Shown here piece after piece: positions 1 to 64,000 of a DNA stretch of 64,000 bases. Source of the stretch: an uncultured Pelagibacteraceae bacterium (GTDB lineage Bacteria > Pseudomonadota > Alphaproteobacteria > Pelagibacterales > Pelagibacteraceae); assembly GCA_902596375.1 (NCBI GenBank), contig CACJTU010000006.1, positions 2,398 to 66,397 of the forward strand, given 5' to 3'. Each line of letters begins with the position of its first letter. Within the stretch, counting starts at the first letter, position 1. A program made the translations under genes and the position numbers. Under the pieces are notes generated by a model, which had not been told where the DNA came from, did not search any database, and worked only from the letters and a program-made list of their open reading frames with translations.

Positions 1-45
1 ATAAATATTTTCTGGAGTTATTTCTGAATATTTAATTTTTTTCAT
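1..45 (-). CDS. msrP: Partial (N-terminus only) probable MsrP/YedY methionine-sulfoxide reductase molybdoenzyme
   Basis: Manual translation from ATG at 45 gives MKKIKYSEITPENIY, running off the window edge. This matches the SEITPE..Y segment that precedes the Tat RR motif in MsrP. Overlaps the moaE stop. Confidence 0.6.
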   Translation of the reverse strand, partial: MKKIKYSEITPENIY

Positions 46-484
46 GAACTATAGGGTTACCGTTTAACCAATCACTTTGATTGTCTGTGTAGTGTTCTTT
101 TTTCCATATAGGAGACCTCTTTTTTATTTCTTCTATAATATACCTAGATAATACATATGCTTGATCTCTGTGTTTGCATGCAACAGCAATTATAATACTC
201 ATTTCTCCAAGATTTAAATAGCCTTTAGCGTGTTCTATAAAAACAGCTTTATCCTGAATATTAAGTTTTTCATCAGCTTCCTTATATATTTCCTCAAAAC
301 TTTTTATTACTAGATCATCATGACTATCGTAAGTAATGCCAATCACGCTTTTGTTATTATTTTGATTTCGTACTGTGCCAGTAAAAAATATTGATGCTCC
401 AAATTCGACAGAAGATATAAATTTTTCTGCATCATTTATTGATAGTTTTTTATCTTTACTGTCTACAATTTTTGTATGAAGCAT
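32..484 (-). CDS. moaE: Molybdopterin synthase catalytic subunit
   Basis: F.GTVRN, HR..A and IK..SPIWKKE motifs; follows moaD. Confidence 0.95.
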   Translation of the reverse strand: MLHTKIVDSKDKKLSINDAEKFISSVEFGASIFFTGTVRNQNNNKSVIGITYDSHDDLVIKSFEEIYKEADEKLNIQDKAVFIEHAKGYLNLGEMSIIIAVACKHRDQAYVLSRYIIEEIKKRSPIWKKEHYTDNQSDWLNGNPIVHEKN

Positions 485-753
485 TAACCCCCTCCTATGG
501 GAGGTATGATACAGATTTTTTCGTTATTTGTTATTTTATAATTGTCGCTAACAATATTATTTTTCTCCGAACAAAAAGCAGAGGAATTAACAATTTTTTT
601 GTAGTTTTCATTGCCATTAAATTTTTTATCTAAATATTGAATTATTTTTTTTCGAATATCTTTAATTGTTGATTTTTGCTCTAAATCTAATTCTAGCAAA
701 TTTTGTTCACAAAAATCTCTTGCAGCACCAAATAACACAATTTTTACTTTCAT
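484..753 (-). CDS. moaD: Molybdopterin synthase sulfur-carrier subunit
   Basis: 89 aa ubiquitin-like protein ending IPPIGGG; moa context. Confidence 0.93.
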   Translation of the reverse strand: MKVKIVLFGAARDFCEQNLLELDLEQKSTIKDIRKKIIQYLDKKFNGNENYKKIVNSSAFCSEKNNIVSDNYKITNNEKICIIPPIGGG

Positions 754-760
754 TATATTT

Positions 761-1315
761 TTAAAATAAATCTTTTAAAAAATCTGGAAGACCATCAGGG
801 TTCTTCCATAACCCGTTTTTTCCACCCTCTTTAATTAATAATTTTATATTATCTATCTTGAGATGTGGATTAATTATTTTGCTTAAATCGTAAATTGTGA
901 TTAGAGCAGCGTTAACTCCCATGATTGCTTCCATTTCAACTCCAGTTTTTGCATGTGTTGAAACAACACAAAAAACTTCCAGAGATTTATCCTCTTCATT
1001 CATGATAATTTTTGTTGCAGTATGGTCAATTGTTATAGGATGGCAAAGTGGAATTAATTCACTTGTTTTTTTTACACCTAAAACTGCAGAGACTTCCGCC
1101 AAGGTTATTGGGTCTCCTTTTGGCATTCCTTTATTTTTTATTAGCTCAAAAACATCGTTACCGACATAAATTTTTCCAGAAGCCAAAGCTCTTCTAAATG
1201 TCTCTTTTTTTTTCGAAACATCAATCATTTTAAAAGAATTTTTTTTAAAAATTTCTTTTGCCCAATCTTTTAAATCATCATCACTAATAATTTTTAAATT
1301 TTTCATACTATCCAC
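761..1315 (-). CDS. moaC: Cyclic pyranopterin monophosphate synthase
   Basis: MIDVSKK, KGD, LIPLCHP, TGVEMEA and K.GGK motifs. Confidence 0.96.
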   Translation of the reverse strand: MDSMKNLKIISDDDLKDWAKEIFKKNSFKMIDVSKKKETFRRALASGKIYVGNDVFELIKNKGMPKGDPITLAEVSAVLGVKKTSELIPLCHPITIDHTATKIIMNEEDKSLEVFCVVSTHAKTGVEMEAIMGVNAALITIYDLSKIINPHLKIDNIKLLIKEGGKNGLWKNPDGLPDFLKDLF

Positions 1316-2300
1316 CAGTTTTTGATAAATTTATTGTTGATCCAGTTTCACCCAATTCTAAATAATGAGATTCTTTTTTAAACTGCATTTGTTTCATTAT
1401 TAAATCTTTTAATTCATTTAACTGATCATCCTTTTGCAAAAGATGTCTTAAATTAATTCCAGTATTTCCAAATAGACAAAGTCTTAAATCACCTCTTGAT
1501 GTAACTCTTAGTCTATTACATGATTTACAAAAATCTTCTGAATATGGTGCAATGATACCAAACCTACCTTCGTATTTAGGGTTGATATAATTTAAAGAGG
1601 GTCCTGCATCTTTACCAAATGTTTGATATATCCATTTATTTTCCTTCAGATATTCTTTAAAAATTTTTGATGAAACATGGTATTTTTTAAAATAATCTAA
1701 ATTATCACCAGTTCTCATTAATTCTATATATCTTAAATCAATTTTATTTTTCTCTATAAATTTAGCCCAATTATTAAAATCTTTTATCGATGAATTTATT
1801 CCATTTAAAAGTACAGCATTAATTTTAATATTTTCAAAACCTATACTTTGTAAACTTTCTATACCATTCAAAATTTCTGGTAACCTGTCATGACCAGTAA
1901 TATTTTTAAATATTTCTCTATCTAAACTATCAATACTTATGTTGATACCGGTAAGCCCGCTGTTAACTAATTGCTCTGCTTTTTTATCTAATTTATAACC
2001 ATTAGTAGTAATAGATACATTTTGAATTCCTGATTCAAATTTTAATACTTTTATAATATCAAAAAAATCTTTTCTTACCGTTGGTTCTCCACCTGTAATT
2101 CTGATCTTATTTACGCCCAGTTCAGAAAAACAATTTGCAAGTCGCTTTATCTCGTCTAAATGAAGAAACTTTCTATTATCGTTTTTGTCTACTTGGTAAC
2201 CATTGGGCAAACAATATCCACATTTAAAATTACAAACATCAGAAATTGATAATCTAATGTATGGAAATTTTCTACCAAAAGTGTCTTTAAGAATATTCAT
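1308..2300 (-). CDS. moaA: GTP 3',8-cyclase (radical SAM)
   Basis: CNFKCGYC radical-SAM motif, TGGEP, C-terminal FC.SCNRLR...C, terminal GG. Confidence 0.97.
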   Translation of the reverse strand: MNILKDTFGRKFPYIRLSISDVCNFKCGYCLPNGYQVDKNDNRKFLHLDEIKRLANCFSELGVNKIRITGGEPTVRKDFFDIIKVLKFESGIQNVSITTNGYKLDKKAEQLVNSGLTGINISIDSLDREIFKNITGHDRLPEILNGIESLQSIGFENIKINAVLLNGINSSIKDFNNWAKFIEKNKIDLRYIELMRTGDNLDYFKKYHVSSKIFKEYLKENKWIYQTFGKDAGPSLNYINPKYEGRFGIIAPYSEDFCKSCNRLRVTSRGDLRLCLFGNTGINLRHLLQKDDQLNELKDLIMKQMQFKKESHYLELGETGSTINLSKTGG

Positions 2301-2336
2301 AAAGGTTAATTTATATTATATTCTTATAATAATAAT

Positions 2337-3173
2337 ATGAACAAAATTCTTTCAAATGATGAAATAAAAAGATTTAAAGAGGAAGGTGCTGTTTTTCTTA
2401 AAAATAAATTTGATATCCAGTGGATTAATAAACTCCAAAAAGGAATTGAAAGAGATATTAAAAATCCTAGTCCAAGATTTAAATCTCACACTGTAGAAAA
2501 AGGTGTTCCAGCATATATAGAGGATTATTGGACATGGCATTTAGTGCCTGAATTTAAAGATTTTGTTTATAATTCTCCATATGCTCAAATAGCATCTGAG
2601 CTAATGTCAGCTAGCAAAATCAATTTGGTAATGGACAATTGGTTTCTTAGAGAAGCAGGATCTAAATCATCAACCCCATTCCATCATGACATAAGTTATT
2701 TTGATATGGATGGCACTATGTGTGTTTTATGGTTACCTCTGCAACCCACAAAAAAAGATGAGGGAGTTGTTTGGGTAAAAGGATCACATTTATGGAATAA
2801 ATTGTTTTTAAGAGTTTTATTTAAAGATGGACATAAAATTGAAGGTGATGAGTGCGTTGTAAATGGAAAAAAATATGAGCTACCTCCTGATATTTTAGGC
2901 AATAAAAACAAATATGAATTTTTGCAGTGGGATTGTGAATTAGGTGATGCAGTTGTTTTTGATATGAGAACTCTTCACGGAAGCTTAGGAGAAACAATTC
3001 CTCAAAAAACTTTAAGCCGTTATACTCTTAGAGTAGCTAAAGAAGGCTCAAAAATAAGTTATGATGGTGATTGGACTAGTTTTAATTATCGAAAAGCAAT
3101 GCAAGATGCAGGATATAAAAATGGAGATCCTGTAGATGGCAAAATGTTTCCAACCCTTTATGAAATAATTTAA
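2337..3173 (+). CDS. PhyH-family Fe(II)/2-oxoglutarate dioxygenase
   Basis: TPFHHD (HxD), W.PL, GSH, GD.VVFD..TLHGS and downstream Arg. Confidence 0.85.
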
Positions 3174-3961
3174 CTATTAAGTCTGTTCATTTCTTCTAGT
3201 TCAACCTCAAGCTTATCAAGCTCTTCTCCACCTGCCATCATCCCTAAAAGTTCTTCTCTACTGATATCTTTTTTATTAAATGTTCCTAAACTTTTACCTC
3301 TGTTTAACACTGTAAAACTATTTCCAACTGGATAAGCATGGTGAACATTATGAGTAATTAAAATTACTGCTAGTCCTTGTGAAGCAGCTTTAACAACATA
3401 TTTTAAAACCATTGAAGCTTGATGAACACCTAATGCAGAAGTTGGTTCATCCAAAACTAAAACTTTTGCACCAAAATATATAGCTCTCGATATTGCTAAA
3501 CACTGTCTTTCACCACCAGACATTGTTCCAACTGCTTGAGACGGATCTCTTACGTCAATTCCTATTTGACCCATTCTTTCAGCAGCGATTTGATTTGCTT
3601 TTTCAATATCAAAAGTTTTTAAAAAAGGAGGTCCTTTTAATGGCTCTCTTCCCATGAAAAAGTTTCTTGTAACACTCATTAATGGAACTAATGCTAAGTC
3701 TTGGTAAACAGTTCCAATTCCCATGTCCAAAGCATCCTTTGGAGAGTCAAAAATAGTTTTTTTACCTTCAATTACTATTTCACCTTCATCAGGTTTATGA
3801 ACACCCGCTAAAGTTTTAATTAATGTGGATTTTCCTGCTCCATTATCACCAAGTAAACACATGATCTCACCTTTTTTTAATTTCATAGTGACATCTTTAA
3901 GAGCAATTACTTTTCCAAAAAATTTACTAATGTTGTTAAATTCAATTAAATTTTCTGTCAT
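3170..3961 (-). CDS. Sugar ABC transporter ATP-binding protein (single NBD)
   Basis: [20 protein letters not shown]. Confidence 0.95.
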
Positions 3962-5088
3962 TATTTACTCTCTGTTACTCTTTTTCTAATGTAATTATTA
4001 AACACTACAGCAATTAACATCATTGCCCCCAAAAACACTTTAAACCAATCAGTATCAACATCTGTATAAAATATTCCCATAGATACAGTTCCAAAAATTA
4101 AAGCTCCGAAAGCTGCACCAATTGCTGAACCATATCCTCCAGTCAATAAACAACCTCCAACAACTGCTGCTGCAATTGCTTCTAATTCTTTTAAATTTCC
4201 TCGCATAGTATCTGCTGAACCTGCATCTAAAACTTGAATAGTAGCAAAAATTGTAGCTGCGACTGCAGTTCCAATAAATAAACTTATTTTAACTCTTCCA
4301 ACAGGCACACCAACATTTGTTGCACCGTTCTTGTCTCCTCCTGATGCAAAAATCCAGTTACCATATCTAGTTTTCATCAATATCCATGTTGCAAAAAGTG
4401 TAGCTGCAATAAACCATATTACTGAAGGAGGAATACCGGTAGCTAATGGAGTTCCATCAGTTCTTAATGCGATTAAATTCATTGAACCTAACCATGTAAA
4501 CAACCATTTGAAAGTATCAGTTGCAAACATCCACGCGATTGGATCATTCTCAATTAAAACTCTTAAGCCTGGAACTTGTGTTCTTCCTGTAATTAATCTT
4601 GTAATTGCTAATGTTGCTCCTCTTAAAATAAACAACATTGCAAGAGTTACTATAAAAGATGGAAGTCCAGTTCTAACAACAAGGATACCATTGAAGTATC
4701 CAACTAGTACCGCCATCGCAAAAGCAAAAATAATACTTACCCATAAAGGCCAACCCCAATAAATTGCAGGTATTGCTATACAAATTCCTGCAAAACCAAT
4801 CATTGATCCAATTGATAAATCAAATTCACCACCAATCATTAGCATTGCTGCTGCTATTGCAATGATTCCTAAGTTTGCAGAAACATCTAAAAAGTTAAGA
4901 GTTCCATATGCACTGAACATTCCAGTGTCACCTGCAACTATTCCAAAAAATATGAATACTAAAATTGCACCACCAACAGCGCCTAATTCAGGTCTATTTA
5001 AAAGCAATCTTAGTTTTGATACTTCTTTAAGTCTTTCGTCTTGACCTGAAGTTTTTTTTGATGCGATACTTTTTGCTTTGTCAGACAT
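3961..5088 (-). CDS. Sugar (CUT2) ABC transporter permease, inositol-type
   Basis: [26 protein letters not shown]; multiple TM segments. Confidence 0.93.
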
Positions 5089-5109
5089 TTTGTTTTGAAT
5101 TTTGTTTAG

Positions 5110-5144
5110 AAAAAAGGCCTAACTAAAAGTTAGCTAGGCCTTTT
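5110..5144 (-). terminator. Hairpin/intrinsic terminator after the SBP gene
   Basis: AAAAGGCCTAACTAA-AAG-TTAGCTAGGCCTTTT. The single mismatch becomes a G-U pair on the minus strand, followed by a U run. Confidence 0.8.
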
Positions 5145-5153
5145 AAAGTATTT

Positions 5154-6077
5154 TTATCTGTAACCTTGAGCTGCCCACTTAATTACTTTAGCAGCATTGT
5201 CAGGAGTTACGAAACCAGGACCAGTCATAACTACACCAGCCGGCATAGTTCCATATCTCATGTACTGACCAAAAATTGCTATTGGTAAGTAACCTTGTAG
5301 GTATTGTTGTTGGTCAATTAAAAACTCTACTTTACCTGCAGCAGCAGCTTTTAACATTCCTGGTGACATATCGAATGTACCTAGTTTAACAGAACCAACT
5401 TTTCCTGCAGCTTCTAAAGCTTTAAGAGCAGCTTCACCTGCAAGACCAGCACCTAAAGTTAGGATAGTGTCATATCCACCACCTAATTTAGCAGCAACAG
5501 CTTTTTGAATTTCTGTTGGGTCATTAGAAGTTCCTAAGATGTCAACTGATCCACCAAAACCTTTTTTGAATCCAGCACATCTTCTATCTAGTGCAACGTT
5601 TCCAACTTCGTGGTTAACACATAATGCTTTTTTACCACCAGCAGCTTTCATTTTTTGTCCACCACCTACACCAGCTTCAAACTCAGTTTGTCCGACGTGA
5701 GCACTGATACCTAGTGATGCAAAGTCATCTGAACCAGAGTTCATTGAAATTACTGGGATACCAGCAGCGATAGCAGCTTTAACAGATTTTCCTAAAGCAG
5801 CAGCATCTGGAAGAGTAATCACAATACCTTTTGGTTTTTGTGAAACTGCGTTGTCAATTAATTTAGCCATTTCAACCATGTCGAAAGTAGCAGGCGCAGT
5901 GTACTTGCAAGATATTCCCATATCAGCACATCCTTTATCTACACCATTCTTAGCAACAGACCAAAACGGGTCGTTAGCTTGTCCGTGAGATACAACGATC
6001 ACATCTACTGCTAAAGCAGAGACTGAAAGCATAACCCAAGCAACAAAAGCTAATAATGATTTATATAATGTTTTCAT
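5154..6077 (-). CDS. Sugar ABC substrate-binding protein, probably inositol/cyclitol
   Basis: Signal peptide, HGQANDPFWSV, DQQQYLQGY; next to iolG/iolE. Confidence 0.88.
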   Translation of the reverse strand: MKTLYKSLLAFVAWVMLSVSALAVDVIVVSHGQANDPFWSVAKNGVDKGCADMGISCKYTAPATFDMVEMAKLIDNAVSQKPKGIVITLPDAAALGKSVKAAIAAGIPVISMNSGSDDFASLGISAHVGQTEFEAGVGGGQKMKAAGGKKALCVNHEVGNVALDRRCAGFKKGFGGSVDILGTSNDPTEIQKAVAAKLGGGYDTILTLGAGLAGEAALKALEAAGKVGSVKLGTFDMSPGMLKAAAAGKVEFLIDQQQYLQGYLPIAIFGQYMRYGTMPAGVVMTGPGFVTPDNAAKVIKWAAQGYR

Positions 6078-6164
6078 TTATTTCCCTCTCGTTTAAATAA
6101 AAGTTAACTTTTTATGCGCGGACGTTAACATAAAAAAAAGTAGGTTGTAAAGGTGCCATGGACA

Positions 6165-6187
6165 ATATGTATAAAAAATATACATAT
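6165..6187. promoter_or_regulatory. Perfect 9-bp inverted repeat, candidate operator or hairpin
   Basis: ATATGTATA-AAAAA-TATACATAT in the iolG-SBP spacer. Confidence 0.35.
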
Positions 6188-6210
6188 CTTAGAATAATTA
6201 TAATTTAGAA

Positions 6211-7224
6211 TTAAAACTTAATTTTTATTTGTTTTCTTTGTTTTAGGGACTGTGACGCGGCGTTAGCAATAATCAAAGCTCTTCTTCCATCCTCAAAACT
6301 TGAAATTGGGGATTTTTTTTTTCTTGAATATAAAGCTAATTCATCAAGTTGAAGCCTGTATGCATCAACATATCTATCTATAAAAAAATTTAAAAGTGGT
6401 TTTTTCTGTGATGTGTTGTTTTTTGTAAAAATCTCTGTTTCATTCTCGCTTTTATTCCCAGATATTAACATTCCTTTTGAACCAAATAACTCTACTCTTT
6501 GATCATACCCAAAGCTACAGTGTCTAGAATTTGTAATTATACACTGCACACCTTGTTTTGATTTCAAAAGACATGAAGCTAGTTCATAATCTTTAATTTT
6601 ATCAAATCTTTTATCTGAAATATTACTAGCTGTAGTAAAAATATTTTCTATCTCATCTTTTTCCAAATAAAATCTTAACAAATCAAAGTCATGAATCATC
6701 ATATCTTTAAATATGCCACCGGATACTTTTAAATAATTTAATGAAGGTGGGGCAGGATCCCGGCTGGTGATAATTATTTTTTCTAGTTTTCCAATTTTTC
6801 CTTTTCTTAATTCTTGTTTTATTGAACTATGTCCTGGGTCGTACCTTCTGTTAAAACCTAATTGAATTTTAGGTTTATACTTTTTGATCTTTTTTGAACA
6901 TTTATTAACCTTATCAATGTTTAAATCTAAAGGTTTTTCACAAAAGACTACTTTTTTATGTTTTGCTGCCTCTTTTATAAATTTAATATGAGTAGAAGTA
7001 CTAGATGCAATAAATATTAAATCTATATTCTTATCTCTAAAAGCTTTTTCTGGGGTACTAATATCAACTGTATTAAATTTTCTTGAAATTTTTTTTGCTA
7101 ACTTCTTGCTGATATCAAAAGTATATTTTAATTTGAAACTTTTATGATTTATTAAGTTTTTAGCATGCATTTGACCTATTCTACCTAGACCAAGTAATGC
7201 TACGTTTATTTGATTTTTACCCAT
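6211..7224 (-). CDS. iolG: Inositol 2-dehydrogenase
   Basis: GLGRIG, CEKP, GFNRRYDP, TSRDP, DMMIHDFD, YDQRVE and FFIDRY..AY motifs. Confidence 0.9.
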   Translation of the reverse strand: MGKNQINVALLGLGRIGQMHAKNLINHKSFKLKYTFDISKKLAKKISRKFNTVDISTPEKAFRDKNIDLIFIASSTSTHIKFIKEAAKHKKVVFCEKPLDLNIDKVNKCSKKIKKYKPKIQLGFNRRYDPGHSSIKQELRKGKIGKLEKIIITSRDPAPPSLNYLKVSGGIFKDMMIHDFDLLRFYLEKDEIENIFTTASNISDKRFDKIKDYELASCLLKSKQGVQCIITNSRHCSFGYDQRVELFGSKGMLISGNKSENETEIFTKNNTSQKKPLLNFFIDRYVDAYRLQLDELALYSRKKKSPISSFEDGRRALIIANAASQSLKQRKQIKIKF

Positions 7225-8354
7225 TTTTTACTTTTTGATGAGGCCTTACATGCATTAATAAATTTAGCAGTTTCAAATCCTTCATCTTCATCAGGATAAA
7301 AATATCGCTTATTTGATTTACTTTTTAACGATTGTGCAAATTCTTTATATATATTTGCAAACGCATCTAAATATCCTTCTGGATGTCCAAATTTAATTCT
7401 AGAAAAATTCTTTGAAAAATCTGCATTATGAAAACCTCTTTCTAAAAGCTTTACCGCACCTTTGGAAGGATTTAACTTTAAGTATCCAGGATCATTTTGA
7501 ACCCATTCCAAACTTCCTTTGTCACCATAGACTCTTATTCTTAATCCATAAACTCCTCCTCTAGACATTACGCTAGTCCAAAACATACCTTTTGCACCGT
7601 TCGTAAAATTAATCATAACTTGAGCATTATCATCCATTTTTATCTTTGGAGAAATTTGCTTTATATCAGCAAAAACATTTGTTCCTTTCAAACCAGATAT
7701 ATACATAGCTAAATGATAAGCATGAGATCCAATTTCATTTAATACTGCAGAAGAACCAACAATATTTTTATCAAGTTTCCACTTTAATTTCTTTTTTGCA
7801 TTTCTGCTGTTGATAGATGATCCATCAGACCAATCCTGCACGTACTCAACATTTATCATTCTTACTTTTCCTATCTTACCTCTCTCAACAAGAATTTTTG
7901 CCTGTCTAACCATTGGATAAGCTGAGTAGTTATGTGTAAGTGCATACTTAATTTTTTTATTTTTTTTAATTGATTTGAAAAGTTTTTTTGCTTGTTCTAA
8001 ATTTCCAGCGAAAGGTTTATCAGAAATTATATTTACATTTTTTGAAATAAATTTTTCAGCAATAATTTGATGACTTGATGGAGGTGTCATTATAGCAACT
8101 ACATTAATTCCATCTTTTCTCTTAGATTCTTTTTCAGCCATTTCTTTATAATTTGAGTAACATCTGTCAGGTGAAATACCTATGCTCTTTCCAAACTTAG
8201 TAGAAATTTTTACATTTCTAGAAAAAACACCAGCTACTATTTCGTACTGATCATCAAATCGAGATGAAATTCTATGAACATGACCAATCCAGGATCCAGG
8301 ACCACCACCAACAATTCCTAAACTTAATTTTTTAGTTTTATTTGATTTAAACAT
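7206..8354 (-). CDS. Gfo/Idh/MocA oxidoreductase
   Basis: GIVGGG..SWIG.VHR, DKP, GHPEGYL.AFANIY. Start moved to ATG 8354 to avoid overlapping iolE. Confidence 0.88.
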   Translation of the reverse strand: MFKSNKTKKLSLGIVGGGPGSWIGHVHRISSRFDDQYEIVAGVFSRNVKISTKFGKSIGISPDRCYSNYKEMAEKESKRKDGINVVAIMTPPSSHQIIAEKFISKNVNIISDKPFAGNLEQAKKLFKSIKKNKKIKYALTHNYSAYPMVRQAKILVERGKIGKVRMINVEYVQDWSDGSSINSRNAKKKLKWKLDKNIVGSSAVLNEIGSHAYHLAMYISGLKGTNVFADIKQISPKIKMDDNAQVMINFTNGAKGMFWTSVMSRGGVYGLRIRVYGDKGSLEWVQNDPGYLKLNPSKGAVKLLERGFHNADFSKNFSRIKFGHPEGYLDAFANIYKEFAQSLKSKSNKRYFYPDEDEGFETAKFINACKASSKSKKWVKIK

Positions 8355-8382
8355 TGAATATATCTTAGCAAAAAAAATATTT

Positions 8383-9285
8383 ATGTCAGTAAAATTAGGA
8401 ATAGCACCAATAGCATGGAGCAATGATGACATGCCAGAACTTGGGGGCGATACTTCTTTGGAACAATGCTTATCAGAAGCTAGTCAAGCAGGATTTATTG
8501 GAATTGAGTCTGGAGGTAAATTTCCTAAAAACTCTGAAGAATTAATTCCTAAATTAAAAGAGTTTAGCTTAAATCTTTGTTCAGGATGGTATGGTGCAAA
8601 TTTAAGAAAAAATACCGTTAATGAGGAAAAAAATTTAATTCAAGCTCAGTTAAAATTATTCAAAGATTGTAACTCTCCCTGCATGGTTTTTGCAGAGGTT
8701 TCAGGTTCAATTCAAGGAGATCCAACCAGAAAACTTTCTACAAGGCCAAAAATGAGTCTTGATGAAGCCAAAGAATACTATGCAAAAATTTCAGAGATGG
8801 GAAAATATTTAGAAGATGAAGGAATGCCTCTTGCTTACCATCATCACATGGGAACTGTTATAGAAACTGAGGAAGATACCATAAGATTGTTAGAAAATAC
8901 CGATGATAGTGTTAAACTTACTTTAGACACTGGCCATATGTTATTTGCTCAGGGTAATTCTCTAAAAATTTTAAAAGATTTCAGTGAAAGACTTATTCAT
9001 ATGCACTGCAAAGATATTAGAAAAAATGTTTTAGACAAATCATTAAAAGAAGATTTAAGTTTTAGAGGCGCATTTTTAGAGGGTGCTTTTACAGTACCTG
9101 GAGATGGTTGTATTGATTACAAACCATTATTTGATGTATTAAAAGAAAAAAAATATTCAGGCTGGCTGGTAGTTGAAGCTGAGCAAGATCCAGCAAAAGC
9201 AAATCCTTTTGAATATGCAAAGATTGGTTATAAATATTTAACCGAAACCTTAAATAGCAGCAATATAGAGATCTATAAAAATTAA
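8383..9285 (+). CDS. iolE: myo-inosose-2 dehydratase
   Basis: PIAWSNDDMPELG, YHHHMGT, DTGH, H.KD, FTVPGDG, VEAEQDP. Confidence 0.96.
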   Translation: MSVKLGIAPIAWSNDDMPELGGDTSLEQCLSEASQAGFIGIESGGKFPKNSEELIPKLKEFSLNLCSGWYGANLRKNTVNEEKNLIQAQLKLFKDCNSPCMVFAEVSGSIQGDPTRKLSTRPKMSLDEAKEYYAKISEMGKYLEDEGMPLAYHHHMGTVIETEEDTIRLLENTDDSVKLTLDTGHMLFAQGNSLKILKDFSERLIHMHCKDIRKNVLDKSLKEDLSFRGAFLEGAFTVPGDGCIDYKPLFDVLKEKKYSGWLVVEAEQDPAKANPFEYAKIGYKYLTETLNSSNIEIYKN

Positions 9286-9786
9286 TTATCTATAAATAGA
9301 AGTAAGTTCGTTATTTCCTGCTGCAACACAAGGAGATTTGAAGCAAGTACCAACAATCCATTCAGAACCAGGATCAGGCAAAAAATTTGAGGACATAACA
9401 AAGATCACCCCCATCTCAACTGATTGACCAGCTTTACCTTCAGCTTTTATTCTTGGATCAGGATCAGTTTTCACTTTTGAGTCATCAGAAAATGGATTTT
9501 CTATTTTTAAATTTTCATTGATATAATTAACAACTTTATCAGCTATCCATTCACCATTACATGGATCACCCCAAACAGTGAATTTACCTTCATCGTTATT
9601 ACCACATTTATTAATTTCATCATTAATTAGATCAACGACTTTGTTGTGATTTTCTTTTACTAAATTAGCTTTAGCTTCAACAGCTGGTCTTGTACTTGCT
9701 GTCCAAATTAACATACCAACTACAAAGATTGCAGACGCTGATACTAAAAATTCTAAAAATCCAAAATTTTTGAAATTAATTTTCAT
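9286..9786 (-). CDS. Membrane-anchored pilin-like hypothetical protein
   Basis: N-terminal KN-FGFLEFLV followed by a hydrophobic helix (F1...E5 spacing); four Cys including a C-terminal pair. Confidence 0.5.
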   Translation of the reverse strand: MKINFKNFGFLEFLVSASAIFVVGMLIWTASTRPAVEAKANLVKENHNKVVDLINDEINKCGNNDEGKFTVWGDPCNGEWIADKVVNYINENLKIENPFSDDSKVKTDPDPRIKAEGKAGQSVEMGVIFVMSSNFLPDPGSEWIVGTCFKSPCVAAGNNELTSIYR

Positions 9787-9787
9787 A

Positions 9788-10753
9788 TTAAAGTTTTACA
9801 ATTTTAGATTTTTCTAACTTTTCCTCAAAAAAATCAATAATATTTTGAATTGTCTCTTTACCCATTCTTGTCATACATTCATCGGTAAAAGCTGCAGTAT
9901 GTGGACTTAAGTAAACTTTTTCATTTTTGAGAAGTGGATTATTATCATCAGGTGGTTCTTTTTTAAAAACATCAATACCAGCTCCAAAAATTAAATTTTC
10001 ATTGAGCGCTTTATCAAGATCTTCTTCATGAATAATCCCACCTCTTGCTGCATTAATGATAATGCAAGTCTTTTTCATTGTTTTTAATAAATCATAATTA
10101 ATTAAATTTTCAGTTTTATCCGTTAAAGGCATATGGAGCGAAATAACATCCATAGTTTTTACTGCTTCAGCTAGATCATCTACTTTTTTTCCTCCTAATT
10201 CTTCAATTTTATCTTTGTCTACAAATGGATCGTAGACAAATACATTCATTTCGAAACCTAGACATCTTTTGATTAAAGCTTTTCCTATTCTTCCAAACCC
10301 CATTATTAAAAAATTTTTTTTCCAAACTTCTATTGTTTTTGGTAATTTATTTCTGTCTTTAAAGTTTCCATCTCTTACTGTTTTGTCAAATAAGTCTTTT
10401 CTTTTTGCAATATTTAACAAAACGAACATTACATGTTCTGCAACTGTAACAGCATTAGCATTAGCTGTTATTACTATTTTTATATCTTTTTCTTTAGCTT
10501 TTTTTAAATCGATATTGTCATAACCTACACCATGTCTTGAAATAATTTTTAAATTTTTTGCTTCTTCAAAGGTTTCACCAGGAAGTTTTGCAATTCTTAT
10601 TGATGCACCATCGCAATCTTTTAATTTTGATTTTAAATTTTCTATTGAAGTGTCATCAGTTACTTCAACATCAAAATTAGGATGGTTATTTATTAATTCC
10701 ATACCTTTTTCATGGACTTTTTGAATAATTAATATCTTTTTTTTATTACTCAT
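9788..10753 (-). CDS. D-isomer-specific 2-hydroxyacid dehydrogenase (SerA-like, no ACT domain)
   Basis: RHGVGYDNID, GFGRIG, NAARG, DVF..EPP, SPHTAA. Confidence 0.9.
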   Translation of the reverse strand: MSNKKKILIIQKVHEKGMELINNHPNFDVEVTDDTSIENLKSKLKDCDGASIRIAKLPGETFEEAKNLKIISRHGVGYDNIDLKKAKEKDIKIVITANANAVTVAEHVMFVLLNIAKRKDLFDKTVRDGNFKDRNKLPKTIEVWKKNFLIMGFGRIGKALIKRCLGFEMNVFVYDPFVDKDKIEELGGKKVDDLAEAVKTMDVISLHMPLTDKTENLINYDLLKTMKKTCIIINAARGGIIHEEDLDKALNENLIFGAGIDVFKKEPPDDNNPLLKNEKVYLSPHTAAFTDECMTRMGKETIQNIIDFFEEKLEKSKIVKL

Positions 10754-10864
10754 AATTATATATCAATTTTTTAGAGAGCATTTTTAATACGAGAATTATT
10801 CTATAAAGTAAATTAGTTTTTTGATTAAAGTTGTATTTATTAAATATTTAAAATAAATTTAGCT

Positions 10865-11461
10865 GTGAATTTGACAATTAACATTCTCCTATCTTTTTTT
10901 AAGACCCTTGAGAAAATAAATACTTTTTTTTTAAGAATTGGAAGACAGTTTGCATGGATAGCAATACTTTTGATGGTGATTGTTATCTTGGTGCAAGTAT
11001 TTTTTAGATATGTATTAAATAATGCACTGCCATGGCCTGATGAGGTTGCTAGATTTTTGATGTTATGGATGACAGGATTGATTGCACCATCTGCGTATAG
11101 ATGGGGTGGATTTGTTTCTATTGATTTATTAGAGAGATTTTTACCAAAACTTATCTCCACATTATTAACTTTATTTTTATTAATCGTTTCTCTTTTCGTC
11201 TTAGTAATAGGTTTGGAATTAGGATTTAAACATATTAATGCTGGATGGATATTTAATTCTTCATCGATAAAGATTCCTTTTCATTTAATTGGTGGTAAAG
11301 CAGAACCAATAAAATTAGCTTGGATGTATATGTCATTACCTGTGGGAATTATTTTTTTAATTTCTGTGAATATAGAGTTAATTTTAAGAAATATTCTTAC
11401 TAATTTTACAAAGTTAGACTTGCCTGAAGATTACGATAAACAAAAGTTGGAGACGCAATAA
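10865..11461 (+). CDS. dctQ: TRAP transporter small permease
   Basis: QVFFRYVLN.AL.WPDE; about four TM segments; GTG start. Confidence 0.9.
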   Translation: MNLTINILLSFFKTLEKINTFFLRIGRQFAWIAILLMVIVILVQVFFRYVLNNALPWPDEVARFLMLWMTGLIAPSAYRWGGFVSIDLLERFLPKLISTLLTLFLLIVSLFVLVIGLELGFKHINAGWIFNSSSIKIPFHLIGGKAEPIKLAWMYMSLPVGIIFLISVNIELILRNILTNFTKLDLPEDYDKQKLETQ

Positions 11462-12750
11462 TGTTAGTTTGGTTTCTTCCTTTATTTTTATTATTTTTGT
11501 TAATTGGTTTACCTGTATTTTTTGGATTGTTAGCAGCACCAGGAATTTTGCTTTGGCTAAATGATCAAGCTAGAGATGGAGCTATGCTTTATAGAAATAT
11601 TTATAATGGAATAGATAGCTTCCCTTTGATGGCAATACCATTTTTTATGTTAGCAGGAGAGTTAATGAACAGAGGAGGAATAACTCATCGACTAGTTGAA
11701 TTTAGTCAGGCGATGATGGGCCACTTAAAAGGTGGATTGGCTCATGTCAATGTACTGACTTCAATGTTGTTTGCAGGTTTATCTGGTTCAGCTGTAGCTG
11801 ATACATCAGCAATTGGATCAATGCTTATTCCTGCAATGGAAAAGCAAGGCTATACAAAAAAATTTGCTGCTGCAATTACAGCAGCGAGTTCTGTAATTGG
11901 ACCTATAATTCCACCTTCTGGAATAATGATTATTTATGCATATGTAATGGGTGAGAGTGTTGCTGCATTATTTTTAGCAGGAATTGTACCTGGTATTTTA
12001 GTAGGAGTTAGTTTGATGGTCACAATAAAATTTATGGCCAAGAGATATAATTTTCCAGCAGTAACCGAAAAAACAACTTGGAGCCAAAGAGGCAAAGCAT
12101 CTCTTAAAGCTTTTTTCCCTTTAATGACACCTGTAATAATTTTAGGAGGTATTCTTGGTGGGATTTTCACCCCAACAGAAGCATCAGCTGTTGCAGCTGC
12201 TTACGCAATGTTTATTGGTCTATTTGTTTTGAAATCATTAAAATGGAAAGATGTTCCTAAAGTCATGACAAAAGCAGCAATGGTATCTTCAGTGGTTCTT
12301 CTTTTAGTTGGTGCCGCAATGGCTTTTAAAACAGTTGTAAGTTTATCACATGCACCTGAGCATCTTGCTGCGTTCGTTTTAGGATTAACTGATAATCCAT
12401 ATGTTTTATTATTTCTTATAAATATTTTATTATTTATTGTTGGAATGTTTTTAGATGCAGGTCCAGCTATAATTATTTTAGGACCAATTCTCGGTCCAGT
12501 TTTTGTTGAACTTGGAGTTCATCCTGTGCACTTTGCAATTATAATGTCGGTTAATTTAACAGTTGGTTTAGCAACTCCACCAATGGGTCTTGTCTTATTT
12601 GTTGCATCTTCTGTATCTGGGGAAAGAGTTGAAACAATAGCAAAAGCTATATTGCCATTCTTAGCAGTAGAGGCTATAGTTATATTTTTAATAACATATT
12701 TTCCGTCAATTTCGATGACGATTCCTTTGCTTACTGGATTCGCTAAATAA
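11461..12750 (+). CDS. dctM: TRAP transporter large permease
   Basis: SGSAVAD, IIPPS, FTPTEA, TPP.G motifs. Confidence 0.96.
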   Translation: MLVWFLPLFLLFLLIGLPVFFGLLAAPGILLWLNDQARDGAMLYRNIYNGIDSFPLMAIPFFMLAGELMNRGGITHRLVEFSQAMMGHLKGGLAHVNVLTSMLFAGLSGSAVADTSAIGSMLIPAMEKQGYTKKFAAAITAASSVIGPIIPPSGIMIIYAYVMGESVAALFLAGIVPGILVGVSLMVTIKFMAKRYNFPAVTEKTTWSQRGKASLKAFFPLMTPVIILGGILGGIFTPTEASAVAAAYAMFIGLFVLKSLKWKDVPKVMTKAAMVSSVVLLLVGAAMAFKTVVSLSHAPEHLAAFVLGLTDNPYVLLFLINILLFIVGMFLDAGPAIIILGPILGPVFVELGVHPVHFAIIMSVNLTVGLATPPMGLVLFVASSVSGERVETIAKAILPFLAVEAIVIFLITYFPSISMTIPLLTGFAK

Positions 12751-12841
12751 ATTTAATTATTTTTTTTACTAGTCGATAGACTCTCTAATTCAATTTAAGT
12801 ATAGTTTTCATACATAAATATTTAATGAGAGGGAAATAATT

Positions 12842-13894
12842 ATGAGTAAATTAATAAAATCATTTTTTTCATTATTATTCTTAATTAGTTTTACTGCATC
12901 TGTTTCAGCTGCGGATTACAACTTAAGAATGACAATGAACTCTAATGATCAAGATGAAGATTATGATGGTGCTGTAGTATTTAAAAACTATGTAGAAGCA
13001 GCTTCAAATGGAAAAATAGCTGTAGAATTATTTGTAGGTACGCAGCTTTGTTCAAAGGGTGCTGAATGTTTACAAGGTGTATCTGATGGAAGTATAGATA
13101 TTTATATTTCTACTTCTGGAGGTGCTGCAGGTGTATTTCCATATGTTCAAGTTTTAGACTTACCTTATCTAATGGCTGATGACAGAATTGCTGAAGATGT
13201 AATGCAAGGTGATTTTGTAAGAACAATGAGAAAAATGGCTCTAAAAGATTCTAATGACTCAATTAGATTGATGACAATTGGAAATACTGGAGGATGGAGA
13301 AATTTTGCTAATACAAAAAGAAGAGTTGCAAATCCATCTGACATGAAAGGTTTAAAAATCAGAACAGTTGTAGCTGATTTACCTCAGGAACTTGTAAGAG
13401 CATTAGGTGCATCTCCAACTCCTATTCCATGGCCGGAATTGTTTACATCATTTCAAACTGGTGTAGTTGAAGGATCTAAAAATGGAATAACTGACATTAT
13501 GAACATGAAGTTTCCTGATGCAGGTCTAAAATACGTTACTTTAGACGGTCATGCATACATGGGCGCATTATGGTGGATGAATAATGCAAAATATCAATCG
13601 ATGTCAACAGATCTTAAAAAAGTTGTGACTGATGGTTTCTATGCTTTGCAACAAGCAACTTTTGCTTCTCCTAAGAGAAAATCAATCAAAGCTTACGAGG
13701 ACTTTGTAGCAGGTGGTGGAGATTTATATGTTCCTACGCCTGATCAAAAAGCTAGTTTTAAAAAAGAAGCTAGCCCAGTGTATGATTGGTTTAAAGCTAA
13801 TGTTAAAGGTGGAAAAGAAATTTTCAACGCTTTAACTAAAGCGGTAGCTAAAGCAGAGAAAAAAGCATCGAGCGCATACAAAAAAGATTTGTAA
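12842..13894 (+). CDS. dctP: TRAP substrate-binding protein (DctP family)
   Basis: Signal peptide, D.KGLKIRT (conserved Arg), ELFTSFQTGVVEG.KN. Confidence 0.93.
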   Translation: MSKLIKSFFSLLFLISFTASVSAADYNLRMTMNSNDQDEDYDGAVVFKNYVEAASNGKIAVELFVGTQLCSKGAECLQGVSDGSIDIYISTSGGAAGVFPYVQVLDLPYLMADDRIAEDVMQGDFVRTMRKMALKDSNDSIRLMTIGNTGGWRNFANTKRRVANPSDMKGLKIRTVVADLPQELVRALGASPTPIPWPELFTSFQTGVVEGSKNGITDIMNMKFPDAGLKYVTLDGHAYMGALWWMNNAKYQSMSTDLKKVVTDGFYALQQATFASPKRKSIKAYEDFVAGGGDLYVPTPDQKASFKKEASPVYDWFKANVKGGKEIFNALTKAVAKAEKKASSAYKKDL

Positions 13895-13906
13895 TTTCAA
13901 ATTAAT

Positions 13907-13938
13907 ATAATGGGGCGGATTTTAGTTCGCCTCATTAT
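13907..13938 (+). terminator. Hairpin between convergent dctP and Sel1 genes
   Basis: ATAATGGGGCGGAT-TTTA-GTTCGCCTCATTAT with G-U pairs on the + strand. Confidence 0.65.
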
Positions 13939-14405
13939 CTAAAAGGATATATCCAAGATTTATAATCTTTTATGAGAATATGAGCTTTTTCAATTTGTTC
14001 AGGAGTCATTTTTTTAATAACTTCTTCCTGAGAAATTGCAGCATCAGGATCTCCACCAATAGCAGACAAACCATACCACATATAAGCTCTAATAAGATCG
14101 GGAGCAGGAAGTCCTCTACCAATTTCGTAATACCACCCAACACCAGATTGAGCACCAGGATGACCTTTCATAGAAGATCTGAGATACCATTCAAAAGCTC
14201 TAACATCATCTCTTTCAACACCAAGACCCATAGCGTACATAATTCCAATAAGCTCTTCAGCATCAGCATTACCAGACCTAGCTGCTGGCATAAGTTCTTC
14301 CATAGCTTCTTTAAATTTTCCTTCTTCCATCAAATCTCGAGCATTTTCTATTTCTGCAAAAACTACGGATGGAAGAAACAACAGTATAAAAAAATATTTA
14401 ATCAT
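13935..14405 (-). CDS. Exported Sel1-repeat protein
   Basis: Signal peptide; A...IG.MYAMGLGVERD...A..WY and AQ..VG.YYE.GRG repeats. Confidence 0.9.
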   Translation of the reverse strand: MIKYFFILLFLPSVVFAEIENARDLMEEGKFKEAMEELMPAARSGNADAEELIGIMYAMGLGVERDDVRAFEWYLRSSMKGHPGAQSGVGWYYEIGRGLPAPDLIRAYMWYGLSAIGGDPDAAISQEEVIKKMTPEQIEKAHILIKDYKSWIYPFR

Positions 14406-15743
14406 TTAAAAATAATAATATTTATAATTCCATTTTTAATTTCAGTAAATAAATCTTACGCAATTGATTTACCAAAACCATTAAAGAGCGAAGATTTTCA
14501 TGAAGTTGAGATAGAAAAAGTTAAAATTGGAAGACTTTTATTTCATGATAAAATTTTATCTGCAAATCGAAACATTGCTTGCGCAACCTGCCATAGTCAT
14601 GATCTAGGTGGTTCAGATGGACTTTCATTAGGAATTGGTGAAGGAGGACATGGTATTGGATTAGAAAGAACAGCTGGAACAGGAGATGATAAAATTAAAA
14701 AACGTATTCCTAGAAATGCTTTAGCATTATGGAATTTAGGATTTAAAGATATTACAACATTACTTCATGACGGAAGAGTGACTCAATCTGATATATTTGG
14801 TAATGGTTTTAATACCCCAGCGCAAGAACTACTTCCAAAAGGGCTTGATAATATAGTTGCAGTACAAGCTTTATTTCCAATGACAAGACAATTTGAAATG
14901 GCTGGAAATCCAGGTGAAAATGAAATTATAGGACTTGTTTCAAAAGTTGGTAAAGACAGTATGAGAATAGATAGAGTTTGGCCTGTAATTACTCATAGAA
15001 TAAGAGGAATTCCTGAATATGTTGAAATGTTTAAAAATGCTTTCGATGATGTTAATAATGCTTTAGATATAAATATTACACATATAGTAAATTCAATTGC
15101 AGCTTTTGAAATTCATGAATGGACCTCTTTTGACTCTCCATTTGATGAATATTTAAATGGAAATAAATCAGCTTTAAATTCAAATCAGATTGCAGGTATG
15201 AATTTATTCTATGGCAAAGCTAATTGTAGCTCATGTCATTCCGGGTCTTTATTGTCTGATCAAAAATTTCATTCAATAGGTATTCCACAATTCGGACCAG
15301 GCAGAACTAGACCTTTTGATCCTTATGCACGTGATGTTGGACGGATGGTTGAAACAGATGATTTGGATGACATGTATAAATTTAAAACACCTGCACTTAG
15401 AAATGTTTCTTTAACTGCACCTTACGGTCATAATGGTGCTTATCCAACACTTAAAGGCATAATTAAACATCATTTAAATCCAGTAGCCATGAATAGAAAT
15501 TGGAAACCTAAATATGCAAATTTACCTAGTGCTCCATGGTTAGAGCAAATAGATTTTGTAACTTTTTCTGACAAAAGAGAACAGGATAGAATTATTTCGA
15601 GTATAGACATTAAACCAATAGATTTAAGTGAAAAAGAAATTGATCAATTGGTATCTTTTTTAAAATCTCTAACTGGAAAAAGTGGAAATCAAAGACCCCT
15701 CGGTAAACCAGAAAAAGTACCAAGTGGATTAACAATTGATTAA
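14394..15743 (+). CDS. Periplasmic di-heme cytochrome c peroxidase/MauG-superfamily protein (start uncertain)
   Basis: GR.LFHD..LS, CATCH, PRNA, CSSCH, FKTPALRNV..TAPY.HNG. Signal-like segment at about 14394-14462 with no in-frame ATG/GTG/TTG nearby. Confidence 0.88.
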   Translation: MFNHLKIIIFIIPFLISVNKSYAIDLPKPLKSEDFHEVEIEKVKIGRLLFHDKILSANRNIACATCHSHDLGGSDGLSLGIGEGGHGIGLERTAGTGDDKIKKRIPRNALALWNLGFKDITTLLHDGRVTQSDIFGNGFNTPAQELLPKGLDNIVAVQALFPMTRQFEMAGNPGENEIIGLVSKVGKDSMRIDRVWPVITHRIRGIPEYVEMFKNAFDDVNNALDINITHIVNSIAAFEIHEWTSFDSPFDEYLNGNKSALNSNQIAGMNLFYGKANCSSCHSGSLLSDQKFHSIGIPQFGPGRTRPFDPYARDVGRMVETDDLDDMYKFKTPALRNVSLTAPYGHNGAYPTLKGIIKHHLNPVAMNRNWKPKYANLPSAPWLEQIDFVTFSDKREQDRIISSIDIKPIDLSEKEIDQLVSFLKSLTGKSGNQRPLGKPEKVPSGLTID

Positions 15744-15774
15744 ACTTATTTAATTAAATTGATAAATAATAAAT

Positions 15775-16857
15775 ATGGAAAAAATTAAATATGGAATAAT
15801 TGGAGCTGGCACAATGGCTCAAGAACATATTTTAAATTTATCTTTAATAGATGAAGCTCAAGTAGTTGCTCTTTCAGATCCTCACGAAGAGTCTTTGAAA
15901 CAGTGCCAAGAATTACTCAAATCAGAAGTTGTTTGCTTTAAAAATCATAAAGATCTGATCAAAGAAAATTTAGTTGATGTTTATATAATTTCATCTCCTA
16001 ATTTTACTCATATTCAAATTTTAAAAGATGTAATTAAAACCAAGAAACATATTTTGGTTGAAAAACCTTTGTGCACTAAGACAAAAGATTGTTTAGAAAT
16101 AGAAAAACTTACTAAAAATTACCCTTCAGTTTTTTGGACTGCAATGGAATATAGGTACATGCCTCCTGTTTCAAAATTTATTAAAGAAATTCACAACAAA
16201 ACAATTGGTGACCTAAAAACATTAACAATAAGAGAACACAGATTTCCTTTCTTAAAAAAAGTAAATGATTGGAACAGATTTGAAAAAAATACTGGAGGAA
16301 CTTTAGTTGAAAAGTGTTGTCATTTTTTTGATTTGATGCGTTTTATTGTTAAGAGTGAGCCCGTAAGTGTTTATGCGAGTGGGGGACAAGATGTAAATCA
16401 TTTAGATGAAGAATATGATGGTAAAAAACCAGATATTATTGATAACGCTTATGTAATTGTTAATTTTGAGAATGGCTCAAGAAGTATGCTTGAGCTTTGT
16501 ATGTTTGCTGAAAATTCTGAAATGCAAGAAGAGTTAACCGCAACAGGAAATATTGGTAAAATTGAAACTTCAGTTCCTTCAAACGAGTCTGGGAAAACTA
16601 CTTCTGATGTAAGAATTGGTATTAGAGACGGAAAAACTAAACAAGAAAGTGTTAGTGTGGATCCAAAAATACTTGAAGCAGGACATCATCATGGTTCAAC
16701 TTATTATGAACATTTAGCCTTTATAAATGCAGTAAAAAATAAATTAAAGCCAGAGGTATCTTTGAATGATGGGTTAATTGCAGTTGCAGTTGGAGAAGCT
16801 GCTGAAACATCAATTAAACTTGGAAGAGTAGTTAAGTTAAACGAGATAATTACTTAA
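15775..16857 (+). CDS. Gfo/Idh/MocA oxidoreductase (inositol dehydrogenase-like)
   Basis: GAGTMA.EH, VEKP, EYRY, GGTLVEKCCHFFD. Confidence 0.9.
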   Translation: MEKIKYGIIGAGTMAQEHILNLSLIDEAQVVALSDPHEESLKQCQELLKSEVVCFKNHKDLIKENLVDVYIISSPNFTHIQILKDVIKTKKHILVEKPLCTKTKDCLEIEKLTKNYPSVFWTAMEYRYMPPVSKFIKEIHNKTIGDLKTLTIREHRFPFLKKVNDWNRFEKNTGGTLVEKCCHFFDLMRFIVKSEPVSVYASGGQDVNHLDEEYDGKKPDIIDNAYVIVNFENGSRSMLELCMFAENSEMQEELTATGNIGKIETSVPSNESGKTTSDVRIGIRDGKTKQESVSVDPKILEAGHHHGSTYYEHLAFINAVKNKLKPEVSLNDGLIAVAVGEAAETSIKLGRVVKLNEIIT

Positions 16858-17770
16858 AAAAATCTATCGCTTTTTTAACTATAAAATTACTAACTCTTGT
16901 ATTTGACTCTGTTGTAACACCTGAAATATGAGGTGTTAAAATACAATTCATTTCAGATGTTATTCTTTCGTATAAATCTTTTTTAATAGGTTCATTTTCA
17001 AAAACATCTAATGCAAATCCTGAAATTAGATTTTGATCATAAGCATCTATAAGATCATTCTCATTTACAACACTACCTCTTGAAGTATTTATTATTATTG
17101 GCTGTTTTTGCATTTTAGAGAATGAAGATTTGTTTATTAGATTTTTTGTCTCTTCGGTTAATGGTAAGTGTAAAGAAATAATATCTGCATCTTTAAATAC
17201 ATTTTCTAATGAAGATAATTTATAATTTTTCTTATTTTCATCTAATTTTTTAATGTAAGGATCATAAGCTAAAACATTTAGGCCATTTTTCAAACTATAG
17301 TCCGCAACCTTTCTACCGATGGTCCCAAAACCTACTATTCCAATACATTTTCCATTTATTTCAGCAGATTTAATTGTAGTTCTAGGCCAATTACCTTTGA
17401 CTGTTTCATTATGAAACATAGGAATTTTTTTTATCAAAGACATCGAGGATGAAATTACATACTCTGCCACAGAATCTGCATTCATACCAGTTGCTGGTTG
17501 GACATGAATATTTTTGCTTTTACAAAATTCAGTATCAATATTATCCAAACCAACACCCAATCTTCCAATAAATTTTAAATTTTTTGCGTTAGATAAAATA
17601 TTTTTATTAACCTGAGTTTTGTTTCTAACAATTAAACCATCATAATCTTTAATTATCTCTAAAAGTTTCTCTTCTTTTTCCCAGAGCTTTTCATCAAATT
17701 TGATTTCAAAATTATTATTTAAGTCGTCTAAACTATTCTTATTAATAAATTCAGTTATCAAAATTTTCAT
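16850..17770 (-). CDS. D-2-hydroxyacid dehydrogenase, (S)-sulfolactate dehydrogenase (SlcC)-like
   Basis: ITEF N-terminus, LIVRNKTQV, GRLGVGLDNID, PATG.N..SVAEYV, TPHISGVT.ESN.RVS; recalled resemblance to SlcC. Confidence 0.75.
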   Translation of the reverse strand: MKILITEFINKNSLDDLNNNFEIKFDEKLWEKEEKLLEIIKDYDGLIVRNKTQVNKNILSNAKNLKFIGRLGVGLDNIDTEFCKSKNIHVQPATGMNADSVAEYVISSSMSLIKKIPMFHNETVKGNWPRTTIKSAEINGKCIGIVGFGTIGRKVADYSLKNGLNVLAYDPYIKKLDENKKNYKLSSLENVFKDADIISLHLPLTEETKNLINKSSFSKMQKQPIIINTSRGSVVNENDLIDAYDQNLISGFALDVFENEPIKKDLYERITSEMNCILTPHISGVTTESNTRVSNFIVKKAIDFFK

Positions 17771-17787
17771 AATTAATAATTGATATT

Positions 17788-18771
17788 TTAAATTAGTTTA
17801 GACAAATCCCTTTTATTTGTTTTAAAAGTAGGAAGAGGATATTTAAAAGCATATTTACGTGGAATACACTTTTCTTTTGCTTTTTCCCAGAGTGCTAACC
17901 ATTGTTTAAAATTCTGAATTTTGAGATTTTTTTTATTTTTACTTCTTACATAGAAATTCGGTAGCGGATCTCTTCCAGAAGGTTGGCCAGCTACATTATA
18001 TCTAAGGTCCGCACTTATTCTAAAATCATTTGATCTGTTCGGTAGAGAACAATGAATTGAATGTTTGTGTAAAAGAATTACATCCCCAACATCTGCTTCT
18101 AAGTGAATATGATGCATTTTATCCAGTAATTTGCTGTCTTTAATTTCTACTTGCCCTCTATATCCAGCAATATGATTTAATAATCCCATTTTATTAATTT
18201 TCTTAACAGTAATCATGCAACCATTTTTTTTAGTAGTTTTTGTAAAAGGTATCCATACAGTAACCATGTCGGTTAATTTTTGTCCTTTAGTATTGAGAAC
18301 AGCGGCATCCTGATGCCAGGGCGTTCGTCCACTTAAACCATCAAAAACAGAACCTTTTGGTAATTTTTTTTCAGGCTGTTTAATTCTAGTATTTTGTACT
18401 GGATTAGACATGATTTCTTTACCCAAAATTTTTTCAACAACATCTAAAATGTTTTTATTAGTAATTAAATTCCATAAAGATTGAGTAGCAAAATAATCAC
18501 TATCTTTCTTAACGTGATCTCTTGGTAATCTAGTATTAAAATACTGATCTAAATCATCAATTTTTAATTTTGATATATAAGAATATTTTTTTTTAAAATC
18601 TAAATTATGAACTTTTTTTACATCTTCTTTTTTTGCAAATTTTTGAATTAAACAATCCATTACAAATTCCATATCATTAAGGATTGGCTTTAAATCTCTT
18701 TGAAAGTTAAGCACGTTTTTTACTTTCAAATACCCTTGTTCAAATAATTTGTTTTTAAGATTATTTACCAT
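17788..18771 (-). CDS. PhyH-family Fe(II)/2OG dioxygenase
   Basis: TPWHQD, TVWIP, NGC, GDV......IHCS.PN.S..FR.S.DLRY. Confidence 0.87.
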   Translation of the reverse strand: MVNNLKNKLFEQGYLKVKNVLNFQRDLKPILNDMEFVMDCLIQKFAKKEDVKKVHNLDFKKKYSYISKLKIDDLDQYFNTRLPRDHVKKDSDYFATQSLWNLITNKNILDVVEKILGKEIMSNPVQNTRIKQPEKKLPKGSVFDGLSGRTPWHQDAAVLNTKGQKLTDMVTVWIPFTKTTKKNGCMITVKKINKMGLLNHIAGYRGQVEIKDSKLLDKMHHIHLEADVGDVILLHKHSIHCSLPNRSNDFRISADLRYNVAGQPSGRDPLPNFYVRSKNKKNLKIQNFKQWLALWEKAKEKCIPRKYAFKYPLPTFKTNKRDLSKLI

Positions 18772-18802
18772 TAATAGAAACTAGTAGAATTTAGTGACAA
18801 TA

Positions 18803-19675
18803 TCAATTCTTAGGAGCAGTTGTTAAATAGTTTGCGTCATGAAAAGAAGTTAACATTCTTTTCTGGGTACTGATAATGTGCGGATAGTAAGCTGTTCCTT
18901 TATAATTCCAAATAACTGGTTTATTGAGTGCATAACTTCCATAAATAAAAAATCTTTTTGGACAGTTTTTTTCTATAAAACGTTTAACTCCATGATAGGA
19001 ATTTGGTGTAGATTGAAAAAATACCACAGTTCCTTTCTTTGGTGTGAAAGCTTTGACTACTTCCAATTCACTCATTTTTGGAAACCTTCTGAAACTTTTT
19101 CTTAAATTTTTTTTAGATTTTTTTCTATAAATTGTAAGCGATCCTCCATTTTTTTTTGGGATATCAGTTAGATAAATTAAGAAATTATACAATCTCGTAA
19201 TATCATCTCTATGAGGACGTAATCTGTATCCTCCTTTAGAAACCGAAAAATCAATATCTAAATTAACTTTTGGGTTAGTGTAATTGTTTCCTAATAATTT
19301 TTTTAATTCACTTGAATTTAATTTCTTTTTAATAGTAAATTTTTTTTGATTAAATATTTTTGGTTTGTGAGTGTTTGTCCAAGTTCCATCTTTAAAATTT
19401 TTAGAAAAAAGAGTTTCAATTTTTTTATAAAATGTTTTGCTATTAAAAAGTTTAAATAGTTTTGCAGAATTATTTGAAGATTTAATATAGTTATTAAAAT
19501 TTTTTGAGCCTTTGTTAATTCTGCTTCGACCACCCATAATCATGTCGTCAAAGGCTTTAGATGTACTAATCTCATCAATTAATAAATTACAAGTATTTTT
19601 CTCAATAACTTTATCTCCAACCAATACAGGAAAATTACTTTTAATTTTTTTTAATCGATTGATTTTAAGCATCAA
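18803..19675 (-). CDS. 2OG-Fe(II) oxygenase (prolyl-hydroxylase-like)
   Basis: LRPHRD (HxD), LIYL, GG.L.IY, NSYHGV, downstream R. Confidence 0.8.
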   Translation of the reverse strand: MMLKINRLKKIKSNFPVLVGDKVIEKNTCNLLIDEISTSKAFDDMIMGGRSRINKGSKNFNNYIKSSNNSAKLFKLFNSKTFYKKIETLFSKNFKDGTWTNTHKPKIFNQKKFTIKKKLNSSELKKLLGNNYTNPKVNLDIDFSVSKGGYRLRPHRDDITRLYNFLIYLTDIPKKNGGSLTIYRKKSKKNLRKSFRRFPKMSELEVVKAFTPKKGTVVFFQSTPNSYHGVKRFIEKNCPKRFFIYGSYALNKPVIWNYKGTAYYPHIISTQKRMLTSFHDANYLTTAPKN

Positions 19676-20616
19676 CTATACATACCTTCTTTAACCTTAA
19701 TCATTTTATACATCAGGTCATTTAAAGGTGTTTTTACTCCATGTTTTTTTCCTATTTTAGAAACTGCTCCACTAATAAAATCAATTTCAGTTTTTCTTTT
19801 GTACTGAACATCAAAAGCCATTGAAGATTTGTTAGTTTGCATAGAATCTACAATTTTATTAAACATAAATAGACATTCATCTTCAGAAACATTAACTCCA
19901 TCAGCAAGTGCCACTTCTCTTGTCTCTAAAATGATTTCTTTACCAAGTCCTCTTGAAACATCATTAGCCTTATTATTTACGTAAAGATCAGTGTGATGTA
20001 GATCAAATATAGCTGAAAGAGGACCTATTGCTGTTAGAGCAAAAAGCTTCATCCATTTTCTTTTTTTTACATCTTCAGCTGCAATCATTTCAAGATTATG
20101 TGCAGTAAAAGTATCAGCTATTTCCGTAATTCTCTCTGTTATTCCTCCTTCATATTCACCAATCCATGAAGGTAATGCGCCATGGTTCATTATATGACCT
20201 GGTCCTAAAATATTAGAAGCTTGTGTTGTTGTTCCACCGATTACTTTTTCATTTCCAACAATACTTTGAATTATTGCCTCATGGCCAATCCCATTTTGAA
20301 AGGACATGAAAACTGTCTTTTCACCAATAATATTTTTAATACTATTTAGAGCTGGTTCCAATGCAGTTGCTTTACACATAACAATCACTGCATCCATTTT
20401 ATTTAACGATGATGGATCAGAAGTAGCATTAACCTTAATTATACGATCTCCACCATGACCATCCATTTTCAAACCATCTTTGTTAATTGCATCCACATGT
20501 TCTTTCCAAACGTCAATTAAAGTTACATTCAAACCTTTTTCAGCTAGCAATCCTCCAAATAGACATCCCATAGCACCTGCGCCTAATACAGCTACTTTTA
20601 AATCTTTATTTATCAT
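19672..20616 (-). CDS. Ketopantoate reductase (PanE/ApbA) family 2-oxoacid reductase
   Basis: GAGAMG, QNG.GHE, W.KL, SSM..D....KTEIDFI.G. Confidence 0.88.
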   Translation of the reverse strand: MINKDLKVAVLGAGAMGCLFGGLLAEKGLNVTLIDVWKEHVDAINKDGLKMDGHGGDRIIKVNATSDPSSLNKMDAVIVMCKATALEPALNSIKNIIGEKTVFMSFQNGIGHEAIIQSIVGNEKVIGGTTTQASNILGPGHIMNHGALPSWIGEYEGGITERITEIADTFTAHNLEMIAAEDVKKRKWMKLFALTAIGPLSAIFDLHHTDLYVNNKANDVSRGLGKEIILETREVALADGVNVSEDECLFMFNKIVDSMQTNKSSMAFDVQYKRKTEIDFISGAVSKIGKKHGVKTPLNDLMYKMIKVKEGMYS

Positions 20617-20704
20617 CGTTACCTTATTTAAAATTATTTATGTATAGAAATTATATATATTATCTATAGACAATATGCAAAATAAATTATAGCTTATTAT
20701 CGTC

Positions 20705-21682
20705 ATGCAATTAAAAATAGAAAAAGGAACTTTTAAAGATTATCCATTAGAGGATATTTCAGATGCGTTAAGAAAAGGATTGTCTGAAAATTTCAAAAAC
20801 GTAGAGGTAGAAGTGGTAGATTGCCCAAATCTAAGAGATTGGGATTGTCCATCAGAAGGAATAAGTGGAAATCAAAAAATAATAGATGTTGGTGGAGAGC
20901 CATATATGCATGATCCAAAATTTATTGGTGCAGAATTTGACTATGAAGAAATATCTAAAATGATTGATTCTGAAAAATCTTATGCTTTAGGAGCTGGATC
21001 AGGTGCAATGTCATGTTTAAATGGTCATTGTGGAGAATTAGTTATTAATGAAAACTTAATAACTGATGAGTCTAAATCAATAATAGCAAGAGTAAGTCCA
21101 GAAAAAAAATGTATTGTTGAAAAGTATTCAGCAAAAAAACATGGTGGACTTGGAAACATTTATTATACAGACGGTAAACAGGGAAAAGTTATTAAAATAA
21201 AAATCAAAGGTAGAAATGGAGAACAAGGTTCTTTGCCTCAAGCAATGAGGTCTTCTTTATCAAAAAATTTAAAAATTAAAGATAATGAACATTTGTCTCT
21301 TGCTGGCGTATTTAGAGTATTAAATGGAAAAATAAGATCACATGTGCAACCTGATTATAAAGATATTAAACACGAGTATTACGATCCAAATCAAATGAAA
21401 TGTGTAAAAGATTTTCTTCAATTTTATGAACCGGTTGGACCAAAATTACAATGTTATTCTATTCTTTGGACTGGTGATCCTACTGGAGGAGAATTAAATC
21501 TAAGAGAGTCTGGTGAACATACTCATTTTCATTCTTACGAACATGAAAAAGATGCAGGACATTATCATTTTGACGTCACACCCGAAGAAATAGAATATGA
21601 AGGTTATTTTAATACTGCAACAGAAGTACATAGAGTTAATAACATTTATAAAGAACTATTAAGTAAAAATAGTATTGAATAG
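20705..21682 (+). CDS. DUF1907 / C11orf54 (PTD012)-family zinc enzyme
   Basis: GL.ENF..VEV.VVDCP.L, DVGG.PY, GAG, HV.PD, LR..EHTHFHS....AGHYHFD.TPEE.EYEGYF, matching the C11orf54 pattern with HxH...H Zn ligands. Confidence 0.8.
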   Translation: MQLKIEKGTFKDYPLEDISDALRKGLSENFKNVEVEVVDCPNLRDWDCPSEGISGNQKIIDVGGEPYMHDPKFIGAEFDYEEISKMIDSEKSYALGAGSGAMSCLNGHCGELVINENLITDESKSIIARVSPEKKCIVEKYSAKKHGGLGNIYYTDGKQGKVIKIKIKGRNGEQGSLPQAMRSSLSKNLKIKDNEHLSLAGVFRVLNGKIRSHVQPDYKDIKHEYYDPNQMKCVKDFLQFYEPVGPKLQCYSILWTGDPTGGELNLRESGEHTHFHSYEHEKDAGHYHFDVTPEEIEYEGYFNTATEVHRVNNIYKELLSKNSIE

Positions 21683-21710
21683 AAAACTCAATGAGTTTAA
21701 ATTTATTTAG

Positions 21711-22127
21711 ATGAAAAGACAGTTCAAGTATCCTAAGCACTTCGAAGAACAAAAAAAAATTCCAAAACTTACTCAAAAAAGAATTCAATTAGCAGAAATA
21801 TCACTTGGAGATTTTGAAGGAAGATTAGCTAATGAATTATTAAATTGGTTTTCCTTAACCCCACAACATTGGATAATGTTACATATGGTTATGCTTGCTT
21901 ATTATAAAAATAAATCAATTACTAAAAATCAATTACTTAAAGTAATCGAGAAATCATATTTGACCTCAAACGTTTATATCGATACAGCAATTAAAAAAGG
22001 TTATTTTAGAATTATAAGAAACGAGAGAGACAAAAGATCTATATTTATTTTACCTTCAGTAATTACCATTAAAACTTTTGAGGAATTTATTGATAGGAGA
22101 GATATTCTTTACAAAGGGGTTAAATGA
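21711..22127 (+). CDS. Small winged-helix (MarR-like) protein
   Basis: C-terminal KKGY...RNERDKRS..I.P wing motif; 138 aa. Confidence 0.55.
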   Translation: MKRQFKYPKHFEEQKKIPKLTQKRIQLAEISLGDFEGRLANELLNWFSLTPQHWIMLHMVMLAYYKNKSITKNQLLKVIEKSYLTSNVYIDTAIKKGYFRIIRNERDKRSIFILPSVITIKTFEEFIDRRDILYKGVK

Positions 22128-22939
22128 AGAATATCTATACTTGGGCTGCAAAACCAGCAAAAAGAACTTTGACTGTTGGGGATTTAAAAGCAGCAAAAGG
22201 AAAAAGAAAATTTACACAAGTTACAGCGAATACTGTTGAAGAAGCCGATGCAGCTGAAAAGGCAGACTTTGACATGATTATATCAAATGCAAAAAACGTT
22301 ATTCCTGTAAGAGAAGGTTCAAAAAATTTATTTTTAACAGCTGCTTTGGTGTTGAATGAGTTTGTAACTGCAGAAGATATTATGCGTGGAGCTTTTAAAG
22401 CATTAGAGAATGGTGCTGATGCAGTTATGACACCAAGAAGTATGGACATAGTTGAAATGCTGGCTAAGGAAGATGTTCCTGTAATGGGACATTTAGGTTT
22501 AGTTCCAAGAAAATCTACTTGGATAGGTGGACTAAGAGCAGTTGGTAAAACAGCAAATGAAGCTTATGAGTTATTTCAAAAATTTAAAAGGCTAGAAGAT
22601 GCAGGAGCTTTTTCTGCTGAGTGTGAAGTAATACCTGAAAACGTAATGGGAGAAATTTCTAAACGAACAGATATTGTTACCGTCTCTTTAGGATCTGGAA
22701 GAAATGCAGATGTGATGTATTTATTTATGGAAGATATTTGTGGTGATACTGAAAATCCACCAAGACATTCCAAAGCTTATGGAAACTTATTAAAACTAAG
22801 AAATGAAATTAAAGTTGAAAGAGTTAAAGCGCTTAAAGCATTTAAAAAAGATTCGATGTCTGGAAAGTTTCCAGGTAAGAAAGAATCTTCTAATTTAGAT
22901 AAAAATCAGTTCAAAGAATTTTTAAATCAACTTGATTAA
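22124..22939 (+). CDS. Divergent PanB-like (ketopantoate hydroxymethyltransferase fold) protein
   Basis: PVMGHLGLVP, GG.RAVGK, LEDAGAF...EV, SLGSG. Lacks the GDS, DMPF and VKLEG motifs. Confidence 0.8.
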   Translation: MKNIYTWAAKPAKRTLTVGDLKAAKGKRKFTQVTANTVEEADAAEKADFDMIISNAKNVIPVREGSKNLFLTAALVLNEFVTAEDIMRGAFKALENGADAVMTPRSMDIVEMLAKEDVPVMGHLGLVPRKSTWIGGLRAVGKTANEAYELFQKFKRLEDAGAFSAECEVIPENVMGEISKRTDIVTVSLGSGRNADVMYLFMEDICGDTENPPRHSKAYGNLLKLRNEIKVERVKALKAFKKDSMSGKFPGKKESSNLDKNQFKEFLNQLD

Positions 22940-23730
22940 TAAGTAGCGTCGTCGTCTTTTTTAGACAAAGAACCTTTCATCTTATCTACAGTTGCTTTTG
23001 CGCCAGCGCTTAAAGCTCTCAAATCAGATGCTATTGTAACAAAATCAAAACCTTTTTTGATCATTTTAGTGGCATATTCTGTAGTACCGTTATGAATTCC
23101 TGCGAAAATATTATTTTTCTTTGCATGTTCTAAAATTCTCAAAATTTCAGAATAAGCTTTTGTTGTTTCAGCTCTATCAAATCCAGGTTTTTCACCTATT
23201 GCTAAACTTAAATCTGCTGGTCCAATATAAATACCATCGACACCTGGTGTAGACATAATCTCATCAAGATTATCTAAAGATTCTTTTGTTTCTATCATTG
23301 CTAATTTTAGTATTTCTTCATTAGCGTGATCCGCATAATCAGCTCCACCATAAATTAAACCTCTAATAGGACCAAAACTTCTGTAACCGTCAGGTGGATA
23401 CATGCACGCTTGAACAAAATTCTCTGCCTCTTTTTTATTACTTACCATCGGACAAACAATTCCATAACATCCAGCATCTAAAATTTTCATAATTTGACCT
23501 GGTTCATTCCAATTAACTCTAGCTAAAGGAGTTACATCTGTTGTTGATATTGTTTGAAGCATAGGAAGCGCATTACTGTAGTCAACTAATCCATGTTGCA
23601 TATCAATAGTTAAAGAGTCCCAACCTTGATGAGCCATTGCTTCAACTGAGGCTGTACTTGGAATAGCACACCAGCCGTTAATAACAGGTTTACCTTCCTT
23701 CATCATTTGTTTGATTTTATTTTTTCTCAT
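22936..23730 (-). CDS. HpcH/HpaI class II pyruvate aldolase
   Basis: D.QHG, ARV, LDAG..G..CPMV, YPP.G.RS, MIET, GPADL. Confidence 0.92.
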   Translation of the reverse strand: MRKNKIKQMMKEGKPVINGWCAIPSTASVEAMAHQGWDSLTIDMQHGLVDYSNALPMLQTISTTDVTPLARVNWNEPGQIMKILDAGCYGIVCPMVSNKKEAENFVQACMYPPDGYRSFGPIRGLIYGGADYADHANEEILKLAMIETKESLDNLDEIMSTPGVDGIYIGPADLSLAIGEKPGFDRAETTKAYSEILRILEHAKKNNIFAGIHNGTTEYATKMIKKGFDFVTIASDLRALSAGAKATVDKMKGSLSKKDDDATY

Positions 23731-23733
23731 TTT

Positions 23734-25176
23734 CTAGATTTTTAAACCCATGTGAGTGTATTTCACATTTAGATAATCTTTTATGGCACCTGAACCACCT
23801 TCACGTCCATAACCAGTTTGTTTTATTCCTCCAAAAGGTGCCTCAGCAATAGCAACAACTCCAGTGTTAACTGCAACACAACCAGACTCTAATTTTTCAG
23901 ATCCAATGTGAGCTTTATCCATAGAGTTAGTGTATAAATAACTACATAATCCTAAGTCATTATCATTTGCTCTTTCAATTACTTCATCAAAAGTTTTAAA
24001 AGTTAAAATTGGTACTAGTGGACCAAAAGGCTCTTCTTTCATGATTGTAAAATTGTCTTTAACATCATCAAAGACTGTTGGTTCATAATAGTATCCTTTG
24101 TTGAAACCAGAAGGTCTTTGTCCACCCATTAATACTTTTGCTCCTTCTTTTTTAGTAGTTTCAACTAGTTTTTCTATTTCTTCCAATCTTTTAGCGGTAG
24201 TTAAAGGTCCAAGATCTACACCTTCGTCCATACCGTTTCCAATTTTTAATTTTTTTGCCCTTTCAATAAAGGCATTAACAAAATCCTCTTTTCTATTTTC
24301 TTGGATATAAAATCTATTAGGTGAAATACAGACCTGACCGTTATTTCTAAATTTTCCAGTTATTGCTATATCAGCTACTTTGTTCATATCTACATCTTCA
24401 CATACAATAAAAGGTGAGTGTCCGCTTAGCTCCATAGTAACTCTTTGAACTTTATCAGCTGCTTTTTTTAAAATAATTTTACCAACTCTAGTCGATCCAG
24501 TAACTGAAACTTTTTTAATTATATCCGATTCCATTAATTCATTTGATATTTCAGCGGGATCACCTGACAAAAGACTAACAACACCATCAGGTACTCCAGC
24601 TTCTTTGCAAATGTTTACTAATTCCATTACAGCACCAGGGGTAATTACGTCAGGCTTACAAATTACAGAACATCCTGCAGCTAGGGCAGTAGAAATTTTT
24701 CTAGATGCTAAAACTATTGGGAAATTCCAAGGAACTAAAGCTGCAACAACTCCCACGGGTTGATAATAAACATGGACTCTAGTATCTGGAAATCTACTTT
24801 GTTGTGTTTGACCATAAATTCTTTTTGTTTCTTCAGCATTCCACTCAAAAATATCAGCTCCACCACCAACTTCACCAACTGCTTCTGCAAGAGGCTTTCC
24901 AACTTCAAGAGTTAACCATTTTGCTATAACATCTTTTTTTTCTCTCATCATGTCTGCAATTTTTCTAAGCACGTAAGCTCTTTGCCATGGTGCAGTGTTT
25001 TTCCAAACTTCCAAACCTTTTTCTGCAGACTTTAATGCTTTTTGTACTTCAATAGATGAAGCTTTTGATGCTTTTCCAATTACTTCTTCTGTTGCAGGGT
25101 TGATTACGTCGTAAGTTTCTTTTTTTTCAGCTTGTTGCCATTTACCGTCAATGAATTGTCCAAATTTTTCGTACAT
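23734..25176 (-). CDS. NAD(P)-dependent aldehyde dehydrogenase (SSADH / alpha-ketoglutaric semialdehyde dehydrogenase type)
   Basis: PWNFP, TGST.VG, MELSGH, NGQVCISP, EEPFGP, PFGG.K.TG.GREGG. Confidence 0.92.
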   Translation of the reverse strand: MYEKFGQFIDGKWQQAEKKETYDVINPATEEVIGKASKASSIEVQKALKSAEKGLEVWKNTAPWQRAYVLRKIADMMREKKDVIAKWLTLEVGKPLAEAVGEVGGGADIFEWNAEETKRIYGQTQQSRFPDTRVHVYYQPVGVVAALVPWNFPIVLASRKISTALAAGCSVICKPDVITPGAVMELVNICKEAGVPDGVVSLLSGDPAEISNELMESDIIKKVSVTGSTRVGKIILKKAADKVQRVTMELSGHSPFIVCEDVDMNKVADIAITGKFRNNGQVCISPNRFYIQENRKEDFVNAFIERAKKLKIGNGMDEGVDLGPLTTAKRLEEIEKLVETTKKEGAKVLMGGQRPSGFNKGYYYEPTVFDDVKDNFTIMKEEPFGPLVPILTFKTFDEVIERANDNDLGLCSYLYTNSMDKAHIGSEKLESGCVAVNTGVVAIAEAPFGGIKQTGYGREGGSGAIKDYLNVKYTHMGLKI

Positions 25177-25268
25177 AGAATTTATTTTTAAGTTTACTTA
25201 ATTAGGTTTTTTAATTTATAAATAGAATTATATATAAACACTATACATATTAAAAGATAAACATATTT

Positions 25269-27113
25269 ATGAAAAAAATTACCCTCACATGTGCTCATGC
25301 GATAGTTAAATATTTAATTGCTCAGAAAATATTAATTAACGGTAAAAAAGAACCTTTATTTCCAGGTGTCTTTGGAATTTTTGGACATGGAAATGTAGCG
25401 TGTCTAGGTCAAGCACTAGAGGAAAATCAAAAAGAACTTCCAACTTATAGAGGACACCATGAACAAAATATGGCTCTTACAGGAATTGGCTATGCTAGAG
25501 CAAAAAGAAGACAACAAATTTTTGTAGCAACATCCTCTGTTGGACCTGGGGCAACAAATATGGTTACAGCTGCTGCAGTTGCTATGAGTAACAGATTACC
25601 AATTTTATTTTTACCTGGAGACACTTATGCAAATAGAATGCCTGACCCAGTATTGCAACAAGTTGAGCATTTTAATAACCCTGGAATTACAGCTAATGAT
25701 GCATTTAAACCAGTTACAAGATATTTTGATAGAATAACAAGACCAGAGCAGATTATTCAATCATTCCCGGCAGCTGTTCAAACAATGTTAGATCCTGCAG
25801 ATTGTGGTCCTGCATGTATCGCTTTAAGTCAAGATATACAAGGTCAAACTTTTGATTATCCTGAGGAATTTTTTAAGGAAAGAGTCCACGCGATCAGAAG
25901 ACCAAGACCAGATGAATTTCAAATCAAAGAGGCAGCAGAAAAAATTAAATTATCAAAAAATCCAATTATAATTTCTGGTGGTGGAGTTTTTTACTCAGAT
26001 GCAATGGATGAGTTAAGTCAATTTGCGATTAAACATAATATACCAGTCACTCAAACTGTAATGGGATATTCTACAATGAAAAGAGATCATTCTCATTTTG
26101 CAGGCCAGATTGGCGGTTTAGGCGGAAAAAATACAAATACATTAGCAAAAGAAACAGATTTAGCAATTGCAGTTGGAACTAAACTTGCAGATTTTACAAC
26201 TGGATCATGGGCAAATTTTGAAAACAAAGATTTTAAACTAGTTTCAATAAATGTATCAAGATTTGATGCTAACAAACATTTAGCACAAGCTGTCATTGGA
26301 GATGCTAAAGTTTCATTAACAGAGCTTTCACTAGCATTAGGCAGTTGGAAAGCTGGAGAAGAATGGAATAAAAAATCTCAAACTGAACTCAAATCTTGGA
26401 ATGAACATATAGATAAAGAGAGTGCGCCAACAAATCAAGAAGTTCCAAGTTATGTTCAGGTAATTGGTGCAATTTATAGAAACTCTGACCCAACAGATAT
26501 AGCTGTTACTGCAGCAGGAGGTTTGGTTGGTGAAGTTGTTCAAGTTTGGAGACCTAGAGAATTAAATACTCATGAAACAGAGTGGGGTTTTAGTTGTATG
26601 AGTTATGAAATTTCAGGAGCACTTGGAATAAAAATGGCTAATCCTGATAAAGAAGTAATTTCTTTTGTAGGAGATGGTTCTTATCTTCTAAATAATACAG
26701 ATATTTATTCATCAGTTATTACAAAAAACAAATTGATAATTATAGTTTGTGATAATGGAGGGTTTGCAGTTATCAATCGACTTCAACTATTTAAAGGTGG
26801 TAAAGAATATAATAACTTATTAAAGAGCTCTAATACTCCAGGATTAGTTGATGTTGATTTTGCAAAACATGCAGAAAGTATGGGAGCTAAATCTGAACAT
26901 GTTAATTCAATTTCAGATCTTGAAGCTGCATTTAAGAGAGCAAAAGCATCTGATGTAACATACGTTATTTCAATAAAAACTCATGCTTATAAGTGGGTTG
27001 AGGGTTCAGCTTTTTGGGATAGCCCAACACTTGAAATTCCTAAAACTAAAGAAAATGAAGAGGCTTTAAAACTTTATAAAGAAGGAAAAGGCAAACAAAG
27101 ACAAGGTGTATAA
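25269..27113 (+). CDS. iolD: 3D-(3,5/4)-trihydroxycyclohexane-1,2-dione acylhydrolase
   Basis: IFGHGNV, EQ.MA, GD.YA.R.PDPVLQQ.E, EWGFSCM.YE, ThDP motif GDGSY...DN. Confidence 0.95.
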   Translation: MKKITLTCAHAIVKYLIAQKILINGKKEPLFPGVFGIFGHGNVACLGQALEENQKELPTYRGHHEQNMALTGIGYARAKRRQQIFVATSSVGPGATNMVTAAAVAMSNRLPILFLPGDTYANRMPDPVLQQVEHFNNPGITANDAFKPVTRYFDRITRPEQIIQSFPAAVQTMLDPADCGPACIALSQDIQGQTFDYPEEFFKERVHAIRRPRPDEFQIKEAAEKIKLSKNPIIISGGGVFYSDAMDELSQFAIKHNIPVTQTVMGYSTMKRDHSHFAGQIGGLGGKNTNTLAKETDLAIAVGTKLADFTTGSWANFENKDFKLVSINVSRFDANKHLAQAVIGDAKVSLTELSLALGSWKAGEEWNKKSQTELKSWNEHIDKESAPTNQEVPSYVQVIGAIYRNSDPTDIAVTAAGGLVGEVVQVWRPRELNTHETEWGFSCMSYEISGALGIKMANPDKEVISFVGDGSYLLNNTDIYSSVITKNKLIIIVCDNGGFAVINRLQLFKGGKEYNNLLKSSNTPGLVDVDFAKHAESMGAKSEHVNSISDLEAAFKRAKASDVTYVISIKTHAYKWVEGSAFWDSPTLEIPKTKENEEALKLYKEGKGKQRQGV

Positions 27114-27119
27114 ACCTTT

Positions 27120-28277
27120 ATGAGTAAAATTTTTAAAGTCGGTCTAATTGGCTGTGGTCATATTTCTGAAACCTATTTTAGAGCCCAGGAGTACTTTAAT
27201 AATATAAGAATAGTCAAATGTGCAGATATAAACATGGATGCTGCTAAAAAATGTGCAATTCACTACAATATTGAGGCTGTAACGGTTGATGAGCTTTTAA
27301 AAGATAAAGAAATTGAAATAATCTTAAATTTAACAATACCAGGTGCACATTATCAAGTTTCTAAATTGGCTCTTGAAAATGGAAAACATTCTTATGCCGA
27401 AAAACCATTAGCAGTTAATTTTGAAGATGGAAAAAATTTAGTTGAACTTGCTAATAAAAAAAATCTTTACATAGGAAACGCGCCAGATACCTTTTTGGGT
27501 GGTGGTATTCAAAAAACTAGAGAGCTAATTGATAATGGTGTCATTGGGGATATTAAATTAGGTAATGCTATATTTGCTTTTCCAGGTGTACAATCTTATC
27601 ATCCAAATCCAGAGTCTTGGTTTGCGGAAAATGAAGGTGGACCAGTTATTGATATGGGGCCGTACTATTTGACAGCACTAGTAAATTTAATTGGTCCAGC
27701 AAAACAGGTTCAAGGAAGGTGTACAAAAGTTTTTGAAGAAAGAGAAATTGGAATTGGTCCAAAAAAAGGTCAAAAATTTAAAGTTGAAACACCAACAACT
27801 TACTTAGCAACTATACAATTTGAAAATGATTGCATAATTCAAATAACTTTATCTTTTGATGTTGTAGCTCATCAAAGAAATCATATTGAGCTTTATGGAA
27901 ACAAAGGGTCAATAATTGTTCCTGATCCAAACATGTTTGGTGGATCTGCTTTTGTTTCAGTGACAGCTGGAGGTAATTGGGGAGAGCACAAAACAGACAT
28001 GATGCCTTTAGGTAAGATTAATATAAAGAGTCAAAGTTCTAGAGCAAATGAGTCACCTACCAATGCAAATTATAGAGGAGCTGGTTTATCAGAAATGGCT
28101 TATGCAATTGAAAATAATTTAGAGCACAGATGTAATGGAGAGCTATCTCTTCATGTTTTAGATATAATAGATTCTACTATGAGAGCTTCACAAACTGGTA
28201 TCCCACAAGAAATAAAAACAACATGCAAGAAACCAAAACCATTTACGTTAGAAGAAATTAAAAAAATAATGAATTAA
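27120..28277 (+). CDS. Gfo/Idh/MocA oxidoreductase
   Basis: GCG.IS..Y, NLTIP..H, EKP, APDTFLG, DMGPYY, PDPN.FGG. Confidence 0.9.
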   Translation: MSKIFKVGLIGCGHISETYFRAQEYFNNIRIVKCADINMDAAKKCAIHYNIEAVTVDELLKDKEIEIILNLTIPGAHYQVSKLALENGKHSYAEKPLAVNFEDGKNLVELANKKNLYIGNAPDTFLGGGIQKTRELIDNGVIGDIKLGNAIFAFPGVQSYHPNPESWFAENEGGPVIDMGPYYLTALVNLIGPAKQVQGRCTKVFEEREIGIGPKKGQKFKVETPTTYLATIQFENDCIIQITLSFDVVAHQRNHIELYGNKGSIIVPDPNMFGGSAFVSVTAGGNWGEHKTDMMPLGKINIKSQSSRANESPTNANYRGAGLSEMAYAIENNLEHRCNGELSLHVLDIIDSTMRASQTGIPQEIKTTCKKPKPFTLEEIKKIMN

Positions 28278-28296
28278 TAAGTTTGTTATACAATTA

Positions 28297-29319
28297 ATGA
28301 AAAAACCAATTGTTATATCTGATCCTTTCCCAAGAACATTAGATCTTATTTTTACTAAAAAAAAATTAAAAGAATTAAAATCAAAATATAAGGTTTTAAT
28401 AGCTCCTAACAAAAACAAAAGACAATTTTATGAAAAATATATTGATAATGTTACTTTTATTATGGGTCAACCAGATTTAGATAAAAAAATTTTGTCAAAA
28501 GCAAAAAAATTAAAAGCAATAATAAATGTTGAAAGTAATTTTATGAATAACGTTGATTATGCTTATTGTGCTAAAAAAGGAATTCATGTTATCGCAACTT
28601 CTCCAGTATTTTCAAAGCCTGTTGCTGAAATTGCATTAGGAATGACACTTTCTCTATTAAGGAATATTCATAATGCTCATTTTGATTTTCTAAAAGGACT
28701 GGAAAAATATGGATTAGAAAGTAATTTAAAAGCGTCGTTATTATCAGGAAAAAAAATTGGATTACTGGGTTTTGGTGATTTGGCTAAATCTTTATATCCA
28801 ATGTTACTACCATTTACTAAAGATATAAATGTTTATGACCCCTGGCTATCAAATAATAAAATTAAAAGTTTCGGATTTAAACCTGTTAGTTTAAATCAAA
28901 TGTTTAAAACATGTGAAATTATTTATATTTTAGCAGCTGTAACAACTAAGAATAAAAATTTAGTAAATAAAAATTTAATTAACAAAATGAAACCGAACTC
29001 ATTAATCATATTGATGAGTCGAGCAGCGGTTGTAAATTTTAAAGATTTAATCAAGAGAGTTAAAAGGGGAGATATATATGTAGCTACAGATGTGTTTCCT
29101 GAAGAGCCAGTGAGAAAAAATGACCCAATTAGGAAAGTTAAAAACATTTTGTTTTCTGCGCATAGAGCAGGAGCTTTAACAGAGGCCTTTTATAGTATGG
29201 GGGATATAGTTTTAAAGGACATGCATCTAATTTCAAAAAATTTAAAACCAAAATTTTGCAAACAAGCTCAATTAAAAACAGTAGGGTTATTGGCCTCAAA
29301 ACCAGTTGCAATTAATTGA
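28297..29319 (+). CDS. D-2-hydroxyacid dehydrogenase family protein
   Basis: GFGDLA, YDPW, SRAAVV, DVFPEEP, SAHRAG. Confidence 0.85.
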   Translation: MKKPIVISDPFPRTLDLIFTKKKLKELKSKYKVLIAPNKNKRQFYEKYIDNVTFIMGQPDLDKKILSKAKKLKAIINVESNFMNNVDYAYCAKKGIHVIATSPVFSKPVAEIALGMTLSLLRNIHNAHFDFLKGLEKYGLESNLKASLLSGKKIGLLGFGDLAKSLYPMLLPFTKDINVYDPWLSNNKIKSFGFKPVSLNQMFKTCEIIYILAAVTTKNKNLVNKNLINKMKPNSLIILMSRAAVVNFKDLIKRVKRGDIYVATDVFPEEPVRKNDPIRKVKNILFSAHRAGALTEAFYSMGDIVLKDMHLISKNLKPKFCKQAQLKTVGLLASKPVAIN

Positions 29320-29341
29320 TATTTTAATAATTTTATAAATT

Positions 29342-30091
29342 ATGTCGTCAACTAGCAATCCACTCTTAGAAGCTAAAGGAATAACAAAATATTTTGGAAC
29401 TATTACTGCATTAGAAAATGTTAACCTAAAGGTTCATGCTGGAGAATGTTTGGGTGTAGTTGGAGATAACGGAGCAGGAAAATCAACTTTAATGAAAGTT
29501 TTGTCGGGACTTTATAAACCAAGCGCAGGTTCTTTATTTTTCCAAGGCAAAGAAGAAATATTAGAAAGTCCAAGAGACTCTCAAAATTTAGGTTTAGAAA
29601 TGGTTTATCAAGATCTCGCTTTAGCAGGTAATTTACCTATTGGTGAAAATATTTTTTTAGGAAGAGAGCCAACAAAAAATTTAGGAATTTTAAAACTATT
29701 AGACTTTAATAAAATTAAAGAGTTAACAAATGCTCATTTAGATAAGTTAAAAATAAATGTAAAAAGTGCTGATCAAAAAGTAGAGGAACTTTCAGGTGGT
29801 CAAAGACAAGCTGTGGCAATCGCAAGATCAACAGCCTTTAATGCTAAAGTAGTAATTATGGATGAACCGACTGCAGCATTAGCAATCAAAGAAGTTGGTA
29901 AAGTTTTAGATCTTATTAATAGTTTAAAAAAAACAGGTGTTGGAGTGATTGTAATAAGTCATAGAATGGACGATATTTTTACAGTTTGTGATCGTGTTAT
30001 GGCTTTATTCCAAGGAACTAATTTTGCAGAAGCTAGCCTTTCAAATACTTCAAGAGACGAAGTTATTGGATGGATCATGGGTAAAAAATAA
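29342..30091 (+). CDS. Sugar ABC transporter ATP-binding protein
   Basis: [20 protein letters not shown]. Confidence 0.95.
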   Translation: MSSTSNPLLEAKGITKYFGTITALENVNLKVHAGECLGVVGDNGAGKSTLMKVLSGLYKPSAGSLFFQGKEEILESPRDSQNLGLEMVYQDLALAGNLPIGENIFLGREPTKNLGILKLLDFNKIKELTNAHLDKLKINVKSADQKVEELSGGQRQAVAIARSTAFNAKVVIMDEPTAALAIKEVGKVLDLINSLKKTGVGVIVISHRMDDIFTVCDRVMALFQGTNFAEASLSNTSRDEVIGWIMGKK

Positions 30092-30092
30092 T

Positions 30093-31106
30093 ATGGAAGA
30101 TAAAGATAAAAAAATAGAAAGTTTGCACTTAAAATTAATTCCATACTTTGAAAAGTATGGAATACTTCTTTTGTTAGTTCTTATGATTCTGGTAATGCAC
30201 ATTTTACAACCAGATGTGTTTCTTTCATGGAGAAATGTAACCAATGTTTTTAAACAAATATCCTGGCAATCAATGCTAGCTCTAGGAGTATTTATGGTAA
30301 TTGTAACAGCAGGAATTGATCTTTCTGTTGGCTCTATAATGATGTTATCTCTTATGATTTTAGCTGTCGTTGCAAAAGCAGGAGCCCCTTGGTTCATTGT
30401 AGTGCTTACACCATTGATTGCAGGTTTTTTATGCGGGTTATTTAATGGTTTAGGTATTACTTTATTACGGATGCCTCATCCCTTTATAATGACTTTGGGT
30501 ACACTTTATATATTTAGAGGTGCAGGAAATTTAATTTCAGGTGGTACTCCTATTAGTGGTTTTACAGATGAAGTTAGATATTTGGGACATGGAAGAATTG
30601 ATCTTCAGTGGTTAGGGTTAGAAAAATCTCAATATTTACCTGTAAGTTTAGTATTAATTGCAATTGTTTATATAATTTTTTGGATTTTTTTAAATAAGAG
30701 TAAAACTGGTAAATGGATCTATGCAATTGGAGGCAATCCAAATGCAGCTAGAGCTTCAGGAATAAATGTAAATAAAATTTTGATTATTGTTTATTCTTTG
30801 TGTGGTTTTTTATCTGGTATTGGTGCTTTGATTTTAGCTGGAAGAACTGATTCAGGATATCCAAATGCTGGTCTTCAGTCAGAACTCGATGCGATTGCTG
30901 CTTGTATTATTGGTGGAGCAAGTTTTTTTGGAGGAAGAGGAACTGTGCTTGGAGTTTTTGCTGGTGTTATGATTATGGGTATTCTTCGTAATGGATTGAA
31001 CTTAATGGATGTAAGTTCATTTTGGCAACAAGTGTTAATTGGCTCAATTATAGTTTTAGCTGTTTATATTGATGTACTAAGAAGAGATATTGGTACAAGA
31101 AAATAA
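30093..31106 (+). CDS. Sugar (RbsC-like) ABC permease
   Basis: GIDLSVGS, PFIMTLG, YAIGGN..AA..SG, ELDAIAA.IIGG; start moved to ATG 30093. Confidence 0.93.
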   Translation: MEDKDKKIESLHLKLIPYFEKYGILLLLVLMILVMHILQPDVFLSWRNVTNVFKQISWQSMLALGVFMVIVTAGIDLSVGSIMMLSLMILAVVAKAGAPWFIVVLTPLIAGFLCGLFNGLGITLLRMPHPFIMTLGTLYIFRGAGNLISGGTPISGFTDEVRYLGHGRIDLQWLGLEKSQYLPVSLVLIAIVYIIFWIFLNKSKTGKWIYAIGGNPNAARASGINVNKILIIVYSLCGFLSGIGALILAGRTDSGYPNAGLQSELDAIAACIIGGASFFGGRGTVLGVFAGVMIMGILRNGLNLMDVSSFWQQVLIGSIIVLAVYIDVLRRDIGTRK

Positions 31107-31139
31107 TTTACACGTATTAGTTGTTTTTATCTTATTTAG

Positions 31140-31159
31140 AACTGTTCTTATTAACAGTT
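31140..31159. promoter_or_regulatory. 7-bp inverted repeat upstream of the SBP gene, candidate operator
   Basis: AACTGTT-CTTATT-AACAGTT. Confidence 0.3.
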
Positions 31160-31217
31160 GAATTTTTTTTAAAATTTCGATTAAATTTAATTTTAAAAAA
31201 CAACTAAAGGAAAATAT

Positions 31218-32141
31218 ATGAAAAACTTAACAAAAATAATTAGTGTAATTATTACTTCTGTTTTTCTATTAGCAAGTTTTTCAACAGGGGCATTTGCTGG
31301 AAAAAAAATATTATTCAGCATTAAAGGACCTGGATCAGGTAATCCTTTTTGGGCATCTGTAGAAAAAGGAGCTAAAGAAGAAGCAGCAAAATTAGGTGTT
31401 GATTTAGTTTTGGTTGCACCACCACAAGAAGGTGATGTACAAGCTCAGATTAACCAAGTAGAGGATCAGCTTGCAAAAGGTGTTGATGCAATAGCTTTAG
31501 CGCCAGGAGATCCAAATGCTTTTGCTCCAATCGTAGATGATGCTATTAAAAGTGGTGTTCCAGTTGTATTCGTGGATACAAAAGGAATTAATGAAGGAGT
31601 TACTTTTATTGGAACGAACAACATGAATGGTGCAGAGTTAGCTGCTAAATTTATTTGTGATAAAACTCCAAAAGGTTCAGATGTAGCAATTTTAACTGGT
31701 ATTGAATCTCAATCAACAGCTTTGCTTAGAAGAGATGGTGCAATTAAAGGTTTCAAAAATTGTGGTCTAAATATTGTAGCAACTCAAACTGCTGAGTGGG
31801 ATACTGCAAAAGGAAGATCTGTAACTGAGTCAATCATCTTAAAAAATCCAAACATCAAAGCAATATTTGCATCAAACGATAATATGGGCTTAGGCGCTAT
31901 GCAAGCTCTTAAAGATGCAGATATGAATAATGTTATTGTTGTAGGTTTTGATGCTACTCCAGATGCAGCTACGAGTATCTTAAAAGGAGAAATGACAGCA
32001 ACAATTGCACAGTTTTCTTACAACATGGGTGCATATGGAGTTAAATATGCTCTAGAATTAGCTAACGGTGGAAGTATTGATCCGAACATTGATACAGGAA
32101 CACAATTAGTAACAAAAGAAAACGCTAACGATTTTAAATAA
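31218..32141 (+). CDS. Sugar ABC substrate-binding protein (RbsB-like)
   Basis: Signal peptide, NPFW, IGT.N..GA, ASNDNM.LGA, VGFD. Confidence 0.92.
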   Translation: MKNLTKIISVIITSVFLLASFSTGAFAGKKILFSIKGPGSGNPFWASVEKGAKEEAAKLGVDLVLVAPPQEGDVQAQINQVEDQLAKGVDAIALAPGDPNAFAPIVDDAIKSGVPVVFVDTKGINEGVTFIGTNNMNGAELAAKFICDKTPKGSDVAILTGIESQSTALLRRDGAIKGFKNCGLNIVATQTAEWDTAKGRSVTESIILKNPNIKAIFASNDNMGLGAMQALKDADMNNVIVVGFDATPDAATSILKGEMTATIAQFSYNMGAYGVKYALELANGGSIDPNIDTGTQLVTKENANDFK

Positions 32142-32159
32142 TCGATAGATATAAGCTTT

Positions 32160-32197
32160 AAAAAAAAGGGTGGAATTTAATTCCACCCTTTTTTTTT
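32160..32197 (+). terminator. Intrinsic terminator/hairpin after the SBP gene
   Basis: A-run-GGGTGGAA-TTTAA-TTCCACCC-T-run. Confidence 0.85.
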
Positions 32198-32214
32198 ATG
32201 TAATATAATAATTT

Positions 32215-32676
32215 ATGCTTATTAAAATTGATCCAGTTTTAAGCCCTGATTTGCTTTTTCATTTAAGATCTATGGGTCATGGAGAAAAGTTAATATTAGC
32301 TGATGCGAATTTTCCTGCAAATACAACAAATGAAAAAGTAATTAGATTAGATGGAGTAGGGATTAAAGAAGCAGCATCTGCCATACTTTCAGTTTTTCCA
32401 CTTGATAGTTTTATAAATTCAAAGGGAGGGTCTCCAGCTTTAAGGATGGAAGTAGATGACAAACCTGAAGAGTTAACAGAAACTCATAAAGAATTTATTG
32501 ATATTGTAAAAAAAGTCTCTGGCGAAAATTGGAATGTAGGATCAATTTCAAGACAAGAATTTTATGAAGAGGCCAAGAAAGCTTATTGTATAGTTACCAC
32601 AACAGATGCAAGACCGTTTGGATGTTTCATACTTACCAAAGGAGTCATTTTACCTGACGGAAACGTTTGGACTTAA
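32215..32676 (+). CDS. RbsD/FucU-family sugar mutarotase
   Basis: MGHGE.L..ADANFP, FPLD, R..FYE.A, L.KGV. Confidence 0.9.
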   Translation: MLIKIDPVLSPDLLFHLRSMGHGEKLILADANFPANTTNEKVIRLDGVGIKEAASAILSVFPLDSFINSKGGSPALRMEVDDKPEELTETHKEFIDIVKKVSGENWNVGSISRQEFYEEAKKAYCIVTTTDARPFGCFILTKGVILPDGNVWT

Positions 32677-32679
32677 AAA

Positions 32680-33594
32680 ATGAAAACTATATCAGTGTTT
32701 GGTGTATTTGTAGCAGACCTTTGCTTTATAGCTAATGCGATCCCTGAAAAAGGTCAAACAATTCTAGGTTCACAACACATTGTTGGACCAGGTGGAAAAG
32801 GATCAAATCAAGCAATAGCTGCAGCTAAATTAAACGGCAAAGTAAATTTTATAACAAAAATAGGTAATGACAAAAATGGTGAGATGGCTTTAAATTTATA
32901 CAAATCATTTGGCATGGATATTGCTTCTATTATTCAAGATAAAAATCACTCAACTGGAGTTGCAGGAATAATGGTCAATGAAAAAACAGGACACAACGCA
33001 ATAAATATTATACCAGGTGCTGCTGGAACACTAACCAATGATGATATTGAAAAAAATTTAAATTATATTGCAAATACAGATATATTTTTAACACAACTAG
33101 AAACGCCATATGAGGTTACGAAATATGCATTGAAGAAAGCTAAAGAAAATAAATTGACCACAATATTAAATCCAGCACCCGCATGCCAAATTAATGATGA
33201 TGATTTTAAATTAATTGATTTTTTTACACCTAATGAAACTGAGGCTGAATTTTATTTAAATAAAAAAATTGAAACTGAAAAAGATATAAAAATTGCCTCA
33301 GAGGAATTTTTAAAAAAAGGTATTAAAAACATAGTTATTACTTTAGGTGAAAAAGGATGTTATTTTGCAAATGATAAAGAAAATTTTTTCATGAATGCAT
33401 TTAAACTTAAACAACCAGTCGTTGATACTACTGGTGCAGGAGATGCTTTCAACGGTGCTTTAGCTGTTGGGTTATCAAAAGATTTAGAAATTAAAGAAGT
33501 ACTCACTTTTGCGAATAAGGTAGGAGCAATTTCAACTACAAAACAAGGCGCAGCAGCTTCAATGCCATCAATGGAAGATTTAAATAATTATTAA
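32680..33594 (+). CDS. rbsK: Ribokinase (PfkB family)
   Basis: PGGKGSNQA, QLE, NPAP, PNETEA, DTTGAGDAFNG. Confidence 0.88.
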   Translation: MKTISVFGVFVADLCFIANAIPEKGQTILGSQHIVGPGGKGSNQAIAAAKLNGKVNFITKIGNDKNGEMALNLYKSFGMDIASIIQDKNHSTGVAGIMVNEKTGHNAINIIPGAAGTLTNDDIEKNLNYIANTDIFLTQLETPYEVTKYALKKAKENKLTTILNPAPACQINDDDFKLIDFFTPNETEAEFYLNKKIETEKDIKIASEEFLKKGIKNIVITLGEKGCYFANDKENFFMNAFKLKQPVVDTTGAGDAFNGALAVGLSKDLEIKEVLTFANKVGAISTTKQGAAASMPSMEDLNNY

Positions 33595-33608
33595 TACTAT
33601 TTCCAAAA

Positions 33609-34370
33609 ATGAAAACTGAATATTTTGATCTTAAAAATAAAAGAGCTTTAGTTTCAGGTGGAGCTTCAGGAATTGGATCATCAATTGTTGAACATCTTTG
33701 TGAGCAAGGAGTTGAAGTATATTTTTTTGATATTAATAAAAATGAAGCAAAAAAAACTATAAATAAAATTAAAAAGAAAAAATTTAAAACCCCTTCATTT
33801 GTAGAATGTAACATTAAAAATATTAAAAAATATAAATCATCAATTTTAAACATTATTAAAAAACAGGGTCCTATTGACATTTTAGTTAATAATGCCTCTA
33901 ACGACCAAAGACATAGTTTAGAGAAAATTACAGAAAAATATTGGGATGATAGAATGGCGATTAATTTAAAGCATTATTTGTTTGCAATACAGTCAGTTAA
34001 AAAAAGTATGATAAAAAACAAAGGTGGATCAATAATAAATTTAGGTTCTGTTAGTTGGGTTAGAGGAGCAGTAATGTTCCCAGCATATAGTACTGCAAAA
34101 GCAGGAATTCATGGATTGACCAGATCTTTGGCAAGAGATTTAGGAAAACATAATATAAGAATTAACTCGATTTCACCTGGTTCAATCGCAACAGCAAGAC
34201 AATCCAAATTGTGGCTCAATTCAAAATTTAAAAAGGAAATATTAAAAAATCAGGCTTTAAAAAAACAATTATTACCTGAAGATGTTTCAAAAATGGTTTT
34301 ATTCTTAGCATCTGATGTTTCATCAGGATGTACAAAACAAAACTTTACAGTGGACGCAGGATTAATTTAG
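33609..34370 (+). CDS. SDR sugar dehydrogenase (Caulobacter XylB-type aldose dehydrogenase-like)
   Basis: SGGASGIG, NNASNDQRH, NL.H, YSTAK, T.RQ..LW. Confidence 0.85.
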   Translation: MKTEYFDLKNKRALVSGGASGIGSSIVEHLCEQGVEVYFFDINKNEAKKTINKIKKKKFKTPSFVECNIKNIKKYKSSILNIIKKQGPIDILVNNASNDQRHSLEKITEKYWDDRMAINLKHYLFAIQSVKKSMIKNKGGSIINLGSVSWVRGAVMFPAYSTAKAGIHGLTRSLARDLGKHNIRINSISPGSIATARQSKLWLNSKFKKEILKNQALKKQLLPEDVSKMVLFLASDVSSGCTKQNFTVDAGLI

Positions 34371-35362
34371 TTTTTTTTATTTTGCGACATCGACAAAGCA
34401 ATTTTAAAAGAATTTAAAATTGGATCTAAGTTAGCCTCATTTTTTCCTGCAATAGCAAATGCAGACCCATGAGCAGTAGTCGTTACTGGCACGGTTAATC
34501 CACCCTGAACTGTTACTCCTCTATCAAAACCAAATGCCTTAAGACCGGATTGTAATGCATCATGATACATTCCAACCATACAATCATGATTTTTATTTTT
34601 GTAAGCTACAACAAATGATGTATCACATGGTAACGGACCATCAACATTGTAACCAAGTTTTTTTGCTTCCTCAATCGCAGGAATAATTTCATCTTTTTCT
34701 TCTGTGCCAAACTCTGCATGAGGATTAAGTGCTTGAATAGCAATTCGAGGATTTTTTACACCATTTAGCTCCATAACCTCATTTATTAATTTAATAGGCT
34801 TCATTATATTTTCTTTAGTAATGTGTTGAGCAACTTCTTTAATCGGAATATGAGATGTTACTCTTGCCGTCCAAAAATTATCTATTACATTAAACTCGCA
34901 ACAAAAACTACTTACTTCAAGTTTTTCAGCCATTAACTGTAATTCATCTGAATGTTTGTTGCCTCCAAGTTTTAAACTTGTCTTATTCATAGGCGCAAAA
35001 TTAATTGCATCTATTTTTTTTTCCTTAGCAAGAGTTAAAGCTAAATCTAAAGCTTGTAATACGCTTTCTCCAGATTCTTTTGATGGTTCCGCTAATTTAT
35101 ATTTATGATTTTTTCCTTTAGAAATATCTAATAAAAATCTATTTGCTTTATCAAAATTTACCTCATCAAAATTTTCTACAACATCTATATTATGTGAAAT
35201 TCCTGTAATACTATTTCCACTTTCAAATACTTGCTTTTCACCAATTATGACAATGTTTGCTTTTTTTGTCATCTCATCATTTAAAAGCTTTGAAATTAAT
35301 TCTGGTCCAATCCCAGCTGGATCACCAAGTAGAAGAGCAATGTTAGATTTATTTTCAGTCAT
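34367..35362 (-). CDS. PdxA-family decarboxylating dehydrogenase (PdxA2-like)
   Basis: GDPAGIGPE, VTSHIP, NPH, GP.P.DT, MYHD, HGSAF.IAGK. Confidence 0.88.
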   Translation of the reverse strand: MTENKSNIALLLGDPAGIGPELISKLLNDEMTKKANIVIIGEKQVFESGNSITGISHNIDVVENFDEVNFDKANRFLLDISKGKNHKYKLAEPSKESGESVLQALDLALTLAKEKKIDAINFAPMNKTSLKLGGNKHSDELQLMAEKLEVSSFCCEFNVIDNFWTARVTSHIPIKEVAQHITKENIMKPIKLINEVMELNGVKNPRIAIQALNPHAEFGTEEKDEIIPAIEEAKKLGYNVDGPLPCDTSFVVAYKNKNHDCMVGMYHDALQSGLKAFGFDRGVTVQGGLTVPVTTTAHGSAFAIAGKNEANLDPILNSFKIALSMSQNKKN

Positions 35363-35431
35363 TTTTTTCTTTACGTCTTGTAGCAGATTATGTTTAAATT
35401 ATTAAATATAAATTAACTAAAGAGGGAAATA

Positions 35432-36406
35432 ATGAAAAAAAGCTTTAAACTATTTTTAGCAGCTGCTTTTCTAGTAACTGAATTTTTTGTTGTAGCTCTT
35501 CCATTAATGATCACATCAGCTAAAGCTGATGGTCACCCAATACAAGCGATTACACACGCTGGTTTTGGCGGTGGAACTGACGTTACTACTAGAATGATGT
35601 TATTAAGAGCAAGAAGAGTCCTTAAGCAAGACATGCAATTAGTAAACAAAAAAGGTGGTGGTGGGGCCGCATCTATGGATTATATGATGTCTTTACCAGC
35701 TGATGGAAATCACACTTTAACTTGGACAACAGGTCATGCTGTTTCTATGGCTTTAGGAAAAACTAAAGTTAAGTTAAGCGATATGCAACCACTTGCTAGA
35801 GGAACAGATGACCCTCAGTTATTTGTTGTAAATTGTAAAAACGACATCAAAGATGCAAAAAAATTTATTAGCACTCAAAAATCAAAATCATTAAAATATG
35901 GAACTACTCACACTGGTGGTATTGATGATGTTAGTGCAATAGCATTTACAAAAAAAGGTGGACTAAAAGATCCAACTATAGTTGCTTACAAAGGTGTTGC
36001 GCCAATTAAAACTAACCTAATCAAAGGAGATATAGACGTAGGTGTTTTAAACTTAGGTGAAGCATTGACTGAAATTAATGAAGGTAAACTTTGTGTTTCA
36101 GTTGTATTGGCAAACAATAGAATGGCTAAAATTGGAGACTCTCCAACAGCAAAAGAACTAGGTATACCTGTTTCTTTATCTACTGTTAGAGGTTTCGTAA
36201 CTAAAAAAGGTGCTCCAGCAGACAGAGTAAAACAATTAGAAGCTGGAATGATGAAAGCTATGAGCCACAATTACTATAAAAATTTCTTAACAGAAATTGG
36301 TCTTGATGAGACAAGTGTAGTAGGTGCAGATGAATGGGGTAAGCAAATGGAAGAAATGCTTGCTGAGATGACTGCGCAGCTTAAAGCTTTAGGTTACATT
36401 AACTAA
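35432..36406 (+). CDS. tctC: Tripartite tricarboxylate transporter substrate-binding protein (TctC/Bug)
   Basis: GGGTD, N..GGGG, PTAKELG, RG...K.G.P. Confidence 0.88.
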   Translation: MKKSFKLFLAAAFLVTEFFVVALPLMITSAKADGHPIQAITHAGFGGGTDVTTRMMLLRARRVLKQDMQLVNKKGGGGAASMDYMMSLPADGNHTLTWTTGHAVSMALGKTKVKLSDMQPLARGTDDPQLFVVNCKNDIKDAKKFISTQKSKSLKYGTTHTGGIDDVSAIAFTKKGGLKDPTIVAYKGVAPIKTNLIKGDIDVGVLNLGEALTEINEGKLCVSVVLANNRMAKIGDSPTAKELGIPVSLSTVRGFVTKKGAPADRVKQLEAGMMKAMSHNYYKNFLTEIGLDETSVVGADEWGKQMEEMLAEMTAQLKALGYIN

Positions 36407-36429
36407 TCTAATCAAAAGTACATTTGAAT

Positions 36430-36936
36430 ATGAAAAATGTACAAAAACAAAAAAGGGCAAACAAAAGTTTGCCCTTTTTTTTTAGAGATGAGTTTAGAGT
36501 TTCTCTTGTAATTATTTTAGTATCTGTAGCGTTATTAATCACAACTTTTACTTTTGATATTGTTCCTCCTATTTTAAATAGAGGAATACAGCCAGCAACA
36601 TTTCCAAAAGCACTTTTGGTCTTAATAATAGTAATGACATTGTTAATCTATTATTTGGCAACTAAAAATCCTTGGAAAGTTGAAAAAAAATTACCAGGAT
36701 CATTTTTTCTAACTTTATCAAGTTTTGTTATTTTTGTAGTAGTTTCTAAAACACTTGATTTCTTTTTAGCAATCTCAGCTTTATCTATCTTTGTTTCTTA
36801 TTGTTGGGGAGAAAAAAGATTATTTTATTTATTACTAGTTGGGATTATTTTCCCAATTATTGTTTTTATATTTTTTGAAACTATTTTAGGTTTAAGATTT
36901 CCTCCAGGACTAATTACTAACATTTACTATAGTTAA
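36430..36936 (+). CDS. tctB: TTT small membrane subunit
   Basis: P.TFP motif, about four TM segments, F...LG..FP.G C-terminus; start uncertain. Confidence 0.8.
   Translation: MKNVQKQKRANKSLPFFFRDEFRVSLVIILVSVALLITTFTFDIVPPILNRGIQPATFPKALLVLIIVMTLLIYYLATKNPWKVEKKLPGSFFLTLSSFVIFVVVSKTLDFFLAISALSIFVSYCWGEKRLFYLLLVGIIFPIIVFIFFETILGLRFPPGLITNIYYS
36451..36483 (+). terminator. Terminator-like hairpin inside the tctB 5' end
   Basis: AAAAGGGCAAAC-AAAA-GTTTGCCC followed by a long T run. Confidence 0.7.
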
Positions 36937-38415
36937 ATGGATAATTTATTATTAATGCTGGCACCACTTTTCAGTTCTAAACTATTATTAGTTTTATTTT
37001 TTGGAACTTTATTTGGTTTGATATTAGGTGTGTTGCCAGGGTTAGGACCAACAACAGGTGGAGCATTGATCTTACCTTTCACAATGACTCTAGATCCATT
37101 ATCTGCAATTGTTTTATTAACTTCCATTTATTGTGCAGGAACCTATGGTGGTGCAATAACTGCTGTACTTATTAATACACCGGGGACCCCAGCTGCTGCT
37201 GCCACTTGTTTAGATGGCTATCCTTTAGCACAAAAAGGCGAAGCTGGAAGAGCTTTAGGTATGGCAACAGTTTCAAGTACTGTTGGAGGTATTTTTAGTG
37301 TTGTTATATTAGTTTTCTTTGCTCCTATACTAGCACAACTTGCTTATGAGTTTGGTCAGCCAGAATATTTTGCATTAGCAATATTTGGTTTAACGATGCT
37401 TGCTTCAATAGGTGAAGGTAGTCCAATTAAAAATTTAATCGCAGGTGCATTTGGAATATTGATTTCTACAGTAGGTAAAGATTTTATGACTTCAATTGAT
37501 CGTTTTACTTTTGGGATCAATGAATTAACTGAAGGAATAGGATTTATACCAGTAGTGGTTGGACTTTTTGCAATGAGTGAAATGTTAACTCAATCAACTT
37601 TAATCAATCAAGTGTTTAACAGAATAGCTTTAAAAGCAATTAAGCTTCCTAGCAAAGATGATTATAAGAAAACTTGGAAAACAATACTACGATCAAGTGG
37701 GATTGGATCATTTATTGGAGTTCTTCCTGCAGAAGGTGGAACAGTTGCATCCTTAATCGGTTATTCTGAAGCAAAGAGATTTTCAAAAAATCCAGAAGAA
37801 TTTGGAAAAGGATCTATTGAAGGTATTGCTGGAGCAGAAGCGGCAAATAATGCAGCAACAGGAGGTGCGATGGTTCCAACCTTAGCTCTTGGTATTCCTG
37901 GTAGTGCAACAACAGCAGTTATTCTAACTGGATTAATTATCCATGGTGTTAGACCTGGTCCAGATTTATTTAGAGAACAACCAGATTTCTTATACGGAAT
38001 ATTTGGTGCCATGTTGATTGCGAATATTCTATTTTTTATTTTTGGATTTTTTGGAGCAAAAATATTTGCAAGAATAACTTTAGTTCCAAATAAAATTTTA
38101 TGGCCAATGATATTTGCAGTTTCAGTATGCGGAACTTATTCTTTAAATCAATCCATAATAGATGTTTGGATAATGTTATTCTTTGGAGTGCTAGGTTTCT
38201 TTATGAGAAGATATGGCTTTTCAGTAGTACCAGTTATTATTGGATTAATTTTGGGTGAGTTAGTTGAAGGAACTTTAAGACAATCTCTAGTTATATTTGA
38301 TGGTAATTGGCTGATGTTTTTCACAAGACCAATTGCTTTAACATTCTTTATTTTGTCTTTAATTGCTTTGGCTTTTCCTTTAATAAGATCGAGGAAAATA
38401 AAAAAAAAACAATGA
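36937..38415 (+). CDS. tctA: TTT large membrane subunit
   Basis: LPGLG, YGG.I.A.L.NTPG, DGYP.A.KG, E.ANNA, LGIPGS. Confidence 0.95.
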   Translation: MDNLLLMLAPLFSSKLLLVLFFGTLFGLILGVLPGLGPTTGGALILPFTMTLDPLSAIVLLTSIYCAGTYGGAITAVLINTPGTPAAAATCLDGYPLAQKGEAGRALGMATVSSTVGGIFSVVILVFFAPILAQLAYEFGQPEYFALAIFGLTMLASIGEGSPIKNLIAGAFGILISTVGKDFMTSIDRFTFGINELTEGIGFIPVVVGLFAMSEMLTQSTLINQVFNRIALKAIKLPSKDDYKKTWKTILRSSGIGSFIGVLPAEGGTVASLIGYSEAKRFSKNPEEFGKGSIEGIAGAEAANNAATGGAMVPTLALGIPGSATTAVILTGLIIHGVRPGPDLFREQPDFLYGIFGAMLIANILFFIFGFFGAKIFARITLVPNKILWPMIFAVSVCGTYSLNQSIIDVWIMLFFGVLGFFMRRYGFSVVPVIIGLILGELVEGTLRQSLVIFDGNWLMFFTRPIALTFFILSLIALAFPLIRSRKIKKKQ

Positions 38416-39161
38416 TTAAGTACGATTTAAATGATCGAGTGGCAGTTGTTACTGGTGGAGCCCAAGGTTTTGGTCTAGCAATAACTGAAAGATTTATTGA
38501 AGCAGGAGCTAAAGTTGTAATTTGGGATATTGATGAGAATGCCGCTAAAGAAGCGATTGATAAAGTTAAATCAGAAAACCTAAGTTATCAGGTAGTAGAC
38601 GTAACTAATTTTGAAATAGTAAATAAAAATTTAGGAGAAGTGGAGAAAAAATATGGAAAAATAGATATTTTTGTCAATAACGCAGGTATTGCAGGTATGA
38701 ATACTACTGTCGCTGAATATCCATTAGATGAATGGAAAAAAGTAATGAACTTAAATTTAAATTCAGTTTTCTATTGTTGTAAAGCAGTTGTTCCGTTCAT
38801 GTTAAAAAATGACTACGGTAGAATAGTAAACATCGCATCTATTGCAGGAAAAGAGGGCAATCCTAATGCGAGTGCATATAGTACTTCTAAGGCTGGTGTT
38901 ATCGGTTTAACAAAATCTCTAGGTAAAGAACTTGCCCAAAAAAATATAGCTGTAAATTGCGTAACTCCAGCAGCAGCTAAAACAAGAATTTTTGATCAAA
39001 TGACTGAAGAACATATAAATTATATGTTATCAAAAATTCCAAGAAACAAATTTGCAAAAGTTGAAGAATTAGCTTCATTAGTAACTTGGTTAGCTAGTGA
39101 AGAAAATTCATTTTCGACAGCTGCAGTTTTTGATTTAAGTGGTGGAAGAGCTACATATTAG
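38412..39161 (+). CDS. SDR oxidoreductase (FabG-like; possibly a keto-deoxy sugar-acid dehydrogenase)
   Basis: TGGAQGFG, NNAG, SIAGKEGNPNASAYSTSK, FDLSGGRATY; start moved to ATG 38412. Confidence 0.85.
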   Translation: MIKYDLNDRVAVVTGGAQGFGLAITERFIEAGAKVVIWDIDENAAKEAIDKVKSENLSYQVVDVTNFEIVNKNLGEVEKKYGKIDIFVNNAGIAGMNTTVAEYPLDEWKKVMNLNLNSVFYCCKAVVPFMLKNDYGRIVNIASIAGKEGNPNASAYSTSKAGVIGLTKSLGKELAQKNIAVNCVTPAAAKTRIFDQMTEEHINYMLSKIPRNKFAKVEELASLVTWLASEENSFSTAAVFDLSGGRATY

Positions 39162-39163
39162 TT

Positions 39164-40066
39164 ATGCAAGTAGGTATTGATGTAGGTGCAACTAAAATTG
39201 AGAGTGTTGTACTTGAAGATAATGGGAATGAAAAACACAGATCAAGAATATCGTGTCCAAAGGAGTACACTCAAATTGTAACTGCGATTAGAGATATCCA
39301 CAGAAAATTAGAACAAGATTTTAAACAAGAACTTCCAATTGGTGTTTGTCATCCAGGAGTTCATTCTCCTCAAACTGGATTAGTAAAAAATGCTCCAAAT
39401 ATAACTTGGTTAGAAAAAAAACCATTTCAAAGCGATCTGCGTAAAGCTCTTGGAAAAGAAGTGTTTTGTGAAAATGACGCTAATTGTTTTGCTTTATCTG
39501 AAGCAATAGATGGAGCTGGTACACATTATAAAATCGTTTATGGAATTATATTAGGTTCAGGAGTTGGAGGTGGCTTAGTAATAGATAAAAAAATTATTAC
39601 TGGCTCGAATGGAGTAGCAGGGGAATGGGGACACAATCAAATTCCATATTTTGCAGCTAAGAAAGAAAATTTTGACTCAAGTAACGCAAGGGAAGCAGAG
39701 ATTGAAAGTTTTTTATCTGGTTTAAGTTTAGCAAAAAGATTTAAGAAACTTTATGGAAAAAATTTAAAAACAAATGAAATTTTTGAATTAAATAGAAAAC
39801 ATGATTTAGATGCTGAAAGATTTATAGATGATTTTAAAGTAAATTTAGCAATGTCTCTTTCAAGCATCATAAATATTTTAGATCCTGATGCTTTTATATT
39901 TGGAGGAGGAGTTTCAAACGAAATTGATTTTTTACATGAAATAGATTCATTGGTTAGAAAATTTGTTATTGGAAGAGAATATGAAGGTGTTTTTTTAAAA
40001 CCTAGATACGGAGATGCTAGTGGAGTTAGAGGCGCTGCTAGATTAGGAAGAAGCGCGACATATTAG
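39164..40066 (+). CDS. ROK-family hexose kinase (Mak/fructokinase-like)
   Basis: GIDVG.TKIE, ENDANCFALSEA, G.GVGGG, GEWGH, GD.SGVRGAA. Confidence 0.9.
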   Translation: MQVGIDVGATKIESVVLEDNGNEKHRSRISCPKEYTQIVTAIRDIHRKLEQDFKQELPIGVCHPGVHSPQTGLVKNAPNITWLEKKPFQSDLRKALGKEVFCENDANCFALSEAIDGAGTHYKIVYGIILGSGVGGGLVIDKKIITGSNGVAGEWGHNQIPYFAAKKENFDSSNAREAEIESFLSGLSLAKRFKKLYGKNLKTNEIFELNRKHDLDAERFIDDFKVNLAMSLSSIINILDPDAFIFGGGVSNEIDFLHEIDSLVRKFVIGREYEGVFLKPRYGDASGVRGAARLGRSATY

Positions 40067-40149
40067 AACTTCAACTAAAAGTAGAATCAAAAAAAAAAAA
40101 TTTTTTTATAATTAAAAAAAACATTACTAAATAAGAAAAAAAATCAATA

Positions 40150-40210
40150 TCAACTTATAGTTGAATAACATTTTTTTAGTTATCAATTGAGAATTATTCT
40201 ACTTATAGTT
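40150..40210. promoter_or_regulatory. Palindrome and repeated ACTTATAGTT upstream of the glucose ABC operon
   Basis: TCAACT-TAT-AGTTGA at 40150-40164; ACTTATAGTT at 40153-40162 and 40201-40210. Confidence 0.3.
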
Positions 40211-40261
40211 TCGTTTTAAAAAAAATAGTTAACTAAATAAAAAAAAAGAGGAAGAGAAGAT

Positions 40262-41518
40262 ATGAAAAAACTAATGATCGCTTTAATTACTTTAGCGTTC
40301 ACATCTACTTCATCAATTGCAGGACCTAAGATTGAGGTATTGCACTGGTGGACGTCTGGTGGTGAAGCTGCTGCACTTAAAGTTTTAAAAGATGATTTCG
40401 CTGCAAACGGTGGTGAATGGATGGACATGCCTGTAACAGGCGGTGGTGGAGACGCTGCTAACGTTGCATTAAAAGCAAGAATCGTTGCTGGAGATCCTCC
40501 ATCAGCATCACAAATCAAAGGACCTACAATTCAAGAGTATGATCAAGAAGGTGTTGTAGCTCCATATAACATTGATGAAGTTGCTAAAGCAGAAGGTTGG
40601 GACAATTTATTAGACCCAATGATTGCAGCAATTCACAAGTGTGAAAATAATAGCGGACCTTATTGTGCTGCTCCAGTAAATATTCACAGAATTGACTGGA
40701 TGTGGGCAAACAAAGCTGTATTTGATGCAAACGGTATTTCAGTTCCAACTACTTGGGATGAGTTAAATGCTGCTGCTGAAAAATTACAAGCTGCTGGTAT
40801 CATTCCATTTGCACATGGTGGTCAAGCTTGGCAAGATGCTACAGTATTTGAAGCAGTTGCTATGGGTATTGGAGGAAATAACTATTACAAAAATTGTTAT
40901 GTAGATCTTAAAGAAAGCTGTTTAAGAAGTGAAACAACAGTTAAAGTTTTTGATCAAATGAGAAAACTACAAGGGTTTACTGACGAAGGTAGTCCAGGAA
41001 GAGACTGGAACGTTGCTACTGGTATGGTAATTGAAGGAAAAGCTGGTTTCCAAATTATGGGTGACTGGGCAAAAGGTGAATTTACAGCTGCAGGAAAAGT
41101 TCCAGGTGTAGATTACTACTGTGCTGCCACTCCTTCAAATAATGGATACTTATATAACGTAGATAGTTTTATCTTTTACAAATCTAGCGATCCAGATAAA
41201 CAAGCTGGCCAAAAGTTATTAGCTAAGCTTATGATGGGTAAAAACTTTCAAAAAGTTTTCAACCTATACAAAGGTTCTATCCCTGCACGTTTAGACGTAT
41301 CAATGGATGAATTTGATAAGTGTGCGAAAACATCTAATGCAGATATTAAAACTGCAGGTGCAAGCGGTGGATTAGTTCCAAGTTTTGCTCACGGTATGGC
41401 TCAAGGTAATACTATGAAAGCTGCCCTACAAGATATCATTACAGAGCACTTTAACTCTGATATGTCATCTGTAGATGCTGCTAACGCTTTAGCTGACTCA
41501 GTTTTAGCTAATATGTAG
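40262..41518 (+). CDS. Glucose ABC substrate-binding protein (GtsA-like, CUT1)
   Basis: EVLHWWTSGGEA.AL, PVNIHR, HGGQ.WQD, MGDWAKGEF, KGSIPAR, PS.AHG. Confidence 0.92.
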   Translation: MKKLMIALITLAFTSTSSIAGPKIEVLHWWTSGGEAAALKVLKDDFAANGGEWMDMPVTGGGGDAANVALKARIVAGDPPSASQIKGPTIQEYDQEGVVAPYNIDEVAKAEGWDNLLDPMIAAIHKCENNSGPYCAAPVNIHRIDWMWANKAVFDANGISVPTTWDELNAAAEKLQAAGIIPFAHGGQAWQDATVFEAVAMGIGGNNYYKNCYVDLKESCLRSETTVKVFDQMRKLQGFTDEGSPGRDWNVATGMVIEGKAGFQIMGDWAKGEFTAAGKVPGVDYYCAATPSNNGYLYNVDSFIFYKSSDPDKQAGQKLLAKLMMGKNFQKVFNLYKGSIPARLDVSMDEFDKCAKTSNADIKTAGASGGLVPSFAHGMAQGNTMKAALQDIITEHFNSDMSSVDAANALADSVLANM

Positions 41519-41530
41519 TACATAAAAATT

Positions 41531-41565
41531 AAAAGGCCACTTTTGATAAAGTGGCCTTTTTTTTT
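41531..41565 (+). terminator. Hairpin/terminator after the SBP gene
   Basis: AAAAGGCCACTTT-TGAT-AAAGTGGCC followed by a T run. Confidence 0.85.
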
Positions 41566-41591
41566 AAATCTAAAAATAAAAAATATTTATA

Positions 41592-42467
41592 ATGTTCAAG
41601 TGGTTAGAAAAAAATTTACCTAAAATTGTAATGGCCCCAGCTGTTGGTTTGATTGGCTGGTTTGTCTATGGATTTGTACTTTGGACTTTATATATATCTT
41701 TTACCAATTCTAAAATTCTACCAAAGTATGAACTTTGGGGATTTGGACAGTATGAAAAACTTTGGGCATCAAGAAAATGGCTAATTGCAGTAGATAATTT
41801 GCTTATTTTTACAGCACTATTTTTAATCTTCTGTGTTGTTATAGGAATAATTCTTGCAATTTTTTTAGACCAAAAAATCAGAGCAGAGGGTTTGCTAAGA
41901 ACGATTTATTTATATCCAATGGCGCTATCTTTTATCGTCACAGGAACCGCATGGAAATGGATATTAAATCCAACTTTAGGTATCCAAAAAATGTTTAGAG
42001 ACTGGGGCTTCGAGAACTTCACCTTTGATTGGTTAGTAGATAGGGAGATGGCCATTTATACTATAGTTATTGCAGGTGTTTGGCAATCTGCAGGGTTTGT
42101 GATGGCGCTATTTTTAGCTGGATTAAGGTCAGTAGAAGATGAAATTATTAAGGCAGCAAAAATAGATGGTGCAAGTTTATTTACGGTTTACTGGAAGATT
42201 TTACTTCCAATGATGAGACCTGTATTTTTTACAAGTTTTGTAATTTTAGTTCATATATCTATAAAAAGTTATGATCTTATCGTAGCACTTACACAAGGTG
42301 GGCCAGGCATCTCAACAACTATGCCCGCTTTATACATGACTCAAACTGCATTTCATAAAAGCCAAGTTGGTTTATCTGCAGCGAGTGCGATGATGATGTT
42401 TATGGCTGTAGCTGCTGTGATTATCCCATATTTATATTCAGAATTAAGGAGAGAAAATGCAAGATAG
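41592..42467 (+). CDS. Glucose ABC permease (GtsB-like)
   Basis: YLYPMALSFIVTG.AWKW, EAA-loop AAKIDGA. Confidence 0.93.
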   Translation: MFKWLEKNLPKIVMAPAVGLIGWFVYGFVLWTLYISFTNSKILPKYELWGFGQYEKLWASRKWLIAVDNLLIFTALFLIFCVVIGIILAIFLDQKIRAEGLLRTIYLYPMALSFIVTGTAWKWILNPTLGIQKMFRDWGFENFTFDWLVDREMAIYTIVIAGVWQSAGFVMALFLAGLRSVEDEIIKAAKIDGASLFTVYWKILLPMMRPVFFTSFVILVHISIKSYDLIVALTQGGPGISTTMPALYMTQTAFHKSQVGLSAASAMMMFMAVAAVIIPYLYSELRRENAR

Positions 42468-43362
42468 TTTGAAATCTTCTTCTTATCAGCAATTAGAACA
42501 AAAATCTAAATATACAAATATGTTTTTAAGATGGTTTTTATATTTTATTTTAATTGTTTTTGCTTCTTATTTTATTTTTCCACTTTATGTAATGGTTGTT
42601 ACTTCGTTAAAAACAATGGAAGAGATTCGTCAAGGAACACTTTTATCTTGGCCAAGTGGATTAAATTTAGAATCTTGGGCTGTAGCGTGGGGAGGTCGAG
42701 GATATGGAGCTGGTGATACTTTTTTAAAACCCTATTTTTGGAATTCAATCAAGATGGTTGTACCAGCAGTATTTTTTTCAACATTCATTGGAGCGATGAC
42801 AGGATATGTTTTAACTAAATGGAGATTTAAAGGAGATCAGTGGGTTTTCCTTTTTTTATTATTTGGATGTTTTATACCTTTTCAAGCAATATTGTTACCA
42901 ATGGCTAGAACTCTTGGAGTGTTAGGAATATCAAATTCTGTTGTTGGGTTAGTATTAGTGCATACAGTTTATGGAATTCCTTTTACCACATTATTTTTTA
43001 GAAATTATTATGTTTCTGTACCAACAGAATTAGTTAAAGCTGCAAGAATTGATGGAGCAGGTTTCTTTAAAATATTTTTCAAAATTTTACTTCCAATATC
43101 TGCACCGATTATTGTTGTAACTGTAATTTGGCAATTTACACAAATATGGAATGATTTTTTATTTGGATCAACTTTCTCTTTCGGAGAGGCAGCACCAATT
43201 CAGGTTGCTTTAAATAATATGGTTTTATCTAGTACAAGTGTGAAAGAATACAATGTAGATATGGCCTCAGCTATTATAGCCGGGATTCCAACGCTTATAG
43301 TTTATGTACTGGCAGGTAAATATTTTATTAGAGGATTAACTTCAGGAGCAGTGAAAGGATAA
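42457..43362 (+). CDS. Glucose ABC permease (GtsC-like)
   Basis: FRNYY..VP.EL.KAARIDGAG, WQFTQIWNDFLFG, G.VKG end. Confidence 0.93.
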   Translation: MQDSLKSSSYQQLEQKSKYTNMFLRWFLYFILIVFASYFIFPLYVMVVTSLKTMEEIRQGTLLSWPSGLNLESWAVAWGGRGYGAGDTFLKPYFWNSIKMVVPAVFFSTFIGAMTGYVLTKWRFKGDQWVFLFLLFGCFIPFQAILLPMARTLGVLGISNSVVGLVLVHTVYGIPFTTLFFRNYYVSVPTELVKAARIDGAGFFKIFFKILLPISAPIIVVTVIWQFTQIWNDFLFGSTFSFGEAAPIQVALNNMVLSSTSVKEYNVDMASAIIAGIPTLIVYVLAGKYFIRGLTSGAVKG

Positions 43363-43364
43363 CA

Positions 43365-44459
43365 ATGAAAACTTTAAAAATTGAAGAATTATCAAAAAAC
43401 TTTGGATCTACTGAGGTTTTAAGAAAAATTAACTTAGAGATAGATGAAGGAAATTTTTTGGTTCTATTAGGACCTTCTGGTTGTGGAAAATCAACATTAC
43501 TTAATATTATCGCTGGTTTAGAGACTATTAATGAGGGAAATGTTTTTATTGATGATTATAATGTAAGTAAAGTTGAGCCAAAAGACCGAAATATTGCGAT
43601 GGTTTTTCAATCTTACGCTTTATATCCATCAATGAATGTTAGAGAAAATATGATATTTGGTCTTAAACAAGCAAAAACATCTAAAGATAAAATAGAAGAA
43701 CAATTAGAAAAAGTATCTAAATTTTTACAAGTTGATCAATTATTAGAGAGAAAACCTTCTCAATTATCTGGTGGTCAAAGACAACGTGTTGCAATTGGTA
43801 GAGCTCTTGTTAGGGAACCAAGAATATTTTTATTTGATGAACCTTTATCTAACTTGGATGCAAAATTAAGAGTTGAGATGAGAAGAGAAATCAAAAAACT
43901 TCACCAACAATTGAAAACAACAGTTGTGTATGTAACTCATGATCAAACTGAAGCAATGAGTCTAGGAACAAGAATTGCGATTATGAACCATGGTGTTATT
44001 CAACAAAATGATACACCTGAAAATATTTATAACAAACCAAGCAACACATTTGTAGCTGACTTTATTGGATCACCATCCATGAATTTAATTAAGGGAACAT
44101 TAAAAGAAACTTCAGGTGAAATATCTTTTACAGCAAGTGGTTCTAATGTTGAAATTCCTGTAAAAGGCTATGAATTTAAAGATAAATCTAATTTAAACAA
44201 TAAAGAAGTTTACTTTGGTATAAGGCCTGAGCATGTTTATTTCAAAAAATCTAATGAAAGTGATTTTGAAATCAATTTAAGAGCAGATCTAAGTGAGTAT
44301 ATCGGTCATGAACAGATAATGACATTTGATTATGCTAATCAAGAACTCTTAGCTAAATTTCCTTCAATAATTAAAATTGAATTAGCAAAAGAAACAAAAT
44401 TATTTTTTGATTTAACTCAAACATCATTATTTGACGCTCAAACAGAGGAAAGAATATAA
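43365..44459 (+). CDS. MalK-type ABC ATPase
   Basis: GPSGCGKS, VFQSYALYP, LSGGQRQR, DEPLSNLDAKLR, GIRPE. Confidence 0.96.
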   Translation: MKTLKIEELSKNFGSTEVLRKINLEIDEGNFLVLLGPSGCGKSTLLNIIAGLETINEGNVFIDDYNVSKVEPKDRNIAMVFQSYALYPSMNVRENMIFGLKQAKTSKDKIEEQLEKVSKFLQVDQLLERKPSQLSGGQRQRVAIGRALVREPRIFLFDEPLSNLDAKLRVEMRREIKKLHQQLKTTVVYVTHDQTEAMSLGTRIAIMNHGVIQQNDTPENIYNKPSNTFVADFIGSPSMNLIKGTLKETSGEISFTASGSNVEIPVKGYEFKDKSNLNNKEVYFGIRPEHVYFKKSNESDFEINLRADLSEYIGHEQIMTFDYANQELLAKFPSIIKIELAKETKLFFDLTQTSLFDAQTEERI

Positions 44460-44460
44460 T

Positions 44461-45222
44461 ATGAAAGTAAAATATTCAGATTTAAAAAATAAAAGAATAT
44501 TTATAACTGGCGGAGGTTCAGGAATTGGGGCATCAATCGTTGAGCATTTTTGTGATCAAGGAAGTGAAGTTTATTTTGTAGATATTGATTTAAAAGAAAC
44601 AAAAAAACTTTTAAACAAAATTAAGAAAAAAAAATTTAGAACACCAACATTCATTGAATGTAATTTGTTAGATATCAATAAATTAGAAAAAATAATTAAA
44701 AATATTATTGCAAAAAATGGTCCAATACATGCTTTAATTAATAACGCCGCCAATGATGATAGACACACAACAGATCAGGTGGATGAAAAATATTGGGAAA
44801 ATAGAATGGCAATAAACTTAAAACATTATTTTTTTGCAGCTAAAGCTGTGGTTAAATCTATGAAAAAAATAAAAGCTGGCTCGATTGTAAATTTAAGTTC
44901 AGTTTCGTGGATGCTAGGTGAAGGTGATAAAGTTGTTTATGAAACCGCAAAATCTGCAGTAGTAGGTCTAACTAGATCTTTTGCACAAGAATATGGAAAA
45001 TATAATATCAGAACCAATTCAGTAGTCCCTGGATCTATAGCTACTGAAAGACAAATAAAACATTGGTTAACACCAAAGTATAAGAAGCTTATTTTAGACA
45101 GTCAGGCTTTAAAAAGACAATTAAAACCTAATGATGTTGCTCAAATGGTAATGTTCTTAGCATCAGATCAATCATCTGGATGCACAAAACAAAGCTTTAT
45201 TGTTGATGGTGGTATAACTTGA
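44461..45222 (+). CDS. SDR sugar dehydrogenase, paralogue of 33609-34370
   Basis: TGGGSGIG, NNAANDDRH, YETAK; ATG at 44461. Confidence 0.85.
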   Translation: MKVKYSDLKNKRIFITGGGSGIGASIVEHFCDQGSEVYFVDIDLKETKKLLNKIKKKKFRTPTFIECNLLDINKLEKIIKNIIAKNGPIHALINNAANDDRHTTDQVDEKYWENRMAINLKHYFFAAKAVVKSMKKIKAGSIVNLSSVSWMLGEGDKVVYETAKSAVVGLTRSFAQEYGKYNIRTNSVVPGSIATERQIKHWLTPKYKKLILDSQALKRQLKPNDVAQMVMFLASDQSSGCTKQSFIVDGGIT

Positions 45223-45227
45223 TCTAG

Positions 45228-46196
45228 GTGAAAGTTGATAGCTCTATAATTCAAAATAAATTTCTAAGAGTTCAAACTCTTAATTATGGGGCCAGTCTTT
45301 TTGAAGTTTATCACAAGAAAAACAAAATAAATTTAATTTTAAATTTAGGATCAAAAGAAAACTATCGGTACAAACATCCAAGTGTTGGATCTACTTGTGG
45401 AAGATATGCAGGAAGAATTTCCAATGCAAAATTTAAGATTGGGAATAAAAAATTTAATTTAAATGCAAATGAGGGAAAAAATATACTTCATGGTGGTAAA
45501 GTTGGTTTCTCAATTCTCCCATGGAAAAAATTAAATCAAACAAAAGATCAAATAGTATATCAAATTCATTCAAAAGATAACGATCAAGGCTTTCCTGGAA
45601 ATTTAGTTGTCAATTGTACTTATCAACTAAGGAAAAAATTTTTGATAATAAAATATGAATATAAATCCAATAAAAGTACCCATGTTAATTTAACTAATCA
45701 TAGCTATTGGAATTTAGAAAAAAATAAAAATAAGATGATTTATAATCATGAGCTAAAATTAAACTCAGCTAAATATCTTCAAATAAATAAAAATTTAATC
45801 CCAACTGGTAGATTTAAAAATATAAAAAAATCTATTTACGATTTTTCAAATTTTGAAAATATTGGAAAAAAATTAGATTATTTTAAAAATAAAAAGCTTA
45901 ATATTAAATTTAAAGGTTTTGACACGACTTTTGTTGTAAAGAAAAATACTAGAAATTTAGTCGGAACTTTAAAAAATAATAATACTAACATTCAAGTTGA
46001 TTTTTTTTCAAATTTACCTGGTGCTCAGCTTTATTCAGCACAAAATCTAAATTACAAAAAAAAATTATTTCCATACCAAGGCATTTGTTTAGAAACACAA
46101 TACTTTCCTGATGCACCTAATAAAAAAAATTTTCCAAGCACTTTAATTAAACCCAATAAAAGGTATACATGTTTTACAAAAATTAAAATTAGTTAA
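45228..46196 (+). CDS. galM: Aldose 1-epimerase (mutarotase)
   Basis: GRYAGRI, LHGG, GFPG, NLTNHSYWNL, CLETQ. Confidence 0.9.
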   Translation: MKVDSSIIQNKFLRVQTLNYGASLFEVYHKKNKINLILNLGSKENYRYKHPSVGSTCGRYAGRISNAKFKIGNKKFNLNANEGKNILHGGKVGFSILPWKKLNQTKDQIVYQIHSKDNDQGFPGNLVVNCTYQLRKKFLIIKYEYKSNKSTHVNLTNHSYWNLEKNKNKMIYNHELKLNSAKYLQINKNLIPTGRFKNIKKSIYDFSNFENIGKKLDYFKNKKLNIKFKGFDTTFVVKKNTRNLVGTLKNNNTNIQVDFFSNLPGAQLYSAQNLNYKKKLFPYQGICLETQYFPDAPNKKNFPSTLIKPNKRYTCFTKIKIS

Positions 46197-46199
46197 TTT

Positions 46200-47237
46200 A
46201 TGAGTAAAAAAATTAATATTTCTATAGTTGGAACAGGTTTAATGGGTTTACAACACATAAAAGCTATTCAAAAATCAAAGAAAGCAAATCTTCATTCAAT
46301 AGTAGATATTAGTAATAATGCTAAAAATTTGTCAAAAAAATATAAAATCCCATTATATTCAAATGTATCAGAGCTTTTAAATTCAAAAAAACTTGATGCT
46401 GTAATAGTTGCTACCCCCAATCAATTGCATGAAAAACATACAGTAAGTTTTTTAAAAAATAAAATACCTGTTCTGTTAGAAAAACCTATTTCAGATAACA
46501 TTCAATCTGCAAAAAAAATTATAAGTAGTGCTAATAAGAATAAAACACCATTATTGATTGGATATCATCGTCGGCACAATTCTATAGTCTCTAAAGTAAA
46601 AGATATTATTAACAAAGGTAAATTAGGCAACATCGTTTCTGCAAATGTTTTGTGTTGGTTGTACAAACACAAAGCTTATTACAATGAAAAATGGAGAGTT
46701 AGGAAAGGTGGAGGGCCCTTAGGTATTAATTTAGTGCATGACATTGATATGATTTGTTATTTATTGGGTTCAATAAAATATGTGCAAGCATTTACAACAA
46801 ATAAAACTAGAAAATTCCAAGTGGAGGATACAGCTACAATTAGCTTGATTTTTAATTCAGGAGCGCTTTGTACGCTAAATTTGTCAGATACAATTGTTGC
46901 ACCGTGGAGTTATGAATTAACTGCTGGAGAAAATCCTGCATACCCAATTACCAACCAATCTGCTTACATGATTGGGGGTACCAAAGGTTCTTTACAGTTT
47001 CCAAATCTTAAATATTGGTTTTATAAAAAAGAAAGAAGTTGGTGGAATAAAATTTTTGTTAATGAAGATAAAAACAAAAAAGATGATAATACATTAGTAA
47101 ATCAAATTGATCATTTTGCTGATGTTGTCGCAAAAAAAGCTAAACCAAAAGTAAATGGAAATGATGGTTTAATTTCTCTTAAAATTTTTGCTGCTATAAC
47201 TAAAAGTGCAAAAACTGGAAAGAAAATTAAAATTTAA
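46200..47237 (+). CDS. Gfo/Idh/MocA sugar dehydrogenase
   Basis: G.GLMG..H, ATPN, EKP, G.HRRH, INLVHDID, GENP.YP. Confidence 0.9.
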   Translation: MSKKINISIVGTGLMGLQHIKAIQKSKKANLHSIVDISNNAKNLSKKYKIPLYSNVSELLNSKKLDAVIVATPNQLHEKHTVSFLKNKIPVLLEKPISDNIQSAKKIISSANKNKTPLLIGYHRRHNSIVSKVKDIINKGKLGNIVSANVLCWLYKHKAYYNEKWRVRKGGGPLGINLVHDIDMICYLLGSIKYVQAFTTNKTRKFQVEDTATISLIFNSGALCTLNLSDTIVAPWSYELTAGENPAYPITNQSAYMIGGTKGSLQFPNLKYWFYKKERSWWNKIFVNEDKNKKDDNTLVNQIDHFADVVAKKAKPKVNGNDGLISLKIFAAITKSAKTGKKIKI

Positions 47238-48298
47238 AGATTAGCTAAAATCGAATTAGAAGATTTAATGGTATCAGCATCACCCCCTAAATCTTTAGTT
47301 CTGTTACTTTTATCACTTAAAGATTTTTCAATTGCTTCAACTATTGAATTAGATGCTTCTTTTTCTCCTAAATAATCTAGCATCATTGCTCCAGACCAAA
47401 TTTGTCCTACAGGATTTGCAATTCCTTTTCCTGCAATATCAGGGGCAGAACCGTGAACTGGTTCAAACAAAGATGGAAATTTATTTTCTGGATTAATATT
47501 TCCAGAGGGAGCAATTCCAATTGTTCCTGTGCAAGCAGGCCCTAAGTCTGAAAGAATATCTCCAAATAAATTTGATGCTACTACAACATCAAACCATTCA
47601 GGATTGAGCACAAATCTAGCAACTAAAATATCAATATGAAATTGATCTGTTTCAATTTCAGGATAATTTTTTTTCATTTCATTAAAACGTTCATCCCAAA
47701 AAGGCATAGTAATTGAAATTCCATTTGATTTTGTTGCATTAGTTAGTTTCCCCCTTTTTCTTTGTTTGGCTAATTCAAAGGCAAATTTTTGAACTCTGTC
47801 TATTCCATGGGCAGACATGATAGTTTCTTGAATTGCAATTTCTCTATCGGTATTTTTATACATTCTTCCGCCTACAGTAGAATATTCTCCCTCTGTATTT
47901 TCTCTAACAATCAACATATCGATATCACCAGGTTTTTTATTGGCTAGAGGAGGATTAATACCTGGGAAAAGTTTTACAGGTCTAAGATTTATGTATTGAT
48001 CAAATTCTCTTCTAAACTGAAGCAAGGAACCCCATAAAGAAATATGATCCGGTACTCTATCTGGCATACCGACTGCTCCAAAAAATATAGCATCATGTTT
48101 TTCTAATTTTTCTTTCCAGTCATCAGGAAGCATTTTTCCATGTTTTTCGTAATAATCACAGGAAGCAAAATCATATTCTGTAAAATTTATTTTAAATTGA
48201 TGTTTTAAAGCAACATCTTTTAAAACTTTTAAGCCTTCAGGTAACACCTCTTTACCAATCCCGTCACCAGCTATTGAAGCAATGTTATATTCTTTCAT
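47234..48298 (-). CDS. Tartrate dehydrogenase/decarboxylase (D-malate dehydrogenase, TtuC/DmlA family)
   Basis: GDGIG.EV, PDHISLWG, RENTEGEYS, TKSNG...MPFWD, SNLFGDILSD, FEPVHGSAPD. Confidence 0.92.
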   Translation of the reverse strand: MKEYNIASIAGDGIGKEVLPEGLKVLKDVALKHQFKINFTEYDFASCDYYEKHGKMLPDDWKEKLEKHDAIFFGAVGMPDRVPDHISLWGSLLQFRREFDQYINLRPVKLFPGINPPLANKKPGDIDMLIVRENTEGEYSTVGGRMYKNTDREIAIQETIMSAHGIDRVQKFAFELAKQRKRGKLTNATKSNGISITMPFWDERFNEMKKNYPEIETDQFHIDILVARFVLNPEWFDVVVASNLFGDILSDLGPACTGTIGIAPSGNINPENKFPSLFEPVHGSAPDIAGKGIANPVGQIWSGAMMLDYLGEKEASNSIVEAIEKSLSDKSNRTKDLGGDADTIKSSNSILANL

Positions 48299-48402
48299 TA
48301 GTTGATTTTTATACTGCAAAATATGAATAAATTACATTGTTAAATTAATATTAAATTTTAAACCTTCATTGTTTTGACATATTTTTTTTGCTAACTTTGC
48401 TT

Positions 48403-48912
48403 ATGAAAAAAATAATCTTCCTTGCTTTATTTAGTTTGTTATTTTTCACAAATTCAAATGCTGCATGTGATGATCCTTTAACAGAAGGTGTTGATTATTC
48501 TAATTGTAGATTTTCAGACTCACAAGATTTACAAGGAAGTTATCTTCCAAATTCAAATCTTTCTTTTGCAAGTTTTATTCAAGTGAACTTTGATAAAAGC
48601 ATTATGATGACTTCAAATCTATCGTTTGGTACTTTTCCAGAGTCTACCTTTGTAAGAGCCAATCTTTATGAATCTGTTTCTATAGGGGCAAATTTTGAAA
48701 AAACTAATTTTACTGGTGCTAATTTAACTAGAGTTGATTTTATGGGAGCAACCTTAATTGAAGCAAATTTTCAGAACTCTAATTTAATGGAAGCTAACTT
48801 TACCTCTTCTAACATCACAAATGCTAATTTTGATGGAGCTAATTTAACTGGAGCAACGTGGACTAATGGTCAAACTTGTGGTCCAGAGTCTATTGGTACC
48901 TGTAAACAATAA
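48403..48912 (+). CDS. Exported pentapeptide-repeat protein
   Basis: Signal peptide; tandem A(N/D)(L/F)xx repeats; Cys pairs at both ends. Confidence 0.88.
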   Translation: MKKIIFLALFSLLFFTNSNAACDDPLTEGVDYSNCRFSDSQDLQGSYLPNSNLSFASFIQVNFDKSIMMTSNLSFGTFPESTFVRANLYESVSIGANFEKTNFTGANLTRVDFMGATLIEANFQNSNLMEANFTSSNITNANFDGANLTGATWTNGQTCGPESIGTCKQ

Positions 48913-48915
48913 TTA

Positions 48916-49209
48916 ATGAATACTTCAGTAAATACTGATGATGTTATCTTTAATTTTTTTAAACAAATTTGTGATGAAAAAGATGATAAAAAATGTGTTG
49001 AACTTGGAAACGAGTGGATAAAGGCAATGGAAACTAATTTGTCTGAAATGGAAAAAAACCTAAATGGAGCTGATTATATTAAGCATAAAGATGACATTCA
49101 AAGTAACAGAAATCACCTGGATAGCCTGAAGAATAAAACATCATCTGAGTGGAGAGAGTACGCAACTCAATGCATGATTGAAATAATGAATCATAAGAGT
49201 CAAAAATAA
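48916..49209 (+). CDS. Hypothetical protein
   Basis: 97 aa ORF filling the spacer between neighbouring genes. Confidence 0.7.
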   Translation: MNTSVNTDDVIFNFFKQICDEKDDKKCVELGNEWIKAMETNLSEMEKNLNGADYIKHKDDIQSNRNHLDSLKNKTSSEWREYATQCMIEIMNHKSQK

Positions 49210-49263
49210 TTTAAGAAATAAATTTTAAATCGCTAGCTATATCGATTAATATAATATAAAGAT

Positions 49264-49332
49264 TACTTAAAGGGGTGTCTTAACAGACTGAGATCATACC
49301 CTAAGAACCTGTCCGGTAATTCAGAAAGGGAT
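49264..49332 (+). ncRNA. TPP riboswitch (compact variant)
   Basis: GGGGTG...CTGAGA..ATACCC..GAACCTG..TAAT..AGGGA immediately upstream of a Na+:solute symporter. Confidence 0.85.
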
Positions 49333-49335
49333 AAA

Positions 49336-50775
49336 ATGGATAAAACATATTTTTTAACTCAATCAACATCATTAATATTAGTAATCGCTATCAGTTTAAT
49401 ATTTGCTTTTTTAGGAATTCTTCATTCTAAAAAATTTCCAGGAATTAATAATTATTTAACTGCAAATAGAAACATTAGTTTATTTTCGCTTACAACAAGT
49501 ATTGTAGCATCAGCTTTAGGTGCTTGGATATTATTTGGTCCAGTAGCGGCTGCAACATGGGGCGGATTAGGTGCCGTTATTGGTTATGCATTAGGCACAG
49601 CTTTTCCAATGATTTTATTAATTTATTTTGGAAAAAAAATTAGAAATGAGTTTCCAAAAGGATCTTCTTTAGTTGAGTTTATGAGAAAGAAGTTTGGAAA
49701 AAGTCTATTTAAGTTAATTTTGTTAATGACAATCTTTTATATGTTCATTTTTCTTTGCGCCGAAGTAACGGCAGTTGCTTTATTAATTAATTATATATCT
49801 GGAACAGAATTGTGGATTACAGCATTAATAGTCTTGGTAGCTACCTTAAGCTATACCCTTTATGGTGGATTAAGAGCGTCAATATTTACTGATAATATTC
49901 AAATGATTGTAATAGGTGTTTTATTATTTATTTTGATTTCAATTATTAGTTCATCTTCAGGAGATAATTTTTCTTTTTCTTTAATTAATGAGAAAAACCC
50001 TCAACTATTAAGTTCAAACTATATTCCTGGATATACTGCTGGATTAACTTTCTTTATTGCAGTTGCAGCAACAAATTTATTTCATCAAGGAAATTGGCAA
50101 AGAGTGTATGCAGCAAAAGATTATCAAACATTAAAAACTGGTTTGATAATTTCTTTCTTCATTATTATTCCAATAGTTTTTTTAATGGGTTTTATTGGAA
50201 TGGTTTCATTTTCAATTGATCCATCCGTTAGACCTGATTTAGGTTTTTTTAGTTTATTATTAAAAGATCAAACTGAAATTTTATCCTTATTGATTATTAT
50301 TCTTGGTCTTGCATTAACAGTTTCTACTGTTGATACTTTGGTTAATGCTATTTCTAGTTTATTTGTAGTTGATGGCAAAGCAACTTTTAACTTAGATAAA
50401 AAAACTGATTACTTAAAAATATCTAAATATTTCATTTTAATCTTGTCTGTAATTGCTTTTGGAGTTGCTTCAAAAGGATTTGATATTTTATATTTATTCT
50501 TACTTGCAGATTTATTTTGTTGTGCATTTGTAGTGACTGTTTTTTATAGCTTCTATAATAAAGTGGATGAAAAAACCGCTTATGTTTCAATTATAATTGG
50601 TTTAGTTGCTGGATTTTTAATGTTTCCATTTCCAGATTTTTCTAAAAGTTTATTAGTGGGAGTATTTTTGTCTAAAGACCTGTTTTCACCATTTATAGCT
50701 CAATCTTTATTATTTTTATCTTTTTTGATTGCAACATTCTTGCCTGCAATAATCTTAAAAATTAAATTTAGATAG
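49336..50775 (+). CDS. thiV: Sodium:solute symporter, probable thiamin-precursor (HMP) transporter
   Basis: SSS motifs (YGGLRASIFTD, WQRVYAAK, STVDT), about 13 TM segments, TPP riboswitch upstream. Confidence 0.85.
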   Translation: MDKTYFLTQSTSLILVIAISLIFAFLGILHSKKFPGINNYLTANRNISLFSLTTSIVASALGAWILFGPVAAATWGGLGAVIGYALGTAFPMILLIYFGKKIRNEFPKGSSLVEFMRKKFGKSLFKLILLMTIFYMFIFLCAEVTAVALLINYISGTELWITALIVLVATLSYTLYGGLRASIFTDNIQMIVIGVLLFILISIISSSSGDNFSFSLINEKNPQLLSSNYIPGYTAGLTFFIAVAATNLFHQGNWQRVYAAKDYQTLKTGLIISFFIIIPIVFLMGFIGMVSFSIDPSVRPDLGFFSLLLKDQTEILSLLIIILGLALTVSTVDTLVNAISSLFVVDGKATFNLDKKTDYLKISKYFILILSVIAFGVASKGFDILYLFLLADLFCCAFVVTVFYSFYNKVDEKTAYVSIIIGLVAGFLMFPFPDFSKSLLVGVFLSKDLFSPFIAQSLLFLSFLIATFLPAIILKIKFR

Positions 50776-51136
50776 AGGATTTTAAAGCATCATAAATAAG
50801 TTCTTTAGTGGTCTCACCAATGCTTCTGTAAACTTCTTTATTATCTTTAAAAATTAAAAGTGTTGTTTGATATTGAACGTTAAAAAATTGAGCAATTTCT
50901 TTATTTGTTACATCAAAAGCAAAGTAATCCATATTATCAAAATCATTTTTTGCTTTTTCAAGAACTTTCATTTGGCTAGCACAAGAAGTACAATATTTAA
51001 TCCAAGAACTAACCACCACAACTTTTCCTTCTGATAGAGCTTTATCAAACAACTCTTTACTATAAGTGGTTTCTTTTCCAATTGCCTTGGTGCTAAATGC
51101 TAATACAAAACAGATAAATACTAAAAATTTTTTCAT
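50768..51136 (-). CDS. Exported thioredoxin-fold protein
   Basis: Signal peptide, CTSC, F.V..Q.TL..FK...EV.R. Confidence 0.8.
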   Translation of the reverse strand: MKKFLVFICFVLAFSTKAIGKETTYSKELFDKALSEGKVVVVSSWIKYCTSCASQMKVLEKAKNDFDNMDYFAFDVTNKEIAQFFNVQYQTTLLIFKDNKEVYRSIGETTKELIYDALKSSI

Positions 51137-51205
51137 TAAATCAAAATTAAGGTAAATTTTAATTTATTGTAATACTATAAATTGTCTCTATATATGCCTA
51201 ACCAC

Positions 51206-52141
51206 ATGTCAAACGAGCAAATAAGCATAAATAACCTGTCAAAAGTGTACGACAATGGTTTTGAGGCATTAAAAAAAATAAACCTAAATATTAAAAAGGG
51301 TGAAATTTTTGCAATGCTAGGACCAAATGGTGCAGGAAAAACTACGCTTATAAGTATTATCTGCGGGATAGTAAGACCATCTTCTGGGAAAGTTACAGTA
51401 GATGAATTTGATATTATTGATGATTATAGAGAAACAAGATCTAGAATTGGATTAGTTCCTCAAGAGTTAACTTTAGAGCAATTTGAAACTGTATTTAACA
51501 ACGTTTCATATTCTAGAGGTTTGTACGGGAAAAAACCTGACCCTAAACATATTGAGAAAGTTTTAAAAGATCTAAGTCTATGGGATAAAAAAGATTTAAG
51601 GCTTAGACAATTATCTGGGGGAATGAAAAGAAGAGTTTTGATTGCAAAAGCATTATCTCATGAGCCAACCATTTTATTTTTAGATGAACCAACTGCTGGT
51701 GTTGATGTTGAGTTAAGGCAAGATATGTGGAAAGTTGTTGAGAGTTTAAGAAAAACTGGTGTTACAATAATTTTAACAACACACTACATAGAGGAAGCTG
51801 AAGCTATTGCAGATAGAGTAGGGGTAATCAATCAAGGAGAAATAATAGTGGTTGATGAAACAAAAGAATTATTAAAGAAAATGGGCCACAAGAAACTCAC
51901 TGTGGACTTGCAAGAAGAAGTTAAAGAATTACCAAGCAGTTTAGAAAAATATAATCTTGAAATTGGTAAAGATAAAATGTCAATTGATTACACCTATAAT
52001 GTTCAAGCAAAACAAACAGGGATTACAAATTTACTTCAAGATTTAAAAGATGCAGGTTTAAAATTAAAAGATTTAAAAACAGAACAAAGCACATTAGAAA
52101 AAATATTTGTCAGTTTAGTAAAGGAAAATAATGAAATTTAA
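51206..52141 (+). CDS. ABC-2 exporter ATPase (YadG-like)
   Basis: [29 protein letters not shown]. Confidence 0.92.
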
Positions 52142-52898
52142 TTATTACGCTTTTAAAGCAATTTATCTACATGAGATGGATAGATTTAAACGAACATTGA
52201 TGCAATCTTTGTTATCGCCAGTTTTATCTACCTCATTATATTTTATTGTTTTTGGATCAGTAATTGGAGGCTATGTAGAAAATATTGATGGGATTAGTTA
52301 TGGATCATATATTGTTCCAGGTTTATTGATGCTTACTCTTTTAACTCAATCAATCAGTAACACATCCTTTGGTATATTTTTTCCTAAATTTAATGGAACT
52401 ATTTATGAAATCTTGGCAGCTCCCATATCAACATTAGAAATTGTTCTTGCTTTTGTTGGTGCTGGAGCAACAAAAACTTTAATTGTAGGTTTTGTAATTT
52501 TTATAACAGCAACATTTTTTGTAGAGGTAGATGTAAAATATCCTTTATTAATGATATTTTTATTAGTTTTAGTTGCTTTTACTTTTGCCTTGTTTGGTTT
52601 TTTAATCGGATTGATGAGTTCTAACTTTGAGCAAATGTCAATTATACCAACACTAGTTATTACTCCGATGGTATTTTTAGGTGGAAGTTTATATTCTTTA
52701 GATATGCTGCCAGAATTTTGGCAGATGGTTACTTATTTTAATCCAGTAGTTTATCTAATAAATGGATTAAGATTTTCATTTTATGGAGTATCAGATTTTA
52801 ATATTTGGGTTAGCATCATTTCTATGGTTGCTTTTTTATTAGGATGCATCACGATTGTTACTATTTTGCTTAAAAAAGGCTATAATATTAAGTCTTAA
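52131..52898 (+). CDS. ABC-2 permease (YadH-like)
   Basis: LYF.VFG, Y..YIVPGL, P..FLGG, NP.VY.I.G.R. Confidence 0.92.
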
Positions 52899-52909
52899 TC
52901 ACACAATTA

Positions 52910-52942
52910 AAAAAATAGCCCTGTTAAGGGCTACTAAAAAAA
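52910..52942. terminator. Hairpin between the convergent permease and aceA genes
   Basis: TAGCCCT-GTTA-AGGGCTA; the upstream A run gives a U tail on the minus (aceA) strand. Confidence 0.7.
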
Positions 52943-52962
52943 TGGAGAGGGAAGTTATTTTT

Positions 52963-54237
52963 TTAAAACTGTTCTGACTCTGTAGATCCAGCCATTGCCG
53001 TAGTTGAGCTTTGACCGCTACTAATAGTATTTGATACTGCATCAAAATAAGATGTACCAACTTCTCTTTGGTGTTTAACACTAGTATAGCCATCTTTTTC
53101 TCGAGCAAATTCTTGTTGTTGAATTCTAGAGTATGCAGCCATACCTTCTTTTCTATATTTTTCAGCTAGTTCAAAGATTGCAATATTTTGAGTATGAAAA
53201 CCTGCAAGAGTAATAAATTGAAATTTATATCCCATTTTTGCAATTTCTTGTTGGAATGAAGCAATTTCATCATCGCTTAAATGTTTTTTCCAATTAAAAG
53301 AAGGTGAACAATTATAAGCTAAAAGTTTTCCAGGAAATTTTTCATGTACTGCATCAGCAAACTTTTTAGCTTCTGCTAAATTAGGCGTTGCTGTTTCACA
53401 CCAAATTAAATCAGCATAAGGAGCATAAGCCAAACCTCTAGAGATAGCTTGTTCAATTCCATCTTTTACATAATGAAAACCTTCAGGAGATCTTTCACCT
53501 GTTAAAAATGGTTTATCATTTTCATCAAAATCATTTGTAATTAATTTTGCAGCATTCGCATCAGTTCTAGCCAAAATAATTAATGGAACTTCTGCAATAT
53601 CAGCAGCTAATCTTGCAGCTTTTAGATTTTTTACCATTGTTCCTGTTGGTACCAAAACTTTACCACCCATGTGACCACATTTTTTTTCACTAGCTAGCTG
53701 ATCTTCAAAGTGTACACCTGCAGCACCTGCTCTTATAAATTTTTTAGTTAATTCAAACACATTTAATGGACCACCAAATCCAGCTTCACCATCAGCAATA
53801 ATAGGCAACATATAATCTGTTCTATCCTCTTTTTTCATATCACCGTCTTTCATTTCCATATGTTGAATTTGATCAGCTCTTATTAAAGAATTATTCATGG
53901 ACTCAACTAATTTTGGTGCACTGTCATAAGGATATAGAGATTGATCTGGGTACATTTCACCAGCTGTATTAGCATCAGCAGCAACTTGCCATCCGCTTAA
54001 ATAAATTGCTTTTAAACCAGCTTTTGCATGTTGAACTGCTTGATTACCTGACAAAGAGCCAAGCGTGTTCACGTATGGCTCAGAATTTAATAGTTTCCAA
54101 AGTTTTTGAGATTGGTTTTTACACAAAGAATACTCAATTTTAATTGAGCCTCTTAATCTTTCAACTTCTTCTTCCGTATAGTCTCTTTTTATTCCAGCAA
54201 ATCTTTTTAAGTCGTATGAGATTTTTTCTGCACTCAT
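52963..54237 (-). CDS. aceA: Isocitrate lyase
   Basis: [45 protein letters not shown]. Confidence 0.98.
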
Positions 54238-54288
54238 TTTTTAGTTTCCTTTGTGTTTTAATTTAGAAAATTGAATAAGAAGAACGAA

Positions 54289-54450
54289 CTAGTTGCTATC
54301 GTCTAAGGCTTTGATTAGCTCACTCATTCCACTTGAACCCCAATCACAATGATCATCTCTCATATAGATTCCTCTACTGTTGTGCTGATCTAAGTCCTCT
54401 TTTTTAATGATTTGAGCTTCATTTTCTGTGTTTTTTAAATTTTTATCCAT
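54289..54450 (-). CDS. Small 53-aa ORF upstream of aceA (not in the ORF track)
   Basis: Manual translation: MDKNLKNTENEAQIIKKEDLDQHNSRGIYMRDDHCDWGSSGMSELIKALDDSN*. Confidence 0.55.
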   Translation of the reverse strand: MDKNLKNTENEAQIIKKEDLDQHNSRGIYMRDDHCDWGSSGMSELIKALDDSN

Positions 54451-54554
54451 GTAAATTATATATTTTACAGAATTTACAAAATCTATAAAAAACGTTAAAA
54501 AGCTTTGTAAATGGGGAAAAAATATTGTAAAAATAAATTTACAAAATTTACAAA
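54450..54554. promoter_or_regulatory. Cluster of TTTACA(A)/TGTAAA boxes, probable RamB/ScfR operators
   Basis: TGTAAA at 54450; TTTACAGAA-TTTACAAA 54464-54480; TTTGTAAA at 54504; TTGTAAA at 54525; TTTACAAAA-TTTACAAA 54538-54554. Confidence 0.65.
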
Positions 54555-54562
54555 TAGTAAAT

Positions 54563-55996
54563 ATGAGTCAAATAGATTTAAAAATAGGGCCTAAAATCAA
54601 GTCTTTTAGAAGGCAGCTTGGTCTTCAAGCTAACAAGTTAGCAGAAGATTTAAACATTTCTCCAAGCTATTTAAATCTTATTGAAAGTGGAAAAAGAAAA
54701 ATTGATGGCGATTTACTATTAAACTTATGTGAAAAATTAAATATTCAATTATCAGATCTTACATCAAAAAAAGATATTAATCTTCAAAATACAATTTCTG
54801 AAATTTTAGATGATAGTTTGTTTGAGGATTTAGATATTTTAGGACCTGAAGTAAAAGATTTAGTTAGTACCAATCCAAAAATTGGAAAAGCAATTGTAAG
54901 ACTTGGAGATATTTTAAAAAAAAAAGATCACGAGCTAATTAATAAGATAGAAAAAATTTCTGGTAAAATTGTTGATAATAGAAAAAATTCTTTTCCAGGA
55001 GAAGTTATTTCAGACTTTTTACAAGAAAATAAAAATTACTTTCCTAAGTTAGAAGAATTTGCAAATAAGGTTTTTGATAAAATTCAAAAAAATAATCGTA
55101 CAAGATACATTGCTTTATGTGAATATCTATATTCGGAATATTCAATTACTGTAAAAGATGTTATTCCTGATGAAAGCAAACCATTTTCAAAAATTTATAA
55201 TAAAAATAAAAAAGAGTTATTGCTTAGTGATTATAGTTCACTAGAAACAAAAAAATTACATGCAGCTGCACAAATAGCACAAGAAGGTGCAAATAAAGAA
55301 ATTGATGACTATCTTTCAAAATTTAGTTTTCCATCTGAGGAGTCAAAAAAGTTAACTAAAGTTGCTTTACTAAATTATTGTGGAGCAGCTATTTTAATGC
55401 CTTATAAATTATTTCATTCTGAGTGTAAAAAGCTAAAATATGATTTAGAGTTACTTCAAAATACTTTTGCAACATCTTTTGAACAAGTGGCACACAGAGT
55501 AACTTGCTTGCAGGATCCAAAACTTCCTGGAATTCCTTTTCATTTTTTAAGAGTTGATATGGCAGGCAATATTTCTAAAAGATTTTCTTTATCAGGTATA
55601 GATATACCAAGATATGGTGGTGCTTGCCCACGATGGAATGTTTATTCTGCTTTTACTAGACCAGGTGTTATTCAAGCAGCTGTAAGTAAAATGAATAATG
55701 GTGAAAAATACGTTTGTATTGCAAGAACCGTTGAAAAAGGTATTGGACGATTTGGTCAAGCCAAAAGTGTTTTATCTATAGGACTTGGTTGTGATGCAAA
55801 ATATGCAAAAGATTTTGTTTATACTGAAAACGTAAATATAAATGATAAATCGACTGAAATTCCAATTGGAGTTTCTTGCAGAACCTGTGACAGATTAGAT
55901 TGTTCACAAAGAGCATTCCCCCCATTACATAAAAAATTTGATGTTGATTTAAATACAAGAGGTGTTTCGGTTTATGTCAGCGATGATAAAGCCTAA
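54563..55996 (+). CDS. RamB/PccR/ScfR-family XRE transcriptional regulator
   Basis: N-terminal HTH (ISPSYLNLIE.GKR), ILMPY, SFEQVAHR, D.AGNISKR, GGACP.W, C-terminal CRTCDR.DC.QRA. Confidence 0.92.
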   Translation: MSQIDLKIGPKIKSFRRQLGLQANKLAEDLNISPSYLNLIESGKRKIDGDLLLNLCEKLNIQLSDLTSKKDINLQNTISEILDDSLFEDLDILGPEVKDLVSTNPKIGKAIVRLGDILKKKDHELINKIEKISGKIVDNRKNSFPGEVISDFLQENKNYFPKLEEFANKVFDKIQKNNRTRYIALCEYLYSEYSITVKDVIPDESKPFSKIYNKNKKELLLSDYSSLETKKLHAAAQIAQEGANKEIDDYLSKFSFPSEESKKLTKVALLNYCGAAILMPYKLFHSECKKLKYDLELLQNTFATSFEQVAHRVTCLQDPKLPGIPFHFLRVDMAGNISKRFSLSGIDIPRYGGACPRWNVYSAFTRPGVIQAAVSKMNNGEKYVCIARTVEKGIGRFGQAKSVLSIGLGCDAKYAKDFVYTENVNINDKSTEIPIGVSCRTCDRLDCSQRAFPPLHKKFDVDLNTRGVSVYVSDDKA

Positions 55997-55998
55997 TT

Positions 55999-56163
55999 AT
56001 GATTAAATATATACTGCCAGCTATAATTATTTTTTTAATAGTGTTATTTTGGGAAAAAATTACAGAGTTCGTAGAAAAAAAATTCAATATTAAGCTTAAT
56101 TATATTGTTGTTAGCTCCATTATTGCTGGAATAGCGGTTATCCTTTTACTCCTAAATTACTAG
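55999..56163 (+). CDS. Small 54-aa two-TM membrane protein (not in the ORF track)
   Basis: MIKYILPAIIIFLIVLFWEKITEFVEKKFNIKLNYIVVSSIIAGIAVILLLLNY*; fills the gap with 2-5 bp spacers. Confidence 0.6.
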   Translation: MIKYILPAIIIFLIVLFWEKITEFVEKKFNIKLNYIVVSSIIAGIAVILLLLNY

Positions 56164-56168
56164 GTTTC

Positions 56169-56438
56169 ATGAACAGTCTGGAAGTTTCAAATTTTAAAAT
56201 TGAGGAAACTGAGGGAGTTTTTACCTTTAAAAACAAAAATACAACAATAGGCTTTGTTAGATTTAATGAAAAAGGTGAGATAGAGTATATTTTTGTTAAT
56301 CCAATTTTTAGAAAACAAGGGTTAGCAACTAAACTATTACAATTAGTAAAACAAAAAACTGGAAAAGAAATAGTACTTCAAGAACCAATTAGCCCTTTAG
56401 GGTCGAAATTATTGAAATCATTAAATAAATGGAAATAA
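56169..56438 (+). CDS. Minimal GNAT acetyltransferase-like protein
   Basis: IFVNP.FRKQGLATKLL acetyl-CoA motif A. Confidence 0.75.
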   Translation: MNSLEVSNFKIEETEGVFTFKNKNTTIGFVRFNEKGEIEYIFVNPIFRKQGLATKLLQLVKQKTGKEIVLQEPISPLGSKLLKSLNKWK

Positions 56439-57175
56439 ACTTATTATTTTTTTTTACAGTTGTTCCAGCCATAATTTTATATGGAATTGCAAAATCAGGC
56501 CTAGGTGGTTCCATGACTTTAATTTCAGTTCCCTTAATGACTATAGTGATGCCACTAAATCAAGCTTTAGGAATTATTTTACCAATTTTAATATTTTCAG
56601 ATTTTATTGCTGTTTATAAATATAGAAAAGAATTTGATTTAGGAACTTTGAAATTAATGGTTCCATTTGCAGCTATTGGTATAATTATTGGATCTTTAAC
56701 TTTTTCATATTTTTCAGAAGATTTGTTAAAATTTATAATTGGAGTAATGGGTTTTTTGTTTGCAGGTCATTATTTCTTTTTTAAAAAAGACAAAGAAAAA
56801 AAATCTGAGAAAAATTTTTTAAAAGGTGGAACATGTTCAGTGGTTGCAGGTTTTACAAGTTTTTGTGTCCATGCTGGAGGAACTCCAACCAGTCTTTACT
56901 TACTTCCACTTAGAATGAAAAAAGAAACCTATGTTGGAACAAGAATATTTTTTTTCACTTTTGTGAATTTAATTAAACTTCCTTTGTATATTAATTTATC
57001 TATGACAAATCTAGAATCTTTTAAACATTCAGCAATATTATTTCCAGTTGCATTATTAGGAATATTGATTGGATATAAATTACTTAAAATTATTGAAGAA
57101 AAATTATTTTACAATTTTATATATGCTCTAATTTTAGTATCAAGCACAAAGCTATTATATGATTATCTAATATGA
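56429..57175 (+). CDS. TauE/SafE-family (TSUP) exporter
   Basis: G.AKSGLGG, LP.LI.SD, HAGG.P, N..KLP.Y; about eight TM segments. Confidence 0.88.
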   Translation: MEINLLFFFTVVPAIILYGIAKSGLGGSMTLISVPLMTIVMPLNQALGIILPILIFSDFIAVYKYRKEFDLGTLKLMVPFAAIGIIIGSLTFSYFSEDLLKFIIGVMGFLFAGHYFFFKKDKEKKSEKNFLKGGTCSVVAGFTSFCVHAGGTPTSLYLLPLRMKKETYVGTRIFFFTFVNLIKLPLYINLSMTNLESFKHSAILFPVALLGILIGYKLLKIIEEKLFYNFIYALILVSSTKLLYDYLI

Positions 57176-57225
57176 TTTTTTTACACATACTAAATTTAAA
57201 ATAAATGTTTAAATTTATTTAAATT

Positions 57226-57780
57226 ATGAAAAAAAAATTTAATCCAAGAATTAAAGCTAGATTAAGAAAAAATCGACAAGTCTTAAGTAAAAATATTGAT
57301 AATTTTTTTGGTTGGGTTAAAGGTGCAAAACTTGTTGAGCTTAAAGAATGCAATACAGATGAAGATCCTGTAAGACCAGAGTTAGATAATAAGTTTAGAA
57401 CGGGATATGGAAGAAAAATTTTTGGAGTTGAATACAAAGGAGAAATTCATGCTGTCATGTGTTTTGCTTATACAAATGAAATTCCAAAAAGTGTTGAAGA
57501 GTTAGAAAAACTTAGTACTGACGCATTTTTACAAACTGCTATGCGAGATCAGACTGGGGGTCAAATAGCAATTGCTTACACTGTATGGTCTAAAAAAAAG
57601 GGTGGAGGGAAATTAATAGTAAAAGAAGTATTCAAAAAAATTAAAAAATCTAATCATTTAAATAGATTGGTAACCCTTTCGCCTCTAACAGAAATGGCAA
57701 CAAATTTTCATGAGAGAAATGGCGCTAAATTAATTCAAATTAATGAAACTACACAAAATTTTGAATATAAAGTTATATAA
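57226..57780 (+). CDS. Hypothetical protein resembling a minimal malonyl-CoA decarboxylase catalytic (GNAT-fold) domain
   Basis: AIAYTVWS...G.G..I...V, VTLSP and FH.RNGA motifs. Confidence 0.55.
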   Translation: MKKKFNPRIKARLRKNRQVLSKNIDNFFGWVKGAKLVELKECNTDEDPVRPELDNKFRTGYGRKIFGVEYKGEIHAVMCFAYTNEIPKSVEELEKLSTDAFLQTAMRDQTGGQIAIAYTVWSKKKGGGKLIVKEVFKKIKKSNHLNRLVTLSPLTEMATNFHERNGAKLIQINETTQNFEYKVI

Positions 57781-57782
57781 TA

Positions 57783-58349
57783 ATGAAAATTATTAAACTT
57801 TATTTTATAGTATTTTGTACTTTATTTATTTTACCTTATTCTATGGTTATGGCTTATGAAGAAGCAAATTATGAAGTTGTCTCTAAAAATGAAGTTTATG
57901 AGATTAGAAAATATTCAGATCGTTTAGCAGTTGAAACAATGACATCTGGAATAGATAGTAATTTTAGAAAGTTATTTAATTACATTTCAGGCAGAAACGA
58001 TACCCAAGAGAAAATTAAAATGACAACTCCAGTTACTCAAGTTGAGAAAAATGGAAATATGAGTATGCAATTTTATTTACCATCTAAATTTAACTCAGAA
58101 AATGCACCAAATCCAAGCAGAGAAGACGTTAAAATAGTTAATATTGAAGGAGGATACTACGCGGTGCTGAGATATTCTGGACGAGCTTCAGATGGAAATT
58201 TTCTTAAGCATAAAAAAATTTTAGAAAAAGAGTTACAAAAAAATAATATATCAATTATAAGCCCACCTATTAGAGCAACCTATGATAGCCCATTTACCCT
58301 TCCAATGAATAGAAGAAATGAGGCTATGTTTAAAGTAGAATTAAATTGA
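57783..58349 (+). CDS. SOUL heme-binding protein
   Basis: YEIRKY, FRKLFNYISG.N, I.MTTPV, M.F.LP, RRNE. Confidence 0.9.
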   Translation: MKIIKLYFIVFCTLFILPYSMVMAYEEANYEVVSKNEVYEIRKYSDRLAVETMTSGIDSNFRKLFNYISGRNDTQEKIKMTTPVTQVEKNGNMSMQFYLPSKFNSENAPNPSREDVKIVNIEGGYYAVLRYSGRASDGNFLKHKKILEKELQKNNISIISPPIRATYDSPFTLPMNRRNEAMFKVELN

Positions 58350-58762
58350 TGAAATCAAAATTTAAAGCAATGGTGTTATCTTGTATGGATCCAAGATTTC
58401 AACATTTAGTACATAATCATTTAAGGAAAAAAAAATTAACAGGAAAATACAGTGCATTCACAATTGCAGGCGCAGCTATTGGTGTTACACATAATAAATT
58501 CAAAAAATGGCATAAAACGTTTTATGATAATTTAGGAACCTCTATTCAATTACATAAAATAGAAAAATTAATTGTAATCAATCATAAAGATTGTGGCGCA
58601 GCTAAAATTGCTAATGGAAATAAAGAATTTAGTCTGGTAAATGAAAAAAAAATTCATAAAGAGTCTTTCTCTAAAATTAAAAAACAAATAAAAAAAAGAT
58701 TTCCAAAATTGAAAGTAGAATTAAATCTAATTTCTTTGGATAGTAAAATTACTAAATTCTAA
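58349..58762 (+). CDS. Beta-class carbonic anhydrase-like protein
   Basis: CMDPR ... HKDCG zinc motifs. Confidence 0.8.
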   Translation: MKSKFKAMVLSCMDPRFQHLVHNHLRKKKLTGKYSAFTIAGAAIGVTHNKFKKWHKTFYDNLGTSIQLHKIEKLIVINHKDCGAAKIANGNKEFSLVNEKKIHKESFSKIKKQIKKRFPKLKVELNLISLDSKITKF

Positions 58763-61297
58763 TTATTGATTTCTTATAAGAGGATAAACTTTAGGATTTA
58801 GATATTTTAAGTTTGTTAGCAATATTAAAATTAAAGTAACAAAGCCAATTGAAAATCCTAAATAGATTAAAACTTTAAAGTCAAACATCCACACTAGCTC
58901 AAAAATATTTTCCATAATAAATTTTGAACCAATCACTGCAAAAAATATTGCAATTAAAATTACAGATTTAAAAATAATAATGAATTCAATTAACGATGAA
59001 AAAACAATTTGTTTTTTTGAAAAACCTAAAATTTTAAAGACTAAATTTTGATATTCTTTTACTTTTCCTTGAACCATAATTGCGCTTGAAATTACAATTA
59101 AACCAATAACAATAGTAACTGCTGAAATTAAAGTAACTGCAATAAATACTTTATTTAAAACAGCCGTAACTTTAGATAAATAATCTGCAATTTTTATCAT
59201 TGATAAACTTGGCATGATTTCAAGCATTTTAGTTTCATCAAATTTATTTGAATTAAATTTGGCAGTAGCCAAATATTCGTGTGGAATATTTTTTGCAAAT
59301 TGAGGATTAAATAACATTGCAAAATTGATGCTTAAATCTCGATAATCTACTTCTCTAAAATTAATGACCTTTCCTTCAATTTCACGTCCATAAATATTTA
59401 AAGTGAAAATATCACCTAACTGAATATTAAAATCTTTAGCGACTTTTGCATCTAGAGATATTTGAAGTTGATCTGGGTTTGATAAATCCCACCATTTACC
59501 TTCTAAAATTGGATTATCTTCAGGTATATTTTCCACCCATGAAGATCTTCGTTCGCTACCAATTACCCAATAACTATCATTATCTGGTTTAATATAAGTG
59601 TTAGGATCTACACCATTAATTTTAACAATTCCAGAGGATACCATTGGCACAATTTCAATAGATGCATTGGGGTCCATATTTAAAATACCTTGCTCAAATT
59701 TCTCTCTTTCTCCTTTTTGAATACCGACGAAGAAATAATCAGGTGCAATATTTGGAATAGATTTAGCTATTTCTCTTTGAAAATTTGTACCAACTAAAGC
59801 CAATGTTAATAATAAAGTAACCCCTAAGCCAAGAGACATAACTGTAATGGGAGTTATACTTTTTGTTTGGGTAATATTTTTAATTGAAACTTTTAAAGAA
59901 ATTATTGAACTAGATTTGAATTTTTTTAGGAAAAAAATGATTAATTTTGAAAGTAAGAAAAATACAATTAAACATACAAAAAAAGCAGCAAAGTAGCCCA
60001 AGCTATAAGAAGGTTGTTCAGACCCAATTGTGAATAATAAAATTAAGATAGATAACAAAACAAAGCTAAGAACAACTGATCTTTTAGAATAATAAAATTG
60101 AAGATTTTGAAATACGTTTCTAAATAAATTAGAGGCTTTTACTTGATCAATAGAACTGATTGTTGGGATAGAAAAAATTACTAGAACTAATAATCCCACT
60201 AAAAATATTTTTAAAAAATTTAGTAAAGAAAACACTGGATAAACATTCAATCCTAATCCGTCAGATAAATATTTATCTGCTATTGGTACAATTAAAAAAC
60301 TCGATCCATAAGCAACAACAGTGATAATAAATAAAAGTATAAATAACTGCAGATAATATAGTGTTTTAATATTACCTGAATAAAAGCCAACTGCTTTTCG
60401 TACAGCTATCGACATATTGTTTTGATTAATAAAGGAAAGCAAAGTATTTGCTATTCCAATACCTGCTATCAACATTGCACTGATAGATACGAGAGATAAA
60501 AATTGAGAAAAATTATTAATAATTCTCTTTATACCACTTGCAGAATTTTCAGGATATCTAAGTTTAACTTTTTGATCTTCTTTAAATATTTCTTCAATTC
60601 GTTTCTCAATTTCTTCAGGCTTATCATTGTCATTAAACTTTACTTTATATTCATAGTTTAAAAAGCTTCCAATACCGTTTAGTTTTAAAATTTCTAAAGT
60701 TTGTTTTCCTGCTAAAGCCCAATCGCCAAATGCAACAAATCCACTTACATCTGGTACTGATTTAATAATTCCAATTACTGTAAAATTTTGATCTTGAACT
60801 TTTACTGTTTCATTAATTTTTATATTAAGAGTTTTTGATAAACTTTCATTAATCAGGATAGTGTTAGGTTCTTTTTGCATTTTTTCATAAGCACCAATTG
60901 GTTCATAAACAACATTTCCGTATAAAGGATATTTTTCATCCACAGTTTTAATTCTAGTAAATAATGATTTATTTTTTTCTCTGCCAGTAGTTGAAAGCAT
61001 AGTGCTGAACTCAATCATTTTAGAAACAGTCGCAAATTCTTTTACTTGGTTAACTAGATCTAAATTTCCTTGATTACGATTGTAATCAATCTCTAAATCT
61101 CCACCCAAAAGAGCTTTGGCATTATCATTAAGTTCTTTTTTAAGACTATCTTCAATTGTGAAAATAGCACTTAAGATAAAAAGACTTATAAATAGCGTAA
61201 CAATAATACTAGAAATTTTATGATAATTTCTGCTTAAGTCTTTCAAAGCGTATTTAAATATCAAACTAAATTCTGAAGGATTATTTAATTTTTCCAT
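58763..61297 (-). CDS. FtsX/MacB-type ABC permease (YbbP-like)
   Basis: LLGGD, VD..YPLYG, duplicated FtsX domains, APDYFF..IQ. Confidence 0.88.
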   Translation of the reverse strand: MEKLNNPSEFSLIFKYALKDLSRNYHKISSIIVTLFISLFILSAIFTIEDSLKKELNDNAKALLGGDLEIDYNRNQGNLDLVNQVKEFATVSKMIEFSTMLSTTGREKNKSLFTRIKTVDEKYPLYGNVVYEPIGAYEKMQKEPNTILINESLSKTLNIKINETVKVQDQNFTVIGIIKSVPDVSGFVAFGDWALAGKQTLEILKLNGIGSFLNYEYKVKFNDNDKPEEIEKRIEEIFKEDQKVKLRYPENSASGIKRIINNFSQFLSLVSISAMLIAGIGIANTLLSFINQNNMSIAVRKAVGFYSGNIKTLYYLQLFILLFIITVVAYGSSFLIVPIADKYLSDGLGLNVYPVFSLLNFLKIFLVGLLVLVIFSIPTISSIDQVKASNLFRNVFQNLQFYYSKRSVVLSFVLLSILILLFTIGSEQPSYSLGYFAAFFVCLIVFFLLSKLIIFFLKKFKSSSIISLKVSIKNITQTKSITPITVMSLGLGVTLLLTLALVGTNFQREIAKSIPNIAPDYFFVGIQKGEREKFEQGILNMDPNASIEIVPMVSSGIVKINGVDPNTYIKPDNDSYWVIGSERRSSWVENIPEDNPILEGKWWDLSNPDQLQISLDAKVAKDFNIQLGDIFTLNIYGREIEGKVINFREVDYRDLSINFAMLFNPQFAKNIPHEYLATAKFNSNKFDETKMLEIMPSLSMIKIADYLSKVTAVLNKVFIAVTLISAVTIVIGLIVISSAIMVQGKVKEYQNLVFKILGFSKKQIVFSSLIEFIIIFKSVILIAIFFAVIGSKFIMENIFELVWMFDFKVLIYLGFSIGFVTLILILLTNLKYLNPKVYPLIRNQ

Positions 61298-61946
61298 CTT
61301 TAATTTTTATTTTTCTTTTAGCCTTGTCAGCAAGTTTAGGGTCATGAGTTACCATTATTAAAGAAGAACCTTCTTCTTTTACATATTTAAATAAAATATT
61401 TGCAATCATGATAGAATTTTCAGTATCTAAGTTTCCTGTTGGTTCATCTGCTAAGATTAGTTCTGGTTTCATCGCAATTGCTCTAGCGATAGCAACCCGT
61501 TGCTGTTCACCACCTGATAATTGACTTGGTAAATTATTAAAACGATGTTTCAAACCAAAACGATCTAATAAAATCTTTGCTTCTTTTTCTGGATTTTTAA
61601 AATTATTAAGTTCAAGTGTTAAAGCAACATTTTCAACTGCTGTGTAATTAGGAATTAAATAAAACGACTGAAATATTATTCCAATATTTTTCTTTCTTAT
61701 CTCAGATACTTCATCTTCACTAAGGCCAGTAATTTCTTGATCATTAAAAATTATTTTACCAGATGTTGGTTTTTCTAAGCCTCCAATTAACATTATTAAA
61801 CTTGTTTTCCCTGAGCCACTTTCTCCAACTACTGAAACAGTTTCTTTTTTCTTAATATTTAAATCAATATTCTTTAAAACATTGATACTATCTTTGCCAG
61901 TTTGGTATTTGAGATTTATTTTTTTTAATTTAAGAAGAGTACTCAT
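61281..61946 (-). CDS. ABC ATPase (YbbA/LolD-like)
   Basis: [25 protein letters not shown]; start moved to ATG 61946. Confidence 0.92.
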
Positions 61947-62556
61947 GAACAAAAGTTTGTTTACAAAAATTTTGATAATCTTTCTAGTGCACATAAACGC
62001 AAGTGCAATAGAAAAGGTAGTATTATTTGGTGATAGTTTGATGGCCGGTTATGGATTACCTAAAGAACAGCATTTATCAATAGTTTTAGAAAACAATCTT
62101 AAGCAAGCTGGGTTAAATATTAAAGTCATTAATGGAAGTGTTTCAGGAAGTACTTCGTCAGGTGGATTAAATAGAGCTGCTTGGAGTTTATCAGAGCCAG
62201 GCATTGATTTAATTATTTTAGGATTAGGAGCCAATGATATGCTTAGAGGAATTCAACCAGAGGAAACAGAAAAAAATTTAGAAAAAATAATAAATGTTGC
62301 CCAAAATAAAAAAATTAAAATTATTTTAGCTGGAATGATGGCACCAGATACTCATGGAGAAAAATATAAAAAAGAGTTTGATGCTATTTATCCAAAGTTA
62401 TCAAAAAAATATAATTTAGCGTTAATCCCATTTCTTCTTGAAGGTGTGGCACTTAATCCAAGTTTGAATCAACAAGACGGTATACACCCCAATAAAAATG
62501 GAACAATTAAAGTAAGTGAAACAATAAAAAAAAGTATTATTAATATAATTAATTAA
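61945..62556 (+). CDS. tesA: Arylesterase / acyl-CoA thioesterase I (GDSL/SGNH)
   Basis: GDSL, VSG.T, LGAND, DGIHPN; signal peptide from ATG 61945. Confidence 0.9.
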   Translation: MNKSLFTKILIIFLVHINASAIEKVVLFGDSLMAGYGLPKEQHLSIVLENNLKQAGLNIKVINGSVSGSTSSGGLNRAAWSLSEPGIDLIILGLGANDMLRGIQPEETEKNLEKIINVAQNKKIKIILAGMMAPDTHGEKYKKEFDAIYPKLSKKYNLALIPFLLEGVALNPSLNQQDGIHPNKNGTIKVSETIKKSIINIIN

Positions 62557-63012
62557 ATGAAAATCTTTCTATCAATATTTAGCTTATTATGTTGTTTTAG
62601 TACTGCTCAAGCTCAAAATACAAATATTACTCTAAATTCTGATTTAAACTTAAGTTGTAAATTTGAAAAAGTAATTTTAAAAAATCCAGACTATAACTTT
62701 GAGTCTTTCACAAAAGATCAAATTAAAAGAAAAGATATTAATAAGTTAATAATCGAGTCTAAAATACCAGACGTTCTAAATGTTAAAAACTTATCAGAAT
62801 TTTTTAATAAAATTGATTTAGAGGTTAAAATTTCTAATAAGGATATATTCTTAATTCAAGCATTCGATAAAGAGAGGAATTATTCTGAGTCTGCAGTCTA
62901 TACTAGAAAAACAGGCGAACTTATTCACGAAATCACAAGCAATATAAAACTAGAGGAAAAAGAAAAAGATATTTCTTTTTATAGTTGTAAAAATAACAAT
63001 AAAGACACTTAA
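62557..63012 (+). CDS. Exported hypothetical protein
   Basis: Signal peptide ending AQA; distant Cys pair. Confidence 0.65.
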   Translation: MKIFLSIFSLLCCFSTAQAQNTNITLNSDLNLSCKFEKVILKNPDYNFESFTKDQIKRKDINKLIIESKIPDVLNVKNLSEFFNKIDLEVKISNKDIFLIQAFDKERNYSESAVYTRKTGELIHEITSNIKLEEKEKDISFYSCKNNNKDT

Positions 63013-63052
63013 GACCAAAGACTCTAATTCTAATATTTGATAATATCCCAAT

Positions 63053-63601
63053 ATGAAGAAGTTATTCTTAGTAATTTTGTTTTATTTATTTTCACAAGTT
63101 AGTTCTTTAGCAAACGAAAGAGATACTAGACTGAACCAATTATTTAATGAGTTAAAAGCAAATAAATCAAAAGTAGCTTTTATAATTGAACAAGAAATTT
63201 GGGCCTTGTGGAGCACTCATCCAACAGATGAAAAACTTACTGCAAGATTAGAGGAGGGTTCTCAATTTGTGAGAGATCAAAACTATATAAAAGCAAAAGA
63301 TATTTTTACTGAGGTTATTAATCTAGATCAAAGTTGGGCTGAAGCTTGGAATAAAAGAGCAACTGTACTTTATATGCTAGGAGAATTTGAAAAATCTCAA
63401 AATGATATAGATCAAGTATTAGCCTTAGAACAAAGACACTTTGGAGCTTTAGCAGGGCAGGGTTTAGTAAATATTCAGCTAAAGAACTATGAAAAAGCAA
63501 TAAGAAGTTATGAGCGAGCTCAAGAAATTTACCCTGCTATGAGATCACCAAAAATAATGATTAAGCAAATAGAAGAATTAATGAAACAACAAACAATATA
63601 A
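63053..63601 (+). CDS. Exported TPR protein
   Basis: AEAWNKRAT, HFGAL.G.G TPR motifs. Confidence 0.85.
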   Translation: MKKLFLVILFYLFSQVSSLANERDTRLNQLFNELKANKSKVAFIIEQEIWALWSTHPTDEKLTARLEEGSQFVRDQNYIKAKDIFTEVINLDQSWAEAWNKRATVLYMLGEFEKSQNDIDQVLALEQRHFGALAGQGLVNIQLKNYEKAIRSYERAQEIYPAMRSPKIMIKQIEELMKQQTI

Positions 63602-64000
63602 TGTGTGGAAGATACGTAGTAAAAAACCCCGTAACAAAAACAAATAAATTAGTAAAATCTGCAATTCAGGTTGAAGATACTGAAAACTATAACGCTCATC
63701 CTTATCAAAAACTGCCTGTAATAAAAAAATATAAAAATGGGAATACTTTAGAAAATCTAAAATGGGGTTTAGTTCCAGGATGGGCTAAAGACAAAGATTA
63801 TAAAGCTTTGATTAATGCAAGACTTGAGACCATTGATGAAAAGGTTTCATTTAAAAAATTGATAAAAAACAACCGATGTGTTGCAGTTGCAGATGGTTTT
63901 TATGAGTGGAAAAGAGAAGAAAAAGAAAAAACTCCTCATTATTTTACCCGTGAAGATACTAATCCCATTTATTTTGCTGGCATCTTTGAAAATGATCAGT
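63601..64000 (+). CDS. SRAP/HMCES (YedK) abasic-site processing protein, partial
   Basis: Starts MCGRY; WGLVP.W, INARLET, DGFYEW; runs off the window. Confidence 0.9.
   Translation, partial: MCGRYVVKNPVTKTNKLVKSAIQVEDTENYNAHPYQKLPVIKKYKNGNTLENLKWGLVPGWAKDKDYKALINARLETIDEKVSFKKLIKNNRCVAVADGFYEWKREEKEKTPHYFTREDTNPIYFAGIFENDQ

What the first reader, a model, noticed from the sequence alone, without database searches (positions are those of the whole stretch)
20705..21682. Bacterial homologue of animal C11orf54 (DUF1907) inside an inositol/sugar-acid catabolic region
Seen: the 325-aa protein carries C11orf54/PTD012 signatures (VVDCP.L, DVGG.P, HV.PD, EHTHFHS..GHYH.D.TP...EYEGYF). Knowledge: DUF1907 is known mainly from eukaryotes. 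As I recall, human C11orf54 was recently assigned as the Zn-dependent 3-keto-L-gulonate decarboxylase of the inositol/glucuronate-to-L-xylulose route. Inference: here it may decarboxylate a beta-keto sugar acid made by one of the neighbouring dehydrogenases, giving an animal-like, non-phosphorylated route in a marine bacterium. It may also reflect cross-domain gene transfer.
Basis: partly seen in the sequence, partly recalled or inferred. Interest (0 to 1): 0.85.

Follow-up and report, generated by a model that had tools for sequence, protein, structure and literature searches.

The report
SAR11 decarboxylase with its own dehydrogenase
An abundant ocean bacterium carries a true relative of the human enzyme that makes L-xylulose, but from a separate branch that nearly always sits beside, or is fused to, a ketopantoate-reductase-like enzyme, which likely points to an undescribed two-step route for breaking down an organic acid that is still unidentified.

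Summary
Observation confirmed: window 20705-21682(+) encodes a full-length DUF1907/C11orf54 protein (Pfam E=5e-61; model matches human 1XCR at Z=42 versus 15.6 for acetolactate decarboxylase). The Zn histidines and the two essential residues (H217, R263 equivalents) are kept. The host is a SAR11 bacterium. The protein belongs to a separate branch (two-residue insert after the catalytic Arg, no C-terminal Asp), and a clade with animal-type sequences is rejected. Its steady partner is not an inositol gene or CRYL1 but a PanE/ApbA-type oxidoreductase: the same 69 of 301 Pelagibacterales genomes carry both, it lies directly upstream in 7 of 10 non-SAR11 loci, and it is fused to DUF1907 in eukaryote-like genes. 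56 iolD-positive genomes lack the gene, and in two other genera the module lies apart from iolD/iolE. Best reading: a coupled NAD-dependent dehydrogenase and Zn beta-keto-acid decarboxylase acting on an unidentified hydroxy acid; no activity was tested. Cross-domain transfer is likely; its direction is unresolved. Bacterial DUF1907 is mentioned in passing in print, and this scan found the same module before in two other genomes.

The parts
20705..21682 (+). DUF1907/C11orf54-family protein, 325 aa; predicted Zn site H272/H274/H286, catalytic H213 and R267; branch signature L-R-x-S-G-E-H-T-H; no C-terminal Asp
   Evidence: Pfam; PDB; alignment; model and fold; trees
19672..20616 (-). PanE/ApbA-family oxidoreductase, 314 aa, divergent from the DUF1907 gene; the constant partner; Asp35 at the end of the second Rossmann strand suggests NAD(H) (inferred)
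   Evidence: Pfam, TIGR00745 above cut-off; same 69 of 301 genomes; adjacent in 76 of 80 loci; orthologous-looking domain fused to DUF1907; D35 invariant
20617..20704 (.). 88-bp AT-rich spacer between the two divergent genes; likely shared promoter region (inferred; the consensus scan found no site here)
   Evidence: sequence; scan
17788..18771 (-). PhyH-family Fe(II)/2-oxoglutarate dioxygenase; SAR11-specific member of the module
   Evidence: Pfam; present in 68 of the 69 carrier genomes; no close match in 10 non-SAR11 loci
18803..19675 (-). 2OG-Fe(II) oxygenase (2OG-FeII_Oxy_3); frequent but optional member
   Evidence: Pfam; 66 of 80 loci; not seen in the fetched stretches of G563, G527, G586
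21711..22127 (+). 138-aa protein, weak winged-helix (SarA/Rot-like) hit; possible regulator
   Evidence: 77 of 80 loci; Pfam PF22381 E=0.001, below cut-off
22124..22939 (+). Divergent PanB-like protein (below the panB cut-off); optional member
   Evidence: 63 of 80 loci; a second PanB-like gene lies on contig C10
22936..28277 (.). Flanking inositol module, separable from the finding: HpcH aldolase (22936-23730 -), aldehyde dehydrogenase (23734-25176 -), iolD (25269-27113 +), Gfo/Idh/MocA (27120-28277 +); iolG and iolE lie at 6211-7224 and 8383-9285
   Evidence: the same block occurs without DUF1907 in 20 of 20 fetched iolD loci of non-carriers

Best explanation
The gene encodes a DUF1907 protein of a branch distinct from animal C11orf54 that likely works as a zinc-dependent decarboxylase, removing CO2 from an alpha-hydroxy-beta-keto acid that its constant partner, a PanE-type oxidoreductase, is predicted to make from a still unidentified hydroxy acid. 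Shown: family, fold, retained Zn and catalytic residues, separate branch, and the partnership (co-occurrence, adjacency, fusion). Inferred step 1: the PanE-like enzyme uses NAD+ (Asp at the end of the second Rossmann strand) to oxidise a carbinol, giving an unstable 2-hydroxy-3-oxo acid. It does so either as a normal 2-hydroxyacid dehydrogenase on a 2,3-dihydroxy diacid (tartrate-like) or with shifted beta-regiochemistry like CRYL1. Inferred step 2: DUF1907 binds the product on Zn (H272/H274/H286) with H213 and R267 and releases CO2 and a hydroxyketone. Inferred step 0, SAR11 only: the PhyH dioxygenase hydroxylates a precursor to supply the hydroxy acid. It is the same logic as CRYL1 plus BKGD, built with a different dehydrogenase and probably a different substrate.
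For: Residues essential in human BKGD (H217, R263; Zn H266/H268/H278; PMC12337341) map to H213, R267, H272, H274, H286. R267, H272, H274 and H286 are invariant in 44 of 44 aligned family members and H213 in 43 of 44. Both characterised families with this fold decarboxylate alpha-hydroxy-beta-keto acids (fold). Partner: the PanE-like gene is found in exactly the same 69 of 301 genomes. It is the adjacent upstream ORF in 76 of 80 SAR11 loci; the other 4 lie at locus ends. It lies directly upstream and co-directional in 7 of 10 non-SAR11 metagenome loci. 8 of 8 longer homologues carry ApbA domains, plus 4 of 29 scanned representatives. The fused domains are 38-47% identical to the window's PanE-like protein, against 26% for the genome's other PanE homologue. 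The other branch has an analogous 3HCDH-DUF1907 fusion (P0147; rotifers in PMC12337341). PanE-annotated proteins include NADH-dependent D-2-hydroxyacid dehydrogenases (bioRxiv 10.1101/2024.01.05.573888, passages).
Against: No activity or substrate was tested. Characterised PanE-family enzymes act at the alpha carbon, so making a beta-keto acid needs a diacid substrate or changed regiochemistry. The C-terminal Asp that aids human catalysis is absent (0 of 120 close homologues end in Asp). 3 of 10 non-SAR11 loci lack PanE in the fetched DNA (L163, L169, L171). Within SAR11, co-occurrence is inflated by physical linkage and kinship. No downstream enzyme for a hydroxyketone product is conserved in the module.
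Confidence: 0.58

Rival explanations
1. One reading: it is a BKG decarboxylase in an animal-like inositol/glucuronate to L-gulonate to L-xylulose route.
For: Same fold and catalytic residues as human BKGD. iolG, iolE and iolD flank it in this window. 65 of 69 carriers have iolD. SAR11 lacks IolB/IolC, so a non-standard downstream route exists.
Against: SAR11 bacteria open the ring with IolE/IolD, not to glucuronate. The iolD-HpcH-ALDH-Gfo block is complete without DUF1907 in 20 of 20 non-carrier loci; 56 iolD-positive genomes lack it. No CRYL1-sized gene in the own genome or 3 of 5 carriers; no FGGY kinase found in 2 of 5 carriers. A clade with animal-type rows is rejected.
Confidence: 0.08
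2. The PanE-like enzyme works as a reductase on a 2,3-diketo acid such as 2,3-diketo-L-gulonate (an ascorbate breakdown product), giving a 3-keto-aldonate that DUF1907 decarboxylates to L-xylulose; a phosphate-free counterpart of the E. coli YiaK/SgbH route (recalled).
For: Fits the known alpha-carbon chemistry of both families without change. A TRAP permease gene lies directly upstream of the pair in L164, and a TRAP system lies 7-10 kb away in about 22 of 80 SAR11 loci.
Against: No conserved kinase or reductase for L-xylulose in the module; FGGY kinases not found in 2 of 5 carriers. Does not explain the PhyH gene in 68 of 69 carriers.
Confidence: 0.08
3. Reverse order: DUF1907 first decarboxylates an oxaloacetate-type beta-keto diacid (for example oxaloglycolate or a branched analogue) made elsewhere, and the PanE-like enzyme then reduces the resulting 2-keto acid.
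For: PanE-family enzymes are typically 2-keto-acid reductases. In the fusions DUF1907 is N-terminal.
Against: No conserved upstream dehydrogenase is seen across lineages. The NAD-type fingerprint fits oxidation at least as well (inferred).
Confidence: 0.12
4. This branch is not a decarboxylase but a Zn hydrolase (lactonase, esterase or amidase) that frees a 2-hydroxy acid, such as a pantoate-like acid, for the PanE-like dehydrogenase and the PanB-like enzyme.
For: Human PTD012 has weak esterase activity. The active-site loop is remodelled and the C-terminal Asp lost. PanE-like plus PanB-like genes suggest a 2-hydroxy acid with a hydroxymethyl branch.
Against: The two residues that are specific and essential for decarboxylation are kept. 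The PanB-like gene is optional (63 of 80 loci) and was not found in 10 non-SAR11 loci.
Confidence: 0.12

Closest known systems
[quoted passage not shown]
   Same: [quoted passage not shown]
   Different: Separate clade; two-residue insert between the Arg and the Glu-His motif; a longer loop after HxxPD; no C-terminal Asp; the partner is PanE/ApbA-type rather than CRYL1 (3HCDH); no evidence for DCXR/SORD/XYLB-type downstream genes in the module.
Bacterial alpha-acetolactate decarboxylase (EC 4.1.1.5; PDB 4BT2/4BT3, 5XNE)
   Same: Related fold (Z 14-16), three-His Zn site, alpha-hydroxy-beta-keto acid chemistry.
   Different: 8-15% identity, no sequence-level hit; it has Arg/Glu where DUF1907 has His/Arg (PMC12337341); about 90 residues shorter.
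PanE-like D-2-hydroxyacid dehydrogenases (Enterococcus and Lactococcus enzymes; Pseudomonas KPR2) - for the partner gene
   Same: ApbA/ApbA_C architecture above the TIGR00745 cut-off; catalytic Lys, Ser and Glu positions kept.
   Different: A distinct subfamily tied to DUF1907; conserved Asn positions in the substrate helix are changed; no coupling to a decarboxylase was found in my searches.
Tartrate dehydrogenase/decarboxylase and 6-phosphogluconate dehydrogenase (recalled)
   Same: Oxidative decarboxylation through an unstable beta-keto acid.
   Different: Those do both steps in one active site; here two unrelated folds are predicted to share the work.

Membership tests
DUF1907 / C11orf54 family (PF08925) | Full-length match above the Pfam cut-off | tested here: met
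   207 bits vs 25, profile 1-285/285
DUF1907 / C11orf54 family (PF08925) | PTD012 fold | tested here: met
   Foldseek TM 0.81, E=5.7e-31; Z 42.0, rmsd 2.1 over 298 residues
DUF1907 / C11orf54 family (PF08925) | Three Zn-binding histidines | tested here: met
   H272, H274, H286 invariant in 44 of 44; metal binding itself not tested
BKG decarboxylase orthologues (EC 4.1.1.34) | Essential His (H217) | tested here: met
   H213 aligns with it
BKG decarboxylase orthologues (EC 4.1.1.34) | Essential Arg (R263) in the same position | tested here: inconclusive
   R267 invariant and aligned in the multiple alignment, but followed by a two-residue insert; the pairwise alignment pairs R263 with N265; no coordinates to check
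BKG decarboxylase orthologues (EC 4.1.1.34) | C-terminal Asp (D315), strictly kept in metazoans | tested here: not met
   The protein ends in Glu; 0 of 120 SAR11-type and 0 of 120 other bacterial-type homologues end in Asp
BKG decarboxylase orthologues (EC 4.1.1.34) | Groups with animal sequences in the family tree | tested here: not met
   Separate clade 100/99; AU p=6e-7 against joining SAR11 with 13 animal-type rows (group named after seeing the tree; only 2 of the 13 rows carry an animal name)
BKG decarboxylase orthologues (EC 4.1.1.34) | Co-occurs with CRYL1 (L-gulonate 3-dehydrogenase) | tested here: not met
   No stand-alone 3HCDH gene found in the own genome (87% complete) or 3 of 5 near-complete carriers; 2 of 5 have a 315-aa one far from the locus, identity untested
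BKG decarboxylase orthologues (EC 4.1.1.34) | Decarboxylates 3-keto-L-gulonate | not testable with these tools
   needs an enzyme assay
Alpha-acetolactate decarboxylase | Sequence match and Arg/Glu catalytic pair | tested here: not met
   No Pfam or PDB sequence hit; His/Arg as in BKGD; fold related only
Core myo-inositol (iol) pathway gene | Present wherever iolD/iolE are, and linked to them | tested here: not met
   56 of 121 iolD-positive genomes lack it; no iolD/iolE in the 15-20 kb fetched around it in 8 of 8 genomes of two other genera
Pantothenate biosynthesis (panE/panB) for the neighbours | PanB above the equivalog cut-off; sole copies in the genome | tested here: not met
   TIGR00222 90 bits vs 207.55; other PanE- and PanB-like genes on contigs C16 and C10 (not scored by HMM)

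The most novel reading that the evidence does not exclude
A dehydrogenase-decarboxylase pair assembled independently of the animal CRYL1/BKGD pair and shared across domains (SAR11, marine gammaproteobacteria, marine eukaryotes with a fused gene) degrades an abundant but unrecognised marine metabolite. In SAR11 the PhyH dioxygenase would oxidise a carbon branch (for example on a C-methyl or C-carboxy cyclitol of algae), the PanE-like enzyme would act as a beta-hydroxyacid dehydrogenase, a regiochemistry new for its family, and DUF1907 would remove the branch as CO2 and feed an inosose into the neighbouring IolE/IolD route, much as sterol C4-demethylation works.
Probability: 0.1. Interest if true: 0.8.

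Novelty: new variant of a known kind. Interest (0 to 1): 0.5.

Why it matters
DUF1907 received its first function only in 2025, from animals. This shows a second, well-separated branch with a different partner enzyme, carried by about a quarter of sampled SAR11 genomes (69 of 301), by marine gammaproteobacteria and, as a fusion, by eukaryote-like genes. Streamlined SAR11 genomes keep few optional catabolic genes, so the pair marks a dissolved organic compound that matters in the sea. Two small soluble enzymes and a simple NADH/CO2 assay make that compound directly searchable. It also corrects two likely misannotations (ester hydrolase; ketopantoate reductase) and warns against transferring EC 4.1.1.34 to bacterial DUF1907 proteins.

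Tried and rejected
Physical complex: ESMFold2 on DUF1907 plus the PanE-like protein gave no support (score 0.00); this is no evidence either way. Expression: four marine metatranscriptome runs hold contigs covering both genes, but contigs cannot show transcription and no silent control was laid, so it is not used as evidence. Promoter/terminator scan: 24 sites versus 29 expected, none in the spacer. Protein atlas: no result for P0001 or P0300. The PhyH-like domain fused to DUF1907 in P0129/P0285/P0197 is not similar to either window dioxygenase (P0129 tested, E>1), so it is not counted as a link. DUF1907 as a replacement for IolB/IolC was my first idea: rejected because IolB is missing in carriers and non-carriers alike (1 of 301) and the iolD block is unchanged without it. 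Pantothenate synthesis and acetolactate decarboxylase membership were rejected (membership table). The phylum sample found no DUF1907 in 300 other Pseudomonadota genomes, but named gammaproteobacterial MAG proteins exist, so it is rare, not SAR11-only. Trees: of 164 candidate proteins, 71 were kept (at least 230 aligned positions and an EHxH motif) plus 7 locus proteins; 26 name prefixes were dropped and 18 rows added. The Rx3 labels of P0162 and P0197 are pattern artefacts; both have R-L-E-H. The original PTD012 structure paper was not held.

Full report
Observation. The stretch 20705-21682 (+) is a single 325-aa ORF that holds all the motifs quoted. It matches Pfam DUF1907 over the whole profile (E=5e-61) and human PTD012 (1XCR) by sequence (E=1.2e-40). 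It also matches by predicted structure (pLDDT 95.7; TM 0.81; Z 42.0 against 15.6 for the best acetolactate decarboxylase). All 80 loci kept from the genome collection are titled Pelagibacteraceae or Pelagibacter, and the gene's composition is that of the genome. NCBI already names such proteins 'DUF1907 domain-containing protein [Candidatus Pelagibacter sp.]'.

What is known. [quoted passage not shown] It binds Zn with H266/H268/H278, needs H217 and R263, and is helped by the C-terminal D315. The word 'bacteri' does not occur in its main text; its supplementary alignment figure could not be seen and one supplement file was cut. [quoted passage not shown] PMC3597751 lists DUF1907 among marine metagenome DUFs (one passage). 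Searches for DUF1907, BKGD terms, and SAR11/Pelagibacter with inositol terms (listings only) showed no paper on a bacterial member or a PanE partner; most subscription papers are not covered.

Active site. In a 44-sequence alignment spanning the family, H213, R267, H272, H274 and H286 correspond to human H217, R263, H266, H268 and H278. R267 and the three Zn histidines are invariant, and H213 is in 43 of 44. Two differences mark the SAR11 type: two extra residues between the Arg and the Glu-His (L-R-x-S-G-E-H versus L-R-x-E-H), and no terminal Asp. The pairwise alignment with 1XCR places R263 against N265 instead, so the exact position of the Arg is inferred.

Family tree. Of the 150 best representatives, 25 have the long motif, 65 the short one and 60 are fragments or neither. 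In the careful tree (78 rows) the long-motif sequences form one clade (100/99) that holds SAR11 (100/100), other bacteria and eukaryote-like proteins. Fish C11orf54 lies in another clade (100/95). Forcing SAR11 together with 13 animal-type rows is rejected (p=6e-7; the group was named after seeing the tree). Adding gammaproteobacterial proteins (Woeseiaceae, Arenicella) keeps all bacterial rows in the long-motif clade (SH-aLRT 99, quick tree), with an unresolved base. That the fused genes are eukaryotic is inferred: one cluster of this clade has a EukProt member, and several fused ORFs break at the same Val codon where an intact relative runs on, as at an intron. Transfer between domains is therefore likely, not from animals, and of unknown direction. 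Within SAR11 the tree follows the three genera.

Distribution and neighbours. DUF1907 was found in 69 of 301 Pelagibacterales genomes (57 of 212 of high quality) and in 0 of 300 other sampled Pseudomonadota. In the same 301 genomes the PanE-like neighbour occurs in exactly the same 69, and the PhyH dioxygenase in 68 of them plus one genome where it lies at a contig end. iolD occurs in 121: 65 carriers and 56 non-carriers (the tally includes the unpublished genome G411). Kin are not independent, and linkage inflates these overlaps. In Pelagibacter the module PhyH - 2OG oxygenase - PanE-like | DUF1907 - 138 aa - (PanB-like) is inserted in the inositol island. In 20 of 20 fetched non-carrier loci the block HpcH-ALDH-iolD-Gfo stands without it. 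In 8 of 8 carriers of two other genera the module lies with a Liv-type ABC transporter, EamA, an MhpD-like protein and, further on, a CoA ligase, a MenB/BadI-like hydrolase, an enolase-family enzyme and a CitE-like lyase, with no iolD or iolE in the fetched DNA. Against a clean separation: two of these regions carry Gfo/Idh/MocA genes resembling the window's (64-65% and 34-36% identity) some 15 kb away; two non-SAR11 loci have an iolG-like gene (30%) next to DUF1907; and 7 of the 8 carriers have iolD elsewhere (16 of 24 genomes of those two genera have it).

The partner. Outside SAR11 the PanE-like gene lies directly upstream of DUF1907 in 7 of 10 metagenome loci, in one case behind a TRAP permease. 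All 8 longer homologues carry ApbA domains: seven are DUF1907-ApbA fusions, and P0306 is a read-through of panE into DUF1907. Four more fusions appear among 29 scanned representatives. These domains are 38-47% identical to the window's protein and share its motifs, against 26% for the genome's other PanE homologue. They have Asp where that homologue has Arg at the end of the second Rossmann strand, which by established Rossmann-fold rules suggests NAD(H). PanE-annotated enzymes with other 2-hydroxyacid substrates are known (bioRxiv 10.1101/2024.01.05.573888, passages). The short-motif branch has the parallel fusion with a CRYL1-like domain (P0147).

The animal-like route. A CRYL1-sized gene was not found in the own genome (87% complete) nor in 3 of 5 near-complete carriers, and FGGY kinases were not found in 2 of 5. 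SAR11 uses IolE/IolD rather than inositol oxygenase chemistry.

Mechanism. Most likely (0.58) the two enzymes act in sequence. NAD-dependent oxidation of a hydroxy acid gives an unstable alpha-hydroxy-beta-keto acid, and Zn-assisted decarboxylation then gives a hydroxyketone, with PhyH supplying the substrate in SAR11. Family, fold, residues, branch and partnership are shown; both reactions, their order and the substrate are inferred. Rivals are the reverse order (0.12), a hydrolase role (0.12), reduction of 2,3-diketogulonate (0.08) and the animal route (0.08).

Verdict. It is a real DUF1907 member and works like BKG decarboxylase, but fails the tests for BKGD orthology (tree, terminal Asp, CRYL1 partner): a new variant of a known kind. 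Bacterial occurrence as such is already noted; the branch and its PanE partner were not found in print. This scan reported the same module in two other genomes; I had the PanE link before reading those notes, took the fusion lead from one, and tested both claims here. Interest 0.5.

Noticed in passing
window 22936-28277, 6211-10753; L131-L137, L143-L162: SAR11 inositol route without IolB or IolC: iolD in 121 of 301 genomes, a KduI/IolB match in only 1 (weak, with a stop), no IolC above cut-off in the own genome or 5 others. iolD sits with an HpcH aldolase, an aldehyde dehydrogenase and a Gfo/Idh/MocA gene in 26 of 27 fetched loci (the other is cut by a contig end), usually with a D-2-hydroxyacid dehydrogenase beside iolE. 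This suggests an undescribed phosphate-free lower pathway for 5-deoxyglucuronate; possibly a stronger lead than the finding itself. The iolD tally includes unpublished G411.
   Followed up: partly
P0129, P0285, P0197: A PhyH-like dioxygenase domain is fused in front of DUF1907 in eukaryote-like proteins of both branches; P0129's domain is not similar to the window's dioxygenases.
   Followed up: partly
P0147: A 3HCDH (CRYL1-like)-DUF1907 fusion of the short-motif branch that does not group with the animal clade, so possibly a second origin of the fusion described from rotifers.
   Followed up: no
L123:10543-11322, L130:8691-9461: A divergent MhpD/4-oxalocrotonate decarboxylase-like protein with no Pfam hit (PDB E=7e-5) is the divergent neighbour of DUF1907 in two SAR11 genera.
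   Followed up: partly
L175, L176, L129, L130: CoA ligase, MenB/BadI-like hydrolase, enolase-family enzyme, CitE-like lyase and Gfo genes follow the PanE-like gene in these genera, hinting at an alicyclic or branched acid substrate.
   Followed up: partly
window 22124-22939: PanB-like protein far below the panB cut-off with a divergent N-terminal part; optional in the module; function unexplained.
   Followed up: partly
window 9286-9786: 166-aa protein with no Pfam hit that lies between iolE and the 2-hydroxyacid dehydrogenase in many SAR11 inositol loci.
   Followed up: no
window 10865-15743: TRAP transporter followed by a Sel1-repeat gene and a MauG-like di-haem protein, present in about 22 of 80 carrier loci.
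   Followed up: no
window 34367-38415 and 47234-48319: PdxA-like dehydrogenase next to a Tct tricarboxylate transporter, and a tartrate dehydrogenase above the TIGR02089 cut-off, in the same island.
   Followed up: no
L177 (G442): The PhyH gene is in two pieces on opposite strands at a contig end; likely an assembly artefact that explains the one PhyH-positive, DUF1907-negative genome.
   Followed up: yes
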